Origin: an uncultured Bacilli bacterium
GTDB lineage: Bacteria; Bacillota_I; Bacilli_A; RF39; UBA660
Length of the DNA stretch: 64,000 nt
NCBI GenBank assembly: GCA_934141535.1
Contig: CAKPCH010000004.1
Coordinates: forward strand, 56,755-120,754
Direction: 5' to 3'
This document shows, in pieces, positions 1 through 64,000 of the stretch; within the stretch, counting starts at the first letter, position 1; the number at the start of each line of letters is the position of its first letter. The position numbers were made by a program, and so were the translations under genes. The notes under the pieces were generated by a model. The model was not told the origin of the DNA. It worked only from the letters and a program-made list of their open reading frames with translations, and did no database searches.

Positions 1-28
1 ATATATTAAGTTTAAAGTAGGAGAAATT

Positions 29-577
29 ATGGAATTTATTAAAAGAGAATTTAAATTGTTTGTACTTTCTGGGTGCGCTAGAAGTGGTAAAGATACAGTA
101 TCTAAACTTATAGAGGAATATTATAAAGATAAAAAATCTATTAATATTTCTTATGGACATTATATTAAAGATTATGTAAAAAGAATTAGTGGATGGGATG
201 GAAGTGAAGATACTAAACCAAGAGAATTACTACAACAAATTGGTATAGAACTTATAAAAAATAAAGTAGATGATAAATTATTTATAAGAAGAGTAATAGA
301 AGATATAGAAATATTTTCCTATTTCTATGATGTAATAATTGTTGATGATGCAAGACTTGTTGATGAGATAAAAAGTTTAAAGAATAAATATAATTTTTGT
401 ATAAATATTAAAATAAATAGAGACTCTGATAATGGTTTATCAGATAAAGAGAAATCTCATATTACAGAAGTAGATTTAAATAATTATAATAATTATGATT
501 ATGTTATTAATAATACTACATATGATGATTTAAAAAATGAAGTATATAAAATATTAGAAGAGGTAGATTATGAATAA
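29..577 (+). CDS. P-loop NTPase, putative small nucleotide/dNMP kinase-like protein
   Basis: Walker A-like motif VLSGCARSGKDT near the N-terminus; size 182 aa; good RBS (aggag N6 ATG); stop overlaps the cmk start (translational coupling). Confidence 0.4.
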   Translation: MEFIKREFKLFVLSGCARSGKDTVSKLIEEYYKDKKSINISYGHYIKDYVKRISGWDGSEDTKPRELLQQIGIELIKNKVDDKLFIRRVIEDIEIFSYFYDVIIVDDARLVDEIKSLKNKYNFCINIKINRDSDNGLSDKEKSHITEVDLNNYNNYDYVINNTTYDDLKNEVYKILEEVDYE

Positions 578-1217
578 AATAGTAGCAATTGATGGACCTG
601 CTGGTAGTGGTAAAGGTACAGTAGCAAAAATATTAGCAAACAAACTTAATTTAACATATATAGATACAGGTGCTATGTATAGAGCTATAGCATACCTTAC
701 TCTTAAAAATAATGTAGATATAAAAGATGAAGATAAAATAATAGAACTTGCTAAAAATTCTAAAATAGAGTTTTTAAATGATAAAGTATATGTAAATGGT
801 GAAGATGTAAGTAGTAAAATAAGGACTATGGAAGTAACTCGTATAGTATCTCCAATATCAAGTATTGTTAAGTTAAGAGAAATATTAGTAGATTTACAAC
901 GTAATATGGCTAATGGGCTTGATGTAATAATGGAAGGAAGAGATATAACAACTGTAGTTTTTCCAAATGCTACATATAAGTTTTATTTAGATGCTTCAAT
1001 AGAAGAAAGAGCTCACCGTAGATTTAAAGAGAATTCTTTAAAGGGCATGCAAGTAACTTATGAAGAAATACTTGAAAATATTAAAAAAAGAGACTATAAT
1101 GATATGCATAAAGAAGTTGGAGCTTTAATAAAAAGTGATGATGCTATATATATAGATTCAACTAATTTAACAATAGATGAAGTAGTAGAAAAAATTAAGC
1201 AGATAATAGAGGTGTAA
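570..1217 (+). CDS. cmk: Cytidylate kinase
   Basis: N-terminal VAIDGPAGSGKGT P-loop followed by TGAMYRA, the hallmark Cmk signature; about 215 aa. Confidence 0.9.
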   Translation: MNKIVAIDGPAGSGKGTVAKILANKLNLTYIDTGAMYRAIAYLTLKNNVDIKDEDKIIELAKNSKIEFLNDKVYVNGEDVSSKIRTMEVTRIVSPISSIVKLREILVDLQRNMANGLDVIMEGRDITTVVFPNATYKFYLDASIEERAHRRFKENSLKGMQVTYEEILENIKKRDYNDMHKEVGALIKSDDAIYIDSTNLTIDEVVEKIKQIIEV

Positions 1218-1218
1218 C

Positions 1219-2967
1219 ATGAATTTAAAAGATTTATATATTAATTTTTTTGTTAGTAAAGGACATAAACAAATACCAAGTGCTCCAGTAGTACCAGAAA
1301 ATGATCCAAGTGTACTTTTTAATACAGCAGGTATGCAACCATTAATACCATATTTAATGGGTAAAAGTCATCCTTATGGAACTAGACTTTGTGATTATCA
1401 AAAGTGTATTAGAACAAATGACTTAGACAATATTGGTGATACTTATCATCATACTTTCTTTGAAATGTTAGGTAATTGGTCACTTGGAGATTATTTTAAA
1501 AAAGAAGCAATTACTTGGAGTTTTGAGTTTTTAACAACAGTATTAAATATACCAAAAGAACGTCTTGCTGTAACTGTATTTGCTGGAAATGATATAGTTC
1601 CTAAGGATATGGAAGCAATTAATATTTGGAAGAGTCTTGGTATAAGTGAAGATAGAATTTGTCCAACAAAAGATGATAATTTTTGGATAGCAGGAGAAAC
1701 TGGACCATGTGGACCTGATACTGAAATGTTTTATTTTAGAAGTAATGATGAAATACCAGAAAAATTTGATCCAGAAGATGAACGTTGGGTTGAAATTTGG
1801 AATGATGTATTTATGCAATACTATAAACATGAAGATGGTAGTGTAACTGAACTTCCAAAAAAGAATGTAGATACAGGTATGGGGCTTGAAAGAGTTGTAG
1901 CTGTTCTTGAAGGTGTTAATGATAATTATGCTTCAAGTGTATGGAAAGATATAATTAAAGTAATAGAAGATATATCTAATAAACCATATAGCGGTAATGA
2001 AAAAAGCATGAGAATAATTGCAGATCATATTAGAACTGCAGTATTTATAAGTGCTGATAGAGCAGGTATAAAACCATCTAATACAGATCAAGGGTATATA
2101 TTAAGAAGATTAATTAGAAGAGCTATTAGATATGCTAAAAAATTAAATATAGATATTAATAGTAATTGGGAAGAGAGAATTGCACTTGCTATTATGGATA
2201 AATATAAAAAATATTATAGTGAAATTAGTGATAATAAAGATGTTGTGTTAGAAGTCTTAAAACAAGAAAAAATTAAATTTAATAGAACGCTTGAAAAAGG
2301 TATAAAAGAATTTGAAAAGATGACATCTAATTTAGATGGTGATACGTTAAATAAAGATTTAGCATTCAAATTATATGATACTTATGGTTTTCCAATAGAA
2401 TTAACTGAAGAACTTGCAAAAGAAAAAAATATTAAAGTTGATACTGAAGGGTTTAAAGAAAAATTTAGAGCACATCAAGAATTATCTAGAGCAGGATCTA
2501 CTCAAAAATTTAAAGGTGGTCTTGCTGGAGATAGTCAAATAGAAACAAGATATCATACAGCAACCCATTTACTTAATGCAGCACTTAAACAAGTAATTGG
2601 TCCTGATGTACATCAAAAAGGATCTAATATAACAGTAGATAGAATGCGTTTTGATTTCTCTTGTGATCACAAATTAACAGATGAAGAAAAGCAAAAAGCA
2701 GAAAACTTAGTAAATCAATGGATAAGTGAAGATATTCCTGTTACTTGTGAAGAAATGAGTAAAGAAGATGCTATTAAAAGTGGTGCTGAATGTATGTTTA
2801 TAGAAAAATATCCAGATATTGTTACAGTTTATTCAATAGGTGATGTTTCAAAAGAATTATGTGGAGGACCACATGTTAAAAGTACAAAAGAAATAGGCGA
2901 ATTTAAAATAACAAAAGAAGAAGCATCAAGTGCTGGTGTTAGAAGAATTAAAGCTATAATAAAATAA
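1219..2967 (+). CDS. Alanyl-tRNA synthetase family protein with class II catalytic core and editing domain, lacking the C-Ala domain (582 aa)
   Basis: AlaRS motifs NDPSVLFNTAGMQ, FFEMLGNWSLGDYFK, GPCGPDTEMFY and DTGMGLERV, then the editing-domain zinc motifs HTATH ... CGGPHV. It ends about 25 aa after CGGPH, so the linker and C-Ala regions of canonical ~870-aa AlaRS are missing. Confidence 0.75.
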   Translation: MNLKDLYINFFVSKGHKQIPSAPVVPENDPSVLFNTAGMQPLIPYLMGKSHPYGTRLCDYQKCIRTNDLDNIGDTYHHTFFEMLGNWSLGDYFKKEAITWSFEFLTTVLNIPKERLAVTVFAGNDIVPKDMEAINIWKSLGISEDRICPTKDDNFWIAGETGPCGPDTEMFYFRSNDEIPEKFDPEDERWVEIWNDVFMQYYKHEDGSVTELPKKNVDTGMGLERVVAVLEGVNDNYASSVWKDIIKVIEDISNKPYSGNEKSMRIIADHIRTAVFISADRAGIKPSNTDQGYILRRLIRRAIRYAKKLNIDINSNWEERIALAIMDKYKKYYSEISDNKDVVLEVLKQEKIKFNRTLEKGIKEFEKMTSNLDGDTLNKDLAFKLYDTYGFPIELTEELAKEKNIKVDTEGFKEKFRAHQELSRAGSTQKFKGGLAGDSQIETRYHTATHLLNAALKQVIGPDVHQKGSNITVDRMRFDFSCDHKLTDEEKQKAENLVNQWISEDIPVTCEEMSKEDAIKSGAECMFIEKYPDIVTVYSIGDVSKELCGGPHVKSTKEIGEFKITKEEASSAGVRRIKAIIK

Positions 2968-2974
2968 AAAAATA

Positions 2975-3008
2975 AAAACAAAGTTTGTATTGCTTTGTTT
3001 TTATTTTA
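2975..3008. terminator. Bidirectional rho-independent terminator between the AlaRS-like gene and the convergent small ORF
   Basis: Hairpin aacaaag-N9-ctttgtt followed by a T-run on plus and an A-run upstream (T-run for the minus strand). Confidence 0.5.
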
Positions 3009-3222
3009 ATCTATTTTTATTAATATATTCTTTAACACTTTCTACATCTTTATAACCTTCTGAAGTAATATCATTAGCATGTCTATATAGATTTTCTAAT
3101 TTTAATAAATTAGCTTTTAAAGCACTTAGTTCATCTTTAGACATAGATTTCTTTGATAATAATATTCTTAATAAATCAAATTTACAAGATGCTAATTCTT
3201 CAATAATAGTAAAATTCATCAT
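3001..3222 (-). CDS. Small helical protein, possibly a Spo0E-like sporulation regulatory phosphatase family member
   Basis: 73 aa; the central ELSALKANLLKLENLY segment resembles the Spo0E-like signature (ELS..LD.LIN.Y). The resemblance is weak and short. Confidence 0.3.
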   Translation of the reverse strand: MMNFTIIEELASCKFDLLRILLSKKSMSKDELSALKANLLKLENLYRHANDITSEGYKDVESVKEYINKNRLK

Positions 3223-3395
3223 TATCCTCCTTTATATATTTATTTACAACATAAAACTTAATACTAGAGTGTTTAGACTAAGTCAAAAACACGCACAAAT
3301 AAACATTTTACTCTTTTTATTTATAAAAGTCAATACCTAAAAATAATTGTAAAGATTGCATTCATATGATATAATTAAATAGGAAGTGATTAAAT

Positions 3396-4112
3396 ATGAA
3401 TAAAAAATTATTAACAATAATATTAATGGTATTGTGTGCTACAAGTGTTATAGTAGCTATTTTTACAAAAGGTGATGAATTAGATTCAATTAAATTTAAA
3501 AAAGAATATGAATCTTTAAATGGCACTAGTGCATCTAAAACATTAAAATATAGTAAAATGAATATAGATACATCAAATCCTATTAAATATTCTAATTATG
3601 ATGAAATATTAGATGTTATAAATAATAAAACTGGTATAATATATCTTGGTTTTCCAGAATGTCCATGGTGTAGAACAGCTATACCTGTATTATTAGAGGT
3701 TGCTAAAGATAATAAAATTGATACTATTTATTATTTAAATATTCTTAATGAAAGAGATTCTTACACTGTAGAAGATGGTGAGTTAGTATATAGTAAAGAT
3801 GATTCTGGTAAAGAGAAAAAGGGAAGTAAAGGTTATTTTAAATTGTTAGAAGCACTTGAAGAGTATCTAACTGATTATACAATTGAGTTAGGCGATGAAG
3901 TATATGAGGTAGGAGAAAAAAGAATATTCGCACCTACAGTTATATTTGTAAAAGAAGGTAAAGTTTTAGGGATTCATGTTTCAACAGTAGCAGGTCAAGT
4001 TAGTGGATTTGATAAGTTAACAGATGAACAACATGAAGAACTATATTCAATATATGAAGATTATATAATAGATATGACAAGTAGTACTTGTGATATTGAT
4101 TCTTCTTGCTAA
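3396..4112 (+). CDS. Membrane-anchored thioredoxin-fold protein (CxxC thiol-disulfide oxidoreductase-like)
   Basis: N-terminal hydrophobic anchor and the FPECPWCR CxxC motif in a thioredoxin-like context; RBS aggaagtga. Confidence 0.5.
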   Translation: MNKKLLTIILMVLCATSVIVAIFTKGDELDSIKFKKEYESLNGTSASKTLKYSKMNIDTSNPIKYSNYDEILDVINNKTGIIYLGFPECPWCRTAIPVLLEVAKDNKIDTIYYLNILNERDSYTVEDGELVYSKDDSGKEKKGSKGYFKLLEALEEYLTDYTIELGDEVYEVGEKRIFAPTVIFVKEGKVLGIHVSTVAGQVSGFDKLTDEQHEELYSIYEDYIIDMTSSTCDIDSSC

Positions 4113-4142
4113 GCACATTCTTTGTGCTTTTTTGGAGGTAAT

Positions 4143-4964
4143 ATGGAATTAAAAGAAATAGAAAAAAGCATAATTAAAAGATATAGAAAAGATATTTGGG
4201 CACCATTTATTAAAGGCATTAAAGAATATGAATTAATAAAAGATAATGATGTTATAGCAGTTTGTATAAGTGGAGGTAAAGATTCGTTTTTACTTGCTAA
4301 ATGTATGCAAGAAATAAAACGTCATGGTAAAATAAATTTTGATTTGAAATTTATAGTTATGAATCCAGGTTATACAGATAAAAACTTAGATTTAATAAAA
4401 AGTAATGCAGAAAAACTAAATATACCAATACATATATTTAATAGTGATATATTTGCTACAGTAGATGAAATAAGTAGTGAATCGCCATGTTATTTATGTG
4501 CTAGAATGAGAAGAGGTTGTCTATATAAAGAATCACAAAGACTTGGATGTAATAAAATAGCTTTAGGACATCATTTTGATGATGTAATAGAAACTATATT
4601 ATTAAGTATTATATATGGTGGAGAAATGAAGACAATGATGCCAAAACTTCACAGCACCAATTTCCCTGGTATGGAATTAATTAGACCTATGTGTTATATA
4701 AAAGAACAAGATATAATAAACTGGGCTAAATATTGTGAATTAACATTTTTAAATTGTGCTTGTAAATTTACAGAAAGAAATGCAAATGAAAAATTAGAAA
4801 ATACATCAAAAAGAAAAGAAATAAAAGAATTAATAAAAACTTTTAGAAGTATTAATCCATATATAGAAACTAATATATATAAAAGTAGTAAAAACGTAAA
4901 TATAGATGCACTAATAGAATATAAGAAAGATGGAAAAAGATATAATTTTCTAGATAGGTATTAA
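4143..4964 (+). CDS. PP-loop ATP pyrophosphatase, TtcA-like tRNA thiolation enzyme
   Basis: SGGKDS PP-loop motif and conserved Cys pairs (CYLCARMRRGC, CACKF). Start moved to the MELKEIEK ATG, which has a ggaggtaat RBS; the ORF track starts 21 nt upstream. Confidence 0.7.
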   Translation: MELKEIEKSIIKRYRKDIWAPFIKGIKEYELIKDNDVIAVCISGGKDSFLLAKCMQEIKRHGKINFDLKFIVMNPGYTDKNLDLIKSNAEKLNIPIHIFNSDIFATVDEISSESPCYLCARMRRGCLYKESQRLGCNKIALGHHFDDVIETILLSIIYGGEMKTMMPKLHSTNFPGMELIRPMCYIKEQDIINWAKYCELTFLNCACKFTERNANEKLENTSKRKEIKELIKTFRSINPYIETNIYKSSKNVNIDALIEYKKDGKRYNFLDRY

Positions 4965-4965
4965 T

Positions 4966-5580
4966 ATGAATTATCAAATAGTATTAGATAAAATGTTAGA
5001 AGAGTTAAAAAAAGATAAAACATACAAGTTATTATTACATGCTTGTTGTGCTCCATGTAGTTCTTATGTTATAGAATATTTAAGTAAATACTTTGAAATA
5101 ACTATATATTATTATAATCCTAATATATATCCAGAAACTGAATATATGAGAAGAATGAATGAATTAAAACATTTTATAAAACTGTATCCTACTAAAAACA
5201 AAGTTAGTTTTATAGAAGAAAAGTATGATCCAAAAGAATATTATAATTCAGTTAAAGGATTAGAAAATTTAGGCGAGAAAAGTAAACGTTGTTATAACTG
5301 TTATAAATTTAGGATGGAAAAGGCAGCTATATTTGCTAGTTCAAATAATTTTGATTATTTTACTACTACTTTATCAATAAGCCCTTATAAAATATCTTCT
5401 TGGATAAATGAAATAGGGGAGTCATTAGAAAAAGAGTATAATATTAAATATTTATATGCAGATTTTAAAAAAAGAAATGGTTATAAAAGAAGTCTTGAAT
5501 TATCTAAAGAATATAATTTATATAGACAAGATTATTGTGGATGTGTTTATTCATTTAAAGAAAGCAATAAAATTCAATAA
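4966..5580 (+). CDS. queH: Epoxyqueuosine reductase QueH (DUF208)
   Basis: LLLHACCAPCSSY motif characteristic of QueH; about 200 aa. Confidence 0.8.
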   Translation: MNYQIVLDKMLEELKKDKTYKLLLHACCAPCSSYVIEYLSKYFEITIYYYNPNIYPETEYMRRMNELKHFIKLYPTKNKVSFIEEKYDPKEYYNSVKGLENLGEKSKRCYNCYKFRMEKAAIFASSNNFDYFTTTLSISPYKISSWINEIGESLEKEYNIKYLYADFKKRNGYKRSLELSKEYNLYRQDYCGCVYSFKESNKIQ

Positions 5581-5643
5581 AAGAATATTGCTTTCTTTAT
5601 TTTAATAAAAAATTATAGTATAATAAAATAGTAGGTGAAAAGT

Positions 5644-6333
5644 ATGAATCAATTTGAAAGATTAGAGTTATTAATAGGAGATAAAATCAATTTAATCCAT
5701 AAGTGTCATGTACTTGTTATAGGACTTGGTGGAGTTGGAAGTTATGCTGTTGAAGCTTTGGTAAGAAGTGGTATAGAAAATCTAACAATAGTAGATAATG
5801 ATACTATCGCACTTTCAAATCTTAATAGGCAATTAATGACTAATCATTTAAATATAGATAACTATAAAACAGATGAAATAGAAAAAAGAATATTATCAAT
5901 AAATCCTAATTGTAAAATTAGAAAAGTTACTAAATTTATAGATTCGAATAATATAAATGAATTATTTATAAATGAACTTGATTATGTAATTGATGCATGC
6001 GATACACTAAGTGTTAAAATGGATTTAATAAGAATTTGTAAACAAAAAAATATTAAATTAATATCTAGTATGGGTACAGGTAATAAAATGGATCCTAGTA
6101 GGTTAAAAATATTAGATATTAGAAAAACTAATTATGATCCACTTGCTAAAAAAATAAGAAAAATGGTTAAAGATGAAAAAATAAAAGGTAAAGTACTAGT
6201 AGTATGTAGTGATGAAGAAAAAAGAGTTAATATAACTAAAACAATTCCTTCTAATGCTTTTGTACCAGCAACTTCAGGACTATTATGTGCTAGCTACGTT
6301 ATAAGAGATATAGTAGGTGATTTTAATGTTTAA
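5644..6333 (+). CDS. tcdA: tRNA threonylcarbamoyladenosine dehydratase (ThiF/MoeB-fold E1-like)
   Basis: VLVIGLGGVGSYAVEALVRSGI Rossmann motif followed by TIVDNDTIALSNLNRQ; start placed after the aggtga RBS. Confidence 0.75.
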   Translation: MNQFERLELLIGDKINLIHKCHVLVIGLGGVGSYAVEALVRSGIENLTIVDNDTIALSNLNRQLMTNHLNIDNYKTDEIEKRILSINPNCKIRKVTKFIDSNNINELFINELDYVIDACDTLSVKMDLIRICKQKNIKLISSMGTGNKMDPSRLKILDIRKTNYDPLAKKIRKMVKDEKIKGKVLVVCSDEEKRVNITKTIPSNAFVPATSGLLCASYVIRDIVGDFNV

Positions 6334-6871
6334 AAGTTTAGAAGCAATATTTAAAAATTTAGAAGGAAATGTTTTAACAGTTTGTATAGATCAAGAATTA
6401 AATAATGAATTAGAAAAAAATAATAAAATTAATTTATATGCTATAAACTCTAATCAAAGTAATAAGGGTTTAAAAAGTAGTCATAATAGAAGTAGTAAAA
6501 AAATTAATAATAAAGGTAAAAAGATAAATATTAAAAAATTAAGAAAATATATTAATAAAAAATCAGTTGATTATATGTTTTGTAATATGAATGAAATGAT
6601 TACATATTATAAATATTTTATTAGAGATAGCATATATTTAAATAATAATAAATTATATATATATTCTGACTTTAGTATAGATCCATCTTTTATAATAAAA
6701 AAGTATAAAAGATATAATTGTGAAGTAGAAAAAAGAGAATATAAAAATGGTTATTTATTAATAATAGATAATACTAAAAGTAAAAATAATTATATGAAAG
6801 ATAAATTATATTTTTTAAGAGATACTCTTTATAATATAGCAGAATTAATAGGAAATATAATGGTTAGTTAG
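6317..6871 (+). CDS. Hypothetical Lys/Asn-rich protein
   Basis: ORF only. No recognisable motif. Overlaps the tcdA stop and is same-strand in a tight operon. Confidence 0.35.
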   Translation: MILMFKSLEAIFKNLEGNVLTVCIDQELNNELEKNNKINLYAINSNQSNKGLKSSHNRSSKKINNKGKKINIKKLRKYINKKSVDYMFCNMNEMITYYKYFIRDSIYLNNNKLYIYSDFSIDPSFIIKKYKRYNCEVEKREYKNGYLLIIDNTKSKNNYMKDKLYFLRDTLYNIAELIGNIMVS

Positions 6872-7525
6872 GTGAAAATGAAAGCAATATTTAGTGATTT
6901 TGATGGTACTTTTTATGATAAAGATTATGATAAAAATATAGAGTTAATAAACAGTTTAGATGTTGATTTTATAGTTGCTACAGGACGTCATATAAATTCT
7001 TTAAGTAAAGATTTAAAAGCAAAATGTAGGTATTATATATGTAATGATGGTGCTTATGTTTTGGATGAAAATAAAAATTTTATATATAAGAATTCAATGA
7101 ATAATAATAGTGTATTAAGCATATTAGAAAAAATTAAAGAGTTAAAAATAGATGATTATTTCTTTGATTCATATACTAAACAATCAAAAGAGTTAACATT
7201 TCCTATAAATAAAATTTCAGTTAAAATTAAAGATAGAAAAAATATAAATTATATTTTAAATTATCTACTTGATGGAATAGATGATTGTTATGGATATTTA
7301 AGTCAAAACTATATAAATATATTAGATAATAATTCTACAAAGACTAAAGGAATAGATTTTGTTACATCTTTAAATAAGTATGATGAAGTTTATGTTATTG
7401 GTAATGATATAAATGATTATGATATGATTAATAAATATAATGGATATTTAGTATCAGATAAACAAGTTAAGAACTTTAATTGTATAAAATCTTTTAGTTC
7501 TATAAAAGATATAATAAAAAAATAG
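6872..7525 (+). CDS. HAD-superfamily hydrolase, Cof-type (IIB)
   Basis: N-terminal IFSDFDGTF (DxDGT), internal ATGR, C-terminal GNDINDYDM: the HAD motifs I-IV. Confidence 0.65.
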   Translation: MKMKAIFSDFDGTFYDKDYDKNIELINSLDVDFIVATGRHINSLSKDLKAKCRYYICNDGAYVLDENKNFIYKNSMNNNSVLSILEKIKELKIDDYFFDSYTKQSKELTFPINKISVKIKDRKNINYILNYLLDGIDDCYGYLSQNYINILDNNSTKTKGIDFVTSLNKYDEVYVIGNDINDYDMINKYNGYLVSDKQVKNFNCIKSFSSIKDIIKK

Positions 7526-7538
7526 TTTGTTTGTTAAA

Positions 7539-8390
7539 CTATTTTTTTATTTTTTGAAAACTATTATCTATTTTATCTTCTTTTGTTTCTTCTTCTGTTA
7601 TTTCATTTAAAACACTTTTTAAATCTTTTAATTGTTCTAATTTACTTTTTTTAGGTGATTCTAACATTTTTTCTTTTTCGTTTTCTTTATCTTCTTCATT
7701 ATTATCTTGAACATGAGTATTGTTATCATTATTAGTTATATTTTCATTTTCTTTTCTTGCTTGATCTATGTATGACTCTATAGTAAGTACTTGAAGTGTA
7801 ATAGTTGCAAGCACACCACTTAAAGTAAAGTTTATAAGAGCTGGATTAATACCAGAAATAAATGTAAGAATAAGTGTAATAAATAAAGGCCATTGTTTTA
7901 TTCTACCAATTAAAGTACTTTTTTGATCTAGATTAGGATATTTAATTTTATTATAAAAGTTAACTGTACCAATACAAAGTTCACCAAGTATAGGAAGTAT
8001 TATAATAGGATTTACGATAGTTAATCCAAGTCCTATTAATATTGAAAAAAACTTATCTGTAAATTGATCTAAAATTTTTCCATATTCACTAGTACAATTA
8101 AACTTGCGTGCTACAAACCCGTCTAATGCATCACTAGAGGCTCCGATTAATGTTAAGCCACATGCAACACCTAACAAGGCACTAATACTAGTAATGGTTG
8201 CTATAATGGATAATATTACTACTATAATAGGAATTATTACTCTTGAAAAAGTTAATAAATTAGGTATTTGTTTTTTTCTTTTATCTTTATCTTTTAGGTC
8301 TTTAAACATTTCTTTAGTACCAGTTTTAAGTTTAGTAAAAAATTCTTTGTTCTTTTTTAAATCAACATTCTTCATAAATTGTTTTACCAT
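7539..8390 (-). CDS. CDP-alcohol phosphatidyltransferase family protein (PgsA/PssA-like) with long charged terminal extensions
   Basis: DALDGFVARKFNCTSEYGKILDQFTDK matches D-G-x2-A-R-x8-G-x3-D-x3-D. Multiple TM segments. Lys/Glu-rich N- and C-terminal tails. RBS gaggtga. Confidence 0.7.
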   Translation of the reverse strand: MVKQFMKNVDLKKNKEFFTKLKTGTKEMFKDLKDKDKRKKQIPNLLTFSRVIIPIIVVILSIIATITSISALLGVACGLTLIGASSDALDGFVARKFNCTSEYGKILDQFTDKFFSILIGLGLTIVNPIIILPILGELCIGTVNFYNKIKYPNLDQKSTLIGRIKQWPLFITLILTFISGINPALINFTLSGVLATITLQVLTIESYIDQARKENENITNNDNNTHVQDNNEEDKENEKEKMLESPKKSKLEQLKDLKSVLNEITEEETKEDKIDNSFQKIKK

Positions 8391-8561
8391 AATTCACCTC
8401 GCTAAATATTTTATCATTTTTTTTACTTTTGTCAACATTTCTTTTAAATATCATATATTATAGCAAAAGAATGATAGTGTATGTGAAATTTTATTTTGCT
8501 TATCATTCTTTTTTCGACATATATTCTTTACAATCTATTATATATTATAATTGGTGATAAT

Positions 8562-9500
8562 ATGAGAAAAAGATTTAAAACAAAGAAAAAAATAAAGATT
8601 AAAAAATATATTATATTAATATTTATAATAATACTTTTGTTTTTATTTATTAAAATAGGTGACTTTCATATACTCACCATTAAAGATAATAAGTTCTTAG
8701 ATATTATATTAAAAAGTTCAAATAAAAATGACGAATTAGATATATTTAATACTATAACAAAGTATATACAAAAAAATCTTTTTAATTCACCAACAAGTTT
8801 ATTAAAAAGAGAATTAAAATTTACAAATAATAATGTTACTAATACTAAATCTTCTACATTTTTATATGGTAGTAATGATAATATACCAGATATTTATATA
8901 TATAATTCACATCAAAAAGAAAGCTATTCATATAAATACTTAGAAGACTATAATATAGTTCCAGATGTATTAATGGCATCAAGTATGTTAAAAGATAAAT
9001 TATTAAAGTATAATATTAATGCTTTAGTAGAAGAAAATGATATTAGTAAGTATATGAGTGATAATAACCTAAATCATGCTGGAAGTTATATAGCAAGCCG
9101 TACTTTTTTAATTAATACATTAACTACTTATCCTAACTTAAAATTAATTATAGATTTACATAGAGATGCAGCTATTAAAAGTATTACAACAGTTGATATA
9201 GATGGTAAGAAATGCGCTAAAGTATTATTTGTAGTAGGACTAGAATATGGCACTTATGAGTCAAATTTAAAGACTGCTAATGATATAAATAACTTAATTT
9301 TAAATAAATATCCAACTCTTACAAGAGGTATTATGAAAAAAGAGGGTATTGGAGTTAATGGAGTTTATAATCAAGATTTGGGTCCAAATATAATATTATT
9401 AGAACTTGGTGGTAATGAAAATAATATAGAAGAAGTTAATAATACATTAGATTTAATAGCAAATATTTTAGGAGAATATATAAATGAAAAAAAAGAATAA
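8562..9500 (+). CDS. spoIIP: Stage II sporulation protein P (SpoIIP)-like
   Basis: N-terminal basic region plus TM, and the IYIYNSHQKESYSY segment matching the SpoIIP IYHTHxxESF motif. Start moved to MRKRF after the ggtgataat RBS. Confidence 0.6.
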   Translation: MRKRFKTKKKIKIKKYIILIFIIILLFLFIKIGDFHILTIKDNKFLDIILKSSNKNDELDIFNTITKYIQKNLFNSPTSLLKRELKFTNNNVTNTKSSTFLYGSNDNIPDIYIYNSHQKESYSYKYLEDYNIVPDVLMASSMLKDKLLKYNINALVEENDISKYMSDNNLNHAGSYIASRTFLINTLTTYPNLKLIIDLHRDAAIKSITTVDIDGKKCAKVLFVVGLEYGTYESNLKTANDINNLILNKYPTLTRGIMKKEGIGVNGVYNQDLGPNIILLELGGNENNIEEVNNTLDLIANILGEYINEKKE

Positions 9501-9819
9501 TAAAAATAAACTTTTAAAACTTATATTTTTTGTATTACTATTTAGTTTTGTTACAATATACTTTTCTGAGTTAACAGGGTATTATGAATATAAAAACTAT
9601 AAAAATACATCTTTAACTCATGAACAAATACAAAAATTTGAAAATGATGTAAAAAACGGTAAAGAAGTAGATATAAAACAATATATAACAAAAGATGAAA
9701 CAAAATATGATAGCAAATTATCGCGTGCTACTGCATACGTATCAGAAACAATAAGTAATACAGTTAAAAATGGAATAGAAAAAACATTTAAATATTTATC
9801 AAAAATGATTGATGAATAA
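9484..9819 (+). CDS. Small membrane-anchored hypothetical protein
   Basis: 111 aa with a single N-terminal TM; start overlaps the spoIIP stop. Confidence 0.4.
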   Translation: MKKKNNKNKLLKLIFFVLLFSFVTIYFSELTGYYEYKNYKNTSLTHEQIQKFENDVKNGKEVDIKQYITKDETKYDSKLSRATAYVSETISNTVKNGIEKTFKYLSKMIDE

Positions 9820-9877
9820 TTAATAAATTTATATATTTTTATCTAATTTTATGATAAAATGTATATAGGTGATTTTT

Positions 9878-10291
9878 ATGGAACAATTAACACGTAGTGA
9901 ACTTAGAAAAAATATAATGACTATACTTTATCAAGTTAATGTTTATGAAACTAATAAAGTAGAGTATAATATAGAAGATATTATAAAAGAGGTAAATCCT
10001 ATAGATAATGAATTTGTTAAAGATATAGTATATGGAGTAATAGTTAAAAAAGATGAAATAGACAAGCTTGCTAATGAATATCTAAATAAATGGACTATAG
10101 ATAGATTAGGTAATACTGATCAAGCAATCATTAGAATGGCTATTTATGAATTATTATATACTAATACTCCACCTATTGTAGTAATTAATGAAGCAGTTGA
10201 ACTTGCTAAAAATTATAGTGATGATGAAGTTAAAAATATGATTAATGGAGTACTAGATAAAATATATAAGGAAAGAGTAACTCATGAATAA
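9878..10291 (+). CDS. nusB: Transcription antitermination factor NusB
   Basis: Size and conserved NusB layout; sits in the canonical nusB-xseA-xseB order; RBS aggtga. Confidence 0.8.
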   Translation: MEQLTRSELRKNIMTILYQVNVYETNKVEYNIEDIIKEVNPIDNEFVKDIVYGVIVKKDEIDKLANEYLNKWTIDRLGNTDQAIIRMAIYELLYTNTPPIVVINEAVELAKNYSDDEVKNMINGVLDKIYKERVTHE

Positions 10292-11564
10292 TAAGTATTT
10301 AAGTATAAGTGCTATAAATAGATACTTAAAAGCAAAATTTGATAGTGATGATAATTTAAGAGTAGTATATTTGAAGGGTGAAATATCTAATATAAAGTTT
10401 CATTCTACTGGACATATATACTTTTCTTTAAAAGATGAAACAAGTAAAATAAATGCTATTATGTTCTCTAGTAGTGCTAAAAAATTATTATTTAAGCCAA
10501 CTGATGGATCTAAAGTACTTGTAACTGGTAGAATTAGTGTATATGAAGCATCTGGTGGTTATCAAATTTATGTTGATGAGATGCTAGAAGATGGTATTGG
10601 TAATTTATATATAGCATTTGAAAAATTAAAACAAGATTTAGCAAAAGAAGGATTATTTGATGCAGCTCATAAAAAACCAATACCTAAAATACCTAGTAGA
10701 ATAGGTGTAGTAACTGCACCTACAGGAGCAGCTATAAAAGATATATTATCTACTATTAAAAGAAGATTTCCTATAACAGAAGTTATACTTTTTCCATCTC
10801 TTGTACAAGGAGAAGCAGCAGCACCCGATATAGTAAAGAATATTAAGCTTGCTCAAAACTATGATTTAGATGTTTTAATAGTTGGTAGAGGTGGAGGATC
10901 AATAGAAGATCTTTGGCCTTTTAATGAAGAGATAGTAGCGCGTGCTATTTACGAATGTAAAATACCTGTTATAAGTGCTGTAGGACATGAAATAGACTTT
11001 ACAATAGCAGATTATGTAGCAGATATGCGAGCACCCACTCCAACAGGAGCAGCAGAAATGGCAGTTCCAAATATGAGTGATATTATTAATTATATAAATA
11101 ACTTACAAATAAGATTAAATGAAGCTATAAATAAAAAAATTAATTATCAAAAATTATATTTAGATTCAATTAAAAACTCATATGCAATTAAAAACCCATT
11201 AATAATGTATGAAAATAAAAAACAAGCACTTGATATATTAATAGATAAATTAAATAAAGTACTAGTAAAAAACTATGAGAGTGCTAAACATAAATTTGAG
11301 TTATTAAAGAATAATTATATTCTAAATAATCCAAATATTCTTTATAAAGAAAAAATTGTAAAATTAAATAACTTAATAGAAAAGTTAGAACTAGTAAATC
11401 CACTTGGAATTTTAAAAAGAGGATACTCTTTAACATATAAAGATGATAAAATAATTAGTAATATTAAAGATATAAAGGTTAATTCAAAATTAACAGTAAA
11501 ATTATATAATGGAGATATATTTGTTACTGTAAATGAAGTAAAGGAGAATAGTAATGGCAAATAA
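10284..11564 (+). CDS. xseA: Exodeoxyribonuclease VII large subunit
   Basis: N-terminal OB-fold region (VWVKGEISN-like YLKGEISNIK) and catalytic core; 426 aa; followed by xseB. Confidence 0.85.
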   Translation: MNNKYLSISAINRYLKAKFDSDDNLRVVYLKGEISNIKFHSTGHIYFSLKDETSKINAIMFSSSAKKLLFKPTDGSKVLVTGRISVYEASGGYQIYVDEMLEDGIGNLYIAFEKLKQDLAKEGLFDAAHKKPIPKIPSRIGVVTAPTGAAIKDILSTIKRRFPITEVILFPSLVQGEAAAPDIVKNIKLAQNYDLDVLIVGRGGGSIEDLWPFNEEIVARAIYECKIPVISAVGHEIDFTIADYVADMRAPTPTGAAEMAVPNMSDIINYINNLQIRLNEAINKKINYQKLYLDSIKNSYAIKNPLIMYENKKQALDILIDKLNKVLVKNYESAKHKFELLKNNYILNNPNILYKEKIVKLNNLIEKLELVNPLGILKRGYSLTYKDDKIISNIKDIKVNSKLTVKLYNGDIFVTVNEVKENSNGK

Positions 11565-11778
11565 AGAAAATGTGAAATTTGAAGACAAAATAAAAGAACT
11601 TGAAACAATAGTAAGTGAATTAGAATCTGGAGAAATAGACTTAGACTCTTCTATTGAAAAATATACATGTGCTATGAAACTTGTAAAAGAATGTGATGAA
11701 AAATTAAAAGAAGTAGAAGATAAAGTAAATAAAATTGTAACTAAGGATGGCTCTTTAGAAAATTTTGATGTAGAATAA
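11554..11778 (+). CDS. xseB: Exodeoxyribonuclease VII small subunit
   Basis: 74-aa helical protein (FEDKIKELETIVSELESGEIDLDSSIEKY) overlapping the xseA stop. Confidence 0.8.
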   Translation: MANKENVKFEDKIKELETIVSELESGEIDLDSSIEKYTCAMKLVKECDEKLKEVEDKVNKIVTKDGSLENFDVE

Positions 11779-11801
11779 ATACCATTTTAGGTATTTTTTT
11801 G
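11778..11801 (+). terminator. Rho-independent terminator after xseB
   Basis: aatacc-atttta-ggtatt hairpin followed by T7. Confidence 0.5.
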
Positions 11802-11862
11802 TTTACATTGAAATATTAAATGTGCTACAATTAAACTGTAAGGTATAGGAGTAAATAAAAAT

Positions 11863-13986
11863 ATGGACGAAAAGGAAATAATTATAAAAATAAATGAACT
11901 TTTTGATAAAGATTCTAAATATTATACTGAAGAAGATATAAGAAAAAAATTAAATATAAAAGGAGAAGAACAATTAATACTTTTAAATAAAACATTAGAA
12001 GTTTTAATTGAAGAAGGAATACTTTTTGAAGGAAAGAATGGCTATTATAAATTATTTTCTAAAGTAAAAGATTTTGCTTTTGGACAAATTAATATAAATA
12101 AAAATGGAACTGGATTTGTTCATACATCAGATGGATATATAATATTAATTGAAAATTGTGATCTTAATGGTGCTCTTAATAAAGATAATGTAGTAGTAAG
12201 TAATATTTATTCTAAAAGAAAAGATTATTATAGTGGTGAAATTTATAAAGTTGTTAAAAGATATAATGAGAATGTAGTATTTGAAGTTATAGGAAACGGT
12301 AAGTGTGCTAGTTTAATACCATATAATATAAATGATAATGTAAGTATAAATATTAAAAATTATGAATTAGCAGATTTAGTTGATGGAACTTTAGTTTTAG
12401 TTAAAGTAGGATGTCAAAAAATAAATGATTTCTATGAAGCTTCTATAGTAAAAACAATAGGATATAAAAATGATCCTGATATAGATATAAAACTAATTTT
12501 AGAAAAATATGATATTCCTATAACATTTAGTGAAGAAATAGAAAGTGAAGCTAAATCATTACCAAAGGAAGTTGAAGAAGATGAATTAATAAATAGAGTT
12601 GATTTAAGAAGAGAAAATGTATTTACTATTGATTGTGATAGTACAAAAGATAGAGATGATGCTGTAAGTATTAAAAAGTTAGATAATGGTAATTACTTAT
12701 TAAAAGTTTCTATCGCACATGTTAGTCACTATATAACTGAAGATACTAAATCATATGAAGAAGCACTTATTCGTTGTATGAGTCACTATCCAAGTGATTC
12801 TTGTATACCAATGCTTCATCCAATTATATCAAATGGTATTTGCTCTTTAAATCCTGGTGTAGATAGATTAACTCGTACAGTTGCTATGGAAATAAATGAA
12901 ATGGGTGAAGTAGTTAACTATGAAATATATAATTCAGTTATTAATTCTAGAATAGCTATGTCTTATAGCAAAGTAAATGAAGTATTAGATGGAAATATAA
13001 TAGATGAATATATTCCATATATAGAAGATTTAAAATTAATGGAAGAATTAAACAATATATTAAATAAAGCTCGTGAAAAAAGAAATTATATTAATTTTAA
13101 TACATTAGAAATAGAAGCACACAAAGACTCTTATGGAGAAATAATTTCATTTACTAATAATAATTATAAAACTGCAGGTCAAATAATTGAAAATTTTATG
13201 TTGCTAGCAAACACTACAGTTTATAATCACTATTCTTGGTTTATATTACCTTATAGAGTACATGAAGCACCAAGTGATGAAAAGGTTAAAGATGTAATAA
13301 AAGTATTAAAATCATCTAATATAAATATACCTAAGATTAATAATATATCTGCTAGATCATTAAAAACTATAATAGAAAGATTAGACAATACTGAAGTAGC
13401 TTTAATAGTAAGAGAATATTTATTAAAATCTATGCAAAAAGCTACATATGATACAAATAATAAAGGTCATTTCGCACTTCAATATGATATATATGGACAT
13501 TTTACATCTCCAATAAGAAGATTACCTGATTTATTAATGCATATGATAATAGATAAAATAGAAAGTTTTGATTATTCAGAAAACTCACTAAATAATTTTG
13601 AAGCATTTTTAAATGATACTTGTAAAAGAGTTAATAAAATAGAAAAAATAGATAGAATTATAGAAGAAGAAACATTAGAGATGTTAATGGCTAAATATAT
13701 GGAACATCATATTGGTGAAGAGTTTAGTGCATATATCACAGATATAGGTAAAAATTCAATGTTTGTAAGAACAACTAATTTAATAAAAGGAAAAATTAAA
13801 TTAAGCAATATATATGACGATAATTATTATTATGATGATAATAAAAAAGCTATAGTAGGAAGAAAAACAAAGAAAAAATATCAAATAGGAAACAAAGTAG
13901 TAGTGCTTGTTAAAGATGCTTGTACTTCTACTAGAACAGTAAATTTTGAAATACCAAATGAAAAAGTTTTAACTAAAAAAAAATGA
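11863..13986 (+). CDS. rnr: RNB-family 3'-5' exoribonuclease (RNase R/RNase II family)
   Basis: RNB motifs DCDSTKDRDDAVS and HFALQYDIYGHFTSPIRRLPDLLMH, and a C-terminal S1-like segment; 707 aa. Confidence 0.8.
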   Translation: MDEKEIIIKINELFDKDSKYYTEEDIRKKLNIKGEEQLILLNKTLEVLIEEGILFEGKNGYYKLFSKVKDFAFGQININKNGTGFVHTSDGYIILIENCDLNGALNKDNVVVSNIYSKRKDYYSGEIYKVVKRYNENVVFEVIGNGKCASLIPYNINDNVSINIKNYELADLVDGTLVLVKVGCQKINDFYEASIVKTIGYKNDPDIDIKLILEKYDIPITFSEEIESEAKSLPKEVEEDELINRVDLRRENVFTIDCDSTKDRDDAVSIKKLDNGNYLLKVSIAHVSHYITEDTKSYEEALIRCMSHYPSDSCIPMLHPIISNGICSLNPGVDRLTRTVAMEINEMGEVVNYEIYNSVINSRIAMSYSKVNEVLDGNIIDEYIPYIEDLKLMEELNNILNKAREKRNYINFNTLEIEAHKDSYGEIISFTNNNYKTAGQIIENFMLLANTTVYNHYSWFILPYRVHEAPSDEKVKDVIKVLKSSNINIPKINNISARSLKTIIERLDNTEVALIVREYLLKSMQKATYDTNNKGHFALQYDIYGHFTSPIRRLPDLLMHMIIDKIESFDYSENSLNNFEAFLNDTCKRVNKIEKIDRIIEEETLEMLMAKYMEHHIGEEFSAYITDIGKNSMFVRTTNLIKGKIKLSNIYDDNYYYDDNKKAIVGRKTKKKYQIGNKVVVLVKDACTSTRTVNFEIPNEKVLTKKK

Positions 13987-14043
13987 AAACTTGACTTAAA
14001 TATTAGAAATGTGCTATAGTTATTATAGCAAGGGAGGATAATT

Positions 14044-14430
14044 ATGACATTTTATGAATTAACAAAACAAGGGAAAATAAATTTATATTCAGCAAACATT
14101 AAAAAAGCGCAAGAAGAAGGAAATCAACAAGCTATAGATTTAAATATGAAAGCTTTAAATGACATTGAATCAGATACTTTAAAATCTGTTTTATCAGAAA
14201 TAGAACAACTTTGCTATTGTGCTGAAAATGATAAAAAGCTTTTAGATTTACCTTTATATCAACATTATTTTACACTTCTTACTAATGGACAACAAATATA
14301 TAATGATGTAATGAATAATAAATATAGAAATAAACCTGAAGAATTAAAACAAGTTTTATGCTATGCAGCAGGTTTAACTGGCAACTTAGAAGAAATACTT
14401 GGTAATGAAGAAACTAAAAAAGTAAGATAA
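14044..14430 (+). CDS. Hypothetical protein
   Basis: ORF of 128 aa with an RBS gggagg; no recognisable motif. Confidence 0.4.
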   Translation: MTFYELTKQGKINLYSANIKKAQEEGNQQAIDLNMKALNDIESDTLKSVLSEIEQLCYCAENDKKLLDLPLYQHYFTLLTNGQQIYNDVMNNKYRNKPEELKQVLCYAAGLTGNLEEILGNEETKKVR

Positions 14431-14437
14431 GAACATT

Positions 14438-14462
14438 AGAGATATTATTTATCTCTTTTTTT
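14438..14462 (+). terminator. Rho-independent terminator
   Basis: agagata-ttatt-tatctct hairpin plus T6. Confidence 0.55.
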
Positions 14463-14550
14463 ATACAAAAATTTGGTATTTTTTTCATTTTATAATTTAT
14501 AACAAATAAAACATAATATAAATGTAGTCTATATTAAGGAGTTGTTTTTC

Positions 14551-15540
14551 ATGTTTTTTAAAAATTTTAAAAGACTAACTCTTTATATTCTTCTATCTAT
14601 ATTTATTATTCCATTAAATATACTTGCTTATTCGGATTACATAATCGCATCTGGTGAATCAGTTGGTATTAGACTTAATACAAACGGTGTATTAGTAGTT
14701 GGTTCATATGAAATAAAAGGGCATAATACACTTGTAGAATCTGGTTTAAAACAGGGAGATATAATTTATCAAATAAATAATCAAAAAGTCTCTACTGTAG
14801 AAGAAATGGTAAATACAATAGACTCATGTAATTGTGATAAAATAAATATAGACTACATACATGAATCTAAAAAAAGTAAAACAACATTAAATATGTACGA
14901 AGATGGTGGTACATTAAAAACTGGATTATATGTAAAAGATGCCATATCAGGTGTTGGGACACTTACATTTATAGATCCAAATACAAAGAAATTTGGTGTA
15001 TTAGGTCATGAAATTACTAATGTTAATACTGGCGAAATTATAGATATAAAATCAGGTACTATATTTGATTCAGATGTAACTGGTATTACAAGAAGTGAGA
15101 ATGGAAATCCTGGTGAAAAGAATGCCATTTTATATAGTGATAAAAAGACCGGCGATATAAAAGAAAATACGTCTAAAGGTATATTTGGTGATTATACTGA
15201 AGAGATAATTGCTGATAAACTATATAAAGTAGCAAATATAGATGATATTAAAATCGGCGATGCCACAATCCTCACTGTAATAGATGGTCGAGAAGTTGGA
15301 GAGTTTAAGATTAAAATATTATCAGTAAAAAATACAAAAGATAAACTTAAAAATATAGAATTTGAAATAACAGATAAAACTCTTTTAGAAAAAACTAATG
15401 GAGTAGTACAAGGAATGAGTGGTTCACCAATAATACAAAAAGATAATATAGTGGGTGCAGTGACACATGTTGTTGTTGAAAATCCACATAAAGGATATGG
15501 AATATTAATTACTAATATGTTAGAAGAAGCAGAAAACTAG
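14551..15540 (+). CDS. spoIVB: Stage IV sporulation protein B (SpoIVB, S55 serine peptidase with PDZ domain)
   Basis: PDZ region (GLKQGDIIYQINNQKV), GVGTLTFIDP, VLGHEI and the catalytic-serine context VVQGMSGSPIIQ. Start at the ATG after the aaggag RBS; the ORF track begins at an upstream TTG. Confidence 0.8.
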   Translation: MFFKNFKRLTLYILLSIFIIPLNILAYSDYIIASGESVGIRLNTNGVLVVGSYEIKGHNTLVESGLKQGDIIYQINNQKVSTVEEMVNTIDSCNCDKINIDYIHESKKSKTTLNMYEDGGTLKTGLYVKDAISGVGTLTFIDPNTKKFGVLGHEITNVNTGEIIDIKSGTIFDSDVTGITRSENGNPGEKNAILYSDKKTGDIKENTSKGIFGDYTEEIIADKLYKVANIDDIKIGDATILTVIDGREVGEFKIKILSVKNTKDKLKNIEFEITDKTLLEKTNGVVQGMSGSPIIQKDNIVGAVTHVVVENPHKGYGILITNMLEEAEN

Positions 15541-15560
15541 ATTAATTTCTAGTTTTTTAA
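15534..15560 (+). terminator. Putative terminator after spoIVB
   Basis: ctaga-N6-tctag hairpin plus T6. Confidence 0.4.
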
Positions 15561-15603
15561 TTTACACATACCATTAATAATGCTATACTAAATATGTGAT
15601 ATT

Positions 15604-16410
15604 ATGAAAAAAGAATTTAAAAAAATATATATAGAAATAACTAATAATTGTAATTTAAATTGTGATTTTTGTATAAAAAACAAAAGAAAAAATAAATTTA
15701 TTGATATAGAAGAATTTAAAATTTTATTAAAAAAACTAGAACCATATACTGATTATTTATATTTTCACGTGTTAGGAGAACCATTACTTCATCCAAAAAT
15801 AAATGAACTTATAAATATAGCTTCTATTAATTTTAAGATAAATATAACAACTAATGGTTATTTAATAAATAGAATAAAAGATAATAAAAATATAAGACAA
15901 TTAAATATATCTCTTCATAGTTTTAATGATAAATATAAAATAGATTTAATTAAATATTTAGATAATATATTTGATACAATAGATCTACTTATAAAAAATA
16001 AAACTTATATATCTTTAAGATTATGGGTTAAAAATAAATATAATAACGATATTATAACTTATATTAATAAACGTTATAATATAAATATAACAAATTTAGA
16101 TAATTATAAAATAAATGACTATATATTTATTAATAATTTTCATGAATTTATATGGCCTGATTTAAATAATAATACTTATGAAAATATAGGTACTTGTTAT
16201 GCTTTAAAAGATCATATTGGTATATTAGTTGATGGTACTATAATACCCTGTTGCCTAGATACACTAGGAATAATTAATTTAGGTAATATATATAACGATG
16301 ACTTAGATAGTATATTAAAAAGTGATAAAGTTAAAAATATGTTAAAAAATTTTAAAAATAATAAAAAATGTGAAGAGTTATGTAAACATTGTAAATTTAT
16401 AGAAAAATAA
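15604..16410 (+). CDS. Radical SAM protein with a Cys-rich C-terminal (twitch/SPASM-like) region, function unknown
   Basis: CNLNCDFC (Cx3Cx2C) at residues 16-23; C-terminal GTCYAL ... PCCLD ... CEELCKHC. Confidence 0.65.
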   Translation: MKKEFKKIYIEITNNCNLNCDFCIKNKRKNKFIDIEEFKILLKKLEPYTDYLYFHVLGEPLLHPKINELINIASINFKINITTNGYLINRIKDNKNIRQLNISLHSFNDKYKIDLIKYLDNIFDTIDLLIKNKTYISLRLWVKNKYNNDIITYINKRYNINITNLDNYKINDYIFINNFHEFIWPDLNNNTYENIGTCYALKDHIGILVDGTIIPCCLDTLGIINLGNIYNDDLDSILKSDKVKNMLKNFKNNKKCEELCKHCKFIEK

Positions 16411-16436
16411 AAGTAGGGGAATTCCTACTTTTTATA
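16408..16436. terminator. Bidirectional terminator between the radical SAM gene and the convergent CDF transporter
   Basis: agtagg-ggaatt-cctact hairpin flanked by A-run and T-run. Confidence 0.55.
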
Positions 16437-17294
16437 TGGATTAACGTGTATCATACAATGTTTAATATTTTTATCATAATTTTCTAATGCATCATGCACA
16501 TTATGAGAAATTAAATGAGCTTCTTTTAATGACTTATCTTCATCTACACCAATTTCTAAATCTAGATAAATCATATTACCAAATAACCTAGACTTAATAA
16601 TATCTATAGAATCTACACCATCTATAGATTCAATAACACTTTTATATTTATCAATTAATTTTTCATCACATGATTTGTCAACCATCTTATTAATAGAATC
16701 AATAAAAATATCAATAGATACCTTTAATATAAATAAACAAATTATAAGGCTTGCTACTGCATCTAAGATACCAATACCGTATATAGCGCCCACTACTCCA
16801 ATTAAAGATCCTATACTTGACATAGCATCACTTCTATGATGCCAGGCATCTGCCATTAAAGCATTAGAATTAATTTTTAATGCATACTTTCTTGTATACC
16901 AATACATAGCTTCTTTAACCAATATAGAAATAATTGCCATTATGAGTGCGAAAAGAGTTGGAGTAGTAATAGATTCAGGATTAAATATAGATTTAATTCC
17001 TTTATAACCAACTAAAATACCTGTAAAAAATAAAAGGCTTGCAAGAATAATAGAAGCAACACATTCCATTCTCTCATGACCATATTGATGTGAAGCATCA
17101 GAAGATTTATTAGAAACCTTAATACCAATCATAACAATAATTGTACTTAAGACATCACTTAATGTGTGAATAGAATCACTTAACATAGCTTGAGACTTAC
17201 CAATAATACCTGCTAAAAACTTAAATAAAGATAATATAGAGTTCAAAATAATAGTATTAATTGAAACTTTATATGCAATAGATTTAGTATTCAT
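16425..17294 (-). CDS. Cation diffusion facilitator (CDF) family metal efflux transporter
   Basis: Six TM segments with the MLSDSIHTLSDV signature and ADAWHHRSD. Start at MNTKS after the aggagg RBS. Confidence 0.8.
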   Translation of the reverse strand: MNTKSIAYKVSINTIILNSILSLFKFLAGIIGKSQAMLSDSIHTLSDVLSTIIVMIGIKVSNKSSDASHQYGHERMECVASIILASLLFFTGILVGYKGIKSIFNPESITTPTLFALIMAIISILVKEAMYWYTRKYALKINSNALMADAWHHRSDAMSSIGSLIGVVGAIYGIGILDAVASLIICLFILKVSIDIFIDSINKMVDKSCDEKLIDKYKSVIESIDGVDSIDIIKSRLFGNMIYLDLEIGVDEDKSLKEAHLISHNVHDALENYDKNIKHCMIHVNPYKK

Positions 17295-17385
17295 AACTCC
17301 TCCTAGTAAATACATAAATTATAGTTTATTTTTTATTAATTGTCAACATTAATATTATATGTTATAATTACTTTGGAGGTTACAT

Positions 17386-17781
17386 ATGATAAAAGAATTT
17401 AAAAAATTTATATCTAGAGGCAATGTAATAGATTTAGCAGTTGGTGTAGTTGTTGGAGGTGCTTTTAGTAAAATAGTTACTTCATTAGTAGATAATATAA
17501 TAATGCCTATAGTAGGAATAATTATAGGAGGAATAGACTTTACTAATTTAAACTTAAAAATTTGGGGAGTTACAATACAATATGGAATATTTATACAAAA
17601 TGTAGTAGATTTTCTTATAGTAGCATTCTGTATATTTATAACAATAAAAGCATTTAATAAAATTACACATAAGGAAGAGAAAAAAGAAGAAAAGCCTAAA
17701 AAAAGTGATGAAATAATTCTTTTAGAAGAAATAAGAGATTTATTAAAAGAGAATAATAAAAAATCAACTAAAAATAAATAG
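17386..17781 (+). CDS. mscL: Large-conductance mechanosensitive channel
   Basis: MIKEFKKFISRGNVIDLAVGVVVGGAF: the canonical MscL N-terminus. Confidence 0.9.
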   Translation: MIKEFKKFISRGNVIDLAVGVVVGGAFSKIVTSLVDNIIMPIVGIIIGGIDFTNLNLKIWGVTIQYGIFIQNVVDFLIVAFCIFITIKAFNKITHKEEKKEEKPKKSDEIILLEEIRDLLKENNKKSTKNK

Positions 17782-17962
17782 TTGATCTTTTATTATGCAA
17801 AAATTGCTAAAATAGTTGATAATACCATAGCAAGTATTAATACTATTATAATAGCCTTTTGAACTTTACTACTCATAATATCACCCAATTAATATTATAA
17901 TACATTTTTATAGTTTTTGGAATAAATTTATATTTAGTTAATAGTATTAATTAGGTGATACA

Positions 17963-18592
17963 ATGAAAAAAGTAATGGACAAACTATTAAATACAATAAA
18001 ATTTGATAAAAAGTATGTTTTATTTTCTATTATAATAGTAGTACTTGGTATAATTACAGGATCTCTTTTTATAGTAATATTAAATAAAACAGATAAAACA
18101 CTTGTAATAGAATATATACAAAAATTTATAGAAGATATTAAAAATAATAATTTTAATTTTATAGATACATTAAAAAATACTATTATTATAAATTATTTAT
18201 TAGTAATAATAATAACTATATTAGGATTTACTTTCTTTTTATCTTTTTCTAATATATTAATATTATTTTATAAAGCTTTTGTTATAGGATTTAGTTTATC
18301 TTCATTTATATTAACTTATAAAATAAAAGGTATATTATTAAGTATTGTATATATATTTCCACATCTAATAATAAATATATTATTAATATCTATTTTAACG
18401 GCTTATATGCTTAAATTATCACATAATATGATTAAATATATTATAAATAAAAAAGAATTAAATATGAGGACTTATTTTAATAAATATTTATATATATTAA
18501 TACTATTTATAATACTTTTTACAATAACTAGTCTATATGAATCATTTGTAGTTCCACATATATTAAAATGGTTAACTAATTTACTAATTTAG
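17963..18592 (+). CDS. spoIIM: Stage II sporulation protein M (SpoIIM)-like integral membrane protein
   Basis: About 209 aa with 5-6 TM segments, co-linear with B. subtilis SpoIIM (KAFVIGF, FPHLIINI, ESFVVPHIL versus KGVVIGF, FPQNFILIP, EGYLSPVLM). Confidence 0.55.
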   Translation: MKKVMDKLLNTIKFDKKYVLFSIIIVVLGIITGSLFIVILNKTDKTLVIEYIQKFIEDIKNNNFNFIDTLKNTIIINYLLVIIITILGFTFFLSFSNILILFYKAFVIGFSLSSFILTYKIKGILLSIVYIFPHLIINILLISILTAYMLKLSHNMIKYIINKKELNMRTYFNKYLYILILFIILFTITSLYESFVVPHILKWLTNLLI

Positions 18593-18671
18593 ACTTATTA
18601 TTTAACACTCCTTTACACTTGACAAATGTCAATAATGTGATAAAATTATAGTAGGTAGAGGAGGTTAAAAC

Positions 18672-19469
18672 ATGAAAATAAATCTATCTGACATATTACA
18701 CGAATTAGGTATATCTAAAGTAAAACTAGCTAAATTTTTAGGTGTATCAAGACAAATGATATATAATTATCTAGAATTAGATGATATTAATAAATGGCCA
18801 AAAGATAAAAAAGTATTATTATTAAACTTATTAGGCGTTAAAAATATAGAAGAAATGGAAAAAATTAAAATAGATACTGACTATATTACTGCAGTTGAAC
18901 TTAGATTAAATAGTTTGTGTGATAGCAAAAAAGAAGAAGTTAATGGAGTAGGGGGAGACTTGTTAAATGGAATAAGTCCCCAAAATCAAGAATTATTTAT
19001 TGGTATTATTGATTTAATAAAAGAATATTTAGAAGATAATGGTAAAGAAGGATTTAATATAATTAATTATTTTTATCATTATTTACAAGTTATGAATAAT
19101 ACAAAAGAATTAAAATACATTTTAGCATATGTAGCAAAAGAAACAGGTTTTGAAAAGCCAATGGAATTCGCATTTGATGAAGATGAACAATTTATATTTG
19201 AAAGTGTAATGTTCTCTGCAATGGTATTATATAGAAGTGGTAAAGCTTCTAAAACAAAATTAGCAGAATCACATAGAAGATTTGTAAATCAAATTGAACA
19301 AAAACAAGAAGATAAATTAAGTCGTACTATGGAACTTAATAATGTTAAAGTTCAAGCATTAAAAGAACTTGGTTATACTGAAATAAATGAAAACAATGCT
19401 ACAGAAGTATTTGAAAAAATAGCAGAAATTCAATCAAGAAAAACAGCTTTTAAAAAATTAGATGTATAG
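18672..19469 (+). CDS. HTH (XRE-type) domain protein, function unknown
   Basis: N-terminal LSDILHELGISKVKLAKFLGVSRQMIYNY helix-turn-helix; strong RBS gaggagg. Confidence 0.5.
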   Translation: MKINLSDILHELGISKVKLAKFLGVSRQMIYNYLELDDINKWPKDKKVLLLNLLGVKNIEEMEKIKIDTDYITAVELRLNSLCDSKKEEVNGVGGDLLNGISPQNQELFIGIIDLIKEYLEDNGKEGFNIINYFYHYLQVMNNTKELKYILAYVAKETGFEKPMEFAFDEDEQFIFESVMFSAMVLYRSGKASKTKLAESHRRFVNQIEQKQEDKLSRTMELNNVKVQALKELGYTEINENNATEVFEKIAEIQSRKTAFKKLDV

Positions 19470-20105
19470 TTTATAACATCTTATTTTTTTGTACACTTCC
19501 CCTATTCTAAATAAAATAGCAAAATAGGGGAGTATCAAAGAAAGAAATCAATATGGATAATCATACATAAATTAGTTTGCCGATTGCTTAAAATTAACAT
19601 TGTTATTAAAATTAATTTATGATATATAATAATAAATAGTAAATATTTAAAAAATATTTAAAAAATTTAAAAATAAAATTTATATATTTAAAGATTGATC
19701 AAGTAAAAATAATTAATTACATATTTATATAACAATTTATATTGTATACAAAAAATAATAAAAATATAAACTTAATTTAGATGAATAATTAACCATTAAA
19801 TTAAAATTGCTTATTGTCCTACAATATATATTATGTTAACTTGTATAAAATGATTAATATGAGACGTTATCTAGGGTCTTTAAACTCTATAAAATCTATC
19901 TCATCGCCTTGCTTATCTACGTATGTACTTTTATATACTTTATCACAATTATTTATTATATCTAGATAATATAAGAACTCATTTTATACTAAATACCCAA
20001 ATGAGAAAAGTTATTTGATTTCTAGAATATTAAATGAAATAAATAATATTAATTAAATATGTATATATGTTAGTTTTTAGTAAATAATATAACTGGGTGA
20101 TTTAA

Positions 20106-20216
20106 ATGAAAAAGAATAATAAACAATCAAAAACTAACATGAATAATAAAAATTATAATTCATCTAGTTCAAGAGAAAAAAGTTCTAAAACTGAATCTAA
20201 TTTAGATTGTAAATAA
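20106..20216 (+). CDS. Candidate 36-aa small basic Asn/Ser/Lys-rich protein
   Basis: ATG 8 nt after a gggtga RBS; followed at once by a strong hairpin terminator. Absent from the ORF track because it is short. Confidence 0.3.
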   Translation: MKKNNKQSKTNMNNKNYNSSSSREKSSKTESNLDCK

Positions 20217-20225
20217 CCCACAATA

Positions 20226-20262
20226 AAAAGAGATACTTCATATATCTCTTTTTTGTATATAC
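20226..20262. terminator. Rho-independent terminator, usable by both the small ORF and convergent zupT
   Basis: aagagata-cttcata-tatctctt hairpin plus T6. Confidence 0.55.
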
Positions 20263-20268
20263 CCTACT

Positions 20269-21018
20269 CTAACTAAATAATATATGATTTATAATCATTA
20301 AAAGAGAACCATATATTATATATTTAAATGTATTTTTTTTATTTGTTTTTATAGCTTCTTTATATAATTCATTTATAGCTATATTTACCATCATTCCTGC
20401 TATTATAGCATATATTATTCCTAATATTGTATTATCTATATATTTAGATAAAAGTAGATATGATAGTAAAGCACCTAATGGTTCTGATATAGCTGAAATT
20501 AAAGTATATAAGAATGCTTTTATTTTACTATTAGTAGAATAATATATTGGGATTGCTATTGATATTCCTTCTGGTATATTATGGAGTGCTATAGCAATAC
20601 TTAATGTTATTCCTAGCTTTATATTATTATTTGAAGTAATAAATGTAACAATACCCTCTGGTATATTATGAAGAATTATTACAAGCATACTAATTATTCC
20701 TAATTTATATAGTTTTAAACTATTTTTAGAAGTTTTTTCTACTTTTTTATCTACTATATTAGAAATTATTATTCCTATTATAAAGCCTATAATAATTAAA
20801 ATGAATGTTATTGGTATAGAATGTTTAGTTATTATAGCTTTTAATGAACTAGGTATTAGATCACTAATAGATACTGTAGCCATTACTCCTACTGCAAAAC
20901 CTAATGCCTTACTTATTATATCTTCCCTATTTCTTTTTATAAATATAAATAGGAAGCCAATTAGAGTTGATATACCCGCCATTGAAGATAATAAAAAAGC
21001 ATATGCAGTATTAGTCAT
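20269..21018 (-). CDS. zupT: ZIP-family zinc transporter
   Basis: Two HNIPEGI motifs (LHNIPEGI twice) in an 8-TM protein of about 250 aa. Confidence 0.8.
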   Translation of the reverse strand: MTNTAYAFLLSSMAGISTLIGFLFIFIKRNREDIISKALGFAVGVMATVSISDLIPSSLKAIITKHSIPITFILIIIGFIIGIIISNIVDKKVEKTSKNSLKLYKLGIISMLVIILHNIPEGIVTFITSNNNIKLGITLSIAIALHNIPEGISIAIPIYYSTNSKIKAFLYTLISAISEPLGALLSYLLLSKYIDNTILGIIYAIIAGMMVNIAINELYKEAIKTNKKNTFKYIIYGSLLMIINHILFS

Positions 21019-21053
21019 AGTATCACCAATAAAGTATATGCTTAATTTTTTAG

Positions 21054-21719
21054 TTAATTAAATTTTACGCAATCATTTAATATATAATTCATAATATTTA
21101 TATCTGTAGTTGTATCATAATGTAGGCCATCTGGTAAATTAAACTTTAATGAACTATATGAGTCGCAATAATTCATTATATTATGAGTTTTACTTGCTAC
21201 TATTCTATTAAAGTTTTTAATTTTTTTATTAGTTCTTATATTATCCCATAAATCATTAATGATATCTTCATCTATTGGATTTACTGATAAGAAATAATAT
21301 GAAGCACTCTTATTATTTTTAATAAATTTTTTATATATATTAACATATTCATTAGCACGTTTTTTATAATCTATATCATAGTTTAAATCATTAACACCTA
21401 AATTAAATATTATATGATAATTAATATTTTTATTTTTTATTAAATTTTTAGCTTTAAATAAAGCTTCATTTTCTAAGAATTCTATATTAGCACCGTTTTT
21501 AGCAATAAATATAATAGAGTCTGGTATATTTAATTCTTCTCTTTTATTTTCTATTAAATACATTCTAGAATCACCAATTATTATTATATAATTTAATTTT
21601 GATATATTATTATTTATATTAAAGAATGCATTAACGCTATTTATATTAATAAAAAAGCATAGTGAACATAATAATAAAAATGAACATATTCTAAATTTTT
21701 TCTTTTTCATAAACATCAC
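21054..21719 (-). CDS. Secreted SGNH/GDSL-like hydrolase
   Basis: Signal peptide, then the IIIGDSRMY block (GDS-x) and a later DGLHYD segment resembling the catalytic DxxH. Confidence 0.5.
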   Translation of the reverse strand: MMFMKKKKFRICSFLLLCSLCFFININSVNAFFNINNNISKLNYIIIIGDSRMYLIENKREELNIPDSIIFIAKNGANIEFLENEALFKAKNLIKNKNINYHIIFNLGVNDLNYDIDYKKRANEYVNIYKKFIKNNKSASYYFLSVNPIDEDIINDLWDNIRTNKKIKNFNRIVASKTHNIMNYCDSYSSLKFNLPDGLHYDTTTDINIMNYILNDCVKFN

Positions 21720-21818
21720 TTAACTAGTTTAGCATTTATTTTGATTTTAATCAACTATATTAAAAATATTTATTGTTTTTTTAATTTGTATATGTTATAT
21801 TAATATTAGGGTGAGTTT

Positions 21819-22823
21819 ATGGTAAATAAGGATAAAGAAAGATATTATGGGGTTGATATATTAAGGATTATAGCAACCTTTTGTGTTATTGGAGTACATT
21901 TTTTCTTAAATACTAATTATTATGATGTGGATCCTGGTGGATTTAGTATGAGAATACAAAGTATTATTAGAAATTTTTGTATGATATGTGTTCCTTTATT
22001 TATTGTTATTAGTGGTTATTTAAATAAGAATAAAGAGTATAATAAAAGTTTTTTTAAGAAATTATTTAATATATTAATTATTTGGTTTTTTTATAGTTTA
22101 ATAGAATACTTTGTATTAAATATTATTAATGGTACTTATACTGATTTTAATTTAAAGAGTACACTTTACGCTATTACAACATTTAAAGGGTGTGAATATT
22201 CTTGGTATATTGAGATGTATATTGGACTTTATTTACTATCCCCTATTTTAAATAATGCATTTGATAGTTTAAATGATAAAAATAAGGATTATTTATTTAT
22301 TATAGCTATAATTATGTTTATTTTGCCTTCATTTATAAATACATTATTTATTAATATAATTCATATACCTTGTTGGTGGGCTACTATCTACCCTGTTGGT
22401 TATTATATAACTGGTAAATATATTAATTATAAACAGTTCAATTTTAAAAAGAAAAATTTATTTATACTATTAGTATTAACTCAAATAATTACTTTCTCAT
22501 ATACTTATATAGGAACAATTAATTATGATAGTTTAACTACTTATATAAGTACTATTATTGTGTTTTTAATATTTTATAATGTAAATATTAAAAGAAACTT
22601 TTCTAAAAATATATTAAAATATATTTCAAGTATTTGTTTAGATATTTATTTAGCTTCTAGTTTAATTGATAAGATTATATATCCTGTTTTTAATAATCAA
22701 ATGAATTTACATAGTATAAATCAAAGTAATTTAATAGTATTTATGCCTCTAGTAGTATTAACTGTATTTATAATATCAAGTATATATGGAAGTGTTAGAA
22801 AATTAATTATTAATGTAAGATAA
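21819..22823 (+). CDS. Acyltransferase family 3 integral membrane protein
   Basis: YYGVDILRIIATFCVIGVHFF N-terminal signature; about 10 TM segments. Confidence 0.7.
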   Translation: MVNKDKERYYGVDILRIIATFCVIGVHFFLNTNYYDVDPGGFSMRIQSIIRNFCMICVPLFIVISGYLNKNKEYNKSFFKKLFNILIIWFFYSLIEYFVLNIINGTYTDFNLKSTLYAITTFKGCEYSWYIEMYIGLYLLSPILNNAFDSLNDKNKDYLFIIAIIMFILPSFINTLFINIIHIPCWWATIYPVGYYITGKYINYKQFNFKKKNLFILLVLTQIITFSYTYIGTINYDSLTTYISTIIVFLIFYNVNIKRNFSKNILKYISSICLDIYLASSLIDKIIYPVFNNQMNLHSINQSNLIVFMPLVVLTVFIISSIYGSVRKLIINVR

Positions 22824-22853
22824 AAGAGATTTTAAATTAATCTCTTTTTTTCT
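22824..22853. terminator. Bidirectional terminator
   Basis: aagagatt-ttaaatt-aatctctt hairpin plus T7. Confidence 0.55.
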
Positions 22854-23344
22854 AATATAATATTATCTAAATCTCTTATAGTTAGTATATCATCATCTAC
22901 TATAATAAAACTATTAGAACCCATTCTTGATTTAGAAATTGATCCTGGATTTATAAATAATTTATTATTATATTCTTCTATTTTACTTATATGGGTGTGA
23001 CCAGTAAATATTATATTGGCATCTATTTTACTTAAATAGTCTTTATCAAATAAATCTCCATGTGTTAGAATTATTTTTTTATTATTTAGTTCTATTTCTT
23101 CTAAATACTTATTTCCAAATAATATACCTTTTAAATTGTTATCACAATTTCCTTTAACATATACTATATTATCTTTCATAAGGTTTAATCTATTAATTAT
23201 TTCTTCTATATTTAAATCTATTCCATAATTAATTAAATCGCCTAATATTAATAGTTTATTACAATGTTCTTTTTGATATATATTAAGGACTGTATTTAGA
23301 GCATCTATATTTCCATGTATATCTGATATTACCATATATTTCAT
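22832..23344 (-). CDS. YfcE-type metallophosphoesterase
   Basis: MVISDIHGN ... GDL ... GNCD ... THGD ... GHTH calcineurin-like motifs. Start at MKYM after the aaggtga RBS. Confidence 0.75.
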   Translation of the reverse strand: MKYMVISDIHGNIDALNTVLNIYQKEHCNKLLILGDLINYGIDLNIEEIINRLNLMKDNIVYVKGNCDNNLKGILFGNKYLEEIELNNKKIILTHGDLFDKDYLSKIDANIIFTGHTHISKIEEYNNKLFINPGSISKSRMGSNSFIIVDDDILTIRDLDNIILEKKRLI

Positions 23345-23349
23345 TTTTA

Positions 23350-24516
23350 TCACCTTAATTTAGTTAAAAAGCTTTTTCCTACTATTGGCATTGGAACTTT
23401 AAAATTATCTGCTATAGTGGCTCCTATATCACTAAAACAATCTAACTCTTTTAAATGTTTAGGATCTTTAAATTTTTTAGAATATATAAGTACTGGTGTA
23501 TTTTCTCTTGTATGATCTGTTCCCATATATGAAGGATCATTACCATGATCTGCAGTTATTATAAGTAAGTCATCATCCTTTAGGTTAGATTTTATTTCTC
23601 CTAAATAATTATCAAATTCTTTTATTGCTTCAGCATAACCTTTTATATTTCTTCTATGTCCATATTTAGAATCAAAATCATTTAAGTTAGCAAAACATAA
23701 TCCATTAAAATCTTCTTTTTCTGTTTCAAGTATTAAATTAATTCCTTCTAAGTTATTACCTGTATGTGTAGTTTTTGTAATACCACATCCATTAAATATA
23801 TCATTAATTTTACCAATTGCTATAACATCAAAACCATTATTTTTTAAGTTATCTAATACAGTATCTGATACAGGATCAAGTGCGAAATCTTTTCTATTAC
23901 CTGTTCTTATAAAGTTACCTTTAGTTCCTATATAAGGGCGCGCTATAATTCTTCCAACCTTCCATTCTTCTTTTAATGTAAGTTCTCTTGCTATAGCACA
24001 GTCTTCATATAATTCTTCTAGTGGTATAATGTCTTCATGAGCAGCTATTTGAAGTACTGAATCAGCTGATGTATAAACTATTAAGTCTCCTGTTTTCATT
24101 TGTTCTTCACCTAATTGTTTAATAATTTCAGTACCTGATGCATCACAATTACCTATTATATGTCTTTTACAACGTCTTTCTAATTCATCTATTAATTCTT
24201 TAGGAAATCCTGTTTTAGTAAATGTTTTAAATGGTATCAAAGTTCTTATACCCATCATTTCTAAATGACCTGTTAGTGTATCTTTACCATTTGCTTTTGG
24301 ATGTGCTTTAGTATAATAAGAATCTGTTTTCTCTATATTTTTATAATTTACTAAGTTTAAAAATCCCATTTTTTCTAAATTAGGATAATCAATAGGATTA
24401 TATTTTAAAATATGTCCTAATGTATTAGCACCCTCACTTTCAAATTTTTTAGCATCTATTGCTTCCCCTACTCCAAGTGAATCTAAAACTATTAAAAATA
24501 CTCTATTAAATTTCAT
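23350..24516 (-). CDS. deoB: Phosphopentomutase
   Basis: N-terminal RVFLIVLDSLGVGEA and the alkaline-phosphatase-like core. Start at MKFNR after the agaggga RBS. Confidence 0.85.
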   Translation of the reverse strand: MKFNRVFLIVLDSLGVGEAIDAKKFESEGANTLGHILKYNPIDYPNLEKMGFLNLVNYKNIEKTDSYYTKAHPKANGKDTLTGHLEMMGIRTLIPFKTFTKTGFPKELIDELERRCKRHIIGNCDASGTEIIKQLGEEQMKTGDLIVYTSADSVLQIAAHEDIIPLEELYEDCAIARELTLKEEWKVGRIIARPYIGTKGNFIRTGNRKDFALDPVSDTVLDNLKNNGFDVIAIGKINDIFNGCGITKTTHTGNNLEGINLILETEKEDFNGLCFANLNDFDSKYGHRRNIKGYAEAIKEFDNYLGEIKSNLKDDDLLIITADHGNDPSYMGTDHTRENTPVLIYSKKFKDPKHLKELDCFSDIGATIADNFKVPMPIVGKSFLTKLR

Positions 24517-24532
24517 AAAATCCCTCTTTCTT

Positions 24533-25411
24533 TTATTTACCATGAGGATGGTATTCCTCATAATTTTTCTTTAATTCCTCATGTGATATATGAGTATAAA
24601 TTTGTGTTGTAGATATATCAGAATGACCTAATAATTCTTGAATCGTTCTTAAATCTGCTCCATATTTTAATAAATGGCTTGCAAATGAATGTCTTAATGT
24701 ATGAGGCGATATTTCACTTTTTATATCTTTTTCTTTTGCTATTTTTTTTATTATTTTAAAGAATCCTTGTCTTGTCATGTTTGATCCATGATTATTTATA
24801 AATACATAATCACTATTTCCCTTTATTAATAATAGTGGTCTATATAATTCAATATATTTTTTTAAATATTCTTTAGCATATTCTCCAATTGGTATAATAC
24901 GTTCTTTACTTCCTTTACCAAATGTTCTAATTATATCATCATTAAAATCAATATCTTGCAATTTTACTTTTACTAATTCACTAACACGAAGTCCTGTAGC
25001 ATACATTAATTCTAACATTGCTTTATTTCTATAATCAAATGGTGTTATAAGTTCTATATCAAGTAGTTTTAATACTTCTTCTTCTGTTAATATATTTGGT
25101 AAAGCTTTTCTTATTTTAGGTAGAAAAAGTGAATCACTAACATTATTTGTTATAAATTTTTCTATTACTAAAAACTTATAAAAACTTTTTAGGCAAGATA
25201 CATTTCTAGATATAGATTTTTCATTTAATCCTTCTTCATTTAAATATTTTATATATTTTTTTAAGTCCTCATTTGTTATATCTTTTATATTTTTATTTGA
25301 ATAAAATTTAACAAATTTTTCTAAATCATTTCTATAGGATTCTATTGTATTTGAACTATAACCTTTATCTATTAATAAGTATCTTAAGAATTCTTCTTTT
25401 AAATCATTCAT
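24533..25411 (-). CDS. xerD: Tyrosine site-specific recombinase XerD/XerC (chromosome dimer resolution)
   Basis: C-terminal RHSFASHLL ... LLGHSDISTTQIYTH with the catalytic Y; N-terminal SAM-like core-binding domain. Chromosomal context next to deoB, no phage genes nearby. Confidence 0.8.
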   Translation of the reverse strand: MNDLKEEFLRYLLIDKGYSSNTIESYRNDLEKFVKFYSNKNIKDITNEDLKKYIKYLNEEGLNEKSISRNVSCLKSFYKFLVIEKFITNNVSDSLFLPKIRKALPNILTEEEVLKLLDIELITPFDYRNKAMLELMYATGLRVSELVKVKLQDIDFNDDIIRTFGKGSKERIIPIGEYAKEYLKKYIELYRPLLLIKGNSDYVFINNHGSNMTRQGFFKIIKKIAKEKDIKSEISPHTLRHSFASHLLKYGADLRTIQELLGHSDISTTQIYTHISHEELKKNYEEYHPHGK

Positions 25412-26243
25412 GTATTTTACCTTTTTTTACTATAAAATCATCATTTATTTTGTTAATACTTTTTTCTATAGCTTGTTTTATATTTTGTGGAGTACCTAAT
25501 ATATTATACTGTGAACGTATAAAACTACAAATATTATTTATTCTCTCATCTACTTCATTTTCTGTTTCATTATTAACGCATGATACATCTTCTACTAAAA
25601 GAGTAATATATTTATCTTTAATTTCGTTATCTTTACTATTAGTTTTAACTCTTTTATTATAATCTAAATCCATATTTTCTAAAATAGTGATTAAGTTGTT
25701 TGACCCACTTCTATTATAATATTCTTTCATCAAATCTATAAAATTTTTATTAAAATATATATCAGTAAGTATAGGCATTGGTACTATATTAGAAAATAAT
25801 ATTACGTTATTTATATCATTTTTAGATGTATTATAAGGAAATTCTTTTTTTAATACTTTTCTAGTTAAAAGTTCATTCATTCCTTTATTTAGTGAACATC
25901 CATATAGTGAATTTGTATTTACAAATCCTTGTTTATCTAAAGAAGTGGATGCTATAGATATTAATTCATATGTAAGTAAAGCATGATAATCTTGGCTTAT
26001 ATCACTTGGTAAATATAAAGTATTTGAAATACTATTATATAAAGATATTGTATCAAAATTAATTATTAGATCTTTATTTTCATTTTGTAAATAATATATT
26101 TTAATTGTACTTAAATTTTTACATAAATTATCATAAGCACCTTGATATTTATTTAAAATATAATAACTGCACTCAAATATTTTACTTTTTAATTCTAGTG
26201 GTATGTTATTATTATCTTTTATTATATTTTTTATCTTTTCCAT
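25404..26243 (-). CDS. Hypothetical protein
   Basis: ORF only. Start placed at MEKIK after a ggtga RBS. Confidence 0.35.
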   Translation of the reverse strand: MEKIKNIIKDNNNIPLELKSKIFECSYYILNKYQGAYDNLCKNLSTIKIYYLQNENKDLIINFDTISLYNSISNTLYLPSDISQDYHALLTYELISIASTSLDKQGFVNTNSLYGCSLNKGMNELLTRKVLKKEFPYNTSKNDINNVILFSNIVPMPILTDIYFNKNFIDLMKEYYNRSGSNNLITILENMDLDYNKRVKTNSKDNEIKDKYITLLVEDVSCVNNETENEVDERINNICSFIRSQYNILGTPQNIKQAIEKSINKINDDFIVKKGKIHE

Positions 26244-26321
26244 ATCATCACCATTATCATTATAGCACATTTTGTGCTTCTTTTTAAGTATTTCATGATA
26301 AAATATTAATAGGTGATGTAA

Positions 26322-27524
26322 ATGGAACCATTAGCTGTAAAGATGAGACCAAAATGTTTAAATGATATTATAGGACAAAGTCATTTAATTGGAAAAGATA
26401 AAGTGTTAACTAATTTGGTTAAAAATAATAAATTGTTTTCTATGATATTATATGGAAAACCTGGTATTGGAAAGACAAGCATAGCTATATCTATTGTTAA
26501 TGAACTTAATTTAAAATATAGAATGCTTAATGCTACTATAAATAATAAGAAGGATTTTGATACTGTTATTGAAGAAGCTAAGATGTATGGTGAACTTGTT
26601 GTTATAATGGATGAAATACATAGATTAAATAAAGATAAACAAGATTTATTACTTCCCTATTTAGAAAGTGGATTAATAATATTAATTGGTATGACTACAT
26701 CAAATCCATATCATTCTATTAATCCTGCAATACGTTCTAGATGCCAAATATTTGAATTAAAAGAATTAACTGTTGATGATATAAAATGCGCTATTAAAAG
26801 AGCTATAAAAGATTATTTGACCGACATAAATATAACGGATGAATGTATAGATTTTATTGCTAATTCTTCATCAGGTGATCTTAGATATGCATATAATTTA
26901 CTTGAAGTTGCTTACTACTCTACTAACAAGAATATAACTTTAGAATCTCTTAAAAGTATAAGTAATAAGCCTAATCTTTTTTATGATAAAAATCAAGATG
27001 GATATTATGATGTTATAAGTGCTTTTCAAAAAAGTATAAGAGGTAGTGATGTTGATGCTGCTTTGCATTATTTAGCACGTTTAATTGAAGCTGAAGATTT
27101 AGATATTATATTTAGAAGAATGAGTGTTATTGCATATGAAGATATAGGGCTTGCTAATCCTATAATGGGTGTTAAGGTTGATGCTTGTATTAATGCTTGT
27201 GAAAGATTAGGGCTTCCTGAGGCTAGAATCCCACTTGCTCAAACTGTTATAGAACTTGCACTCTCACCTAAATCTAATAGTGCTATTATGGCTCTTGATG
27301 AAGCAATAAATGATATTAATAAAGGTAGTACTGGTAATGTACCAAATCATATTAAAACATCTTCTAAAGATTATAAATATGCTCATAATTATCCTAATCA
27401 TATAGTTAAACAGCAATATTTACCAGATGGCTTGATAGGTAAAAGATACTATATAGCTCAAAATAACAAAAATGAATTAAAATTAAAAGAAATAAATGAA
27501 AAAATAAAGAAGATTATCGATTAA
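26322..27524 (+). CDS. rarA: Replication-associated recombination protein A (AAA+ ATPase RarA/MgsA)
   Basis: LYGKPGIGKTS Walker A, VVIMDEIHRLNK Walker B/sensor, and the C-terminal MgsA helical domain. Confidence 0.85.
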   Translation: MEPLAVKMRPKCLNDIIGQSHLIGKDKVLTNLVKNNKLFSMILYGKPGIGKTSIAISIVNELNLKYRMLNATINNKKDFDTVIEEAKMYGELVVIMDEIHRLNKDKQDLLLPYLESGLIILIGMTTSNPYHSINPAIRSRCQIFELKELTVDDIKCAIKRAIKDYLTDINITDECIDFIANSSSGDLRYAYNLLEVAYYSTNKNITLESLKSISNKPNLFYDKNQDGYYDVISAFQKSIRGSDVDAALHYLARLIEAEDLDIIFRRMSVIAYEDIGLANPIMGVKVDACINACERLGLPEARIPLAQTVIELALSPKSNSAIMALDEAINDINKGSTGNVPNHIKTSSKDYKYAHNYPNHIVKQQYLPDGLIGKRYYIAQNNKNELKLKEINEKIKKIID

Positions 27525-27535
27525 TCTTCTTTATT

Positions 27536-28471
27536 TTATAAACTTAATATAAATAATTCAAGAGCAAGTTCTTTATCCTTCTCACCTGTTTTAATGCCAA
27601 TATCTAGGTTTGCTAAATCATTTAAATACTTTAATAGTATTTTAGGATTATATTTGTATCCTGCAGTTATAGCTAAATGAACAGGATATTTATGAACTTT
27701 TAATATTTCTGAAATAGCTTCTTCAGTATAACCTTTTTTAGCTAATGTACTTGCCTGATACATAAGTCTAAATTTATTAGCTAACATTATTATAATTTTT
27801 ATAGGTTCTTCATTTATTTTTAATAATTCCCTATAAGTTTTAATAGCACCCTTCTTATTTTTATTTATTATATCATCAACAAATTTAAAAATATCTATTT
27901 CTACATTCTCACAAGATAAATCTATTATATCTTTATCAGTTATAATTTTATCATTCATTTTATATAGTTTTAATTTTAAAACTTCTTGGTATATTAAATC
28001 TAAATTATTACCTACTCTTTTTAACAATAAATTAATAGAGTCATTAGATATTTTATAGTCATCAAACATAGTCTTAACAGTATTATTAATATTTACTTCT
28101 TTATTATATTCTTTTATTATACCTTTTTCTTTTATTATTTTTACTATTTTTTTAACACTATCTAATTTTTCTAAATTATCTATAAATATTATTGTTGTAT
28201 TAGGATTTTCATTTTTTAAATATTGTTCTAATTCTTCTATTCCATCTATTTTATTTTGTGTTCTACTAAATATAAAAGCATTATCTACTATAATAACTTT
28301 TTTATCACTAAAAAGTGATACTGTATTAGCATCTTCTATAATTTCATTTATTGTATTAATATTTAAGTCATATTTAGATATATTAATTTCTTCTACTTTT
28401 AAATTATCTATTATTTTTTTTATCTCTTTATCTATTAAAAATCTAATTTCACCATATAATAAATAATTCAT
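27536..28471 (-). CDS. holA: DNA polymerase III delta subunit-like
   Basis: Size (311 aa), N-terminal YLLYGEIRFL pattern typical of HolA, and helical clamp-loader domains; RBS aggaagtga. Confidence 0.5.
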   Translation of the reverse strand: MNYLLYGEIRFLIDKEIKKIIDNLKVEEINISKYDLNINTINEIIEDANTVSLFSDKKVIIVDNAFIFSRTQNKIDGIEELEQYLKNENPNTTIIFIDNLEKLDSVKKIVKIIKEKGIIKEYNKEVNINNTVKTMFDDYKISNDSINLLLKRVGNNLDLIYQEVLKLKLYKMNDKIITDKDIIDLSCENVEIDIFKFVDDIINKNKKGAIKTYRELLKINEEPIKIIIMLANKFRLMYQASTLAKKGYTEEAISEILKVHKYPVHLAITAGYKYNPKILLKYLNDLANLDIGIKTGEKDKELALELFILSL

Positions 28472-28475
28472 GTTA

Positions 28476-29411
28476 TCACTTCCTAATTTTTTTGTTTATC
28501 TTGTTATCTAGTAGTATATTATAAATATTATCATTTAAACTAGGTAAATTAATTTTAAAGCCATTATATGTATAAGATAAATTTTCATCAAATAATTGTT
28601 TTGTATTATTAATTAAAATATCTAATTTACCATTATTCGAATATTTATTATATAAGCAATAGAATAAGAATGTTACTGTCTTTAAATATAAATCTCTAAT
28701 TTCTTTTATTTCTTCTTCACTTTTTAACTTCGTAAGTTTAAAACTTAATTTATCTAAGTTATGTATAAAGTCACATGCATTTACATAATTAGAGTATTTA
28801 CTTATCTCATCTATTAATCCATATATATCCATATTAAAATATAACTTTTCCATAGTATTATGTCCAATTAATAATTCTAGATTATGTGAAAGGAGTGCTT
28901 CTATTTGATAACCTATTTTAGTACCAAAATACCTATTAGTTAAAAGATCTGTGTATCCTTCATTAATTCCTCTACCTATTCTATATTTTTTCTTATAGTT
29001 AATTAAATCAAATCCGCAATATTCAATTCTTTTAATATGATTATAAGTACCTGTTGCCATATGAAGTAATTCATGTTCTATGGCCTCTTCCTCATAACAC
29101 GTAAATTCATCCATTTTAAAACTAATAGTTCCTCCATATATTGAATCATTAACTTTATTATTATATACACAAAAATTAAATTTTTTAAAGTTTGTTTTAA
29201 ATCTATTTAAAGAAATAAGAGGAAAATTAAAACTTATTGTTTTTATAAAATTATTAATCTTATCAATAAATAGTTTTTCTAAATATTCATGTTCTTTATA
29301 TCTATATTTAGAAAACTTGATAGTAGCGCATTTGTAGTTATTTTTCTTTATTAATTTTATCTTATTTTTTCTTTGATAATTAATTATTTTAGTTATATTA
29401 GGTTCTATCAT
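28476..29411 (-). CDS. Hypothetical protein with HExxH motif (putative zinc-metallopeptidase-like)
   Basis: EEAIEHELLHMATG followed by EGYTDLL (possible third ligand); RBS agagga. Confidence 0.35.
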   Translation of the reverse strand: MIEPNITKIINYQRKNKIKLIKKNNYKCATIKFSKYRYKEHEYLEKLFIDKINNFIKTISFNFPLISLNRFKTNFKKFNFCVYNNKVNDSIYGGTISFKMDEFTCYEEEAIEHELLHMATGTYNHIKRIEYCGFDLINYKKKYRIGRGINEGYTDLLTNRYFGTKIGYQIEALLSHNLELLIGHNTMEKLYFNMDIYGLIDEISKYSNYVNACDFIHNLDKLSFKLTKLKSEEEIKEIRDLYLKTVTFLFYCLYNKYSNNGKLDILINNTKQLFDENLSYTYNGFKINLPSLNDNIYNILLDNKINKKIRK

Positions 29412-32350
29412 TTAATTTCCTCTAATTTAACACTTACTAATTTACTAACTCCAGATTCTTGCATTGTTATACCATATAGTATATCTACAAATTCCATTGT
29501 TTTTTTCTTATGAGTTATTACTATAAACTGAGTTTTATCTTTTAATTTATTTATATATTCACCAAAAGATTCTACATTAACTTCATCGAGTGCTGCTTCA
29601 ACCTCATCTAGTATACAAAATGGAACAGGACGAGATTTAAGTATAGCAAATAGTAAACTGATTGCTGTAAAAGTTTTTTCTCCACCTGATAATAAACTTA
29701 TACTTTTTAATGTTTTACCTGGTGGACAAGCATTAATTTCTATACCTGTTTCAAGTATATTTGATAAATCTGTTAAAGTTAATTCAGCAGTACCACCTTT
29801 AAATAATTCTTTAAATGTTTTAGAAAAGTTTTCTTGAATAATTTTAAATGTTTTCATAAATTCTTGTTTCATTACTTTATCCATTTCATCTAATATTTCT
29901 AAAAGTGTTGTTTTAGCTCGTGATAAATCTTCTTGTTGATGTATTAAGAATTCATATCTTTGACTTATCTTTTCATATTCAAGTGGTGCCATTTCATTTA
30001 CTGGGCCAATATCTTTAATTTGTTTCTTTAAAGAGTTTACTTTATTTCTAGCTAAATTACTATCCATATCAAGTTTATATAAACTAATTGCTTTTTCATA
30101 AGTAATAGAATATGTTTCATTTAATATATTTAATAAATTATCTAATTTTACATCTGCCCTATTAACTTCAATTTCTAATTGGTGCAGCAAAGTATTTTTT
30201 TCATTAAATAATGTATTTTCACGTTTTATACTATATTCAAACTCTTCTAATTCATTATCTAATTTAATTTTATTATTATTTAACATTTCTAATTTAGATT
30301 CAGTAGTATTTTTAAGTTCAATAGCCTCATAATACTCTTTTAATACTTCCTCTTCTTCTTTATCAACTGTATTGTTTAGACTGTTATTAGCACCATTTAT
30401 TTCATTTATTAAGGCTTCTAATCTAGTATTTTTATCATTTATTAAATTTTTAATAGATATAATAGAATTTTCATTATTTATCTTATCTTTATTTAATAAA
30501 TATAATTTATCTTCAAGAGCTTTTAAATTATAGTCAACTTCATTTATATTATTTTCTATATTCTTTTGCGAATCCTCTAAATTCTTTAAGTCTTTAATAT
30601 TATTTTCTAATTCATATTTATCAGTAATAATATTTCTAGTTTTAATATTACCACCTGTTAAAGATCCACCTACATGTAATATTTCTCCATCAAGTGTTAC
30701 TACTCTATATCTATAATTTATTTTTTTACTAATTATATTAGCGCTATTTAAATCATCAACTACTATAACATTACCTAATTGATTTTTAATTATACTATCG
30801 TATTTCTTTTCACATTTAACTAAAGAAGATGCTATATCTATAAAGCCATTTTCTTTTTTTAATAAGGTAAGTGTATTATCATCTATACTTTTATCTTTTA
30901 TAACATTTAATGGAAAGAAAGTTACTCTACCTATATTATTAGTTTTAAGATAGTTTATAGCATCTTTAGCGCATATTTCATTATCTACAACTACACAAGT
31001 AGCATTCCCACCAAGACTTATAGATATTGCTTTAGAATACTTTTCATTTGTTTCTATTAAAGAAGCTATAGTATTATGTATTCCTCTTAATTTAGGATTA
31101 TCTAATATAGATTTAACTGAATATGGAAGAGAAGAATTATTCTCTATACTACTTTTTAATGTATCTATTTTAATTGATAATACATTAATATTTTTTATAA
31201 TATTATTTAAATTAAATAATAAATCGTTTTTCTTACTTTTTTCTTTTATTATAAAACTATCAATATCATCTATATCTTTAACAATATCTTTTAACTCTTC
31301 TTCTTTTATACTAATATCATTATTATATTTTTTAATGCTATTTTTAATAGATAATTCTTCTTCTTTTAAATTAATTAAATTATCATGTAACTTTGTATTA
31401 TCTACTTGATATTTTTTTCTTTCTAATATTATTTGCTTTTTAGCATTTAATTTTTCTACTTTAGTTGTAATATCAAGTAATTCGTTTTGTTTATTTTTTA
31501 TTTCTTTTTCTAATTCATTTAAATTTAATTTATAAGAAGAAATTTTAGCATCATTAGAACTACTAGAAGTATTTAATTTAATTATTTCTTGATTTAATTC
31601 TTCTATTTTATTTTTATCCTCTTGATATTTATAATTTATATTTGTAATATCGCTTGCTACTAAGGAAATTTCTAATTCTTTTAAAGTTTCATTTAATGAT
31701 TGATATTCTTGTGCTTTAATTTTTTGTTCTCTTAATGGTTCTATTTGAGATTCTAATTCGTTTATAATATCATTAACACGATTCATATTATCATGAGTTT
31801 TATCTAATTTTTTAAGTGCTTCTTCTTTTCTTTTTTTATATTTTAAAACTCCTGCTGCTTCTTCAAATATAATACGTCTATTTTCTGGTTTACTTGATAA
31901 TATATCTTCTATTTTACCTTGAGAAATTATATTAAATGATTCTTTAGCAATCCCACTATCCATTAATAGATCACTTATATCTTTTAATCTACATTTTTCG
32001 CCATTAATAAAAAATTCATTAGTACCATCTTTGTATAATCTTCTTTTTATAGAAATCTCATCATAAGCTATATTAAGATAATTATCGCTATTATCTAGTA
32101 CTAAAGTAACGGTTGCTACATTCATAGGATTACGACTTTTACTACCTGCAAATATTACATCAGTCATACTTCCTTCACCACGTAAAGATTTAACTGATTG
32201 TTCACCAAGTACCCAACGTACAGCATCTACTACATTACTTTTACCACTACCATTAGGTCCTACTATACCTGCTATATTATTTTCTAAATCTATTATTGTA
32301 TTATCTGCAAACGATTTAAATCCTTGAGCAATTATTTTTTTTAAATACAT
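29408..32350 (-). CDS. smc: Chromosome condensation/segregation ATPase SMC (shorter than typical, about 980 aa)
   Basis: N-terminal IAQGFKSFADNT ... GPNGSGKSNVVDAVRWVLGEQS, central hinge (GIHNTIASLIETN ... GRVTFFPLN), C-terminal LSGGEKTFTAISLLFAI ... ILDEVEAALD. Start placed at MYLKK after the aggtga RBS. Confidence 0.85.
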   Translation of the reverse strand: MYLKKIIAQGFKSFADNTIIDLENNIAGIVGPNGSGKSNVVDAVRWVLGEQSVKSLRGEGSMTDVIFAGSKSRNPMNVATVTLVLDNSDNYLNIAYDEISIKRRLYKDGTNEFFINGEKCRLKDISDLLMDSGIAKESFNIISQGKIEDILSSKPENRRIIFEEAAGVLKYKKRKEEALKKLDKTHDNMNRVNDIINELESQIEPLREQKIKAQEYQSLNETLKELEISLVASDITNINYKYQEDKNKIEELNQEIIKLNTSSSSNDAKISSYKLNLNELEKEIKNKQNELLDITTKVEKLNAKKQIILERKKYQVDNTKLHDNLINLKEEELSIKNSIKKYNNDISIKEEELKDIVKDIDDIDSFIIKEKSKKNDLLFNLNNIIKNINVLSIKIDTLKSSIENNSSLPYSVKSILDNPKLRGIHNTIASLIETNEKYSKAISISLGGNATCVVVDNEICAKDAINYLKTNNIGRVTFFPLNVIKDKSIDDNTLTLLKKENGFIDIASSLVKCEKKYDSIIKNQLGNVIVVDDLNSANIISKKINYRYRVVTLDGEILHVGGSLTGGNIKTRNIITDKYELENNIKDLKNLEDSQKNIENNINEVDYNLKALEDKLYLLNKDKINNENSIISIKNLINDKNTRLEALINEINGANNSLNNTVDKEEEEVLKEYYEAIELKNTTESKLEMLNNNKIKLDNELEEFEYSIKRENTLFNEKNTLLHQLEIEVNRADVKLDNLLNILNETYSITYEKAISLYKLDMDSNLARNKVNSLKKQIKDIGPVNEMAPLEYEKISQRYEFLIHQQEDLSRAKTTLLEILDEMDKVMKQEFMKTFKIIQENFSKTFKELFKGGTAELTLTDLSNILETGIEINACPPGKTLKSISLLSGGEKTFTAISLLFAILKSRPVPFCILDEVEAALDEVNVESFGEYINKLKDKTQFIVITHKKKTMEFVDILYGITMQESGVSKLVSVKLEEIK

Positions 32351-32430
32351 TAACATCACCTTACCGATATTAATATTATATCAATATTTAAGTTTAAAAA
32401 CAAGGTAAATAAAAAATCTAGTTTATAAAA

Positions 32431-34587
32431 TTATAAATTAGATTTTAAAACTTCAATTACTGGACGAACTCCGTAAGCTCCACTTGAACTTACTTTAGTT
32501 TGATAAGTTTGAGCTACTAAGGTACCACTACCGTTAGAATATCTAGAATATGTAAAACTCACTGCCCAAGCAGCATGATCTGATTTAGTATATTTTGTTA
32601 ATGCACAAGAGGTTGTTGTCCAATAACCCCAAATGATTACATCTGAATTATATAAGCAACCAAAGTTTTTACAATCACTACTTGTTCTATCAAATAGCCA
32701 GCCATATTTACATCCACTTGTATTTCCTTTTTCATCATCATCATTATAATAACAAGTACTACTTGCAGTAGTTGTGTTAGTTTCAAAATAAAAATTACCT
32801 GGTGGATCAGTTACTTCATTAAAAGTTGTATTACCTGTGATTTTAGCTATCTCACCCGCAGAAATAAGCCTTGCCTTATAATCAGCATAATCAATATTGT
32901 ATTTAGATTGACTGGGCTGAGCTGATTGATCTAGTGAATAAGAAGTTGGCGTTTCTACTCCTATCCAAGATGATGTATCAGTTTTTAATTGTTCTAATAC
33001 TTCTTTAGGACCAGTTGTAGAACTTCCACTAGAATTCCATGCTATAGTTGATGTTGTATTATGATCAAGTATTAAATTTAACTTATCTCCACCATCATCA
33101 TTAAATGCATAAAACTTCATACATCCTGATTTTACTCCAGCATTACTTTGTGAATCTGTATAATCTGTACAAGTTGTTCCTTTGTCTACATCAAAATAAA
33201 CTATTTCACCGTTAGAATATGTTTTCACTCCGTTACCAATAGTAATATCACCACTTACATTAGGTATTGTCAATAATTTAGTAGTTGTATCATATATATA
33301 GTCTACATCTTTAGTTAATACTGTATCTCCCATAACAATCTTAGGATTACCTAAATCAATATTTGCTGTATATGTATTACCTTCTATTGCTTCTTTATTA
33401 CAATTAGTACATGTCACTCCATCATATGTTACTTTAAATATTTGTTTATATTCAAAACCTATATTAAAACTTTGAGGTTCACTAGTTACTAAACTATCAT
33501 TTATTCCATCTTTATATTTAATCGTTACATATATTTTTTTAGTTACTCCATTTGTACAGTTATCACCATCACATACTGGTATTACATCATTTTCATTATA
33601 ATTATCTATTGTATAATCTAAATTAGTATCTGAACTTAAAGATGATTTTGATAATGTTATTACTGGGCGAATACCTGGTGATGTAACATAAACGAAGTCG
33701 TTACCCAAATAATTGCTATAATGCACATCCCACACACGAGTATAATCATTAATATAAAGTGAAACAGTCCAATAACTCCAACCTTCTTGAACTGGATGAG
33801 TTGCATTTCTTAAGTAGTCACATAACCATATTGGCAAACCTGAAATAGTTGTATTACTAAATGTTTTACCTGATGCTGTAGCTATCTGATATACGGTTGG
33901 AAAAATTACTTCTACTCCTTCTTTATTAAATATACTTTTTATGTGGCCTAAATAATCTTTTCCTTCTGGCGCATCACTTCCAGTGGTCGCTATATTTTTA
34001 CATGTTTTTCCATTTGCTCCACCATCTGTACACCATTTTATTTTTTGCGGTACATATGAATCCATAAAGTTTTCTTTCATGATTAAACTTACTGTGTCTG
34101 TATTATTTTCTAGAACAAAGAATGTATTTGAATAATTGTCTCCTACTTGGCATGTATATTCATCACCATAATTAAAGTTCCCACTTGGTACATTGCCTGT
34201 AGTTGCTGTTGTTACTGGAGTACATATTGGAGTTTGTGTAAGTGCTCCCATTTTTACATTACCTAAATTAGTTATATCTACTTCATATTTTACATATGAA
34301 TCTTTACTTGGTAATACTACATCTCCAAATATATTAGATACGTTATATTCTTCAGTTCTTGATATAGCACCTCCATTTGTAGAATTTACTTTTATACCAG
34401 TTAATCTTACTGTTTTATCTACTCTTATCATAGCTATATTTTTCATAACTAAGTTTGAACTAAATGAAGCAAATCCTATAGTTAAACTTGTTACTAATAT
34501 AGCACATATTACTATTAAATATTTTGAGATCTTTTTTCTCTTTATAAAACTAAAATTATTAAATCCATAATTATTTTTATGCCTCAT
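32431..34587 (-). CDS. Large secreted/surface protein carrying two copies of a Cys-containing domain shared with the prepilin-like protein at 39402-40388
   Basis: N-terminal signal-anchor; residues ~120-315 are about 70% identical to the C-domain of the 328-aa pilin-like protein (CTPVTTATTGNVP ... FFVLENNTDTVSLIMKENF ... GKDYLGHIKSIFNK ... GIRPVITLSKS). A diverged second copy ends YGVRPVIEVLKSNL. Confidence 0.6.
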   Translation of the reverse strand: MRHKNNYGFNNFSFIKRKKISKYLIVICAILVTSLTIGFASFSSNLVMKNIAMIRVDKTVRLTGIKVNSTNGGAISRTEEYNVSNIFGDVVLPSKDSYVKYEVDITNLGNVKMGALTQTPICTPVTTATTGNVPSGNFNYGDEYTCQVGDNYSNTFFVLENNTDTVSLIMKENFMDSYVPQKIKWCTDGGANGKTCKNIATTGSDAPEGKDYLGHIKSIFNKEGVEVIFPTVYQIATASGKTFSNTTISGLPIWLCDYLRNATHPVQEGWSYWTVSLYINDYTRVWDVHYSNYLGNDFVYVTSPGIRPVITLSKSSLSSDTNLDYTIDNYNENDVIPVCDGDNCTNGVTKKIYVTIKYKDGINDSLVTSEPQSFNIGFEYKQIFKVTYDGVTCTNCNKEAIEGNTYTANIDLGNPKIVMGDTVLTKDVDYIYDTTTKLLTIPNVSGDITIGNGVKTYSNGEIVYFDVDKGTTCTDYTDSQSNAGVKSGCMKFYAFNDDGGDKLNLILDHNTTSTIAWNSSGSSTTGPKEVLEQLKTDTSSWIGVETPTSYSLDQSAQPSQSKYNIDYADYKARLISAGEIAKITGNTTFNEVTDPPGNFYFETNTTTASSTCYYNDDDEKGNTSGCKYGWLFDRTSSDCKNFGCLYNSDVIIWGYWTTTSCALTKYTKSDHAAWAVSFTYSRYSNGSGTLVAQTYQTKVSSSGAYGVRPVIEVLKSNL
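33880..34240. repeat. DNA-level repeat (copy A), about 85% identical to 39640-39990
   Basis: Direct comparison of 34021-34240 with 39770-39990 and of 33880-33990 with 39650-39740 shows long runs of identity (for example cttactgt.tctgtatt.ttttctag.acaaagaatgtatttg). Confidence 0.7.
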
Positions 34588-34696
34588 ATTTAATTCATAT
34601 CCTTCTTTTATAGTTTACCACATATTACTATTTTTTTACATTCATTATTGGTATATTTATATAAAAACTATTCTTCATTATATTATTATAATATCG

Positions 34697-34750
34697 CAAA
34701 AAAAAAAAAAAAACAAGTAATATTTTTGAAAAATTAAAAATTTACTTGTT
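34697..34750 (-). terminator. Terminator-like hairpin plus T16 tract downstream of the SASP gene and upstream of the large surface-protein gene
   Basis: On the minus strand: caagtaa-N21-ttacttg inverted repeat, then 16 consecutive T (A16 on plus at 34697-34712). Confidence 0.5.
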
Positions 34751-34759
34751 TATAATTAC

Positions 34760-34963
34760 TTATTTAATTTTATAATTATTTATATTTTGATAATATTGTT
34801 TTCCTAAATTAACTAGTCTTTTAGTCATTTCTCCACCAACACTACCATTTAATCTACTTGAAGTATCAGGACCTAGTTCTACACCAAATTCTCGTGCTAT
34901 TTCATATTTTAAATTTTCTATAGCTTGTTTAGATCCAGGAACTACTAAAGAATTATTAGTCAT
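34760..34963 (-). CDS. Small acid-soluble spore protein, alpha/beta type
   Basis: [40 protein letters not shown] is the canonical alpha/beta SASP signature; 67 aa; RBS aggtga. Confidence 0.9.
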
Positions 34964-35003
34964 GTTATCACCTCATTATTATTATTTACTTATATTTAAA
35001 TAT

Positions 35004-35033
35004 TAGTATGAGAATTTTTTCCAATTAATATAC
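35004..35033 (-). promoter_or_regulatory. SigmaG/F-type forespore promoter for the SASP gene at 34760-34963
   Basis: On the minus strand: GTATA, 18-nt spacer, CATACTA (matches the GnATA / CAnnnTA consensus), about 45 nt upstream of the ATG. Confidence 0.5.
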
Positions 35034-35175
35034 TAAATATTGTTAAAATAGAAATATCTACTACTAATACTCTAAAATTATTAAGCCACAATAATAATGG
35101 AATCAGAAATTCTACTATCCATTTTCTTTCTTTTTTATAAAAAAAGATAGCAAGTAATCGCTATCCATTTTCTAA

Positions 35176-35382
35176 CTATTTAGTATAAGTGTTTCCACCT
35201 AAATGTTGTTCACCCATTTGAACTAATCTTTTAGTGATTTCTCCTCCAACTGAACCGTTAGCTCTTGAAGTAGCATCAGGACCCATAGTAACTCCTAATT
35301 CACTAGCTATTTCATATTTCATCTTATCGATTGCTTGTTTAGCTCCAGGTACAACAAATTTACTATTTAATTTGTTATTCAT
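35176..35382 (-). CDS. Small acid-soluble spore protein, alpha/beta type (second copy)
   Basis: [40 protein letters not shown]. Start re-placed at MNNKLNSK, which has a perfect aggaggtgaaatt RBS; the ORF track starts at an upstream TTG. Confidence 0.9.
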
Positions 35383-35404
35383 AATTTCACCTCCTGTACA
35401 TTTA

Positions 35405-35433
35405 TAATTTGTGTACAAAGAGGATTTTTATAC
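35405..35433 (-). promoter_or_regulatory. Putative sigmaG/F-type promoter for the SASP gene at 35176-35382
   Basis: On the minus strand: GTATA, 17-nt spacer, CAAATTA. Confidence 0.4.
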
Positions 35434-35458
35434 AAAATTTATTTGGTAATTTTTTCTT

Positions 35459-36628
35459 CTATAATAAATCACTTTTTTCTTGATTTAAATTTTTTATTAT
35501 TTCTACATTTTCTATACATTCATCTATTAATGCTTCATAATCAAATAATGATTCATAATATAAACATTTATTTATATTTGGATTTATTACAGGATGTGTT
35601 GGTAAAAATATAGTACAACAATCTTCATAAGGTAATATACTTGTTTCATATGTATTTATTTTATTTGCTATATCTATAATTTCCAATTTATCCATGCATG
35701 CAACAGGTCTAATTACAGGAAAATTGGTAACACTATTAATAACACCCATACTAGTTAAAGTTTGACTTGCTACTTGTCCAATACTTTCTCCATTAATTAT
35801 TACTTTGCATTTATGTTTTTTAGCTAACCTTTCAGCTATTCTATACATCATACGTCTCATAATAGTAATAACATAAGTATCTTCTACATTTTTATAAATT
35901 GCTTCTTGTAATTTAGTAAAAGGAATTACATTTACTGTTATTCCAAAAGAATACTCATTAATAATACTAGCTAATTTAATAACTTTATTTTTTGCTTCTA
36001 TACTTGTATGAGGTGGAGATTCAAAATATAAACATTCTAGATCTACTCCTCTTTTAAGTGCTAAATAACCTGCTACTGGAGAATCAATTCCACCACTTAG
36101 CATTAACATTCCTTTGCCTTGAATACCAACAGGATATCCACCAATTCCTTTAATTTCATTAGTATATATAAAAGTACCTTCAACTCTTATTTCAATAACT
36201 ACTTCTAAATCTGGATTTTTAACGTCTACTTTACAAGGTATAGCTCTTAAAACTGCACCACCTATTATATTATTTAATTCCATACTATGAACTTCAAAAG
36301 ATTTATCTGCTCTTTTAGTATGAATTTTAAAAGTATTAAAATTTTCCTTTTTTAATAAATCTATAACACAATTTTTAATATCTTCAATATTATTATTTAC
36401 TTTAGTAGCAATTACTATTCCATGTATACCAAATACTTTTTTAAGTGCTTCTACTATATGTTTTTCATCATCACATTCAATATACATTCTAACTCTATCA
36501 TACTTCATTTTATATTCATAATTTTTTAAAGCATTTCTTATATTATTAGCAAGTAATTTTATAAATGTTTTTCTATTTGCTTTTTTAGTTGTAAGTTCTC
36601 CATATTTAATTAATATTAATTTATTCAT
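35459..36628 (-). CDS. thiI: tRNA uracil 4-sulfurtransferase
   Basis: THUMP-containing N-terminus and the PP-loop SGGIDSPVAGY; about 390 aa. Start at MNKLI after the agggtga RBS. Confidence 0.85.
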   Translation of the reverse strand: MNKLILIKYGELTTKKANRKTFIKLLANNIRNALKNYEYKMKYDRVRMYIECDDEKHIVEALKKVFGIHGIVIATKVNNNIEDIKNCVIDLLKKENFNTFKIHTKRADKSFEVHSMELNNIIGGAVLRAIPCKVDVKNPDLEVVIEIRVEGTFIYTNEIKGIGGYPVGIQGKGMLMLSGGIDSPVAGYLALKRGVDLECLYFESPPHTSIEAKNKVIKLASIINEYSFGITVNVIPFTKLQEAIYKNVEDTYVITIMRRMMYRIAERLAKKHKCKVIINGESIGQVASQTLTSMGVINSVTNFPVIRPVACMDKLEIIDIANKINTYETSILPYEDCCTIFLPTHPVINPNINKCLYYESLFDYEALIDECIENVEIIKNLNQEKSDLL

Positions 36629-36711
36629 ACTTTTCACCCTTCACCTAGTAAATTATATCTTACTTTTAAAAAAAAGTAAATTAAAAAACAAGATTAAACT
36701 TGTTTTTAAGA

Positions 36712-36981
36712 TTATTTTTTAAATAGATTACTGTTAATCATATTATTAATATTTTTATTCATTAATACAAAGTTATCTTTTCTACCTCTTACGTTATTAC
36801 AATTAGGTATAAATGTATTAGATGAAGTTTTAATATTTGGCAAATTCTCACGTGCTTTCATTAAAACTAAATTATCACGACTATGACTTATATTTTTCTT
36901 TTTTAAATTATTTATATCGTTATTATTATGTATATAAATATTTCTTTCATTAAAGCCATCAGTATTAAAATTCATTAACAT
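36712..36981 (-). CDS. Hypothetical small Asn-rich protein
   Basis: ORF with an agggtga RBS before the internal ATG (MLMNF...). The ORF-track start would overlap the upstream gene by about 95 nt, so the shorter form is preferred. Confidence 0.3.
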   Translation of the reverse strand: MLMNFNTDGFNERNIYIHNNNDINNLKKKNISHSRDNLVLMKARENLPNIKTSSNTFIPNCNNVRGRKDNFVLMNKNINNMINSNLFKK

Positions 36982-37792
36982 ATTCACCCTTATATAAGCA
37001 ATACTCATTATATTTACATAATGTATCTTTATATGTATATTTGTATATCTTCTTATCATTTTTACTTAAAGAAGCAAATACATCATTTAAATTATCTTCA
37101 CTTATAAATGTACCACTCGTTAATTCCTGAGTATATGAAGCATCTTTATATATTTTATAAGTATTACCTTCTACCTTAGCAAATCCTACATAATTATAAA
37201 TAATAATATCATCATTTTCATATTGTGCTTTTATAAATTGTGTTAAATCATAATAAGCAACATTTTTGCTTTTTGAAGTACATAATCCTTCATATATAAA
37301 ACTTTTTAAAGAACTATTATAAGTCCAAGTACCAGGATATATACTAGAATCCTCTGGAACATAAAAACTATCTAATGTATATTTAATATCTTTACCTAAA
37401 ATATTTTGAATTCTAAGAGTTAAATATACATCACTAATAATTTTTGGTGTTGTAGTACATGAAACGCGTCCACTATAACTTTTTATATTAACTCCTTCTA
37501 TGCCTAAGAAAGCATTATATAATATATCATTATTTGTCATGTCTGAAACAGTAAATGTATTATTTAAATAATATGTATTACTTTCATATATACTACTTCT
37601 AAACTTAGGAGTATGTATACTATCTAAAATCTCTTGTGTTACTTCTTTTTTCTCATCATTATTTTTTTCTTCTTTATCTATTATTTTTGGCATTTTTAAT
37701 TTTTCTATATAGTTATATAAACTAGGTAAACAAAATACTAGTACTATAACAACTCCAAAACATATAAATATAAACTTATTATTTTTCTGCAC
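36965..37792 (-). CDS. Hypothetical membrane-anchored protein
   Basis: N-terminal TM segment (FIFICFGVVIVLVFCL), then a Lys/Glu-rich linker and a globular domain; no motif recognised. Confidence 0.4.
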   Translation of the reverse strand: MQKNNKFIFICFGVVIVLVFCLPSLYNYIEKLKMPKIIDKEEKNNDEKKEVTQEILDSIHTPKFRSSIYESNTYYLNNTFTVSDMTNNDILYNAFLGIEGVNIKSYSGRVSCTTTPKIISDVYLTLRIQNILGKDIKYTLDSFYVPEDSSIYPGTWTYNSSLKSFIYEGLCTSKSKNVAYYDLTQFIKAQYENDDIIIYNYVGFAKVEGNTYKIYKDASYTQELTSGTFISEDNLNDVFASLSKNDKKIYKYTYKDTLCKYNEYCLYKGEYVNEF

Positions 37793-37802
37793 ACTATTCA
37801 CC

Positions 37803-38792
37803 CTATATTAAACTTTTTCTAACAAAAACGTTTATCCCTTCTTTTATATATATTAAAATATCAGTACCTATTGTAAAATGAATGAAACCTAATCCTTGAA
37901 TTACTAAATCTTCATCACTATTTATTTTAAATTTGTAGCACTTCAATCCATTAAAGTCACTATTTATTTTATAACTTCTATTTATTTTTAAAGCATTTGA
38001 TATATAGTATGTCATGTTTGTCTTAGATAATATATCTATTTTAAATATATTATCTATAATAAAACTTTGTGGACACTTAACTTGATATGTTATAGGTTTT
38101 ATTTCTTGTTTAGGTATTATTCTCTTTAAAGTCTTATCATCTACATAATTTATTATATCACCTTCATCAAGCAATCCTGGTGTATCTATAAGTGTTAATG
38201 AATCTGAAAGCTTTATATCAATACTATCAATAGTAGTAGATGGCATATTACTTGTAGTAATATATGAATCAGATGAAGTATAATTATATATTAATTTATT
38301 AATTAATGTACTTTTACCTGAATTAGTAAATCCTACTACGTATACCCTATTACTTTTTTTATATTTATTAATTTTATTAAATAATTCATCAATATTATAA
38401 TTTTTCTTACTACTAACAACTATACTATCTATAAAATTAATATTTAAATATTTAAAATAGGCTTTTAATGATTCATCATAGCAAGAACGTGGTATAATGT
38501 CTCTTTTAGTTAATACTAATAAAATATCATTATTTAAATACTTTTTAATATCTATTAAATCTTTACTTATATTAAATAAATCAACTACTAATACAACTAA
38601 ATCTTTACTATTATTAATGCTTTTTAATATATCAATGTATTCTTCATTAGTAGCGTTTACTTTAGATATTTCATTATAATTTCTAATTCTAAAGCATCTT
38701 TGACATAGTTTATTAGTTATATCTTTTGTATAGCCAATTTCTAATTCATTTAAATTTTGGAGTACTACTCCACATCCTATACATTTACACAT
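37803..38792 (-). CDS. yqeH: Ribosome biogenesis GTPase YqeH (circularly permuted GTPase with N-terminal zinc finger)
   Basis: N-terminal CIGCGVVLQ ... CQRCFRIRNYN zinc-ribbon; permuted G-motifs (LTKRD precedes GFTNSGKST ... DTPG). Confidence 0.75.
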   Translation of the reverse strand: MCKCIGCGVVLQNLNELEIGYTKDITNKLCQRCFRIRNYNEISKVNATNEEYIDILKSINNSKDLVVLVVDLFNISKDLIDIKKYLNNDILLVLTKRDIIPRSCYDESLKAYFKYLNINFIDSIVVSSKKNYNIDELFNKINKYKKSNRVYVVGFTNSGKSTLINKLIYNYTSSDSYITTSNMPSTTIDSIDIKLSDSLTLIDTPGLLDEGDIINYVDDKTLKRIIPKQEIKPITYQVKCPQSFIIDNIFKIDILSKTNMTYYISNALKINRSYKINSDFNGLKCYKFKINSDEDLVIQGLGFIHFTIGTDILIYIKEGINVFVRKSLI

Positions 38793-39306
38793 AGTATCTT
38801 CCTTTTGTAAATAGGCTTTTATCTCTTAATGATTTTTGAATATGTCTTTCTTTTATTCTTTTTAATTTAGCAAAAGGAAATTCTTTTTTATTTATTTGAT
38901 CTAAAAGAATAGTAGTTATTCCTATTGTATTACCACATACTACATCATCCATCATAGAATCTCCTATCATAGCTATTTCATCAAGTCCAAAACCACTTTT
39001 TTTAATAAGTTCACTAATAGATTCAATATGTGGTTTTCTAGCACTATAAATATAATCTACTTTAAGTTCTTCATGAAAAGGTTTTACTCTTCTTTTAATA
39101 CTATTGGATGCTATAAAGATTTTAAAACCTTTATTTTTTAAATCTTTAAATAATTTTTTAGTTTCTTCTCTTGGTAAACTTTCAGTAATTGGTACTAATG
39201 TATTATCAAGATCGAATATTAAGCATTTTATTCCTCTTGTAATTAACATATCATAATCTATTTTGTATATATTTTCTTGATAAATATCAGGAACATAAAT
39301 TTCCAT
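38785..39306 (-). CDS. yqeG: HAD-IIIA phosphatase YqeG
   Basis: CLIFDLDNTLVP motif I, SNS motif II, GDSMMDD motif IV; immediately upstream of yqeH as in the Bacillus yqeG-yqeH operon. Confidence 0.7.
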   Translation of the reverse strand: MEIYVPDIYQENIYKIDYDMLITRGIKCLIFDLDNTLVPITESLPREETKKLFKDLKNKGFKIFIASNSIKRRVKPFHEELKVDYIYSARKPHIESISELIKKSGFGLDEIAMIGDSMMDDVVCGNTIGITTILLDQINKKEFPFAKLKRIKERHIQKSLRDKSLFTKGRYYV

Positions 39307-39401
39307 CTATTACACCTCACTAACCTAATACTAATAATATTTTATCACAATAAATTATACTTATCAATTAAAAAAGAAAAACTATTGAAATTTTCAATAG
39401 T

Positions 39402-40388
39402 TTAACCTAACATAGATTTTGAAATTGTTATAACTGGACGAAGACCATAGTTGTCAGAATTGTTGACTTCGTCGCGATTGCTAAAGTAACCATTATAGTA
39501 AACGCCCCACGCGTAGTAAGAGTAATCATCAGTAGGAGTTGTTGTCCAATATCCATATACTGGATGGGTTGTATCTTTTAAATTATCATATAACCATATT
39601 AGTAAAGCTCCTCCTTTATTGCCCGCTGCTATATATATTTGATCTTTTGTTGGAAAACTTACTTCTACTCCATTTTTATTAAATATACTCTTTATATGTC
39701 CTAAATAATCTTTGCCTTCTACAGCATTACTTCCTATTGCTGTTATATTTTTACAAGTTGTATTGATTATGCTTCCATCTGTACACCAAGCTACTCCTGA
39801 TGGCACATATGAATCCACAAAGTTTTCTTTCATGATTAAACTTACTGTATCTGTATTGTTTTCTAGTACAAAGAATGTATTTGTGTAACTATCTCCAACC
39901 TTGCATGTGTATTCATCACCATATGCATAACTTCCTGTTGGCACGTTCCCTGTTGTTGCTGTAGTTACTGCTGTACATACTGGATTGAATTGCTCTATTT
40001 TTCCATTATTATATGAATATGCTGCATCTGATACCTTAAAATTTGAAATACCTGTTATTTTCCCATTCGATAATAATATCTTACTACCTACATCTGGAGT
40101 TATTCCATTAATTTCTATTTTAATATAATCAGTAGTTCCATCACATTTTAATCCTTCACTTTCTACTACACATTCTGTTGGATTAAAGTTTGCCCCTGGA
40201 TGTACCATATTATATCTAGCTATCTCATTTTTTACTTGATCTAAATATAATTCTATACTTCTTTCTGTTGAATTATTTTTACTATCCTTTATTATATTTA
40301 ACACTACTGGTGTAGCTATTAATGCGATAATTGCAAGTATTACGATGACTGCTAATAACTCTATTAATGTAAAACCTTTATTTTTCAT
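39402..40388 (-). CDS. Type IV prepilin-like protein with a Cys-containing C-terminal globular domain (paralogous to 32431-34587)
   Basis: MKNKGFTLIELLAVIVILAIIALIA is a class III (prepilin peptidase) leader/methylation motif; C-terminal domain CTAVTTATTGNVP ... YGLRPVITISKS. Confidence 0.7.
   Translation of the reverse strand: MKNKGFTLIELLAVIVILAIIALIATPVVLNIIKDSKNNSTERSIELYLDQVKNEIARYNMVHPGANFNPTECVVESEGLKCDGTTDYIKIEINGITPDVGSKILLSNGKITGISNFKVSDAAYSYNNGKIEQFNPVCTAVTTATTGNVPTGSYAYGDEYTCKVGDSYTNTFFVLENNTDTVSLIMKENFVDSYVPSGVAWCTDGSIINTTCKNITAIGSNAVEGKDYLGHIKSIFNKNGVEVSFPTKDQIYIAAGNKGGALLIWLYDNLKDTTHPVYGYWTTTPTDDYSYYAWGVYYNGYFSNRDEVNNSDNYGLRPVITISKSMLG
39640..39990. repeat. DNA-level repeat (copy B), about 85% identical to 33880-34240
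   Basis: See copy A; the same conserved blocks in the same order on the same strand. Confidence 0.7.
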
Positions 40389-40439
40389 TTCATAAATCCC
40401 TCTTTCTACTATAGTAATAGTATACTATCAATCAAAAGA

Positions 40440-40486
40440 AAAAACAAGTAATATTTTCAAAAATTCACTTGAAAATTACTTGTATA
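40440..40486 (-). terminator. Terminator-like inverted repeat upstream of the prepilin-like gene, related in sequence to the element at 34697-34750
   Basis: On the minus strand: caagtaa-N24-ttacttg followed by tttttcttttg. The left arm plus loop (aaaacaagtaatatttt.aaaaatt) matches the 34714-34740 element at 25 of 26 positions. Confidence 0.45.
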
Positions 40487-40903
40487 TTATCTTTTATATC
40501 TTCTAATTTTTTCTACATCACTTCTATGTAGTACTTCATCATTTTTTATATTAAATTTTAACATACTATTAAATTCTTTTATAGCTTCATTAGTATTACA
40601 ACTATACATAACATCATCTTCTACATTATATAATGAATAAATTTTATTTACTTCTAGTACTCCTGTTTTTTCATTTACTCTAGATGAATATATTATAACT
40701 TTACCATTTTTATAAGCTATATTAATAGGATCTAATTCTTTATAATATCTTCCTATAAATTTTACTACACCATTTATTCTAGTAGTTACATCATAAAATC
40801 TATTTCCTCTTTTTTCATATTCTTGAATAGTTACACTATCATTTTTATTTATCATAGCTGTTATTGAATATGGCACTGGTTTGCATTCGTTTATATCGTT
40901 CAT
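40487..40903 (-). CDS. Hypothetical protein
   Basis: 138-aa ORF with RBS aaggagag; no motif recognised. Confidence 0.4.
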   Translation of the reverse strand: MNDINECKPVPYSITAMINKNDSVTIQEYEKRGNRFYDVTTRINGVVKFIGRYYKELDPINIAYKNGKVIIYSSRVNEKTGVLEVNKIYSLYNVEDDVMYSCNTNEAIKEFNSMLKFNIKNDEVLHRSDVEKIRRYKR

Positions 40904-40906
40904 AAA

Positions 40907-41911
40907 TTACTCTCCTTTTAAAACGCTTTCATAAATACTTATCAACTTCTTGCCAACCTTTTTTATATCTTTGGTTTGTGCTACTTTATATGCTTCTTCT
41001 GTTAAATTTGGTAGCTTACCTTCTAATATATCTTTTATTTTTTCTTCAAATTCATCTATTGTTTTTGCTTTATATACATTTACATTATCTTTCATCCAAG
41101 GTGAAAATACTGGTATATCTCTTATAAGTGCTGGTATTTTGGCAGCACATGCTTCAAGTATTGGAATTCCTTCTGTTTCTTCTAATGTTGGAAATAAATA
41201 TAAATCACATCCACTATATGCCCCTCTTAATATTTCAGGCTCTACATATCCAGCAAATACTAAATTAGGTAACTTAGTATTAATAGCATCTCTTATTTTT
41301 TTAGGACTTGCTGATAATGGTGAATATCCAAACCATATAAATTTATACTCTGGTAATCTTTTTGCTAATTCTACAAAGTCTAATATACCTTTTCTTTCTA
41401 TATATAATCCTACACCCATTATAACTTTATCAGTATTTTTATAATTATATTTTTTTCTAAACTTTTTACCTAATTCATCATCATGTTTAAAAAATTCTAC
41501 ATTAATACCATTACTAATATCAGTTATTGGAACTTTTATTCCATAACCTTCTAATAGTTTTTTAGAATATGGAGTTGGTGTTAGAATATGATCTCCTAGA
41601 CTGTAGCACTTAATTATCCATTTTTTAAATAGAGGCGCTACAGCATTTGAGAATATAAAAGAATTTCTAAAATCTTCTTCAGTTGAATGAGCATGATAAA
41701 TAACTTTTTTACCTTTTTTTCTAGCACTTTTAGCAAGCCTATATGATTTTGGTCCATATGTGTTTATATGTACTATATCATAATCATCATGTATATCTCT
41801 AGTATAAGGTATATTATTTTCTTCTAATGCATTCATCTGATGTCTAACTGCTTTACCAAGCCCTGATTTTCTATTCATTTTTTCAAATTCTGAATAAAGT
41901 AACACTTTCAT
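40907..41911 (-). CDS. GT4-family (GT-B fold) glycosyltransferase
   Basis: C-terminal EGIPILEACAAKIPALIRDIP (E-x7-E-type retaining GT4 signature). Start at MKVLLYSEF after the ggtga RBS. Confidence 0.75.
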   Translation of the reverse strand: MKVLLYSEFEKMNRKSGLGKAVRHQMNALEENNIPYTRDIHDDYDIVHINTYGPKSYRLAKSARKKGKKVIYHAHSTEEDFRNSFIFSNAVAPLFKKWIIKCYSLGDHILTPTPYSKKLLEGYGIKVPITDISNGINVEFFKHDDELGKKFRKKYNYKNTDKVIMGVGLYIERKGILDFVELAKRLPEYKFIWFGYSPLSASPKKIRDAINTKLPNLVFAGYVEPEILRGAYSGCDLYLFPTLEETEGIPILEACAAKIPALIRDIPVFSPWMKDNVNVYKAKTIDEFEEKIKDILEGKLPNLTEEAYKVAQTKDIKKVGKKLISIYESVLKGE

Positions 41912-42120
41912 TAAATCACCAAATTTAGTATAACACATTTTTTATTATTTGTTAACCCGTTTGCTTTTTTTTACACCAATCATACTTAAGCGATTACCTA
42001 ATAACCTTGTATAACAAAAAATAGATTAATTCAATTGTAATTTAAGATGTCAATATTGATTAGCATATCAATAGAAGTGACTTATTTAATAGAAATTTTT
42101 AACAGTCTCCACCTAACAAT

Positions 42121-43371
42121 TTATAATGACCAATAAATTACATCACTCTCAAATTTATAATCTTTGTATATTGAATACAAATCTAATATTATTTTTTTAG
42201 AACATTTTTTATTAAAGTAGCTCATTATTTTTTCTTTATTCATACTTCTGTATTTATCATGTGGAACTGCGATTATCAGTATATCCAAATCTTGCAATTT
42301 CTCGTAATTATTAAAATAGGTATTTTTGTCAAATAACATATAATCCGAAATCCTACAATCATAATTTTGTTTTTTTAACTCACGATAGATTATATCAACC
42401 TTAGTATTTCTAACATCATCTGAATTTGCCTTATAAGAATAACCTAAAATTCCTACCTTAATATTGTTATTGTTTTTTATATCAGCTACCATCTCATTCA
42501 AACTATTTACTATAAATAAAGGAATATTCTCGTTTGTTTTTCTTGCTTGTTTTACTATATTCATATTATATCCATATTTGTTTCCTAAATCAATAAGATA
42601 ATACGGATCGATGCCAATACAATGACCTCCAACTAAGCCTGGAAGAACGTCAACAAAATTCCACTTTGTTTTTGCGGTTTCTAAAACATCTATTGTTGAT
42701 ATCTTCATTAAATGGCACAATTGTGAGACTTCATTAACAAATGCAATATTTAAATCCCTCTGAGAATTTTCAATAATTTTTGACAGTTCTGCGACTTTTA
42801 TGCAACTAGCTCTATACAAACTAACATTAGATATTAAACTGTATAATTTTTCAACTTGGTCTAAAACAAAATTATTTTGCGCTGAGATAACTTTAGTAAC
42901 AGAATTAATAGTATGAAGATTATCAGATGGGTTTATTCTTTCAGGAGAATATCCAACAAAAAAATCGACATTATTCTTTAACCCACTATATTTTTCTAAT
43001 AATGGAATGCATATATTTTCTGTTACGCCAGGATAATAAGAAGATTCAAATATTATTAGTGAATTTTTTTTAAAATTATACCCTATTGTTCTACAGGCTT
43101 CAATAACAAATTCCAAATTTGGTCTATTATTATCGTATACAGGCGTTGGGACTGTAACTATGATTGCATCTGACTTGCCAATACATTTGTCATTATAAGT
43201 ATAAACAATATTACAGTTTTTATTATTTTTGCTTAAAGTTTTAATTTTATCATTATCAATATCATATGCAAACACTTTTTTAGTTTTAGCAAATTCATTT
43301 ATTAAAGGTTGTCCAACATATCCAACACCAACTACTGTTATTGTAAAATTATTATCTCCTATTTCTTTCAT
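42121..43371 (-). CDS. NDP-sugar (UDP-glucose/UDP-N-acetylhexosamine) 6-dehydrogenase family protein
   Basis: N-terminal ITVVGVGYVGQPL Rossmann motif and a catalytic-Cys context (GGHCIGIDPYY); 416 aa. Confidence 0.8.
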   Translation of the reverse strand: MKEIGDNNFTITVVGVGYVGQPLINEFAKTKKVFAYDIDNDKIKTLSKNNKNCNIVYTYNDKCIGKSDAIIVTVPTPVYDNNRPNLEFVIEACRTIGYNFKKNSLIIFESSYYPGVTENICIPLLEKYSGLKNNVDFFVGYSPERINPSDNLHTINSVTKVISAQNNFVLDQVEKLYSLISNVSLYRASCIKVAELSKIIENSQRDLNIAFVNEVSQLCHLMKISTIDVLETAKTKWNFVDVLPGLVGGHCIGIDPYYLIDLGNKYGYNMNIVKQARKTNENIPLFIVNSLNEMVADIKNNNNIKVGILGYSYKANSDDVRNTKVDIIYRELKKQNYDCRISDYMLFDKNTYFNNYEKLQDLDILIIAVPHDKYRSMNKEKIMSYFNKKCSKKIILDLYSIYKDYKFESDVIYWSL

Positions 43372-43372
43372 A

Positions 43373-44191
43373 TTATCCCATCACTTTCAACAAAGGAGCA
43401 AGATACTTCTCACTTCCATAATTAATACCATTATAATCTTTAGCATTTCCATGATAATCCGTCCCTGCCGTTTTTATACAATCGATAAAAAGACTGTTTG
43501 TATCCAAATAATTACTAAATTCAATTGAATTTTTAGGATTAATGACTTCCAATCCATTTAATCCATAGTTTAAAAAAACTTTTACAATTGATTCAAATTC
43601 AATAATAGATGAACATTGATTTAAAAGTGTCATGGGATGAGCTAAAACAATTATAGAATTAAGTGATTTCAATATGTCAATTGTTTCTTTAACTTGTAAT
43701 TTCTTTTGAACTATATATGACTGACTTCTAGAACCAATAAAGTTTTTATAAATAAAATCAACATCATCAACATTAAATTTTTCTAATAATATTTTGGCTA
43801 TAATCCGTTTATTTAACAGATCTTTTGTGTACTTTTTTATGTCATTATCATCAATAACAATTCCATATTTATATTCTAATATTTTTATAGCAGCCCTACA
43901 AATGTAATCATTTTCTAACTTTATTTGTCTTAAATATCCATTAAGTTTTTTTAAATCATTAACTCCATATGCTAACAAATGAATACTTTTGTTATTATAA
44001 TTACAATCAATTTCAATACCGTTTATTATAGTTATATTATTGTATAATGATGTTACACTCTCGCATATGTTATGATCAGTAAAAGATAAATACAATATAT
44101 TATTGTCTAATGCTGTTTTAATTAAATCGTCTCTACTTGAAATACCATCACTTAATGTACTATGAACATGTAAATCAAAATTTATAGACAT
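43373..44191 (-). CDS. PHP-domain metal-dependent phosphoesterase
   Basis: FDLHVHSTLSDG N-terminal PHP motif, internal ... AHP ... and GTDYHG. Start placed at MSINFDLHVHS. Confidence 0.7.
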   Translation of the reverse strand: MSINFDLHVHSTLSDGISSRDDLIKTALDNNILYLSFTDHNICESVTSLYNNITIINGIEIDCNYNNKSIHLLAYGVNDLKKLNGYLRQIKLENDYICRAAIKILEYKYGIVIDDNDIKKYTKDLLNKRIIAKILLEKFNVDDVDFIYKNFIGSRSQSYIVQKKLQVKETIDILKSLNSIIVLAHPMTLLNQCSSIIEFESIVKVFLNYGLNGLEVINPKNSIEFSNYLDTNSLFIDCIKTAGTDYHGNAKDYNGINYGSEKYLAPLLKVMG

Positions 44192-44630
44192 TTTTACACA
44201 ACCTTTCATTTAATTCCCAAAGTGCATTTTTATTGCTATCCCATTCAAACATTTTCATTGCATCACTATAATTAACCCATTTAAAAGATTTATGTTCTTC
44301 AGATATTTTTATTTTGGCATCATCCACACAAACACCAAATGAATATTCTTTTACGATATATGTTTCTTTTTCAAACTTTGTACCTGAAATATTAATTGAA
44401 GGCATGCTAGCAAATGATGATAATTTTACTAAATTTGTGTTGTATGGAATATTACCTTCTTCATACATTTCCCTTCGTGCAGCCTGTTCTATACTTTCAC
44501 TGTCCTCTACTCCACCAGCTATTCCTTGCCATACATTTAAATCCTCTCTTAAAAATAAACAATATTCAATACAATTTAATTTTGTATTCATTCTATATGG
44601 AATAACTAAAACTTGTATTGGCTTCCTCAC
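44175..44630 (-). CDS. Nudix hydrolase, NudB-like (dihydroneopterin triphosphate pyrophosphatase-like), copy 2
   Basis: Nudix box GGVEDSESIEQAARREMYEEGNI (Gx5Ex7REUxEExGU). Layout and C-terminal ALWELN segment resemble NudB; about 45% identical to 48370-48819. Confidence 0.65.
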   Translation of the reverse strand: MRKPIQVLVIPYRMNTKLNCIEYCLFLREDLNVWQGIAGGVEDSESIEQAARREMYEEGNIPYNTNLVKLSSFASMPSINISGTKFEKETYIVKEYSFGVCVDDAKIKISEEHKSFKWVNYSDAMKMFEWDSNKNALWELNERLCKNVYKF

Positions 44631-45585
44631 TATTAACCTCCTTAATGATATTTATAACACTATTTTTCTTACTTAATAGCCACTTTATCATTTCAAATTT
44701 GTATTTTGCATAACTAATATCATCATCGACATCAAGACAGTAAAGGCTATTTAAGGATATATAGTTAAATAAATTCAAGCCATCTAATAAGTATTCATTA
44801 GTAATATAATAAACATTTTTATATCCCTCAAGAAAATTTTTAATATTATATAAAATTTTTGTATCATCAAAATTTTTATCATAACATATCATACTAATTG
44901 CACGATATATTTCATATTGTAAAGGAAAAATGCAAGTTTGGTCTAAATCTAGACACACTAATTTATTTGTTTTGATAATGTTATCAAGGTAAAAATCGCC
45001 GTGCACAATTTTATTGTTATATTTTAAATAAATTTGTTCAATACTCCTAAAGTCAACTTTTTTTAATAGTTTTAACTTTGACCTTAAAATTTGAATTGCC
45101 TCTGTGTTACCTGTTTTTACATGCAAACTAATTAAATTATTAATTCTATCTATATTGGGAGTGGTCATATTTAAATTTTTTGTATCATAGTTTTTGATAT
45201 TTTTAATAATAGATGAATTTAGGGTTTTATGTATATTCCCAAGCAACTCTCCTAGTTTATACTGCTCTTGAGAACCCAATCTTTGTTTATTCAAATGTAG
45301 ACCATCAATATATTCATATAAAACGTAATATTTATCATTATATGTAAAATATGTTCTACCATCTATTGTAAAAATAATCTTGGCTGATAAATTATTGCTC
45401 GATAAAATATTTTGAACAACATTTATAAACTCAAGCCTATTTAACTTATCAACAGCCATTTCTTTTAATAGATATTTCCTATCTTTTGTAGTTAATATCC
45501 ACTTTTTGCAAGCATATCCTAATGATAAAGGCTGTTTTTCTATTATAAAAATATTATAAAAATCATTAATAATTTTATTTTTCAT
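44593..45585 (-). CDS. APH-fold small-molecule kinase (aminoglycoside/choline/sugar-kinase phosphotransferase family)
   Basis: HGDFYLDNII (HGD catalytic loop) and DLDQTCIFP (DxD metal-binding). RBS gggaga; overlaps the DegT stop by 11 nt. Confidence 0.65.
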   Translation of the reverse strand: MKNKIINDFYNIFIIEKQPLSLGYACKKWILTTKDRKYLLKEMAVDKLNRLEFINVVQNILSSNNLSAKIIFTIDGRTYFTYNDKYYVLYEYIDGLHLNKQRLGSQEQYKLGELLGNIHKTLNSSIIKNIKNYDTKNLNMTTPNIDRINNLISLHVKTGNTEAIQILRSKLKLLKKVDFRSIEQIYLKYNNKIVHGDFYLDNIIKTNKLVCLDLDQTCIFPLQYEIYRAISMICYDKNFDDTKILYNIKNFLEGYKNVYYITNEYLLDGLNLFNYISLNSLYCLDVDDDISYAKYKFEMIKWLLSKKNSVINIIKEVNSEEANTSFSYSI

Positions 45586-46744
45586 TTAATTCTCCCAAAA
45601 CTTCATATAATGATTTAACAAATGAATTACATATATATTGATTATCTTTTTTAGACATGTTGAAATGAATGGGTAAGTTTATTATTCTCCCACCTAATTC
45701 ACGCGAAATGTTTTTATATTTAGTATCTATATGTTCATCAACATATTTATGAATCATAAATGTGGGTTCATTAGCAACGGTAGTTTTTATTTGATACTTT
45801 TCTTCTAAAATTTTCATAATTTTATTTCTGCTGTTTCTAGTAAACATATCATTTAATATGATAGTATAATAGGTATAAATATGATAGTAAATTTCATCAA
45901 AAACTGGCAAAGAAAAATATTTGCTATACTTTTTTAACATATTATTTCTTTGAAGTGCTACTTTACGTCTTTTTTTGTTATATTTATCAATTTTTTTTAA
46001 TTGTGATATACCCACGCTGGATTGAACTTTTGATAATTTATAATTCGAGCCCCAAGCATCCATTTTTCTTCCACCAAATTCTCTTCTTTTTTTCATTTTT
46101 TCATAATATTCATAATTATTCGTTAAAATCATACCGCCTTCTCCAAGAGTGGATATGTTTTTTTTGCTTTGAAAGCTAAAAACTGATATATCTCCCAAGC
46201 AACCGACTTTCTTTTTATCATAAGATGCACCACAACATCTAGCGACATCTTCTATTATAACGATATTAGAATCATATTTTTTTATAATATTAATAATTTT
46301 ATTCATATCAGCAGATACACCATTCATATGTGTAACAACAACTGCCCTGGTATTTTTTGTTAAATTATTTTTGATTGAATTTGCCGAAATATTTAAAGTT
46401 TTATCATCAACATCACATAATACTAATTTTGCTGGAGTTGACAATATTGATAAATGTGTACCATAGAAATTTATTGCAGATGATATGACTTCATCATTTG
46501 GTTTTAATTCAAGAACTTGCATTGCAATATCAATGCCACTATTACAACCGTTTACAGATAATGCATATTTTTTCCCTATATATTCTGAAAATTTTTTTTC
46601 AAATTCTACGCGATAATCAATGGTATCACATACTTTCCAGTTGCATAAACTATGCATCGACTTAATAACATATATATAGTCAGTTATGGTATATTTAAAA
46701 TTTGGAGGTTGAGACTGATAACTTTTTTTCACTATTAAACACAT
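45575..46744 (-). CDS. DegT/DnrJ/EryC1/StrS-family PLP-dependent sugar aminotransferase/dehydratase
   Basis: YALSVNGCNSGIDIAMQVL, DEVISSAINF, and the SFQSKKNIS region (PLP-binding Lys in SxxxxK context); 389 aa. Confidence 0.75.
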   Translation of the reverse strand: MCLIVKKSYQSQPPNFKYTITDYIYVIKSMHSLCNWKVCDTIDYRVEFEKKFSEYIGKKYALSVNGCNSGIDIAMQVLELKPNDEVISSAINFYGTHLSILSTPAKLVLCDVDDKTLNISANSIKNNLTKNTRAVVVTHMNGVSADMNKIINIIKKYDSNIVIIEDVARCCGASYDKKKVGCLGDISVFSFQSKKNISTLGEGGMILTNNYEYYEKMKKRREFGGRKMDAWGSNYKLSKVQSSVGISQLKKIDKYNKKRRKVALQRNNMLKKYSKYFSLPVFDEIYYHIYTYYTIILNDMFTRNSRNKIMKILEEKYQIKTTVANEPTFMIHKYVDEHIDTKYKNISRELGGRIINLPIHFNMSKKDNQYICNSFVKSLYEVLGELNEK

Positions 46745-46784
46745 CCTTTTAAAATTTAAACAATTTTACTATTTAGCCTATTAT

Positions 46785-47756
46785 TTAGTTACTATAATTA
46801 GAAAATATGTTGCTTTTATGCACTAATATTTTTGCGGTAGATAAATAAAAATCACTTTGATGGTCATTAAATTTCAATAATTCATTCAGAAAAAATTGTT
46901 CCTTAGATATAGCTGAAATGTGTTGTCTTTCTATTTGCGATATAATTTCCTCTACATCCAACAACTCATTAAAAACTTGCATGCTATTTTTTTTGTCATA
47001 ACATGTAACAATAATTTCAGAAAGTTCTGCTTTTGAAACGAATTTACAATTAAAGGCATTAAGTAAATTAAAAACAGTCAAATTGAGTTTTTTGGAATCC
47101 AGGCAATTGTCAGCATTTTTTTGATATAATTCTTTATCAATATACGGTAATATAAGGTTCTTAAGATTATAATTTAATTCTAATGTTGGATATCTTAAAC
47201 CTAGATTAGAAGGAAAACCATATACAATTAATTTTCCATTATAATATCTTAATCCTATTCTATCATTTCCCATATAATCATATTTTTTGGATAATAAATA
47301 AAATAATAAATTTGTCGTTTTACCACTACCACTATTGCCAATAAAAACAGTTGCTTTATTTGTTTTTTTATTTACCACTGATGCCCCATGAACAAAATAA
47401 ATTCCAATATCTTCATAATATTTGGCAAAAATATCTATTATTATTCTCTTTAGATTAAGACAATGATCTGCATTAAAATGATCATAAATAAATTTAATAT
47501 TATTTTTTTTATTTGAAAAAATCAATGTATTTGGCGCCATAATAAAACATTTATTTTTAGAATATTCAATTGTTTCTTCAGCAACAATATCAAGAGTAAC
47601 TAATTCAGTTGGAATGTTTTTCTCATTATAATCACTAATAACAAAACACCCATTAAAATGTTGAGACATTTTTGTATTAAGATTGGGTACACTTGTTTTA
47701 ATTATTATTTTTAGCCCATCTTTAAATATTTCATAGCAGTTCATTTTAAGCTTCAT
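46785..47756 (-). CDS. HPr kinase C-terminal-domain-like P-loop protein
   Basis: HGASVVNKKTNKATVFIGNSGSGKTT resembles the HprK/P C-domain (H-G ... GxSGxGKS/T). Confidence 0.4.
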   Translation of the reverse strand: MKLKMNCYEIFKDGLKIIIKTSVPNLNTKMSQHFNGCFVISDYNEKNIPTELVTLDIVAEETIEYSKNKCFIMAPNTLIFSNKKNNIKFIYDHFNADHCLNLKRIIIDIFAKYYEDIGIYFVHGASVVNKKTNKATVFIGNSGSGKTTNLLFYLLSKKYDYMGNDRIGLRYYNGKLIVYGFPSNLGLRYPTLELNYNLKNLILPYIDKELYQKNADNCLDSKKLNLTVFNLLNAFNCKFVSKAELSEIIVTCYDKKNSMQVFNELLDVEEIISQIERQHISAISKEQFFLNELLKFNDHQSDFYLSTAKILVHKSNIFSNYSN

Positions 47757-47795
47757 TCCTTTCTATTCCATATATAAGCACACAAACAAGAAAAA

Positions 47796-48362
47796 CTACA
47801 AATGTTTTATTGTGTCCAACTTTGCCATCGACATATTACTTTGTGGCAATATTATATACTCATTATTAGGGTTAGATTTTATATAAGTTATATTATATTC
47901 TTTAAACAAATCCATATATTTCAAACTACGTTTTATACTTTCTAAATACTCTATATCTCCACGAGTTGTATCATACCAGTCTTTTTTTTTAACTCTTTCA
48001 AGTAAAACTTCCGTATCTGCTGTAACATATATTATATCAATACTAATGTCATTTAACTTTTCTTTAATTGTTTTAATAAAATTACCTCTTATGTCTGAAT
48101 TCTGTCCTTTGATCAAAATAATTATATCATTTTTTTGTGAACACAACAATATAATGTCATCTATCATTTCAATTCGTTTTTCAGTAATATTGTCAGTTTT
48201 ATTTTTTGATATATATTCAATACTTTTATCGAGAATAATTGTTTTTTTCAAATCAATATTTAAATTAGAATTTAATTTTTCATCTTTGCCATTATAGATG
48301 TACTTAATTAATGTTTCTTTGCCACTAGCACTACTGCCAAAAAACCAAATTAATCTATTCAT
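47796..48362 (-). CDS. Small P-loop kinase (NMP/sugar kinase-like, AAA_33-type)
   Basis: N-terminal WFFGSSASGKETL Walker A; 188 aa. Confidence 0.5.
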   Translation of the reverse strand: MNRLIWFFGSSASGKETLIKYIYNGKDEKLNSNLNIDLKKTIILDKSIEYISKNKTDNITEKRIEMIDDIILLCSQKNDIIILIKGQNSDIRGNFIKTIKEKLNDISIDIIYVTADTEVLLERVKKKDWYDTTRGDIEYLESIKRSLKYMDLFKEYNITYIKSNPNNEYIILPQSNMSMAKLDTIKHL

Positions 48363-48369
48363 TGCAATA

Positions 48370-48819
48370 CTATTTTAAATCAGAATTTAATAATCTTTGA
48401 TTTAATTCCCAAAGTGCAGTTTTATTACTATCAAATTCTAATTTCCTACATGCTTCATCAAATGGAAGCCATTCATAACAATTGTGTTCACTAGATAATT
48501 TAATACTACTATTTTTTGTAAATACTCCAAATGAATATTCTGTAACAACGTACACGTCATTTCCCCAAGTGAATTTTCCTGTTATATTAATAACAGGTAT
48601 TGAGCAAACAGATGATAGTTGAAAAATATTATTTGCCTCTATATTTGTTTCTTCAAAAACTTCTCTTTTTACTGTTTCAATCAAGGTTTCTTCATCTTCC
48701 ACTCCACCTGATATAGCCTGCCATATTTGCTTTTTTTTTCTATAAAATACACAATATTCATATTCGTCTTTCTTGTTTTTTCTATATAAGAATATTAATA
48801 CTTGTTTTGGCTTTCTCAT
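48370..48819 (-). CDS. Nudix hydrolase, NudB-like, copy 1
   Basis: IWQAISGGVEDEETLIETVKREVFEETNI Nudix box (compare E. coli NudB FWQSVTGSVEEGET ... REVKEE). 2-nt gap to the upstream radical SAM gene. Confidence 0.7.
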   Translation of the reverse strand: MRKPKQVLIFLYRKNKKDEYEYCVFYRKKKQIWQAISGGVEDEETLIETVKREVFEETNIEANNIFQLSSVCSIPVINITGKFTWGNDVYVVTEYSFGVFTKNSSIKLSSEHNCYEWLPFDEACRKLEFDSNKTALWELNQRLLNSDLK

Positions 48820-48820
48820 G

Positions 48821-50017
48821 TTATTTTTTCTCCTTTATTTCATTTATGCTTTTTATTAATGATTCTATCCCACCTTCATTATATATTTCATAGGCAATTT
48901 CTAATAATCTGTTTGCTCTATTTTTAAATGGATCACATACTGATGGACAAATGTCTGGAATTTTATCATCAATTTTATTTTCTAAAATTTTCCCCCAAAT
49001 TTCACTAAAACTTTGTTTAATCGTCGAACCATAATTATATCCGTTTTTCTTTGGATGATAATTACATAAATAAACTTTGCCATCGGATGAAATGTTACCT
49101 ATTAGATAATGGACAAAACACTTATTAAATTTTCTGATTTTGTCATCATCACTCATAACATTATGAATTTCAACTACTGAAAAGAATTCATCACATAATT
49201 CTTTTTTTACTTGTTTAATTTGTTCACTTGCAATATTTTTTTCTTCATCGTTCATGACAAGTAAAGATGCAATATCTGTTTTGAATCGCAAATAGTGAAC
49301 ACCTATTCTTTTCAGTTTTTTAGCTAGCCCATAAATCTGGTCATAATTATATTGGTTAATAACATAACCTACGTTAATATCTATATTGCTATTATTTTTT
49401 TTCTTTGATTCATATAAATCCTCTATATTTTTTAATATAGTTTCAAAGCTATTAGTGTTGCTACCATTACATTTTAATTTATTATATGTTTCATGATTTC
49501 CAGCATCTATACTTATTAATATATATCCCAGTTTTAATAATGTCTCATGCATTTTTTTATCAATAAGAATACCATTTGTAAATAAGCCAACACGAATATT
49601 ATGTTTTGACAATTCTTCTATAGCATACAAAACAGAATCTTTTGCAATTAAAGGTTCTCCTGTTATTCCTGAAAAAGTAACATTTTCAACTCTGTATTCC
49701 TTATTACAATTATTTTTGTAATCATAACCCATTTTTTTGTAAGTTATAATATCATTTACTATCTTAATCATGTTTTTTTTCTTAACCAAGGCATTATCTA
49801 GTAATGTCTCTTTATTTTCTTTAGAGGAAACATATCCACCTATACACCATTTACAGTTTAAATTACAGATACTAGATGTGTGAATTAATATTTCATACGG
49901 TGGTAAAATTTCACCATTAAAAATATTTAAAATGCGAGAAAAATGTCTATCCAACATTTCCATCTCATTAAATCTGCCAGGTAAATCATCTCTATAAACT
50001 TCTCTTAATTTATTCAT
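48821..50017 (-). CDS. Radical SAM enzyme (about 400 aa) of unknown specificity
   Basis: CNLNCKWC (Cx3Cx2C) about 45 residues into the protein, SGITGEPL (SAM/glycine-rich motif), LFTNG, and C-terminal Cys CNYHP ... CPSVCDP. Start placed at MNKLREV after a ggagtg RBS; the ORF track starts 21 nt upstream. Confidence 0.75.
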   Translation of the reverse strand: MNKLREVYRDDLPGRFNEMEMLDRHFSRILNIFNGEILPPYEILIHTSSICNLNCKWCIGGYVSSKENKETLLDNALVKKKNMIKIVNDIITYKKMGYDYKNNCNKEYRVENVTFSGITGEPLIAKDSVLYAIEELSKHNIRVGLFTNGILIDKKMHETLLKLGYILISIDAGNHETYNKLKCNGSNTNSFETILKNIEDLYESKKKNNSNIDINVGYVINQYNYDQIYGLAKKLKRIGVHYLRFKTDIASLLVMNDEEKNIASEQIKQVKKELCDEFFSVVEIHNVMSDDDKIRKFNKCFVHYLIGNISSDGKVYLCNYHPKKNGYNYGSTIKQSFSEIWGKILENKIDDKIPDICPSVCDPFKNRANRLLEIAYEIYNEGGIESLIKSINEIKEKK

Positions 50018-50191
50018 TATTAACACTCCATAAATCACTTATATGTATATATTACCATTTTTCAAAAAAAAGTCAATTGTTGTAAGGCAATCGTGTAAAA
50101 AATAATAAATAAATCTACTTAACAATTAACTATCATAGTATTATTTTAAAAATAAGTCATTCTATTCTCAAAAAATCTAACGCATTTTTTA

Positions 50192-50422
50192 TTAATAAAC
50201 AATATTTACTAATATTACATCTTCACCTATTTTTTCTATTTGTTCCCATTTAACTACCATTTCTTTTTTATTTGTAAAATAAGAAAGTAAAAATCTATGT
50301 TTTTCTACTATTAATCCTGTTGTTTTACCATTATCATCTATACTCATATCTATTATATTGCCTATATTTTTCCCATCTAATAAGTTTATTACTGTTTTAT
50401 TTTGTAAATCAGACATGCGCAT
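50192..50422 (-). CDS. YlmC/YmxH-family PRC-barrel sporulation protein
   Basis: MRMSDLQNKTVINLLDGKNIGNIIDMSIDDNGK matches the YlmC/YmxH family; 76 aa. Confidence 0.7.
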   Translation of the reverse strand: MRMSDLQNKTVINLLDGKNIGNIIDMSIDDNGKTTGLIVEKHRFLLSYFTNKKEMVVKWEQIEKIGEDVILVNIVY

Positions 50423-50467
50423 ATTAAATCACCAGTATATTATATGAAAAAAATAGGCATATGTAGC

Positions 50468-51340
50468 CTATTTAATTAATTTTTTTGTTTTTAATACATC
50501 TATTACTTTTATATTATCTTCTCTATTTAAAGTTATTGCTCCATTTATTAAAGATATGTTAAAGTTATTTCCGGTAATTATTTCTCCATCTATATTGCAG
50601 CACAATTTATTATTTGAAGATATATGTATATTATTATCTTTATATACTTGAAATTCTTTTCTACCTACATGACGAACTTTAACTAATTTACTTAATAGAT
50701 ATAATAATCTAATTTTACTAACACTATCTACTTCACATATATCAAACATACCATCATTTAAATTATAGTTAGGATATATGTTAAATCCTCCACCATAATA
50801 TCCACCATTACAAATAGTTAAAATAGTTACTTTTTTATTAACTCCATTAATATTTAAATTTATTGGTTTAAATGTTAAAAAACTACTTAATAGTGCTTTT
50901 GTATATATTTTACTATTATCTAGATTTGTACTTTTTAATTCTTCTGCTTTAGCAGCTGTTATAGCATCTATTCCAAAAGAAGCTATATTAATAAAATATC
51001 TATCGTTAACTTTACCTAAATCTATTTTATTATTGTCAATGTTTTTTAAACTCTTATAGAAATCATTACCACTTCCTACAGGTATAACATCTAGTTTAGC
51101 ACTCCCACCTACTAATCCAGTAACTACTTCATTTAAAGTACCATCTCCACCTACACTATATATAATTGTATTTGGCATGTTTTTATATCTTGAAGTTAAG
51201 GTAATTGCTTCTTTTTCTTTACTTGTATATATAACTTTATAATTAATTTTTTTCTCTTTACAATAAGATTCAATAATTTTACCTGCTTCAAGTCCTTTAG
51301 AATCCCCTGATGTAGGATTTACTATAAATATATAATTCAT
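50468..51340 (-). CDS. dagK: Diacylglycerol/lipid kinase (DagK/YegS family, DAGK_cat)
   Basis: MNYIFIVNPTSGDSKG N-terminus and GGDGTLNEV; 290 aa. Confidence 0.75.
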   Translation of the reverse strand: MNYIFIVNPTSGDSKGLEAGKIIESYCKEKKINYKVIYTSKEKEAITLTSRYKNMPNTIIYSVGGDGTLNEVVTGLVGGSAKLDVIPVGSGNDFYKSLKNIDNNKIDLGKVNDRYFINIASFGIDAITAAKAEELKSTNLDNSKIYTKALLSSFLTFKPINLNINGVNKKVTILTICNGGYYGGGFNIYPNYNLNDGMFDICEVDSVSKIRLLYLLSKLVKVRHVGRKEFQVYKDNNIHISSNNKLCCNIDGEIITGNNFNISLINGAITLNREDNIKVIDVLKTKKLIK

Positions 51341-51378
51341 GAAATCACCAAGAAATATTATATCATAAATTTAATAAA

Positions 51379-52155
51379 CTAACTAATTTTATTTTTAATA
51401 TTTTTTAAAGCACTCTTCTCTAATCTTGAAATTTGTGCTTGAGATATACCTATTTCACTTGCTAATTCCATTTGTGTTTTACCTGTTATATAACGTTCTT
51501 TAATTATATATTTTTCTTTTGTATTTAATGTTCTTATTGCTTCTTTGAGTGCTACACTATCATCTATATTTTTCATTTCATTTTTCTTATCTTCTAATTG
51601 ATCTTCTAAATATATAGTATCTCCACCATCATTATATAATGGTTCAAATAAACTTACTGTATCTTTCATACTATCTAGTGCATTACTAACTTCATATTCT
51701 GTTAAATTAAGAGCTTTAGATATTTCACCTATACTTGGTTCTTTATTATATTTATTAGTTAATTCTTCTTTTTTTAATAAAGCATGGTATGCTATATCTT
51801 TAATAGAACGTGCTACACGTATACTATTATTATCTCTTAAATATCTTTTAACCTCTCCTAATATCATAGGTACTGCATATGTACTAAATTTAACATCAAA
51901 TTTAAGATCAAAATTATCTATAGCTTTAATTAGCCCTATACAACCTACTTGAAATAAATCATCCATATTATCTATTCTATTATTATATTTTTTTAATAAA
52001 CTTAATACTAATTTAAGATTACCATTTACTAAATCTTCTTTAGCAAACATATCTCCTTCTTTATATCTTTTAAATAATTCTACCATCTCACTATTATCTA
52101 AAACTTTTAAATTCGCAGTATTCACGCCACATATTTCTACTTTATGACGTGCCAT
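51379..52155 (-). CDS. sigG: RNA polymerase sporulation sigma factor SigG
   Basis: Near-identity to the B. subtilis SigG N-terminus (KVEICGV.T..L.VL...EM..LF ... DLFQVGCIGLIKAIDNFDL ... VKFSTYAVPMI.GE..RYLRDN); region 4 HTH at the C-terminus. Confidence 0.85.
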   Translation of the reverse strand: MARHKVEICGVNTANLKVLDNSEMVELFKRYKEGDMFAKEDLVNGNLKLVLSLLKKYNNRIDNMDDLFQVGCIGLIKAIDNFDLKFDVKFSTYAVPMILGEVKRYLRDNNSIRVARSIKDIAYHALLKKEELTNKYNKEPSIGEISKALNLTEYEVSNALDSMKDTVSLFEPLYNDGGDTIYLEDQLEDKKNEMKNIDDSVALKEAIRTLNTKEKYIIKERYITGKTQMELASEIGISQAQISRLEKSALKNIKNKIS

Positions 52156-52361
52156 AATATCTCCTTTCTAAGATATATTGGACATTTTATAAATTTCTAA
52201 ACACTTTTTATAAATTAATTACGAATATTTAAAGTTTATAGTATAATTAATAAGGATATATTTGATTTTGGTGGATCAAACGCAATCCCTTAAGGGTATG
52301 CATCTGAAATCAACAGTTGTTGAAATCAGATGCTTTTGTTATTTTAGGAGTAAAATAAAAC

Positions 52362-52394
52362 AAACAAAAAAAGATTGAGTTTTTCAATCTTTTT
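52362..52394 (-). terminator. Rho-independent terminator of fhs
   Basis: aaagattga-aaaac-tcaatcttt hairpin followed by a T-run on the minus strand. Confidence 0.55.
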
Positions 52395-54038
52395 TTAAAA
52401 TAAACCTTTTATTTTTCCTTTAGAATCTATATCCATATTTAGATAAGCACTATTTTTACCTAAACCTGGCATTGTCATAATATTACCCATTAATACAATA
52501 ATAAATCCAGCACCACTACTTATTTTAACATCAGTAACAGTCATATCAAAATCAACAGGTGCGCCTAATTTCTTAGCATCATCAGTAAATGAATATTGCG
52601 TTTTAGCTATACAAATAGGTAAATTACCCATTCCCATGCTTTCAAATTTTTTAATTTTTTCCATAACGCCTTCACTTATTACTACATTGTTTGCTCTATA
52701 TATTTCATGTGCGATAGTATTAATCTTATTTACTATTGTATCGTTAAAATCATAAAGAGGTTTAAAATCAATATCTCTATTACATATTTCTACTATTTTT
52801 TGTGCTAAAGCAATAGCGCCCTCTCCACCATCTTTAAATGATGTTGAAATTTCTATTGGATAGCCCATATCCTTAACAAAACTTTTTACATATTCAATTT
52901 CACTAACTTTATCATAATCAAATTTATTTAAACATACTATTATATTTTTTGTATATTTACTCATGTTTTCAATATGTCTTTGTAGGTTAACAATACCTCT
53001 TTTTAATGCCTCTAAGTTTTCTATATTTATATTTGTTTTATCTACTCCACCATTATATTTTAAACTTCTTACTGTAGCATTTATAACTACACAATTTGGT
53101 TTTATATCTGCTACTTGACATTTTATATCTAAAAATTTTTCTGCTCCTAAATCAGCACCAAATCCAGCTTCTGTAACTACATAATCAGCAAGTTTTAAGC
53201 CTAATTTAGTTGCTATAATAGAATTACAACCATGAGCTATATTAGCAAAAGGTCCTCCATGTATTATTGCTGGATTATTTTCTAGTGTTTGAACTAAATT
53301 AGGTTTTATTGCATCTTTAAGCAATAAACTAACAGCACCCACACAATTTAAATCTTTAGCATATATAGGTTCATCATTCATATTATACCCTATTAAAATA
53401 TTACCTATTCTAAGTTTTAAATCATCTATGTCTTTTGCCATACAAAGTATAGCCATTATTTCACTAGCAACCGTTATATTGTAATGATCTTCTCTAATTA
53501 ATCCTTTATTATCATATTTAATATCTACATTACGTAAAGCTCTATCATTTAAATCTACACATCTATTAAATACAACTTTTTTTATTCCTAATTCATTTCC
53601 TTGATATATATGATTATCTATAATAGCACATAATAAATTATTAGCAGACTCTATTGCATGAATATCACCAGTAAAATGTAAATTAATATCTTCCATAGGT
53701 ACTACTTGAGAATATCCTCCACCAGCAGCACCCCCTTTTATACCAAAAACAGGTCCTAAAGAAGGTTCCCTTAATACAACTAAACTATTTTTATTTAATT
53801 TTCTTAAAGCATCATTTATACCTATACTCATAGTTGTTTTTCCTTCACCAAATGGTGTTGGATTTATACTTGTTACTAAAATTAATTTACCATGATTATT
53901 AGTATTTATATTTAAGGAATTAATTTTTGCTTTATATTTTCCATATAATTCTAAATCTTCTTCACCTATATTTAATTTACGCGCGATATCTTCTATTCTT
54001 TCCATTCTACAATTATTACTTATTTCTATATCTGTCAT
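52395..54038 (-). CDS. fhs: Formate--tetrahydrofolate ligase
   Basis: 547 aa; MTDIEI N-terminus and the TPFGEGKTT P-loop typical of FTHFS. Confidence 0.9.
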   Translation of the reverse strand: MTDIEISNNCRMERIEDIARKLNIGEEDLELYGKYKAKINSLNINTNNHGKLILVTSINPTPFGEGKTTMSIGINDALRKLNKNSLVVLREPSLGPVFGIKGGAAGGGYSQVVPMEDINLHFTGDIHAIESANNLLCAIIDNHIYQGNELGIKKVVFNRCVDLNDRALRNVDIKYDNKGLIREDHYNITVASEIMAILCMAKDIDDLKLRIGNILIGYNMNDEPIYAKDLNCVGAVSLLLKDAIKPNLVQTLENNPAIIHGGPFANIAHGCNSIIATKLGLKLADYVVTEAGFGADLGAEKFLDIKCQVADIKPNCVVINATVRSLKYNGGVDKTNINIENLEALKRGIVNLQRHIENMSKYTKNIIVCLNKFDYDKVSEIEYVKSFVKDMGYPIEISTSFKDGGEGAIALAQKIVEICNRDIDFKPLYDFNDTIVNKINTIAHEIYRANNVVISEGVMEKIKKFESMGMGNLPICIAKTQYSFTDDAKKLGAPVDFDMTVTDVKISSGAGFIIVLMGNIMTMPGLGKNSAYLNMDIDSKGKIKGLF

Positions 54039-54061
54039 GTTTTCACCTCTATTTAATTATA

Positions 54062-54100
54062 TCATTTTAAAGAAAAAATAACAAAACAAATTGTTATTTT
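54062..54100 (-). terminator. Putative terminator after ftsZ
   Basis: On the minus strand: aataacaa-tttgtt-ttgttatt hairpin plus T-run. Confidence 0.4.
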
Positions 54101-54101
54101 T

Positions 54102-55172
54102 TTAAAAACCACTTCTTCTTCTTAAGAATGAAGGAATTATATCATCTGGATCTTCTGAAATATCAGTATAAGAAGGACTATCAGATTGTTTATCTAATTT
54201 TATAGTTTTATCTTCATTTTTCTTTTCATCTTCAAATCCAGTAGCTATTACTGTAACAATAATCTCATCATTTAAATTTTCATTAATAACAGCACCAAAT
54301 ATTGTATTCATATCTGTTTTAGCACTATTTCTAATTACTTCAGCAGCTTCTTCTACTTCAAATAAAGTTAAGTTATTTCCACCTGTTACATTTATAATAG
54401 CATCTGTAGCACCATCTATACTAGTTTCAAGTAATGGACTTGATATTGCTTGTTCAGCAGCTTCAGTAGCTCTATTTTCTCCAACTCCAATACCAATACC
54501 AATAAGTGCTTTACCACGTTTTTCCATAACTGTTCTAACATCTGCAAAGTCCAAATTTATTAAACCTGCTACAGCTATTAAATCTGATATTGATTGAACA
54601 CCACGTCTAAGTACATTATCTACTTCTTTAAATGATTCTAAAAGTGGTGTAGATTTATCTATTATTTCTCTTAATTTATCATTAGGTATTACTATTAATG
54701 TATCAACATTTTTCTTTAACTCTTCAAGACCAGCAACTGCTTGATCCATTCTTTTCTTACCTTCAAATGAAAATGGTTTAGTAACTATACCAACTGTTAA
54801 AGCACCAAGTTCTTGTGCGATATTTGCGATTACTGGAGCAGCTCCTGTTCCAGTTCCTCCACCCATTCCACAAGTAACAAATACCATATCAGCACCTGAT
54901 AATGCTTCTTCTAATTCTTTCTTACTTTCAAGTGCTGCCTCTCTACCAATTTCAGGTTTAGCACCAGCACCTCTTCCTCCAGTAAGATTTTCTCCTATTT
55001 GTATTTTTGTTGGAGCTTTAGAACAATTTAATACTTGCAAATCAGTATTAGCAACTATAAACTCAACACCTTTTACTCCTGATTCAATCATTCTATTAAC
55101 AGCGTTATTACCACCGCCACCAACACCTATTACTTTTATTTTAGCTACTTGATCCATTTCTAATCCAAACAT
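54102..55172 (-). CDS. ftsZ: Cell division GTPase FtsZ
   Basis: [28 protein letters not shown] tubulin signature; RBS agaggagg. Confidence 0.95.
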
Positions 55173-55183
55173 ATTATCCTCCT

Positions 55184-56431
55184 CTATTCGCTAAAGAAAA
55201 ATCCAAAAATTTTTCCTAGCATTGAATCTGATGTATTTAATTTTTTAGATGTAACAGAAGTAATTTGGTACATCTCGTTATCACTTATCATACTATAATC
55301 TTTATTTTTTAATTTTAACTTACTTATAAAATAAACTATATTCCCAATACACGCAGAATATCTATTATCTCTAATACCAAGCATTTTTATGTTACCTATA
55401 TTGGCATTTTCACCAAATACATCTTTGACATTATACTCAATACCAGACATATTGCTTGTACCCCCTGTAATTATAATATAATCTATTTTTCTACTTGTCA
55501 ATAGGTTAATCTCTTTTTTAGCCTCATTTAGTATTTCATTTATTCTTTCCATAACTACTTCTGATATTTCAAACTGATTTATCTTTAGATGAGGATCATT
55601 AACACTTTTAACCTCAACTATATCATTAACACTCGCATATTTCTTATGAGAGAGTGCAAATTTATGTTTCAACATATGGGCTGTTGGAATATCTAGTTTA
55701 TACACATAAGATATGTCATTATCTATATTTTTACCACCCATATATATTAAACTACTCTTAACTAAAACACTCTTATTATAAAGAGATACTTCAGTAATAT
55801 CTTCTCCTATATTTACAATAGCACCCACTTTATCAGCAAAGTTTTTATTATTAAATGAATATAAATCACCTATACTATTTAATGATATATCAACTACTTC
55901 AATTCCAATATTTTCTAATAATCCTATAACAGAATATACATTTTTCTTAGGAGTTGTAACAAGAACTGCTCTACATCCCAATGTAGTACAAGCAGTACCA
56001 ATAGGATTTTTAATAAAAGCTTTATCATCTGTGCTATAGTCTATTGGTAGTATAGTAACCATTTCTCTTAACATAGAAGGATTACTCTTAACAGCAATCT
56101 CTAATACTTTAATAATATCTTCATTTCTTACAATATTATCTGGGTTATTTATTTTTAAACTCCCCTTTATAACTTGATATTCTGCATTAAATGAAGGTAC
56201 TGATGTAACAACTTTTTTTATTTGTATCCCAAGCATATCTTCTACTTCTTTTATTGCACCCTTAATAGATTCAGTTGCAAGTTCAACATCTGTTATAAGT
56301 CCTTTTTTTATCCCTTTAGATTTAAAAGAAGAAGCTGCAAGTAAATTTAACTTGTTTTGATACAATTCACATACCACTATTTTTATAGAACTAGAACCAA
56401 TATCAAGACTAGTATAAATGTGCTTCATCAT
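55184..56431 (-). CDS. ftsA: Cell division protein FtsA
   Basis: Actin-fold N-terminus [16 protein letters not shown] and position immediately upstream of ftsZ. Confidence 0.9.
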
Positions 56432-56492
56432 ATCATCTCCTACAATCTATATAATATTATACTATAAAAAGAAAAAAAAGTAAAAACTTTTT

Positions 56493-58136
56493 TTAAATTT
56501 CTTGAATTACAATAATAATTACAGGTTTACTCTCTGTTTCTTTATAAAAATATTTACCTAATTTTTCTCTTATACTTAATTTTAGCTTATTATAATCTAT
56601 ATAATTTTCTTTTACATTAGATGTAATAACATCACTTACTATATTTTCTGATTCTTTAATAATATCTATATTATCTTTAACATAAATAAATCCTTTAGTT
56701 ATAACATTAGGTTTATTTATTATTTTTCTTGTTTTTTTATCTATATTAGCATTTACTATAACAATACCACTATCACTTAGCATCTCTCTATCTTTTAATA
56801 CTAAATCTCCTACATCTTCACTACTTTTTCCATCTATTAAAATTTCATCTACTTTAACAGTTTCTGATGTATCAGTTAAAACACCATCTATAAATGTAAG
56901 TACTTCTCCATTAAGTGTTAAAAGAATATTTTCTTCATTTATATTTAATTTGCGCGCTAAAAGAGCATTTTCTACTTGAAATCTATAATCTCCTGTAACT
57001 GGCATATAATATTTTGGTCTCATTAAATTTATCATCATCATTATGTCTTCTTTTGATGCATGAGGAGATAAGAATTTTTTAGATAAAATAATTAGTTTAG
57101 AACCTATTTTAGCTATTTTATTAAATATTTTGGTTGCTGTTATTTCTGAACCTTCATATACTGGAGATAAGAATGCTACAGTATCTGTTTCTTTTAAAGT
57201 AACAAATTTATCTGAACCTCTTAATATTCTTTTTAAACTAGAATATGGTTTTTCTCTTTCATTAGATATTACAACTATAATATTTTCATCATTTACATGA
57301 CTAATTGTTTTAATTCTATTAATATCAAATTTTATATAATCTAATTCTATACCTTTTTTTATAATATTCTCTAATGATTTACCCATTATTACTATATTTC
57401 TATCTGTTTTCATAATTTCATTAAATAATTCTTGAAGTCTATATATTTGAGTTTCAAATATATTAAAGAATATTCTTCCTTCATTCTCATCTAATGTAGT
57501 TCTTATTATTGAAGATGCTTGATGATTTGGAGAAGTATAACCTGTTTTTTCTGAATAAAGTGATTCATTCATAAGGCATAATACTCCTTGTTTTCCTATA
57601 TATGCAAGTTTTCCTATATCCATAGAATATGGACCTGTCATTGATGGATCAAATAAATAATTGCCAGTAAAGCATATAGCACCATCTTTTGTATTTAAGA
57701 CATATAAGAAACTATCTGGTAAAGCATGAGAAACTTGTATTGGGAATATTTCTTCATCACCAAATGATATTTTTTTATGTGCTTTTACTTCTATTAAATT
57801 TGCACTTTTTATTCCACTTTCTTCTAAATCTTGTTTTATTATTTCAAGTGTGAATTTACCACCATATATTTTAACATCTTTTAAATCTTCTAAAATGTCA
57901 GCTAAAGCTCCCATTTGTTCATCATGTCCATGTGTTATAAATATACCTTTTATTCTATCTTTATTTTCTATTAAATAATCATAATTTGGAATAATATAGT
58001 CTACTCCAAGTAATTTATCATCAGCATATTTTAATCCTGCTTCAAAAACATATATATTTTCATTTACTTCTACTACATACATGTTTTTTCCTATTTCATT
58101 TTGCCCGCCTAAGGCAAAAATTTTAATTTTACTCAT
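56493..58136 (-). CDS. RNase J-family (metallo-beta-lactamase / beta-CASP) protein with degenerate catalytic motifs
   Basis: Co-linear with B. subtilis RNase J1 (FALGG ... EIGKN ... IDYVIP), but motif II reads HGHDEQ instead of HGHEDH, motif IV reads TGNY instead of TGDF, and the beta-CASP motif C position is T instead of H (PVTGDY versus PIHGEY). Confidence 0.75.
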   Translation of the reverse strand: MSKIKIFALGGQNEIGKNMYVVEVNENIYVFEAGLKYADDKLLGVDYIIPNYDYLIENKDRIKGIFITHGHDEQMGALADILEDLKDVKIYGGKFTLEIIKQDLEESGIKSANLIEVKAHKKISFGDEEIFPIQVSHALPDSFLYVLNTKDGAICFTGNYLFDPSMTGPYSMDIGKLAYIGKQGVLCLMNESLYSEKTGYTSPNHQASSIIRTTLDENEGRIFFNIFETQIYRLQELFNEIMKTDRNIVIMGKSLENIIKKGIELDYIKFDINRIKTISHVNDENIIVVISNEREKPYSSLKRILRGSDKFVTLKETDTVAFLSPVYEGSEITATKIFNKIAKIGSKLIILSKKFLSPHASKEDIMMMINLMRPKYYMPVTGDYRFQVENALLARKLNINEENILLTLNGEVLTFIDGVLTDTSETVKVDEILIDGKSSEDVGDLVLKDREMLSDSGIVIVNANIDKKTRKIINKPNVITKGFIYVKDNIDIIKESENIVSDVITSNVKENYIDYNKLKLSIREKLGKYFYKETESKPVIIIVIQEI

Positions 58137-58251
58137 AAATTCTCCTTTCTTTTATTTTTTATATTTATATAAGATTTGAGTGCTAAATAATTATACCATT
58201 TAATGTATAAAAAATCAATTTAAAAGAATAAGTAGTTATTTGCTTATTCTT

Positions 58252-58935
58252 TTATTCATCAAATACATCAAAGTATTCACCACTATCTAAATAAAGTATA
58301 CCTTTTTTATTATCAAATGATAAAATCATTTCAAAATATTTATTTAGTGTTAAACCTCTATTTAATGTTATATAAATATAATTACCATCATTCATAAGTA
58401 TAAAGAATCTCTCATCATCTACATCATTTGGTTTATACTCTATTTCAGACATTCTATTTAATATGTCTTTATTGATACGTTGCATAAGATTTAAAAATTT
58501 ATTATAAACTGTATCTGGTATTTTATTAATAACTGTTACTACAGTACTTTTATCATCTATTTTATATCCATTATATAATACATATTTATTTTCTGGTTGA
58601 TAGTAAAATAATGGATAATTTTCTTCTACTTTTATATGTACTTTATTAATAAAACCAGTTTTATAAACTTTAGCACTTAATATATAAGTATTATTCTCTA
58701 ATCTTTTTTTTATTGTCATTGAATTATTATTAAGAGAATTAGGATAATTCTTTATGTTTGCTATATCTATTATTTGTTGATCACTTAAAAAGTCATTACC
58801 ACTTATATATATATTTTTTATTTTTACATTAACTATACCATATATAAATAAGATAATAAGAAAAACAAAGATTATAAATTTAAAGAATCTTTTTTTATTT
58901 AATTTTCTTTTGTTTTTCTTCCCTTTTTTACTCAT
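58252..58935 (-). CDS. divIB: Cell division protein DivIB/FtsQ
   Basis: Basic N-terminus, single TM, POTRA-like extracellular domain; position between murB and the ftsA-ftsZ pair. Confidence 0.7.
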   Translation of the reverse strand: MSKKGKKNKRKLNKKRFFKFIIFVFLIILFIYGIVNVKIKNIYISGNDFLSDQQIIDIANIKNYPNSLNNNSMTIKKRLENNTYILSAKVYKTGFINKVHIKVEENYPLFYYQPENKYVLYNGYKIDDKSTVVTVINKIPDTVYNKFLNLMQRINKDILNRMSEIEYKPNDVDDERFFILMNDGNYIYITLNRGLTLNKYFEMILSFDNKKGILYLDSGEYFDVFDE

Positions 58936-58943
58936 AGTATCAC

Positions 58944-59840
58944 CTAATCTACAAATTCTTGTTCAACATGTAATTCAATATTATATTTTTCTTTTACTTT
59001 ATCTTTAATTTCATTAATTAATTTTTTTATATCTTCACCTGTTGCGTTACCATTATTTATTATAAAGTTAGCATGTTTTTCACTAACTTTAGCGCCCCCT
59101 ATACTTTTTCCTTTATATCCTATATCTTCTATTAATCTACCAGCAAAGTCATTTTCTGGATTTCTAAATACTGATCCAGCACTTGGATATTCAAGAGGCT
59201 GAGTTTCCATTCTCCTTGCTTTTCTTGTTTCTATTAATTCCATTATTTCTTGTGGATTTCCTTTTATAAGTGTTATATTAACTTCTAAACAAATATAATT
59301 TTTATGTTTTTGTAAGAATGATGTTCTATAATGAAAGTCTAAGTCTTTATTTTTTAATATTTTTATTTTATAATCTGGAGTTAATACTTTTACACTAGTA
59401 ACTATATATCCCATATCTGTTTTATATGCACCAGCATTCATATATACTGCACCACCAACAGTACCTGGTATACCTGTAGCAAACTCCATTCCAGTAAATC
59501 CTAATCTAGATACTCTTAAGGCTAATTTATTTAGCATATAACCAGCACCCACTGTTATCTTATTACCTATTATTTTTAAATCAGTAAAATTAGATAATTT
59601 TATAATAACTCCTTCATATAAAGAATCATTAAAAATAACATTAGAACCATTACCTAATATTTTATGTTTTATATTATTTGTAGTTAAATATTTTAATAAC
59701 TTAATTAATCCATCTTCATCATCAGGAATTACGAGCGCTAAAACCTTACCACCTACTTTATAAGTAGTATAATCTTTCATATATACATTATCTAATACTT
59801 TTCCTACATGTAATTTTTTTAAATTATCTATTAGTTGCAT
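58944..59840 (-). CDS. murB: UDP-N-acetylenolpyruvoylglucosamine reductase
   Basis: FAD-binding N-terminus (YTTYKVGG ... ILGNGSNV) and the C-terminal MurB domain; 298 aa. Confidence 0.9.
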   Translation of the reverse strand: MQLIDNLKKLHVGKVLDNVYMKDYTTYKVGGKVLALVIPDDEDGLIKLLKYLTTNNIKHKILGNGSNVIFNDSLYEGVIIKLSNFTDLKIIGNKITVGAGYMLNKLALRVSRLGFTGMEFATGIPGTVGGAVYMNAGAYKTDMGYIVTSVKVLTPDYKIKILKNKDLDFHYRTSFLQKHKNYICLEVNITLIKGNPQEIMELIETRKARRMETQPLEYPSAGSVFRNPENDFAGRLIEDIGYKGKSIGGAKVSEKHANFIINNGNATGEDIKKLINEIKDKVKEKYNIELHVEQEFVD

Positions 59841-59842
59841 AT

Positions 59843-60925
59843 CTATTTCCTATCTATAAGTGATACTATATTTTCATATATAACAGTAGCACTATTATCT
59901 ACACTTAATTTTTTTAAATTTGTTTTAATTTTATTTATTTTTTCTTTATCATTTATTATATCATCTATTTTTCTTAAAAGTATATCTCCTTTTAAATCTT
60001 TTTCTTCTAATATAATAGCAGCTTCATTATTTACTAAATCCATGGCATTCTTATATTGATGATTATTTGGAACATATGGACTTGGTATTAATATTGAAGG
60101 TAATTTAAGCGCTATTATTTCACTTAAAGTAGAAGCACCTGCCCTAGTAACAATAAGATCTGTCCTCTTCATAATTCTTGTCATATCGTCTATATAAGGA
60201 ACTACTTTAACATTATTTGGAAATTTATTTTTAATTATTTCATCATAATAATTCTTACCTGTAACAAACAAAATTTCATAATCTTTATTATTAAATAAAG
60301 ACATGCTTTTAACCATAAACTCATTAATTTTACTAGATCCTAAAGAACCCATTACTATTAAAACTAGTTTTTTAGTTTCTTTTAGACCAAATACTTTTTT
60401 ATCTATTGGCTCTTTTTTTATAGCATCCTCACTACATGGATTACCTGTAAATACTACTTTTTCTTTTGGAAATTCATTTAAGCTTGATTTAAATGAAACT
60501 CCTATTCTGTCTACTTTACTTGATAATGAAAGGTTTGCTTTACCAGCTACACTATTTTGTTCATGTATAAATGTTTTAATATTAAGGGACTTAGCAGCAC
60601 TTATAACTGGAACAGTTACATAACCTCCAACACCTATAACAATATCTGGTTTAAACTCTTTTATTATATTTTTACAAGTTTTTTTAGCCTTAACTAAACA
60701 TTTTATTGTTCTAAAATTATTAAGTAAATGTCTTCTATCAAATCCATATATTTCTATTGATTTATAAGGTATACCATATTTTGGTACTATATCTTTTTCC
60801 ATTCTATTATGTGTACCTATATATAAAAACTCACTTTTAGGTTCTTTTTCTTTAATCTTATTTATTATTGCGAGTGCTGGATAAATATGTCCTCCAGTAC
60901 CACCTGCACTTATGACTACTCTCAT
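59843..60925 (-). CDS. murG: UDP-N-acetylglucosamine--N-acetylmuramyl-(pentapeptide) pyrophosphoryl-undecaprenol GlcNAc transferase
   Basis: VVISAGGTGGHIYPALAI N-terminal signature; 360 aa. Confidence 0.9.
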   Translation of the reverse strand: MRVVISAGGTGGHIYPALAIINKIKEKEPKSEFLYIGTHNRMEKDIVPKYGIPYKSIEIYGFDRRHLLNNFRTIKCLVKAKKTCKNIIKEFKPDIVIGVGGYVTVPVISAAKSLNIKTFIHEQNSVAGKANLSLSSKVDRIGVSFKSSLNEFPKEKVVFTGNPCSEDAIKKEPIDKKVFGLKETKKLVLIVMGSLGSSKINEFMVKSMSLFNNKDYEILFVTGKNYYDEIIKNKFPNNVKVVPYIDDMTRIMKRTDLIVTRAGASTLSEIIALKLPSILIPSPYVPNNHQYKNAMDLVNNEAAIILEEKDLKGDILLRKIDDIINDKEKINKIKTNLKKLSVDNSATVIYENIVSLIDRK

Positions 60926-61027
60926 ATAATCACTCCTACTTTATTATACCATAATTATATGCAATTACAATAATTAATATAAAGAAAAAGCCCTAAAACA
61001 ATTTAAAGCTTTTATTAATTTAATATT

Positions 61028-62404
61028 TTAATATTCATATTTTTCTTTATTAAGCATTAATGTATTATAGTTTTCTTCATTAAGAGTAATTGTTATTTTT
61101 ACTAAAGAAGAAGTATTATAATTTCTTATAGTTTTATTTTTTATATCTTCTATAAATGCATGATAAATTTGATTATATGGAAAATCTTGTCTAGTAAAAT
61201 AGAAACTTATTACATTATAATTTTCTTCATATGTTGAACTATTATATAAAACAAAATCAAAATCACTTATATAATCTATATCTACTTTAATATTATTTAT
61301 ACTATTATCTATTATATAATTTGTATCATAATAATGCATATTAATTAATTGATTTTCTCTCATATCTATATAGTGAGTTACTATATGATGGTCAAAAGAT
61401 TCATAAGCACTTGTATCTACATACTTAAAATCTAAAACAGATAAAAATATTAATCCACTACTTATACCAAGTGATACTAATCCTATAATAAACATAATAA
61501 ATAATCTTTTTAAACTTTGATGTATATCAAATAAAAATTTTAATATATATTCTATTATTATATAAATTAGGAGTGTTATTGATAATATAAAGATTGCTAT
61601 TAATAGAAATAATATACTTTTATCTATATGATATATTGATAAAACACTTAAAAATATTGATATTAAGAATGAAAATAATATAGGAAATAGTATAAGTGCA
61701 AAAAAGATTTTTAGTATTATTTTAGCTACATTCTTTAATGTATTTGCAAACTTTAATGATGAGTGATTAGGATCTCTTATAACTATTTTTTCACTATATT
61801 CACCACTCACATCTTTATTTGATACTTTAACTAATTCATCTATTTTCTTTTTTTCATCAAATGTAAAATAATTTAAATATCTTTCTTTAAATAGATGAAA
61901 TACTACTATTATACCAAAGATAAAGAGTGCAAAAGAGATACTAGAACTTAATGCTTTATAAAAGAAATATCCATATGTATATGAGAAAGTTGTTAAAATT
62001 CTATATATTAAAGAATCTGTTACTAAATTAATTATATTTAAAAGAATAAATACTACAAGTGTTATAATACAAAGTTCAAATATACATTTAAACTTTCCTT
62101 TAAGTGTCATAGATTTTAACATATCATATGTTTTTGTAATTGTGTTTAATATTTTAGTAAATATATTTTCTTTTTTATTTTTAATAGGGGTTGAGCTCTC
62201 TCCAATAACACCATCATCCATAATATCTTCTAGATTACAATTTAAAACTTTACACAGCTGTATAATTTTTTCCATATCTGGATATGTAGAACCAGATTCC
62301 CATTTAGAAATTGATTGTCTTGATACTCCCATAATATCTGCTAACTGCTCTTGACTAAGATTATTACTTTTACGTAGTTTAGCAAGTTTATCACAAAACT
62401 TCAT
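61028..62404 (-). CDS. Membrane-bound HTH (XRE-family) transcriptional regulator
   Basis: N-terminal LAKLRKSNNLSQEQLADIMGVSRQSISKWESG HTH_3 domain followed by about 6 TM segments and a C-terminal extracytoplasmic domain. Confidence 0.6.
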   Translation of the reverse strand: MKFCDKLAKLRKSNNLSQEQLADIMGVSRQSISKWESGSTYPDMEKIIQLCKVLNCNLEDIMDDGVIGESSTPIKNKKENIFTKILNTITKTYDMLKSMTLKGKFKCIFELCIITLVVFILLNIINLVTDSLIYRILTTFSYTYGYFFYKALSSSISFALFIFGIIVVFHLFKERYLNYFTFDEKKKIDELVKVSNKDVSGEYSEKIVIRDPNHSSLKFANTLKNVAKIILKIFFALILFPILFSFLISIFLSVLSIYHIDKSILFLLIAIFILSITLLIYIIIEYILKFLFDIHQSLKRLFIMFIIGLVSLGISSGLIFLSVLDFKYVDTSAYESFDHHIVTHYIDMRENQLINMHYYDTNYIIDNSINNIKVDIDYISDFDFVLYNSSTYEENYNVISFYFTRQDFPYNQIYHAFIEDIKNKTIRNYNTSSLVKITITLNEENYNTLMLNKEKYEY

Positions 62405-62544
62405 TTTTTCACCTCCAAGTAAATTATATAATATATATAATGTGTGCTACACCAATTATCATTTTCTTTTTGTAAACTTTCGGTTGCACATATCTTATCA
62501 CATTACTTATTTTTTTTCAAGAAAAAAAGCTTTCTTTAAAAAGC

Positions 62545-64000
62545 TTATTCTGCATCTGTTCTAGATAATATAGAAGCAGGTGTTTTTCTTATTACGTTAA
62601 ATACTGGTATAAGACCTACTAATAAATTAAATAAATATACTATAAGAATAGATAATATTACTATTAATGGATTTATAACAAATGCATTACTTAAATATTT
62701 AATCTTAGAAATCATACTTAAGCAATATGCCATAAATAAAATTCCAGGAAGAGATGCTATTGTAGTTATAGCAAATATTTCTCCATAAAACATTTTATAA
62801 ATATCTTTCTTTTTAACTCCTATTGCCCTATATGTTCCTATTTCTTTTATTCTAGATAAGAATGAAGATCTACTCATTAAATACATTTCTATTAATGAAA
62901 TTATAATCATTATACTAGATACTATTAAAGTATTTTTATTTTGTTCTTTTAAAGATTCTTTATATTCAGATTTACTTAAATCATAACTATCTTTTATATT
63001 TAAATTATAATTTCTAAATTCATCTATTGCACTTTCTTTATCTTTAGCATATATAGTCATATTTTTACTACTTAAAATTAAACTATATTTTATAGTACTA
63101 GTATTAGTTAGATAAAAATCATATCCATCAGAACTAAAATAATATCCTACTACTTTTAGTTTTCTATCATTAATTTTCTGATCTATTTCTTTATCTAATT
63201 TCATACTATCTTTGTTATCAATATTTACTATTATTTCATAATCTTCAGTTGGATATTTACCTTCTTTTAACTCAATTTTTTCTTTATATAAATCATAATC
63301 AATTATACCAGTAGTAGATTCTCCAATATAATTATCGTTATTATTTTTTGAATTATACAATATATTTATAAAATCACTTGAAGACGTATATATAGAAGGA
63401 CTATCTAAGTTAGTAATACCAACTATTTTATATTCACCCATGTTATCTATTGATACATATCTATCTAATATTTGATTTATATCTTTAATACCTACCATTT
63501 GCATTTCTTCACTATTATTTATAGCTCTTTTAAGTGCTAAAGAATCTATTACTATTTCATGATTATTACTTGGCATAGTACCTAATATTAAATCTTTATC
63601 ATCTATCATATTTATATCTGATAAAGATCCTTTAATAAATGCAGTAGTATTTGTTGTTTGATAATAATCATTTAATTTTAATTTTAAATTAATTATAGAA
63701 TTACCTGGTAATATATAATTTACTAATGGATTATTTTCATATGTACCATAATCATCTAAATTAAGTTTTTTCTGTTCTATAGTCAAATAATTTTTATTAT
63801 ATGTTACAAAGTTTTCATCTTTATATGTTAGTGTAGCACATATACTACTAACTGCATACATGATAAATGCTCCAGATATAATAAACCCTATTAATAATAT
63901 TTTCTTTAATACTGAGTAATCAAATACTTTTTTAAATCCATTTATAAGAAGTGTAAAAGGATTTAATATTGAAGAATATTTTTTCTTTATATTTTTATTT
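62545..64000 (-). CDS. FtsX-like ABC transporter permease (5' end outside the window)
   Basis: C-terminal 4-TM FtsX fold (GTYRAIGVKKKDIYKMFYGEIFAITT ...). The reading frame stays open upstream of the listed ATG to the window edge, and the upstream residues (...LLIGFIISGAF) form a TM helix. Confidence 0.6.
   Translation of the reverse strand, partial: NKNIKKKYSSILNPFTLLINGFKKVFDYSVLKKILLIGFIISGAFIMYAVSSICATLTYKDENFVTYNKNYLTIEQKKLNLDDYGTYENNPLVNYILPGNSIINLKLKLNDYYQTTNTTAFIKGSLSDINMIDDKDLILGTMPSNNHEIVIDSLALKRAINNSEEMQMVGIKDINQILDRYVSIDNMGEYKIVGITNLDSPSIYTSSSDFINILYNSKNNNDNYIGESTTGIIDYDLYKEKIELKEGKYPTEDYEIIVNIDNKDSMKLDKEIDQKINDRKLKVVGYYFSSDGYDFYLTNTSTIKYSLILSSKNMTIYAKDKESAIDEFRNYNLNIKDSYDLSKSEYKESLKEQNKNTLIVSSIMIIISLIEMYLMSRSSFLSRIKEIGTYRAIGVKKKDIYKMFYGEIFAITTIASLPGILFMAYCLSMISKIKYLSNAFVINPLIVILSILIVYLFNLLVGLIPVFNVIRKTPASILSRTDAE

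Follow-up and report, generated by a model that had tools for sequence, protein, structure and literature searches.

A C-type-lectin-fold head carried by a modular type IV pilin and by a probable surface scaffold in an uncultured Bacilli bacterium

Modular type IV pilins have been described in Streptococcus sanguinis, where the added module is vWA in PilB and a lectin in PilC (Raynaud et al. 2021, PMC8179133), and Dataset S1 of that study lists the combination of a pilin with DUF1566 (IPR012902-IPR011460), with one copy in 7 proteins and two copies in 2. A DUF6273 domain with no assigned function forms the N-terminal domain of the Thomasclavelia ramosa IgA protease (PDB 9qa6; PMC12237041, PMC12402451). 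The donor-strand-exchange fibres TasA and archaeal Taf and Abp occur with a SipW-like peptidase and DUF5305 (TafG) (PMC11821415, PMC12337348). The locus analyzed here lies in a 64-kb stretch of DNA from an uncultured Bacilli bacterium of the human gut (64,000 nucleotides; the window). It encodes a type IV pilin with a C-type-lectin-fold (CLec) head, a known kind of architecture given that modular pilins with DUF1566 have been catalogued before. The explanation we favor, and consider probable, is that this head is displayed on two carriers, the pilin and a scaffold, and acts as an adhesin or recognition module.

Two ORFs on the minus strand, encoding proteins of 718 aa (32431-34587) and 328 aa (39402-40388), had been noted to share a domain of approximately 190 aa, and both the ORFs and the domain were borne out. 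In a BLASTP comparison the two products aligned over aa 114-317 (718-aa protein) and aa 129-327 (328-aa protein), with 123 of 208 positions identical (59%, E 5e-64), defining a module of approximately 200 aa. The two copies are closely similar at the DNA level, although the original figure of about 85% identity was too high, 81.5% being measured over 340 bp (33896-34231 versus 39649-39984) and 79-81% in ungapped repeats identified by a repeat search. Amino acid identity between the copies is mosaic, being 85-95% in the central part of the first two thirds and falling to 25-40% over the final third. The similarity is not one of low-complexity sequence, since it includes the long identical blocks TFFVLENNTDTVSLIMKEN and GKDYLGHIKSIFNK as well as four Cys residues that are nearly invariant across 32 family members. 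A second, diverged copy noted earlier at the C-terminus of the 718-aa protein was recovered both by BLASTP (aa 621-718, E 8e-06) and as family HMM matches at aa ~491-529 and ~648-718, and the same HMM detected the module on no further ORF of the window. The copies had been attributed to recent duplication or gene conversion; with 81% DNA identity and many synonymous and non-synonymous differences the duplication is not recent, whereas exchange or conversion of modules between carriers does occur in the family, as described below.

The module had not been recognized as any named family. It falls, however, as a divergent member in the named but uncharacterized DUF6273 / Lcl_C (DUF1566) group, and is a CLec-fold, probably ligand-binding, head of this superfamily. 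Scores against the DUF6273 model (PF19789, cut-off 23.5 bits) were 19.1 bits for the 718-aa protein, 18.5 for the 328-aa protein and 19.8 for the pilin head alone, all below threshold and spanning only the last ~50 residues, while the relatives P0065 (36.2 bits), P0068 (28.0 bits) and the L028 pilin (27.4 bits) passed it. The gathering threshold of Lcl_C / DUF1566 (PF07603, 34.9 bits) was likewise not reached by the window copies. Matches at E<=0.01 to DUF6273 were obtained for 13 of the 32 family members, and six of the 32 matched Lcl_C. When modeled, the pilin head folds on its own (pLDDT 95) and is structurally similar to the solved DUF6273 domain. The head sequence contains neither EPN/QPD nor WND, the canonical Ca2+/sugar-binding motifs in C-type lectins of animals, and no ligand is known for its close relatives, which counts against an adhesin. 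The family comprises 8222 representatives at E<=1e-3 and 1674 at E<=1e-10, hosted by uncultured gut Bacilli, 'Tenericutes' and Erysipelotrichaceae MAGs, and the majority of the proteins collected consist of a pilin with one head. Its most variable columns are domain positions 151-180, which lead directly up to the invariant motif RPVIT.

The 328-aa protein is a canonical modular (bimodular) type IV pilin, consisting of leader, long alpha-1, small beta-sheet and CLec head. The N-terminus, MKNKG followed by FTLIELLAVIVILAIIALIATPVV, has the features of a class III signal, namely a short basic leader with Gly as its last residue, then F/M at +1, Glu at +5 and a stretch of ~20 hydrophobic residues. 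A type IV pilin leader, originally proposed as one of two anchors, was confirmed by matches to Pfam N_methyl (PF07963; 33.1 bits, cut-off 21.2, E 3.5e-08) and TIGR02532 (33.7 bits, cut-off 16.3, E 2.1e-08) and by an AF2 model (pLDDT 88) with a helix at residues 8-62, strands at 72-134 and then a separate globular head. The pilin module thus modeled (aa 1-134, 39987..40388, minus strand), with leader MKNKG/FTLIE, hydrophobic alpha-1N, long alpha-1 helix and small beta-sheet, has the lollipop arrangement of an alpha-1 helix on an antiparallel beta-sheet, and the DUF6273-like head occupies aa 135-328 (39405..39986, minus strand). This extra structured module also occurs on non-pilin carriers, so that the protein is a modular pilin in the sense of Raynaud et al. 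(2021). Prepilin peptidase would cleave the protein after Gly5, the hydrophobic alpha-1 helix would place the small pilin module in a type IV filament, and the head, on its short linker, would be left exposed, with the tip of the filament as its most likely place.

The 718-aa protein is most likely a signal-anchored or secreted multidomain surface scaffold with two CLec-type modules. The expectation of two different N-terminal carriers was upheld, one being a prepilin leader with pilin module and the other a signal-anchored scaffold with a predicted beta-sandwich. A near-identical protein (P0066) and an ortholog-like scaffold (P0059) are present in the protein collection. The N-terminus (aa 1-45, 34453..34587, minus strand as for all parts of this gene) combines a basic stretch, one hydrophobic helix and the motif IGFASFSSNL, which is kept in P0059, P0064, P0009 and P0200; it may be a signal anchor or a cleavable signal, and no signal-type model of NCBIfam or Pfam matched it. 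The first half of a small predicted beta-sandwich follows (aa 46-118, 34234..34452), with 43% identity (E 1e-23) to aa 4-104 of P0200, a stand-alone protein of 172 aa. Head 1, the pilin-subtype CLec copy (aa 119-318, 33634..34233; family HMM i-E 1.1e-78), would sit in a loop of this sandwich, as P0200 aligns either side of it and P0059 has a different head subtype at that site. The alignment to P0200 resumes in the second sandwich half (aa 320-365 versus P0200 aa 108-155, E 4e-08), which together with a further beta-rich linker occupies aa 319-455 (33223..33633), a region with no Pfam match. The C-terminal module (aa 456-718, 32434..33222), a diverged and enlarged CLec-like unit ending in YGVRPVIEVLKSNL and similar to the pilin head by BLASTP, forms a conserved unit also in P0059, P0068 and P0081, and would provide the second head of the scaffold.

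As a lead only, the hydrophobic N-terminal segment, the G-F-A-S-F-S-S motif and the small predicted beta-sandwich that also stands alone at 172 aa recall TasA/Taf, and the gene for P0059 lies directly after a DUF5305 gene (66 bits). TasA, camelysin and SipW-signal models gave no match to the 718-aa carrier for signal or fold, and no gene for a SipW-like peptidase or DUF5305 is present in the window. It is a tentative and rather doubtful proposition that the same CLec head cassettes are exchanged between two unrelated filament systems, a type IV pilus and a TasA/Taf-like donor-strand fiber with SipW-like peptidase and DUF5305 partner, in which the 718-aa sandwich would be a subunit. If true, this exchange would provide uncultured gut Bacilli of small genome size with a set of adhesins that is combinatorial and specific to each strain, to which some lineages would add hypermutation of type IV pilins by diversity-generating retroelements (DGRs).

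Comparison of conspecific strains by sliding-window identity (L086, L087, L088) revealed a hypervariable island in the pilin head (39450..39900) with 59-87% nucleotide identity between strains and flanks at 99-100%. Within the head, dS was 0.54-0.74 and dN 0.24-0.35, no codon position being free of mismatches, and the allelic differences, spread over ~450 bp, include indels and are most frequent at third positions. The pilin module of the same protein is under strong purifying selection (dN 0.003-0.01, dS 0.13-0.19). The 718-aa gene varies by presence, as a strain-variable cassette (32432..34756; blastn junctions 34757 and 32431) comprising hairpin, upstream region and gene is found in the window and L081 and is absent, with an identical junction, in L082, L087 and L088. 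The AT-rich hairpin and T-run that this cassette carries upstream of the 718-aa gene (34711..34751, minus strand; fold -10.1 kcal/mol, z -3.7) are terminator-like and are matched by a hairpin and T-run upstream of the pilin gene (40444..40483, minus strand; fold -12.4 kcal/mol, z -2.4), the two belonging to repeat family D9 (74% identity over 54 nt). Among relatives, P0059 has, besides the other head subtype at the same insertion site, an extra head of the pilin subtype, and the heads of P0009, a scaffold carrier, and P0014, a pilin carrier, are 97% identical, a value from contigs of 1.5-1.7 kb that could be assembly chimeras but given by two independent assemblies. As judged from these sequences, module exchange or conversion between carriers in the family is real.

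Such sharp head variation in near-identical strains is as expected for an adhesin or surface antigen. In the explanation preferred here the heads would most likely recognize a gut ligand, either glycan or protein, as adhesins or as another sort of recognition module on the surface, and their specificity would depend chiefly on the loop and strands enclosed by two invariant motifs, GYWT and RPVIT. Diversity would arise by recombination, through allele replacement, head swaps between paralogous carriers and whole-gene gain or loss, with no retroelement acting on the window genes. It is alternatively conceivable, though unlikely, that the heads serve chiefly as variable antigens or receptors on the surface, under pressure from phage or host IgA, with variability serving escape rather than adhesive specificity. 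An exposed pilus tip is a possible phage receptor or immune target, DUF6273 heads are frequent in phage receptor-binding proteins, and the closest solved relative belongs to a surface enzyme with which a gut Bacillota species cleaves IgA; the persistence of old discrete alleles on a clonal background and the presence or absence of the 718-aa gene among strains point the same way. This role is nevertheless compatible with adhesion rather than exclusive of it, a CLec head on a pilin would be a costly decoy, and no phage or antibody interaction was identified in this analysis.

Genes for an ATPase, platform protein or prepilin peptidase were not found in the 64-kb window, nor were assembly genes found near pilin paralogs in related loci by crude motif searches, among which Walker-A searches of the fetched loci returned FtsK only; filament incorporation of the 328-aa protein is for that reason something we infer. 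Many Bacilli have the Com pilus as their sole pilus, and the 328-aa protein, whose N-terminus gives weak partial matches to ComGC, ComGF, ComGD and GspG models and whose gene is an orphan among scattered pilin genes, might on this basis be a minor pseudopilin of a Com or secretion-type filament with a head for uptake or secretion (e.g. capture of DNA or substrate) instead of adhesion. We regard this as improbable, as the Com/Gsp matches are far under cut-offs and limited to the common leader and alpha-1 region, and no DNA-binding representative is known among the CLec fold matches. Pilin paralogs are also numerous in related genomes, some of them small pilins in tandem arrays that may be major subunits, so that a true pilus fits better than a short pseudopilus.

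The neighborhood of the two genes had suggested a role at the spore surface, which the data do not support. The 718-aa gene adjoins two SASP genes, the gene for the head-bearing pilin P0010 directly precedes spoVAC-AD-AEB, with CotE and YlbD genes close by, and in L014 a pilin gene lies ~2 kb from SASP genes. The 718-aa gene is dispensable, however, being absent in conspecific strains, and further paralogs are located among unrelated housekeeping genes. Simple regex matching turned up no sigma-E/F/G/K consensus ahead of the 718-aa or pilin gene; the sigma-G consensus precedes SASP1 and, in a related locus, spoVAC, but not the P0010 gene, which has a perfect TTGACA-N17-TATAAT promoter. Type IV pilins moreover require an assembly machine in the cytoplasmic membrane. 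It is thus highly improbable that both proteins are components of a spore coat, exosporium or appendage. The adjacent glycosylation locus, cited originally as context, is a strain-variable sugar island and no fixed partner of these genes.

Diversification of the window pilin head by a DGR, as seen in relatives, is barely credible. Three related MAG loci carry bAvd+RT cassettes right after type IV pilin genes bearing CLec heads, with mismatches at TR adenines in 7/7, 11/13 and 16/16 cases, and their VR maps onto the most variable segment of the window head; pilins of L013, L028 and L050 qualify as DGR variable proteins and the window gene does not. A crude RT-motif scan detected no DGR-type reverse transcriptase in the 64-kb window, and repeat searches found no TR-like repeat of the variable segment in 32-41 kb. 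The two window copies differ without A-specificity, the allelic differences have the indels and third-position bias described above, and an identical 328-aa protein is encoded on at least 22 metagenome contigs, the four shown being from four different samples. We give equally little credence to the idea that the module is enzymatic, belonging to the FGE-sulfatase / EgtB / PvdO branch of this fold, rather than a binding head.

Low-GC gut Bacilli of this kind are known from metagenomes only. The family consists of thousands of mostly unannotated representatives, type IV pilins with lectin-fold heads, and the heads are the most variable spot of otherwise clonal genomes and in some relatives are targets of a mutagenic retroelement; this variability and targeting suggest that the specificity of these organisms is determined mainly at the pilus tip. 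At ~190 aa the heads are small, well-folding domains for expression and ligand screens, and the head model adds structural context for the uncharacterized DUF6273 of the T. ramosa IgA protease. That domain is larger (~290 aa), binds structural zinc and is carried not by a pilin but by an M64 metallopeptidase with a sortase-type anchor. The Legionella pneumophila Lcl C-terminal domain / DUF1566 (PDB 8q4e) is shorter (~115-130 aa), lacks the N-terminal beta-hairpin subdomain of the window heads (YGDEYTC...FFVLE) and is borne on a collagen-like trimeric stalk in a diderm host. Variable CLec proteins served by DGRs include Bordetella phage Mtd, Treponema TvpA, phage tentaclins with DUF6273 and Bacteroides type V pilus tip adhesins; unlike these, the window genes have no nearby TR, Avd or RT and no adenine-specific pattern, and their diversity has the look of long-standing alleles reassorted through recombination. 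Like S. sanguinis PilB and PilC, the 328-aa protein combines a small pilin module (IPR012902) and, beyond a short linker, a bulky binding module that is not pilus-specific and is probably displayed at the tip. It differs from them in that its orphan gene lies apart from any pil locus, and in that its head is CLec/DUF6273-like rather than vWA or concanavalin-like, is hypervariable among conspecific strains and is also found on a non-pilin scaffold in the same genome.

Listing of open reading frames placed two minus-strand products, one of 718 aa (32431-34587) and one of 328 aa (39402-40388). In a BLASTP comparison residues 114-317 of the former aligned with residues 129-327 of the latter, with 123 identities in 208 positions (E 5e-64), and a family HMM run against all six frames of the window detected the module nowhere but in this pair of ORFs, confirming the shared module of the original prediction. 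The diverged second copy expected at the C-terminus of the large protein was likewise present, as its final 98 residues weakly matched the same pilin region (E 8e-06) and the HMM gave two further partial matches within the C-terminal third. DNA similarity of the two copies, put at about 85% from inspection, held at a slightly lower figure: 81.5% over 340 bp by blastn (33896-34231 versus 39649-39984), with ungapped repeats of 81% over 210 nt and 79% over 141 nt. At the amino acid level identity is mosaic, reaching 85-95% near TFFVLENNTDTVSLIMKEN and GKDYLGHIKSIFNK and only 25-40% across the last third.

Over their last approximately 50 residues only, the window copies matched Pfam DUF6273 at 18.5-19.8 bits (cut-off 23.5) and Lcl_C (DUF1566) at 16-17 bits (cut-off 34.9). 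Among 32 family members, matches at E<=0.01 were obtained for DUF6273 in 13 and for Lcl_C in 6, and the DUF6273 threshold was passed by the multi-copy relatives P0065 and P0068 and by one pilin of locus L028. The N-terminal domain of IgA protease, described in two 2025 papers, is C-type-lectin-like, annotated as DUF6273 and resembles Lcl (PMC12237041, PMC12402451), and Foldseek comparison with viral models returned DUF6273 and DUF1566 phage proteins. These data indicate that the shared head is a divergent DUF6273-type C-type-lectin (CLec) fold and no new fold. A profile built from the head alignment matched no PDB sequence at E<=10, and the EPN/QPD and WND motifs of animal sugar-binding domains were not found in the head sequence. 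The head also has four almost invariant Cys residues, which would pair as two predicted disulfides (Cys4-28 and Cys68-78 in domain numbering).

The 328-aa protein, with the N-terminus MKNKG/FTLIELLAVIVILAIIALIATPVV, matches both N_methyl and TIGR02532. In a model of the entire protein (pLDDT 88), a helix at residues 8-62 and a small beta-sheet to aa ~134 precede the separate head. This protein is a modular type IV pilin with a CLec adhesin-type head, largely unannotated and with notable population behaviour. Processing by a prepilin peptidase would precede its assembly into a type IV filament, probably in the tip position that has been proposed for other such pilins (PMC8179133), where the head may bind a gut ligand. 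Assembly machinery was not visible in the window or near the paralogs, including beside the pilin arrays of related loci, and a Walker-A motif search for type IV filament machinery across 91 sources gave a single match, FtsK. Tandem arrays of two to three small pilins (138-159 aa) occur amid housekeeping genes of related MAGs (L027:9989-11677, L023:9989-10969 and L046:2058-2938); their first ~45 residues are identical or nearly so whilst the C-termini differ, and they could be major-pilin variants.

The second carrier, the 718-aa protein, opens with a basic N-terminus, a single hydrophobic helix and a conserved IGFASFSSNL, after which comes a small beta-sandwich. A stand-alone 172-aa protein, P0200, matches it at aa 18-114 and aa 320-365, and since this alignment lies on both sides of head 1 (aa ~119-318) the head is an insert in a sandwich loop. 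Beyond the sandwich lie a beta-rich stretch and an enlarged, diverged CLec-like module (aa ~456-718), which is kept as a unit in P0059, P0068 and P0081. On the cell surface the protein would thereby present two heads. Models of signal type and of fold gave no match to this carrier, and NCBIfam gave no match for the protein, its scaffold or P0064; phmmer with the uninterrupted P0064 scaffold returned noise only, and when a scaffold with the insert artificially deleted served as query for homologs, P0009 and P0200 were the only proteins recovered. The gene for P0059 (L089:1177-3894), which is ortholog-like to the 718-aa gene, lies 11 bp downstream of a DUF5305 gene (L089:39-1166, 66 bits); none was found within the window. 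DUF5305 (TafG) is the proposed partner of a SipW-like signal peptidase in archaeal Taf fibres, which are TasA-like and built by donor-strand exchange (PMC11821415, PMC12337348). This neighbour, the G-F-A-S-F-S-S following the hydrophobic segment and the stand-alone P0200 raise the idea, which we regard as conceivable though unlikely, that the second carrier is a subunit of a TasA/Taf-like donor-strand fibre. A CLec/DUF6273-type head is borne by a canonical pilin carrier and by a second scaffold carrier; the lectin-like head on two different anchors of the original prediction was right, whereas its unknown family, recent duplication and spore role were not upheld. Outside the window a third carrier type was observed (P0065, P0068, P0081, P0091 and P0107), with a pilin-like N-terminus MKNNKGFAISSVVYAMLILFLGL without Glu at +5, followed by two to four CLec heads in tandem and, in P0068 and P0081, by a diverged C-terminal module of the 718-aa type.

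An identical pilin protein was present on at least 22 contigs. In the conspecific contigs L086, L087 and L088 the pilin gene occupies the same site, between the 138-aa/GT4 genes and yqeG, with flanks 99-100% identical to the window and 59-87% identity across 39450-39900 inside the head. Between alleles the pilin module showed dN of 0.003-0.01 and dS of 0.13-0.19, against 0.24-0.35 and 0.54-0.74 respectively for the rest of the head, with mismatches at every codon position, the third being commonest, and small indels. Hypervariability is therefore confined to the head, and the head alleles are old alleles set in a clonal background, indicating recombination, perhaps together with balancing selection. 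In the family as a whole, variability is highest at domain positions 151-180, which lie between the invariant motifs YW(T) and RPVIT. The 718-aa gene and its upstream region (32432-34756) form a cassette subject to gain and loss: L082, L087 and L088 lack it and share one junction, at which smc comes immediately after the SASP gene. P0059 has the 718-aa scaffold, mostly identical by eye in the alignment, but the head at its insertion site is of another subtype and a further head, of the pilin subtype, stands at its end. The first ~115 residues of P0009, found in two independent assemblies, both short, are 97% identical to the N-terminus of the 718-aa protein, and its head is 97% identical (194/199) to that of the pilin P0014. 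In these relatives heads move between carriers, and the many paralogous heads may owe their diversity to homologous recombination with one another. By alignment and folding, similar AT-rich hairpins with T-run (ACAAGTAA...TTACTTGT) were located at 34711-34751 upstream of the 718-aa gene and at 40444-40483 upstream of the pilin gene (repeat family with 74% identity over 54 nt); the element may have belonged to the duplicated or mobile unit. The SASP gene of a cassette-lacking strain has a different terminator.

With the head alone as query, a word-indexed search gave 58 proteins, nearly all of them N_methyl proteins of 310-340 aa from ENA metagenomes. Exhaustive search of representatives with the whole pilin returned 8222 proteins at E<=1e-3 and 1674 at E<=1e-10, counts that take in matches to the pilin module only. 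The 200 collected proteins included 129 with a pilin and one head, seven with a pilin and two heads, and nine with other N-termini (FA(S/A)FSS scaffold or pilin-like MKNNKGFAISS type) and one to four heads. GTDB species representatives with the family are MAGs labelled uncultured Bacilli, Tenericutes, Erysipelotrichaceae or Bacillota, derived from the gut of human (Hadza, Nepal), rabbit, sheep and mouse and often containing several loci per MAG. At the best of these loci the pilin is 37-45% identical to that of the window and a neighbouring housekeeping gene (the AlaRS-family gene of L030) is ~77-80% DNA-identical. The window itself has a G+C of ~23% and carries sporulation genes, two of them for SASPs; it matches the Hadza gut contig ERZ4559904 NODE_882 at 99.98% identity.

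A spore-surface role for the head genes would accord with P0010, a head-bearing pilin of the same species group (L093:10001-12812) encoded immediately ahead of spoVAC-spoVAD-spoVAEB and close to CotE and YlbD genes; however, P0010 has its own perfect sigma-A-type promoter (TTGACA-N17-TATAAT), and other paralogs lie amid unrelated housekeeping genes. The SASP adjacency of the 718-aa gene is not conserved, as the cassette is missing in several strains. A sigma-G consensus was detected before spoVAC and SASP1 but before none of the three head genes (718-aa, pilin and P0010) by a regular-expression test that is crude in such AT-rich DNA, and whilst the spore role was rejected on the cassette's absence and the missing sporulation-sigma consensus, this crudeness leaves it a very slight probability. 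A scan for consensus promoters across 32.3-40.6 kb yielded fewer sites than shuffled controls did and is uninformative at 77% A+T. The tandem alpha/beta-type SASP genes (34760-34963 and 35176-35418) are ~70% DNA-identical (repeat family D2), and the promoter-distal one at 34760-34963 has a clear sigma-G-type consensus, GTATA-N18-CATACTA. The glycosylation locus beside the pilin gene (41948-50177, ~8.2 kb) encodes a UDP-sugar dehydrogenase, a PHP protein, two NUDIX proteins, an APH-like kinase, a DegT aminotransferase, a radical-SAM (SPASM) protein and two products without assignment; it is absent from conspecific L086 and mostly absent from L087, and is therefore a strain-variable island. Three ORFs without Pfam or NCBIfam match are conserved at the same positions in conspecific contigs: 278 aa, N-terminally anchored, between yqeH and thiI (36965-37801); 138 aa, upstream of the pilin gene (40487-40903); and 311 aa, between smc and holA (28476-29411). 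Genes lie on the plus strand to ~19.5 kb and on the minus strand from ~20.3 kb, and the cumulative GC skew maximum coincides with this switch (~19500-22000), a pattern resembling converging replication, and the terminus of replication may therefore lie within the window. By eye, the ORF at 24533-25411 looks like a Xer-type tyrosine recombinase.

CLec heads are classic targets of diversity-generating retroelements (DGRs), and all fetched loci were therefore scanned for DGR-type RT motifs. Three related uncultured-Bacilli MAG loci contain full DGR cassettes (TR, bAvd and RT) directly downstream of CLec-head type IV pilin genes: L013:9995-13624, in the order pilin, bAvd, RT; L028:140-3883, where an N_methyl+DUF6273 pilin has two VRs with mismatches at TR adenines in 7/7 and 11/13 cases; and L050:9989-13962, with 16/16. 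The VR lies just ahead of a GVRA/GSRAVV motif, the site of the window's most variable segment, and these relatives show which head surface matters; their TR/VR stretches have G+C far above that of the host DNA. A DGR origin of the window copies and alleles was rejected, as no RT-motif ORF was found in the window by motif scan and no TR-like copy of the variable segment in 32-41 kb by repeat search, differences between the two copies fall at all bases without adenine specificity, third-position changes and indels occur, and alleles are stable across samples.

DGR surveys name GspG-type pilin domains among rare targets, and no paper joining "diversity-generating retroelement" with "type IV pilin" was found in the literature searched, where DGR-targeted type IV pilins are scarcely mentioned. 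Modular type IV pilins with a CLec adhesin-type head are themselves an already known kind: S. sanguinis PilB and PilC define the modular class (Raynaud et al. 2021, PMC8179133), the dataset of that study already contains pilin+DUF1566 architectures, and the 328-aa protein shares the modular type IV pilin anatomy of PilB and PilC.

Follow-up and report, generated by a model that had tools for sequence, protein, structure and literature searches.

What does the compact cluster of nine genes in this genome make, and how did it come to be there? The window, that is, the whole 64,000-nucleotide stretch of DNA from an uncultured Bacilli bacterium that we analysed, carries the nine open reading frames on its minus strand (42121-50038; table 1), and the ORF list gave their coordinates exactly as they had been given in an earlier reading based on the letters alone (hereafter the sequence-only reading). 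The tight packing described there is confirmed, with five gaps (1, 7, 39, 40 and 1 nt) and three overlaps (11, 38 and 35 nt). Radical_SAM together with SPASM, NUDIX (twice), DegT_DnrJ_EryC1, APH, PHP and three UDPG_MGDP_dh domains all exceed the Pfam cut-offs, so that the proposed families, from the radical SAM enzyme to the dehydrogenase, hold good. The count of three kinases fared less well: the APH-family protein passes, but the matches of the 188-aa P-loop protein are sub-threshold, and the 323-aa protein is HPr-kinase/PEPCK-like at the profile level only.

Table 1. Genes of the operon and the two junctions of the island (positions in the window).
Feature	Position	Strand	Remark
Radical SAM enzyme, C-terminal SPASM/Twitch-like cysteine set	48821..50038	-	family-defining gene
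Nudix hydrolase A, small NudB-like, intact Nudix box	48370..48819	-	Pfam NUDIX 42 bits
P-loop NMP/dNK-kinase-like protein, 188 aa, Walker A GSSASGKET	47796..48362	-	sub-threshold matches only
HPr-kinase/PEPCK-like P-loop protein, 323 aa, GNSGSGKTT	46785..47756	-	profile-level match; cassette core member
DegT/DnrJ/EryC1-family PLP aminotransferase	45575..46744	-	Pfam 257 bits
APH-family small-molecule kinase, catalytic motif HGDFYLDN	44593..45585	-	Pfam APH 39 bits
Nudix hydrolase B, paralogue of Nudix A	44175..44630	-	Pfam NUDIX 47 bits
PHP metal phosphoesterase, TrpH/YciV type, HVH motif	43373..44209	-	Pfam PHP 34 bits
NDP-sugar 6-dehydrogenase, UDP-HexNAc dehydrogenase clade, cysteine motif GGHCIGIDP	42121..43371	-	TIGR03026
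Upstream island junction	50039..50191	-	promoter-like site 50171-50143
Downstream island junction	41939..42120	-	weak inverted repeat; promoter-like site for GT4 gene (41955-41927)

The nine genes, all intact, are a real operon that was acquired horizontally, about 8.1 kb of biosynthetic genes lodged where a PRC-barrel (ylmC-like) gene and a core GT4 gene would otherwise be neighbours. The difference in composition that had been suspected, including more cysteine, proved real and large: GC3 of all nine genes lies between 0.154 and 0.206 and averages 0.18, whereas the 52 other genes of the window average 0.093 (sd 0.023), and cysteine content is 2.1% versus 1.3%. The site is filled in every examined strain of the same species, and in two related genera the island is absent, the flanking PRC-barrel and GT4 genes standing 33-40 nt apart with the GT4 gene directly following the PRC-barrel gene. 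The proteins of the island share 68-84% identity with their counterparts at another locus, L007, whereas DagK, from the flank, finds no counterpart of more than 55% identity beyond the species. At L007 the same cluster adjoins a tyrosine integrase, at L085 it and a serine recombinase together interrupt a PBP gene, and plasmids of Bacillus toyonensis carry it as well. Together, the higher GC3, the empty site and these integrase and recombinase neighbours uphold the notion of an accessory island. The upstream junction bears a promoter-like site (TTGAGA-17-TAAAAT, 10/12 positions) and gave no match in an Rfam search, and a repeat search found no terminal direct repeats at the island ends. The GT4 gene is indeed separated from the operon by 182 nt; the inverted repeat in this gap is present but weak and AT-rich, with a 7-bp stem at about 42054-42073 that the terminator scan did not call.

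A chance juxtaposition of the core genes can be dismissed from their co-inheritance across phyla. Across a set of 62 loci that carry this radical SAM family and span Bacillota, Streptomyces, Enterobacterales, Elusimicrobia, Patescibacteria and others, a Nudix gene occurs in 51, the HprK-like protein in 47 and DegT in 46, and these four families, corresponding to no more than four of the nine genes, make up the core that is widely conserved. The NDP-sugar dehydrogenase is present in 27/62 loci, often overlapping the radical SAM gene or directly upstream of it, and abuts that gene in Listeria, Pectobacterium and gut loci; APH is found in at least 21, and also in the Streptomyces loci, and PHP in 13. 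Fusions join DegT with APH (L008/L011) and the HprK-like protein with Nudix or HD_4. An NDP-sugar epimerase/4,6-dehydratase gene adjoins the radical SAM gene in seven loci, and a distant homologue is fused to a sugar-1-phosphate nucleotidyltransferase. Adenosine deaminase genes occur in 12 loci (within the operon in Streptomyces, L079 and L005), and Maf, RelA/SpoT, CYTH and further Nudix genes lie close to the cluster in gut loci, Maf in L086. The Listeria version adds an aaRS-like ligase, a carrier protein, a BtrH_N-like transferase and an ABC exporter, the Bacillus version a decarboxylase, a carrier protein and an acyl-CoA dehydrogenase, and an ABC exporter gene is found in the L086 neighbourhood.

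The individual proteins allow predictions of varying precision. The radical SAM enzyme likely starts at the ATG at 50017, the choice of the gene callers (398 aa, GGAG motif upstream). Fold comparison of its model gave DesII and BlsE as the top structural neighbours, and its best curated sequence similarities include viperin (E 1e-16) and the PADLOC model pVip (E 1.5e-17); it scored far under every cut-off of the curated viperin and MoaA models, reaching 61 bits for the viperin equivalog (cut-off 180). Four conserved C-terminal cysteines in the family imply a putative auxiliary cluster. Nudix A scores 65 against the NudB equivalog (cut-off 103), has an uncharacterised Nudix protein (3son, E 2e-28) as its best PDB match and is 49% identical to Nudix B, a paralogy reflected at the DNA level by direct repeats D1, D8 and D12. 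The 188-aa P-loop protein, with matches to AAA_18, dNK, dTMP kinase, APS kinase and PADLOC VakA, is accessory: by sequence search it occurs only in window-type loci (L007, L073-L078), and an unannotated 183-aa gene takes its position in L085. The HprK-like protein diverges fast; as a single sequence it matched no family among Pfam and equivalog models, its profile (55 homologues) matches HPr kinase structures (E 5e-5), 15/55 homologues match Hpr_kinase_C, and its AF2 model has a pLDDT of 47, too low for use. DegT falls under the cut-offs of the PseC, WecE, LegC and ArnB equivalogs, and its PDB matches are sugar and inosose aminotransferases, the best one bearing the name glutamine-scyllo-inositol transaminase. 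A PDB search with the APH-family kinase gave no match. The PHP protein matches PHP phosphoesterases in the PDB and weakly resembles 3',5'-nucleoside bisphosphate phosphatase and RNase RNM, well under their cut-offs. The dehydrogenase exceeds the TIGR03026 cut-off (293 bits, cut-off 190) and falls short of that of TviB (262, cut-off 592), with UDP-ManNAc dehydrogenase, Cap5O and CalS8 as PDB matches.

Our preferred, though tentative, reading is that the operon may well make a small antimetabolite, namely an aminated and phosphorylated sugar or sugar-nucleotide, by way of an NDP-sugar, the radical SAM enzyme and DegT. The dehydrogenase would convert an NDP-hexose, probably UDP-HexNAc, to a uronic acid; the radical SAM enzyme would abstract a sugar hydrogen, dehydrogenation or dehydration yielding a keto-sugar; and DegT would turn the ketone into an amine. 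This order of oxidation, ketone and amination is suggested by the radical SAM fold, whose nearest neighbours are DesII, a TDP-sugar enzyme, and BlsE, whose substrate is a hexuronic-acid nucleoside. Enzymes of the Nudix family take as substrate a nucleoside diphosphate bound to a moiety X, and the two Nudix enzymes here might cleave such a linkage, freeing the sugar from its nucleotide handle, with PHP presumably taking off a phosphate. As a guess, the three kinase-like proteins could add, move or keep phosphate groups, possibly for repositioning to the anomeric position, as a leaving group or for self-protection. A sugar-nucleotide substrate finds support in the dehydrogenase, which passes TIGR03026 and abuts the radical SAM gene in several hosts, and the modelled DesII/BlsE-like fold, the epimerase/4,6-dehydratase neighbours, the nucleotidyltransferase fusion and the substrate class of Nudix enzymes point the same way. 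Since the dehydrogenase occurs in just 27 of the 62 loci, the route might not always have to pass through a uronic acid. It counts against a sugar-nucleotide route that the nine genes of the window cluster include no sugar-1-phosphate nucleotidyltransferase, glycosyltransferase or exporter; and the weak viperin and VakA similarities, the adenosine deaminase genes, the pAp-phosphatase-like PHP and the Maf, RelA/SpoT, CYTH and further Nudix neighbours would suit a nucleotide substrate better.

The most serious competitor, unlikely but deserving attention, is a puromycin- or 2'-amino-2'-deoxyadenosine-like pathway to an amino-deoxy nucleoside or nucleotide acting as an antimetabolite or chain terminator. 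Here, the radical SAM enzyme would oxidise or dehydrate the ribose of an NTP, DegT would aminate it, Nudix would reduce the triphosphate to a monophosphate, PHP would strip the last phosphate, and the kinases would reactivate the product or protect the producer. Biosynthesis of 2'-amino-dA begins with the Nudix enzyme AdaJ, the Nudix pair is closest to NudB (dATP/dihydroneopterin-triphosphate pyrophosphatase), PHP to 3',5'-bisphosphonucleotide phosphatases (pAp-phosphatase-like), and the weak viperin and pVip similarities, the nucleotide-kinase-like matches of the 188-aa protein, the adenosine deaminase genes and the Maf gene near the L086 cluster fit as well. The logic of the puromycin/A201A module (Pur10 dehydrogenase, Pur4 DegT, Pur7 Nudix, Pur3 phosphatase) is also suggestive, its order of oxidation, transamination, Nudix pyrophosphohydrolysis and dephosphorylation resembling the one proposed for the cassette, and an amino-acid-loading enzyme is likewise present in some related clusters. 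However, the cassette has a radical SAM enzyme in place of the NAD-dependent dehydrogenase, and the window operon adds three kinases and an intact NDP-sugar 6-dehydrogenase with no obvious role on a nucleotide and lacks methyltransferases and an N-acetyltransferase. The DesII/BlsE-like fold, the low viperin and MoaA scores and the epimerase/dehydratase and nucleotidyltransferase associations speak against this pathway too, and the adenosine deaminase could instead clear 5'-deoxyadenosine, the radical SAM by-product.

An anti-phage island, in which a viperin-like modified nucleotide is made upon infection and Nudix and phosphatase limit self-toxicity, appears improbable. The cluster is indeed cargo of integrative elements, its gut versions adjoin a UvrD helicase besides the RelA/SpoT, CYTH and many Nudix genes, and, as with pVip and its nucleotide kinases, a radical SAM gene lies beside a P-loop kinase-like (weakly VakA-like) gene on a mobile island. 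But no PADLOC model is convincingly reached, the sole match better than E 1e-4 being pVip for the radical SAM enzyme; we know of no viperin with a SPASM-like C-terminal cysteine domain such as the cassette enzyme has; DegT and Nudix accompany that enzyme in most loci; known defence systems do not typically contain nine biosynthetic genes with both a PLP aminotransferase and a sugar dehydrogenase among them; carrier proteins, acyl-transfer enzymes, a carbamoyltransferase and ABC exporters in related clusters are traits of secondary metabolism; and the radical SAM relatives in a phage collection are only distant (25% identity). That the operon supplies an amino-uronic sugar nucleotide to a capsule, a teichoic acid or a pilin glycan, together with the neighbouring GT4 and pilin-like genes, seems very improbable, despite the affinity of the dehydrogenase to the capsule/O-antigen clade, the frequency of DegT enzymes in such loci and the nearby GT4 gene. 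That gene encodes the core IagA/BgsA lipoteichoic-acid-anchor glycosyltransferase (506 bits, cut-off 460), has a host-like GC3 and stays directly after the PRC gene in relatives without the island. The link to the glycosyltransferase and pilin-like genes drawn in the sequence-only reading thus has to be abandoned: the cell-surface context is coincidental, because neither travels with the cluster. Moreover, the gene tables of 13 related loci show no glycosyltransferase, flippase or polymerase inside or directly beside it (the only two such genes nearby are the core GT4 of the window and, in L007, a Wzy_C O-antigen-ligase-like gene that lies downstream of the cluster at a distance of about 1 kb), and the combined action of Nudix, PHP and three kinases would break down an activated sugar donor instead of assembling it. 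Hardly to be expected at all is a streptidine-like aminocyclitol pathway, in which a myo-inositol-type cyclitol would be oxidised, transaminated, phosphorylated and dephosphorylated in repeated rounds. The name of the best PDB match of DegT, the suitability of APH-type kinases and a phosphatase for streptidine logic, and butirosin-like side-chain genes (BtrH_N-like, carrier protein, decarboxylase) in Listeria and Bacillus would suit it, but it leaves the near-universal Nudix and the NDP-sugar dehydrogenase unexplained, and inositol-phosphate synthase, 2-deoxy-scyllo-inosose synthase and amidinotransferase are absent from the loci whose gene tables were examined.

Returning to the sugar-nucleotide reading, none of its characterised counterparts matches the cassette as a whole. 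DesII works with the DegT aminotransferases DesI/DesV on TDP-sugars in desosamine biosynthesis, but the identity is only 13-15%, the four C-terminal cysteines set the cassette family apart, the window operon has no TDP-glucose synthase or 4,6-dehydratase, and the desosamine pathway lacks the Nudix, HprK-like, APH and PHP partners, all four of which are present here. In the blasticidin S pathway, BlsE (16% identity) acts on cytosylglucuronic acid alongside the DegT-type BlsH, but the cassette has no cytosylglucuronic acid synthase, CMP hydrolase, arginine aminomutase or ligase and is distributed far beyond actinomycetes. The lincosamide sugar pathway (LmbP kinase, LmbK phosphatase, LmbO nucleotidyltransferase, LmbL dehydrogenase-like protein, LmbS DegT) shows that kinases and a phosphatase can belong to one amino-sugar operon: kinase and phosphatase reposition the sugar phosphate, and the NDP-sugar-dehydrogenase homologue and DegT then tailor the NDP-sugar. 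It lacks radical SAM, Nudix and HprK-like enzymes, however, and nothing in the window operon hints at an octose.

The sequence-only reading had recognised no known pathway. Consistent with this, no curated equivalog model for one is reached by the genes of the operon, and full-text searches of a limited literature collection, which lacks key aminonucleoside-pathway papers, gave no description of the combination; within that coverage, the cassette and its product appear undescribed. The window operon is one version of this cassette, whose core of four genes turns up on mobile elements across many bacterial phyla. Elsewhere, the carrier-protein and exporter genes of Listeria, Bacillus and L086 support a secreted or acylated product, and in such hosts carrier-protein enzymes would N-acylate it and an ABC pump would export it.

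ORF calls in this extremely AT-rich window (GC ~24%) place the nine minus-strand ORFs exactly where a sequence-only reading of the stretch had claimed them (42121-50038), with consecutive genes separated by gaps of 1, 7, 39, 40 and 1 nt or overlapping by 11, 38 and 35 nt. In HMM annotation of each ORF (Pfam, NCBIfam and PADLOC) no equivalog or defence model was reached except the generic dehydrogenase family, in agreement with the earlier view that the combination matches no recognised pathway.

Genes of the nine-gene cluster in order of transcription (1-9) and three further genes of the window.
Feature	Position in window	Annotation and remarks
Cluster gene 1		Radical SAM enzyme with SPASM domain (Pfam/NCBIfam scans)
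Cluster gene 2		Small Nudix hydrolase (Pfam/NCBIfam scans)
Cluster gene 3	47796-48362 (-)	188-aa P-loop protein; NMP/dN-kinase-like matches all sub-threshold
Cluster gene 4	46785-47756 (-)	323-aa protein; no family match in Pfam/NCBIfam as single sequence
Cluster gene 5		DegT/DnrJ/EryC1 aminotransferase, 257 bits
Cluster gene 6		APH-family kinase
Cluster gene 7		Second Nudix hydrolase; 49% identity to the first
Cluster gene 8		PHP phosphoesterase
Cluster gene 9		Nucleotide-sugar dehydrogenase; TIGR03026, 293 bits (cut-off 189.8)
Type-IV-pilin-like protein	39402-40388	N_methyl motif; atypical GC3 of 0.173
ThiI	35459-36637	In the extra segment
718-aa protein	32431-34587	Without Pfam match; in the extra segment

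Intact motifs were found in the translations of the radical SAM enzyme (CNLNCKWC), both Nudix hydrolases (Nudix box), the APH-family kinase (catalytic motif HGDFYLDN), the PHP phosphoesterase (HVH) and both the 188-aa and the 323-aa P-loop proteins (Walker A). The dehydrogenase passes all three UDPG_MGDP_dh Pfam domains and bears a GGHCIGIDP motif with the catalytic cysteine; at 262 bits it does not reach the cut-off (592) of the TviB/UDP-GlcNAc 6-dehydrogenase equivalog NF011729, and its sequence points to a member of the TviB clade that is not a TviB equivalog. As single sequences, the radical SAM enzyme, the APH-family kinase and the 323-aa protein found no useful sequence match in the PDB, where profile searches gave only remote matches, to SPASM for the first and to HPr kinase (HprK) for the last. 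An exhaustive HMM search yielded 308 relatives of the 323-aa protein. The profile of its family (55 homologues) matches HPr kinase structures with an E value of 5e-5 and only ~60 residues aligned, Pfam Hpr_kinase_C is matched by 15 of the 55 homologues, all below the gathering score, and the predicted structure has a pLDDT of 47 with only 6 sequences. Since this protein can be placed only by its profile, the three kinases originally proposed become one secure kinase (APH) and two probable ones, the 188-aa P-loop protein and the 323-aa HprK-like protein. No Rfam family reaches the gathering score anywhere in the 64-kb window, and no riboswitch or other RNA was found in the island leader or the window as a whole.

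The cluster is an island inserted between core genes. The GC3 of all nine genes (0.154-0.206) lies above the mean of 52 other window genes (0.093, s.d. 0.023), and their cysteine content is 2.1% versus 1.3%, so the suspected difference in composition from the flanks, including more Cys, is real. In all strains found via an identical DagK protein in the flank, the cluster occupies this same site (L073-L078, all from gut metagenomes). Two related genera, with DagK 48-52% identical, have the order sigG - DagK - PRC-barrel (76 aa) - GT4 - 142-145-aa gene - SMC, in which the PRC-barrel (ylmC-like) and GT4 glycosyltransferase genes are only 33-40 nt apart and the cluster is absent between them; the site is thus empty in relatives, and in the window the nine genes occupy exactly that gap (41939-50191). 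GT4 passes the IagA/BgsA lipoteichoic-acid-anchor equivalog (506 bits versus 460) and has a host-like GC3; it is a core gene, separated from its upstream partner by the island insertion. GT4 and the pilin-like neighbours, previously read as the cluster's context, are unrelated to it. At the island ends, a search for terminal repeats or att sites returned only AT-rich noise.

Other parts of the window also deserve mention. Where the two related genera have SMC directly after the 142-145-aa gene (itself after GT4), the window has ~8 kb of extra genes (within 29408-40903), which include, besides those listed in the table, YqeG, YqeH and a 278-aa protein; possibly a further segment was rearranged or inserted here. 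At ~19500-23000 the sign of the GC skew flips and gene orientation goes from plus to minus, so that genes converge there, which would fit a replication terminus; a ZIP transporter, an acyltransferase_3 protein and a SpoIIM gene lie around this region. The host, an uncultured gut Bacillota with the sporulation genes sigG and SpoIIM, has a GC3 of ~9% in its own genes, among the lowest seen in bacteria.

Related copies of the cluster occur in different surroundings. In another locus (L007), a 592-aa tyrosine integrase is directly followed by all nine genes in unchanged order, 68-84% identical and with different flanks. Together with a large serine recombinase, an eight-gene version (L085, 1-16675; radical SAM enzyme 77% identical) splits a penicillin-binding-protein gene. 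More distant versions adjoin integrases (the gut locus L079 and the Pectobacterium locus L003), and others reside on Bacillus toyonensis plasmids. Island proteins are up to 77-84% identical between these contexts, and outside the species no match to the flanking DagK exceeds 55%, a pattern that fits recent transfer. The island is mobile-element cargo common to several phyla. The split gene in L085, with PBP_dimer/Transpeptidase upstream and Transpeptidase/PASTA downstream, recalls the excisable intervening elements of sporulation genes. Some copies are decayed or reduced: one locus (L064, 1-3071) keeps only the radical SAM, Nudix, PHP and dehydrogenase genes and thus lacks the block between the two Nudix paralogues, DegT is in two ORFs in a same-species strain (L076, 14609-15621), and the radical SAM frame of L007 is interrupted near its C-terminus (4358-5580). 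Either assembly errors or true loss of genes may account for them.

The radical SAM family is well delimited, with 138 database matches at E ≤ 1e-5, the best 120 of them at E ≤ 5e-78, and its hosts are Bacillota including Listeria monocytogenes, many Streptomyces and other actinomycetes, Pectobacterium, Atlantibacter, Kosakonia and Xenorhabdus, as well as Elusimicrobia, Patescibacteria, Acidobacteria and WOR-3. ORFs called in all retrieved loci were queried with the window's proteins plus two profiles. In a set of 62 non-redundant loci, Nudix is present in 51, the HprK-like protein in 47, DegT in 46, the dehydrogenase in 27, APH in at least 21 and PHP in 13, with the 188-aa P-loop protein confined to the closest relatives of the window cluster. 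The conserved core is thus made up of four genes and not of all nine: those for the radical SAM enzyme, HprK-like protein, DegT and Nudix. The remaining genes are frequent accessories. Gene fusions (DegT-APH, HprK-like-Nudix and HprK-like-HD_4) further link the components. The accessories are carbamoyltransferase and adenosine deaminase in Streptomyces; a class-II aaRS-like ligase, a carrier protein, a BtrH_N-like protein, NTP_transf_5 and an ABC exporter in Listeria; a Listeria-like set plus a methyltransferase and adenosine deaminase in one gut locus (L079); a decarboxylase, a carrier protein and an acyl-CoA dehydrogenase in Bacillus; and, in other gut loci, extra Nudix, PHP and APH copies, Maf and an ABC exporter. 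The pattern is that of a biosynthetic core tailored differently in each lineage and not of a chance juxtaposition. Butirosin-like side-chain machinery lies within the cassette in L. monocytogenes (L001, 4320-18068) and on the B. toyonensis plasmid pBT001 (L082). The side-chain genes in these two hosts and the exporter in Listeria suggest an N-acylated, secreted product. A further gut locus (L005, 1-21227) has a dehydrogenase-radical SAM pair amid six Nudix, four PHP and two APH genes, along with a RelA/SpoT-type protein, a UvrD helicase, adenosine deaminase, a CYTH protein, inorganic pyrophosphatase and a histidine phosphatase, and is an unusually dense island of nucleotide phosphate metabolism.

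Comparison with characterized systems pointed to analogies of predicted function rather than membership. The equivalogs of viperin, PseC, LegC, ArnB, TviB, NudB and pAp phosphatase are all missed by a wide margin. The radical SAM enzyme stays below the 180-bit cut-off for prokaryotic viperin (NF038283/PADLOC pVip). Its SPASM domain passes the Pfam cut-off, and across 68 homologues four cysteines of the C-terminus vary little or not at all; viperins are not known to carry an auxiliary Fe-S/SPASM domain. Its fold resembles that of DesII, but identity is 13-15%, DesII is absent among its PDB sequence matches, and the dTDP-glucose synthase and 4,6-dehydratase of the desosamine context are absent from the cluster, as are the cytosylglucuronic acid synthase and CMP hydrolase of blasticidin-type clusters. 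The puromycin module (Pur4 DegT, Pur7 Nudix, Pur3 phosphatase) matches the window genes at the family level only. Pseudaminic and legionaminic acid pathways had rightly been set aside: DegT scores 192 against 423.5 for PseC and 148 against 420 for LegC, and the cluster has no NeuB-like synthase or acetyltransferase. The same is true of a 2-deoxystreptamine (BtrN/BtrR-type) aminocyclitol route, as 2-deoxy-scyllo-inosose synthase and a BtrN-like dehydrogenase are both missing. The cluster would work like the DesII/DesV and BlsE/BlsH pairs, with trimming steps like Pur10/Pur4/Pur7/Pur3; given 13-16% identity to DesII/BlsE, the absence of the defining partner genes and the failure to reach any curated equivalog, it is not a member of these systems. 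The full-text literature searched, in which coverage of aminonucleoside work is limited, contains no description of this gene combination, the aminonucleoside and chloropentostatin leads included. A 2025 review counts 2'- and 3'-aminonucleosides among compounds 'without identified BGCs', which leaves room for the cassette and proves nothing.

From its sequence, the system is predicted to combine radical SAM and DegT tailoring of a nucleotide-linked sugar. An intact dehydrogenase is encoded, and its gene often overlaps or abuts the radical SAM gene; in seven loci an NDP-sugar epimerase/4,6-dehydratase lies at that position. A sugar-1-phosphate nucleotidyltransferase domain (PF00483) forms a fusion with a distant radical SAM homologue (22% identity) in L072 (9077-11008), where DegT lies immediately upstream. 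The substrate of DesII is a TDP-sugar and that of BlsE a hexuronic-acid nucleoside; each enzyme yields a keto-sugar that a DegT-type enzyme then aminates. Nudix enzymes by definition cleave a nucleoside diphosphate linked to another group. Taken together, these precedents, the dehydrogenase, the epimerase/dehydratase genes, the nucleotidyltransferase fusion and Nudix make a scheme starting from an NDP-hexose the best-supported one, with every step inferred. The dehydrogenase would oxidize the NDP-hexose to an NDP-hexuronic acid, the radical SAM enzyme would convert this to a keto intermediate and DegT would aminate it. Nudix and PHP would then cleave the product off its nucleotide, and phosphorylation would fall to the HprK-like protein, APH and the P-loop protein. 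The kinase roles are the weakest part of the scheme. Among the precedents, the lincosamide sugar pathway repositions a phosphate, cordycepin biosynthesis uses one as a leaving group, and producers of aminoglycosides and of hygromycin A protect themselves by O-phosphorylation.

The main rival to this sugar-nucleotide route is a nucleotide substrate leading to a puromycin-like or 2'-amino-2'-deoxyadenosine-like aminonucleoside. It draws on weak similarity to viperin and a viperin-associated kinase, on the NudB-like Nudix enzymes and the pAp-phosphatase-like PHP, on Maf, RelA/SpoT and CYTH neighbours, and on adenosine deaminase in 12 loci, which could, however, just clear 5'-deoxyadenosine, the radical SAM by-product; it also leaves the NDP-sugar dehydrogenase unexplained. 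A cyclitol route, which explains neither Nudix nor the dehydrogenase, is less likely.

A role in anti-phage defence would suit mobile-element cargo but fits poorly with the carrier proteins, carbamoyltransferase and exporters of related clusters, and we consider it less likely as well; a phage collection contained only radical SAM relatives at 25% identity. The empty site largely excludes a surface-glycan role. In the related loci with gene tables examined, the cluster itself contains no glycosyltransferase, flippase or polymerase; those closest by are GT4, a core gene of the window, and a Wzy_C-like gene that follows the L007 cluster ~1 kb downstream. A RiPP radical SAM/SPASM maturase cluster was considered too and rejected: with at most 40 nt between genes, a precursor peptide gene has nowhere to fit, no RRE/PqqD-like domain is present, and the top fold match of the radical SAM enzyme is a sugar-nucleotide enzyme. 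This enzyme has an N-terminal extension of ~45 residues with two short helices.

The notion of an undescribed accessory biosynthetic system is therefore supported by the insertion, by co-inheritance and by the lack of a curated or literature equivalent. It is quite possible, if in our judgement somewhat short of probable, that the radical SAM/HprK-like/DegT/Nudix quartet makes a new class of antimetabolites, aminated and phosphorylated sugar nucleotides or nucleotides, by a route of which the literature searched has no account, and that this route moves between phyla on mobile elements and occurs in human-gut Bacillota, L. monocytogenes, Bacillus cereus-group plasmids, plant-pathogenic Enterobacterales and many Streptomyces; in some hosts its product may be an antibiotic or antiviral nucleotide analogue. 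If so, this small conserved enzyme quartet would mark an unexplored natural-product cluster family and serve as a genome-mining handle in Streptomyces, Bacillus, Listeria, Pectobacterium and uncultured gut bacteria. It would also extend radical SAM chemistry by a new reaction whose substrate is a sugar nucleotide or a nucleotide, and provide a first function for a fast-evolving HPr-kinase-like family beyond carbon catabolite control and peptide tailoring. For the very AT-rich gut Bacillota, the island would represent a mobile trait with a likely ecological effect, e.g. antagonism or phage resistance.

Follow-up and report, generated by a model that had tools for sequence, protein, structure and literature searches.

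A nine-gene radical SAM, aminotransferase and kinase cassette from an uncultured Bacilli bacterium and its possible role in aminonucleotide or aminonucleoside synthesis

The window, the whole stretch of 64,000 nucleotides that was analysed, carries a single operon of nine genes on the reverse strand (42121-50038). The genes are tightly packed, overlapping or abutting, with internal gaps of at most 40 nt. In order, they encode a twitch/SPASM radical SAM enzyme, a Nudix hydrolase, a P-loop protein, an HprK-like kinase, a DegT aminotransferase, an APH-fold kinase, a second Nudix hydrolase, a PHP phosphoesterase and an NDP-sugar dehydrogenase. The intergenic leader that separates the radical SAM gene from a ylmC-like gene (50039-50194, reverse strand) is the probable promoter region. 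Promoter-like hexamers appeared at 50171-50143 and 50076-50049, at a frequency not above chance in AT-rich DNA, and an Rfam search of the leader matched no family. The surroundings of the cassette in the window are housekeeping and sporulation genes. The glycosyltransferase gene (IagA/BgsA) downstream of it is a housekeeping neighbour seen only in the window's species. The cassette of the window contains no exporter gene and no regulator gene, and a PADLOC search of it matched no defence system. In the NCBIfam search, all equivalog matches of the cassette proteins were far below their cut-offs. None of the enzymes was placed in a characterised orthologous group.

An earlier note on this DNA had described three kinases of different folds in one operon, and both the kinase genes and the motifs quoted for them were found in the sequence at the coordinates given. 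The region 44593-48362 (reverse strand) codes for the APH-fold kinase, the DegT aminotransferase, an HprK/PEPCK-fold P-loop kinase of 319 or 323 aa and a P-loop protein of 188 aa. The gene order also places the kinases in one operon with the two Nudix genes, the PHP gene and the radical SAM gene, as had been proposed. The APH-fold small-molecule kinase (330 aa; 44593-45585, reverse strand) matched PF01636 with 39.4 bits against a cut-off of 23.2. It contains KIVHGDFYLDNII (H195-G196-D197...N202) followed by CLDLDQT (D211/D213). All of 18 family members share H195, G196, D197, N202 and D213, nearly all of them K41, and the HGDxxxxN and DxD motifs are unchanged throughout the alignment. The invariant motifs indicate a catalytically intact kinase. 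The profile of the family matched homoserine kinase II (1.5e-16), YtaA, N-acetylhexosamine 1-kinase (4e-12) and amicoumacin kinase.

The HprK/PEPCK-fold kinase is encoded by a 323-aa open reading frame (46785-47756, reverse strand). Its true start is likely M5, judged from homologues and gene calls, which gives 319 aa (46785-47744). FVHGASVV, FIGNSGSGKTTN and GNDRIG follow each other in the protein, and its N-terminal alpha/beta domain (about residues 1-117) is specific to the family. The window protein itself had no direct Pfam or NCBIfam match over cut-off, PEPCK_ATP being the best (E = 0.004). An alignment of 76 sequences combined the window protein with 3 close homologues and 72 remote ones. 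The HprK-related kinase B model (TIGR04355) matched 66 of these, hpr-ser 24, PF07475 22, ScmC 17 and the FomB family model, named phosphonate monophosphate kinase in NCBIfam, 22, or about one third. K146, N164 and R188 are invariant in the family, which argues for a catalytically intact kinase. Loss of the catalytic Lys or Asp would have spoken against the kinase assignment. The P-loop lysine K146, the upstream H123 and D165 after the P-loop are all kept in the window protein, and the Asp that corresponds to the general base of HprK is common, not invariant, across the family.

The small P-loop kinase-like protein (188 aa; 47796-48362, reverse strand) carries the Walker A motif GSSASGKET within FFGSSASGKETL. 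Its matches all fell below threshold: AAA_18 (23.1 bits, cut-off 29.4; matched by 10 of 10 family members), AAA_33 (E = 0.045), dNK (E = 0.002), PADLOC VakA (E = 4e-4) and PHROG guanylate kinase (E = 6e-5). Only 22 homologues were found in 5.8 billion proteins, each inside this cassette where the context was read. The three fold calls of the earlier note hold, with differing firmness. That of APH is firm, that of HprK/PEPCK only at the superfamily level, and the call of the small P-loop protein as a kinase is weak. PF07475 and AAA_33, which had been suggested for the last two, do not reach their curated thresholds on the window proteins.

The operon opens with the gene for the radical SAM enzyme, whose C-terminal domain is of the twitch/SPASM type (48821-50038, reverse strand). 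Homologues and gene calls make M8 its likely true start (48821-50017, 398 aa). Both the Radical_SAM (48.2 bits) and the SPASM (25.1 bits) families of Pfam were matched over cut-off. The 22 homologues share CNLxCxWC and four invariant C-terminal cysteines, C300, C318, C357 and C361; four conserved auxiliary cysteines fit one auxiliary cluster. Weak profile matches were obtained with anSME, SuiB, CteB and SkfB, and the viperin model was the second-best NCBIfam match (61 bits against a cut-off of 180). Most of the weak matches are peptide maturases, and the HprK-related kinase B and ScmC families seen in the HprK-like alignment are known to accompany SPASM maturases. A RiPP-type system was considered, in which the precursor would be encoded elsewhere and be modified by a radical SAM/SPASM maturase and an HprK-like peptide kinase, in the manner of phosphorylated lasso peptides or the GeoRSP/HprK-related systems of NCBIfam. 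It is extremely unlikely, given that neither an ORF of precursor size nor an RRE/PqqD gene lies within or beside the cassette, the internal gaps are short and the auxiliary cysteines are just four. The obligate partners are small-molecule or nucleotide enzymes, namely DegT, Nudix and APH, often joined by NDP-sugar dehydrogenase and adenosine deaminase. The PLP aminotransferase of the DegT/DnrJ/EryC1 family (389 aa; 45575-46744, reverse strand) matched PF01041 with 257 bits and, among solved enzymes, lies nearest to the scyllo-inositol and perosamine aminotransferases and to QdtB.

Nudix hydrolase A (149 aa; 48370-48819, reverse strand; PF00293, 42.3 bits) and its paralogue Nudix hydrolase B (151 aa; 44175-44630, reverse strand; PF00293, 46.6 bits) share 49% identity. 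The NudB model tops the NCBIfam list for both, with 65 bits for Nudix A, below cut-off. The PDB matches of Nudix A are 3son (2e-28), the Ap4A hydrolase NUDT2 and NudB. A proline about 16 residues past the Nudix box is conserved in the family; a proline at this position is a signature of ADP-sugar hydrolases, not of NTP pyrophosphohydrolases. The PHP-family metal-dependent phosphoesterase (278 aa; 43373-44209, reverse strand; PF02811, 33.9 bits) had as its best NCBIfam models, neither of them reaching its cut-off, 3',5'-nucleoside bisphosphate phosphatase with 85 bits and RNase RNM with 78 bits; its PDB matches are 9etk, 2yb1, 3e0f and 7ug9. The last gene of the cassette, which starts one base past the PHP stop codon, encodes a nucleotide-sugar 6-dehydrogenase (416 aa; 42121-43371, reverse strand). 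It matched TIGR03026 with 293 bits (cut-off 189.8) and TviB with 262 bits, below cut-off, and has the catalytic-Cys motif GGHCIGIDP. Cluster-linked dehydrogenases of other phyla scored 282-304 bits against it and the best solved enzyme 153 bits. In Listeria, Pectobacterium and loci L011 and L083, this gene lies directly next to that of the radical SAM enzyme.

Co-conservation was determined on 32 dereplicated loci that extend at least 6 kb beyond the radical SAM gene in both directions, from Bacillota, Actinomycetota, Pseudomonadota, Patescibacteria, Elusimicrobiota, Acidobacteriota and WOR-3. Nudix genes are present in 27, HprK-like in 24, DegT in 22, APH in 20, the dehydrogenase in 15 and PHP in 9 of the loci. 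The HprK-like and APH kinases are thus kept with the radical SAM and Nudix genes across at least seven phyla; a lack of such co-conservation would have spoken against the earlier note. The recurrence of HprK-like, APH, DegT and Nudix genes includes Streptomyces, Listeria, Pectobacterium, Bacillus plasmids, Patescibacteria and Elusimicrobia. Since the identical gene set recurs in many genomes, the juxtaposition of the kinases is not due to chance. On the other hand, the expectation that all three kinases are always kept did not hold, because the small P-loop gene occurs only in close relatives of the window, 1 of the 32 loci. DegT is missing from the otherwise complete loci L011, L017, L021 and L049, so amination is not universal. 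Fused proteins were found for APH and HprK-like (L055) and for DegT and APH (L014 and L016), which argues for consecutive steps.

The same eight to nine genes lie in at least four genomic contexts in close relatives, at differing chromosomal insertion sites. Large serine recombinases adjoin the cassette, which also occurs on recombinase-bearing islands and megaplasmids. One island splits a PBP gene, and in Pectobacterium an integrase remnant and a primase adjoin the cassette. These findings bear on a housekeeping role in salvage, repair or cofactor synthesis with no toxin made, such as a pterin/folate-type route with the NudB-like Nudix, the clean-up of damaged nucleotides or the recycling of 5'-deoxyadenosine. 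The NudB matches, the setting among housekeeping and sporulation genes without regulator or exporter, and the presence of the cassette in every contig read of the window's species are consistent with such a role. Nevertheless, it is very unlikely considering the patchy, sporadic occurrence over at least seven phyla, the mobility, the tailoring and export genes of relatives and the extreme rarity of the HprK-like family (7 close homologues in 5.8 billion proteins). Adenosine deaminase genes lie in the cluster in 9 loci of several phyla, TobZ/NodU-type carbamoyltransferase genes in 8 and ABC exporter genes in 5. The Listeria version carries a BtrH-like protein, an aaRS-like ligase and a carrier protein, and that of a Bacillus toyonensis megaplasmid carries a decarboxylase, a carrier protein and an ACAD. 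CYTH, pyrophosphatase and His_Phos genes flank the L011 version, and NDP-sugar epimerase/dehydratase genes occur in three distant loci. Adenosine deaminase, carbamoyltransferase, carrier-protein acylation and exporters are a set typical of antibiotic clusters.

The product is most likely a phosphorylated amino-sugar nucleotide or nucleoside analogue, and probably a toxic antimetabolite. We tentatively propose that this horizontally mobile cassette is a self-contained biosynthetic unit that remodels a nucleotide-linked sugar, with an adenine or other purine ribonucleotide favoured, into an amino-deoxy derivative and sets its phosphorylation state. Several observations point to a nucleotide substrate: the nearness of the Nudix proteins to NudB and Ap4A hydrolases and of the PHP protein to pAp phosphatase and Rnm, the weak likeness of the small P-loop protein to NMP/dN kinases and the viperin-associated kinase, the in-cluster adenosine deaminase, the CYTH, pyrophosphatase and His_Phos genes and the viperin match. 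The Nudix proline, the loci without DegT, the far-below-cut-off equivalog matches and the lack of an exporter and a regulator in the window cassette and of a PADLOC match were counted against this reading.

An NDP-hexose substrate is the main competitor, although somewhat unlikely; the product would be an aminosugar/aminoglycoside-like metabolite or an activated sugar donor. The dehydrogenase would form a UDP-HexNAc-uronic or UDP-glucuronic acid, which the radical SAM enzyme would oxidise, dehydrate or decarboxylate to a keto-sugar. DegT would aminate it, the Nudix and PHP enzymes would free the amino(uronic) sugar, and APH, as an anomeric kinase like N-acetylhexosamine 1-kinase, with the HprK-like and P-loop kinases would re-activate or inactivate it. 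WbpA/WbpB/WbpE and Ugd/ArnA/ArnB are the models of this logic, and BtrN, BlsE and DesII are radical SAM precedents for such routes to keto-sugars. The dehydrogenase, a bona fide NDP-sugar 6-dehydrogenase with its catalytic Cys, forms a cluster-specific clade, and its gene abuts that of the radical SAM enzyme in several phyla. What it would do with a 5'-phosphorylated ribonucleotide is not obvious; it fits an NDP-hexose better, as does the likeness of APH to N-acetylhexosamine 1-kinase. The sugar and cyclitol aminotransferases nearest to DegT, the Nudix proline, the epimerase/dehydratase genes and the aminoglycoside-style tailoring by carbamoyltransferase, BtrH_N domain and carrier-protein acylation agree with it. 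So do the NTP_transf_5 or NTP_transf_2 genes of some relatives, which also confine the earlier description of a system without a nucleotidyltransferase to the window. However, about half of the complete loci, one of them a Patescibacteria genome, lack the dehydrogenase, and the cassette is not linked to any glycosyltransferase, flippase or polymerase gene. This scheme would leave several proteins without a role: adenosine deaminase, the PHP that resembles pAp phosphatase, the Nudix that resembles NudB and Ap4A hydrolases, and the NMP-kinase-like protein. In addition, hydrolysis of an NDP-sugar followed by re-phosphorylation lacks a rationale.

For the preferred purine ribonucleotide, we infer the following route. 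The twitch-type radical SAM enzyme would first turn a secondary alcohol of the sugar into a ketone by oxidation or dehydration, a role played by the NAD-dependent Pur10/AdgB oxidoreductase in puromycin and 3'-amino-3'-deoxyguanosine biosynthesis, and DegT would convert the ketone to an amine. The APH-fold kinase would place the first phosphate on a hydroxyl, and the HprK/PEPCK-fold kinase may extend the monoester to a diphosphate, as the NCBIfam name of FomB implies. In the window's clade, the NMP-kinase-like small P-loop protein may add or exchange a further phosphate. The stepwise mono-, di- and triphosphorylation suggested earlier is plausible, indirectly supported by the APH and HprK-like fusion and by the FomB-like third of the alignment. 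Both Nudix hydrolases and the PHP phosphoesterase would reverse this ladder, either for maturation to an exportable nucleoside or for self-protection. For one operon to encode both the kinase ladder and the hydrolases looks futile unless they are separate in time or substrate. The dehydrogenase would be optional tailoring or feeding. If this is true, the cassette would make an antimetabolite of the aminonucleoside or aminonucleotide type, an analogue that poisons polymerases or GTPases and is used in competition or against phage. Phosphotransferases act as self-resistance in producers of nucleoside antibiotics (PMC12710036).

No described pathway matching the cassette was found in searches of open-access full text, and its parts resemble several known systems. 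Compared with HprK/P and the HprK-like lasso-peptide kinases, the window protein falls below the PF07475 and TIGR00679 thresholds and has a different N-terminal domain, and no PTS, HPr or peptide context surrounds the cassette. In fosfomycin biosynthesis, where self-resistance is reportedly conferred by FomA/FomB, FomA belongs to a different kinase family from APH. The cassette is similar in that an HprK/PEPCK-fold kinase would extend the monoester from an unrelated first kinase. In contrast, its first kinase is APH-fold, its HprK-like protein falls short of the FomB model and it has no phosphonate genes. The prokaryotic viperin pVip with VakA also pairs a radical SAM enzyme with a nucleotide-kinase-like protein (pVip model 1.5e-17), and a modified NTP is a plausible output of the cassette. 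However, the viperin equivalog was missed, and the cassette adds aminotransferase, Nudix and PHP genes and its radical SAM enzyme has an auxiliary-cluster domain, which viperins are not known to carry. Butirosin biosynthesis uses BtrN, a twitch radical SAM dehydrogenase, with a DegT-family aminotransferase, and BtrH/BtrI for acylation. The cassette lacks 2-deoxy-scyllo-inosose synthase and glycosyltransferase genes, but by enzyme types it likewise combines DegT with a radical SAM enzyme that has a single auxiliary cluster, and its Listeria and Bacillus versions carry BtrH_N, carrier-protein and decarboxylase genes.

The closest precedent by analogy appears to be the puromycin and 3'-amino-3'-deoxyguanosine pathway. 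The families of adgB-E and of pur10, pur4, pur7 and pur3 are oxidoreductase, aminotransferase, Nudix hydrolase and phosphatase, and Pur4 and AdgC are DegT-type enzymes. The adgB-E genes, homologous to these pur genes, lead to 3'-amino-3'-deoxyguanosine, which is phosphorylated in the target cell to a chain-terminating triphosphate (PMC9239236). The cassette differs in having a twitch/SPASM radical SAM enzyme in place of the NAD oxidoreductase, a PHP-type phosphatase, two to three dedicated kinases, a second Nudix and often an NDP-sugar dehydrogenase. By gene-family logic, however, both small cassettes would share sugar oxidation, transamination, removal of pyrophosphate by Nudix and a phosphatase step, and the predicted product would likewise be a nucleoside analogue that is toxic as its triphosphate.

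The three kinase genes pointed out in the earlier note lie in the middle of one operon of nine tightly packed genes, all on the minus strand. A radical SAM/SPASM gene (48821-50038) comes first and is followed by Nudix A (48370-48819), the small P-loop gene of 188 codons (47796-48362), the HprK-like gene of 323 codons (46785-47756), a DegT aminotransferase gene (45575-46744), the APH gene of 330 codons (44593-45585), Nudix B (44175-44630), a PHP gene (43373-44209) and an NDP-sugar dehydrogenase gene (42121-43371). The DegT gene also falls within the span described in the note, so that four genes of that span form the centre of the operon. Every motif quoted for the kinases was read in the translations: HGDFYLDN and LDLD in the APH protein, VHG...GNSGSGKTT...GND in the HprK-like protein and GSSASGKET in the small P-loop protein. 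The linkage of the kinases to radical SAM, Nudix and PHP genes was also correctly recognised.

The surroundings of the cassette were also inspected. The promoter and terminator scan of the cassette region was uninformative in the DNA of this 24%-GC genome, and no riboswitch or other RNA was found in the window with Rfam. An IagA/BgsA glycosyltransferase gene, a housekeeping neighbour, is located 180 nt beyond the cassette end. Directly upstream of the cassette is a gene for a 76-residue PRC-barrel protein of the YlmC/YmxH type (50195-50422, minus strand). The one hairpin of the region that convincingly resembles a terminator (50451-50473) precedes it and stands after a DAG-kinase gene. The presence of ftsA, ftsZ and a sigma factor gene together with the YlmC-like and neighbouring genes suggests a sporulation/division neighbourhood into which the cassette was inserted. 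On the other side, a 328-residue protein (39402-40388, minus strand) carries a type IV pilin-like N-terminal methylation motif, KGFTLIELL (PF07963), and adjoins a 138-residue protein. The cumulative GC skew reaches its maximum at about 20-22 kb (window about 20000-24000), where the sign of the skew turns from positive to negative, as would be expected at a replication terminus or a strand-switch point.

The APH fold proposed for the 330-residue protein is the firmest of the three assignments. The protein matched PF01636 with 39.4 bits against a cut-off of 23.2 over residues 19-242. Among 18 members, H195, G196, D197, N202 and D213 do not vary and K41 is present in at least 90%, and the catalytic motif is kept in 35 of 36 cluster-linked members. 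Its closest solved relatives are small-molecule kinases, namely homoserine kinase II, YtaA, N-acetylhexosamine 1-kinase and amicoumacin kinase. The substrates of the nearest solved relatives are diverse (homoserine, N-acetylhexosamine at the anomeric position, amicoumacin and spectinomycin). The protein is confidently predicted to be an APH-fold kinase.

The assignment of the HprK-like protein held at the superfamily level. The window protein did not match the HPr kinase/phosphorylase models PF07475 and TIGR00679 at the curated threshold, NCBIfam and PDB gave no match, and its top Pfam model was PEPCK_ATP (E = 0.004). A word-indexed search returned only seven homologues, and an exhaustive HMMER search with their alignment gave 308 remote relatives. 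In an alignment of 76 sequences, made up of the window protein with 3 close and 72 remote homologues, 66 matched the HprK-related kinase B model, 26 the HprK-related kinase A model, 24 the HPr(Ser) kinase model and 22 Pfam Hpr_kinase_C; the PF07475 and TIGR00679 matches are weak and confined to members other than the window protein. The FomB family (NF000361, phosphonate monophosphate kinase) was likewise matched by 22 of the 76 (best E = 4.9e-7), the window protein itself being without a match. The AlphaFold2 pLDDT of the catalytic domain was 47 with a 6-sequence alignment and 91.1 with the 76 sequences. The modelled domain has a PEPCK-like P-loop fold, and Foldseek placed ATP-PEPCK on top (8e-9), with HprK/P at about 7e-6. 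The alignment matches and the predicted structure together place the protein in the HprK/PEPCK fold superfamily rather than among HprK/P orthologues; the sequence models alone are insufficient for this. R104, G140, G145, K146, N164 and R188 are invariant in 41 cluster-linked members, and H123 is conserved in 35 of them. At position 165, the window protein and 11 of 14 listed sequences have D, and the remaining three have E or S. There is no ptsH or other PTS gene in the vicinity; in 24 of 32 loci the gene is accompanied by radical SAM, Nudix, DegT and APH genes. Among the remote homologues, one is fused to a MutT-type Nudix domain and one matches pyruvate, phosphate dikinase models, which further links the fold to nucleotide or phosphoryl-transfer chemistry. 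For annotation, a 'hypothetical protein' encoded between Nudix and DegT genes in such clusters would be a kinase.

For the small P-loop protein, the expected family was matched below threshold. AAA_33 gave E = 0.045, dNK 0.002, the PHROG guanylate kinase 6e-5 and VakA, the viperin-associated kinase, 4e-4. AAA_18 scored 23.1 bits against a cut-off of 29.4, and all 10 members of the family matched it. The Walker A motif GxSAxGKET is invariant in the family, and the protein also has Arg/Lys-rich segments. The protein is likely a kinase, and we tentatively regard it as similar to NMP or nucleoside kinases. A PDB sequence search with it returned no match; corresponding single-sequence searches with the radical SAM and APH proteins, and one with the HprK-like family profile, gave nothing significant.

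The radical SAM enzyme exceeds the cut-offs of both PF04055 and PF13186. All 22 sequences compared share its CxxxCxxC motif (C51, C55 and C58) as well as C300, C318, C357 and C361. A set of exactly four invariant cysteines in the C-terminal part fits one auxiliary cluster, which we take to be the 'twitch' arrangement, as in the dehydrogenase BtrN. All of its database matches are weak: tungsten-enzyme maturase, viperin, anSME, SuiB, DesII and BlsE. The viperin equivalog NF038283 was not reached (60.8 bits against 180), and the PADLOC pVip match of 61.9 bits is limited to the radical SAM core. PADLOC detected no known defence system, just the weak pVip and VakA similarities. That the enzyme modifies a ribosomally synthesised peptide is very improbable, and the RiPP reading was rejected because precursor and RRE genes are absent.

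The two Nudix proteins share 49% identity and are both nearest to NudB and Ap4A hydrolases. About 45 of 51 cluster-linked Nudix proteins, including both in the window, keep a proline some 16 residues past the Nudix box. A proline at this position is a signature of ADP-sugar hydrolases. Here it may be a specificity signature, and the hint that it gives is at odds with the NudB/Ap4A resemblance. The PHP protein is nearest to pAp phosphatases and RNase Rnm. The dehydrogenase scored 293 bits against TIGR03026 (cut-off 189.8) and has the catalytic-cysteine motif GGHCIGIDP in translation, whereas the substrate-specific equivalogs TviB, WecC and TuaD were all below cut-off. It is predicted to be a genuine NDP-sugar 6-dehydrogenase. 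Its cluster-linked copies from other phyla scored 282-304 bits, in contrast to 153 bits for the best characterised enzyme, and it is therefore counted as part of the pathway where present. A role in surface polysaccharide was rejected because no glycosyltransferase or export genes are linked.

Conservation was assessed by scanning the radical SAM family with one genome per species. The scan yielded 66 loci, which were scored with iterated profiles built from the window proteins, and counts were made on the 32 dereplicated loci in which 6 kb or more of sequence flanked the radical SAM gene on either side. Nudix genes were found in 27 of the 32, HprK-like in 24, DegT in 22, APH in 20, the dehydrogenase in 15, PHP in nine and the small P-loop gene in one. 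Two of the three kinases are thus co-conserved with the radical SAM and Nudix genes as the earlier note supposed, and to its question whether all three are always kept the answer is no. Complete cores were found in Bacillota (Bacilli, Clostridia, Listeria monocytogenes and megaplasmids of Bacillus fungorum and B. toyonensis), in many Streptomyces and Pseudonocardiaceae, in Pectobacterium, Atlantibacter and Pseudomonadales, and in Patescibacteria, Elusimicrobia, Pyrinomonadaceae and WOR-3. Therefore, the core conserved across at least seven phyla includes the HprK-like and APH kinases. The small P-loop kinase stands outside it and, with 22 homologues in all, is a recent, clade-specific addition.

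Gene fusions were found among the homologous loci of other genomes. APH and HprK-like domains are joined in a single 657-residue ORF (L055, 3022-4995). It was seen in only one contig of a MAG and may be an artefact of assembly. DegT and APH are joined in proteins of 687 residues in two different MAGs (L014, 12704-14767; L016, 12697-14760). Gene fusions usually join consecutive pathway steps. The fusions lend support to the proposal of phosphate cycling through kinases and hydrolases, which is plausible.

The close cassette, in which the HprK-like protein is 55-100% identical, occurs in at least four genomic contexts. In the window's species it lies between ylmC and iagA, unchanged in many human-gut assemblies. 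It also lies between secG and rlmN, adjoins a serine recombinase in permuted form, and is carried without the dehydrogenase on an element of about 9 kb that splits a penicillin-binding-protein gene and also encodes an HTH protein and a large serine recombinase. At 5480-18447 of L001, and also in L002 and L003, the cassette, an HTH_36 gene, two small ORFs and a large serine recombinase gene lie between the halves of a penicillin-binding-protein gene, with the PBP_dimer/Transpeptidase part upstream and the Transpeptidase/PASTA part downstream. This arrangement resembles a skin-like intervening element splitting a cell-wall or sporulation gene. The Pectobacterium cluster (L009, 15917-21257) abuts an integrase fragment (Arm-DNA-bind_3), DUF2971, CHP02642 and a primase (Zn_Ribbon_Prim/Toprim/DUF927), which suggests carriage on or beside a satellite-like integrative element. 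No empty insertion site for comparison was found in the window. Phage records contained only distant radical SAM genes (25% identity) and thus gave no evidence for a phage-borne cassette.

Unassigned neighbours were clustered and their representatives scanned. Adenosine deaminase was found in nine loci (Bacilli, Elusimicrobia, Streptomyces, a gammaproteobacterium and a Bacteroides-labelled MAG), TobZ/NodU-type carbamoyltransferase in eight and ABC exporters in five, besides NTP_transf_5 or NTP_transf_2 nucleotidyltransferases, HTH regulators and large serine recombinases. A GFO/IDH/MocA oxidoreductase occurs in variants lacking DegT, only in L011, L017 and L021, and takes the place of DegT in the first of these. 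Around this Bacilli cluster (L011, 1-21227; also L012 and L017) there are seven Nudix, five PHP and two APH genes, and the L011 neighbourhood also has adenosine deaminase, CYTH, inorganic pyrophosphatase, His_Phos_1, GrpB, HAD, UvrD helicase and RelA/SpoT genes. In Listeria, additional genes encode a class-II aaRS-like ligase, a carrier protein and a protein with a BtrH_N domain; those on the B. toyonensis plasmid encode a decarboxylase, a carrier protein and a member of the acyl-CoA-dehydrogenase family. Such a set of accessory genes, in which tailoring differs between lineages and nucleotide chemistry is central, is the pattern of a natural-product cluster family. We consider housekeeping salvage an improbable function.

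The adenosine deaminase, the relationships of Nudix and PHP, the NMP-kinase-like protein and the weak resemblance to viperin speak for a purine ribonucleotide as the substrate, which we tentatively favour at somewhat short of an even chance. An NDP-hexose route, of the WbpA/B/E or Ugd/ArnA/ArnB type, is the main rival. It would account better for the dehydrogenase, the N-acetylhexosamine 1-kinase similarity and the aminoglycoside-like tailoring. However, it leaves the adenosine deaminase and the nucleotide-type hydrolases without explanation, and we hold it to be rather unlikely. In the mechanism that we propose, the radical SAM enzyme would oxidise the sugar ring and DegT would then transaminate the oxidised sugar. 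In a serial phosphate ladder, APH would add the first phosphate and the HprK-like kinase would extend it, as implied by the FomB family name of NCBIfam, with the small P-loop kinase acting only in the window's clade. Nudix A, Nudix B and PHP would run the reverse path for maturation or self-protection. A bolder version is doubtful. In it, a twitch-type radical SAM dehydrogenase/dehydratase and the aminotransferase would make an amino-deoxy analogue from a common NTP or from its sugar, and the ladder from APH-fold to HprK/PEPCK-fold to NMP-kinase-like enzyme would rebuild the triphosphate in the producer. The cassette would then be a viperin-like chain-terminator immunity or antibiotic module, independent of NAD and O2, on mobile islands of gut Bacilli, Listeria, Bacillus plasmids, Enterobacterales, Streptomyces and even Patescibacteria, and would give an HprK-fold kinase its first nucleotide-level role.

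We class the cassette as a probable small antimetabolite cluster, for a nucleoside or an aminosugar, in which a radical SAM oxidant is combined with an unusual set of kinases of three folds. If this is right, a cluster family for modified nucleotides or amino-sugars extends over at least seven phyla, including human-gut Bacilli and Listeria monocytogenes. It could yield new nucleoside or aminosugar antimetabolites as candidate antibiotics or antivirals, like 3'-amino-3'-deoxyguanosine (ADG) and ddhCTP. It would also provide an enzymatic amino-deoxy sugar route independent of oxygen and NAD, and the first defined small-molecule role of the HprK/PEPCK kinase fold outside fosfomycin resistance. 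The natural APH+HprK-like and DegT+APH fusions are ready-made experimental handles.

No paper describing this gene combination was found in the full-text literature that could be searched. None of the cassette proteins reaches an NCBIfam equivalog cut-off, and the NCBI pipeline gives the plasmid copy generic names only. The recently solved sinefungin sin/snf cluster is a different system with a B12-dependent radical SAM enzyme, PEARLs, an arginase and no PLP enzyme. The 4'-thiothymidine cluster thmABC, also solved recently, is different too, and so was the fosfomycin cluster judged to be. According to a 2025 review, the clusters that make 3'-amino-3'-deoxyadenosine and 2'-amino-2'-deoxyguanosine are unidentified (PMC12648386), and producer self-resistance by phosphorylation is documented for aminonucleoside and other nucleoside antibiotics (PMC12710036). 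By analogy, the nearest experimentally grounded precedent would be adgB-E, homologous to pur10, pur4, pur7 and pur3, which make ADG, a prodrug whose triphosphate terminates RNA chains (PMC9239236). The cassette differs from the puromycin/ADG system in lacking a gene for the NAD-dependent Pur10/AdgB oxidoreductase. The two are alike, by enzyme family, in combining an aminotransferase, Nudix and a phosphatase in one operon, represented in the cassette by DegT, two Nudix proteins and PHP.
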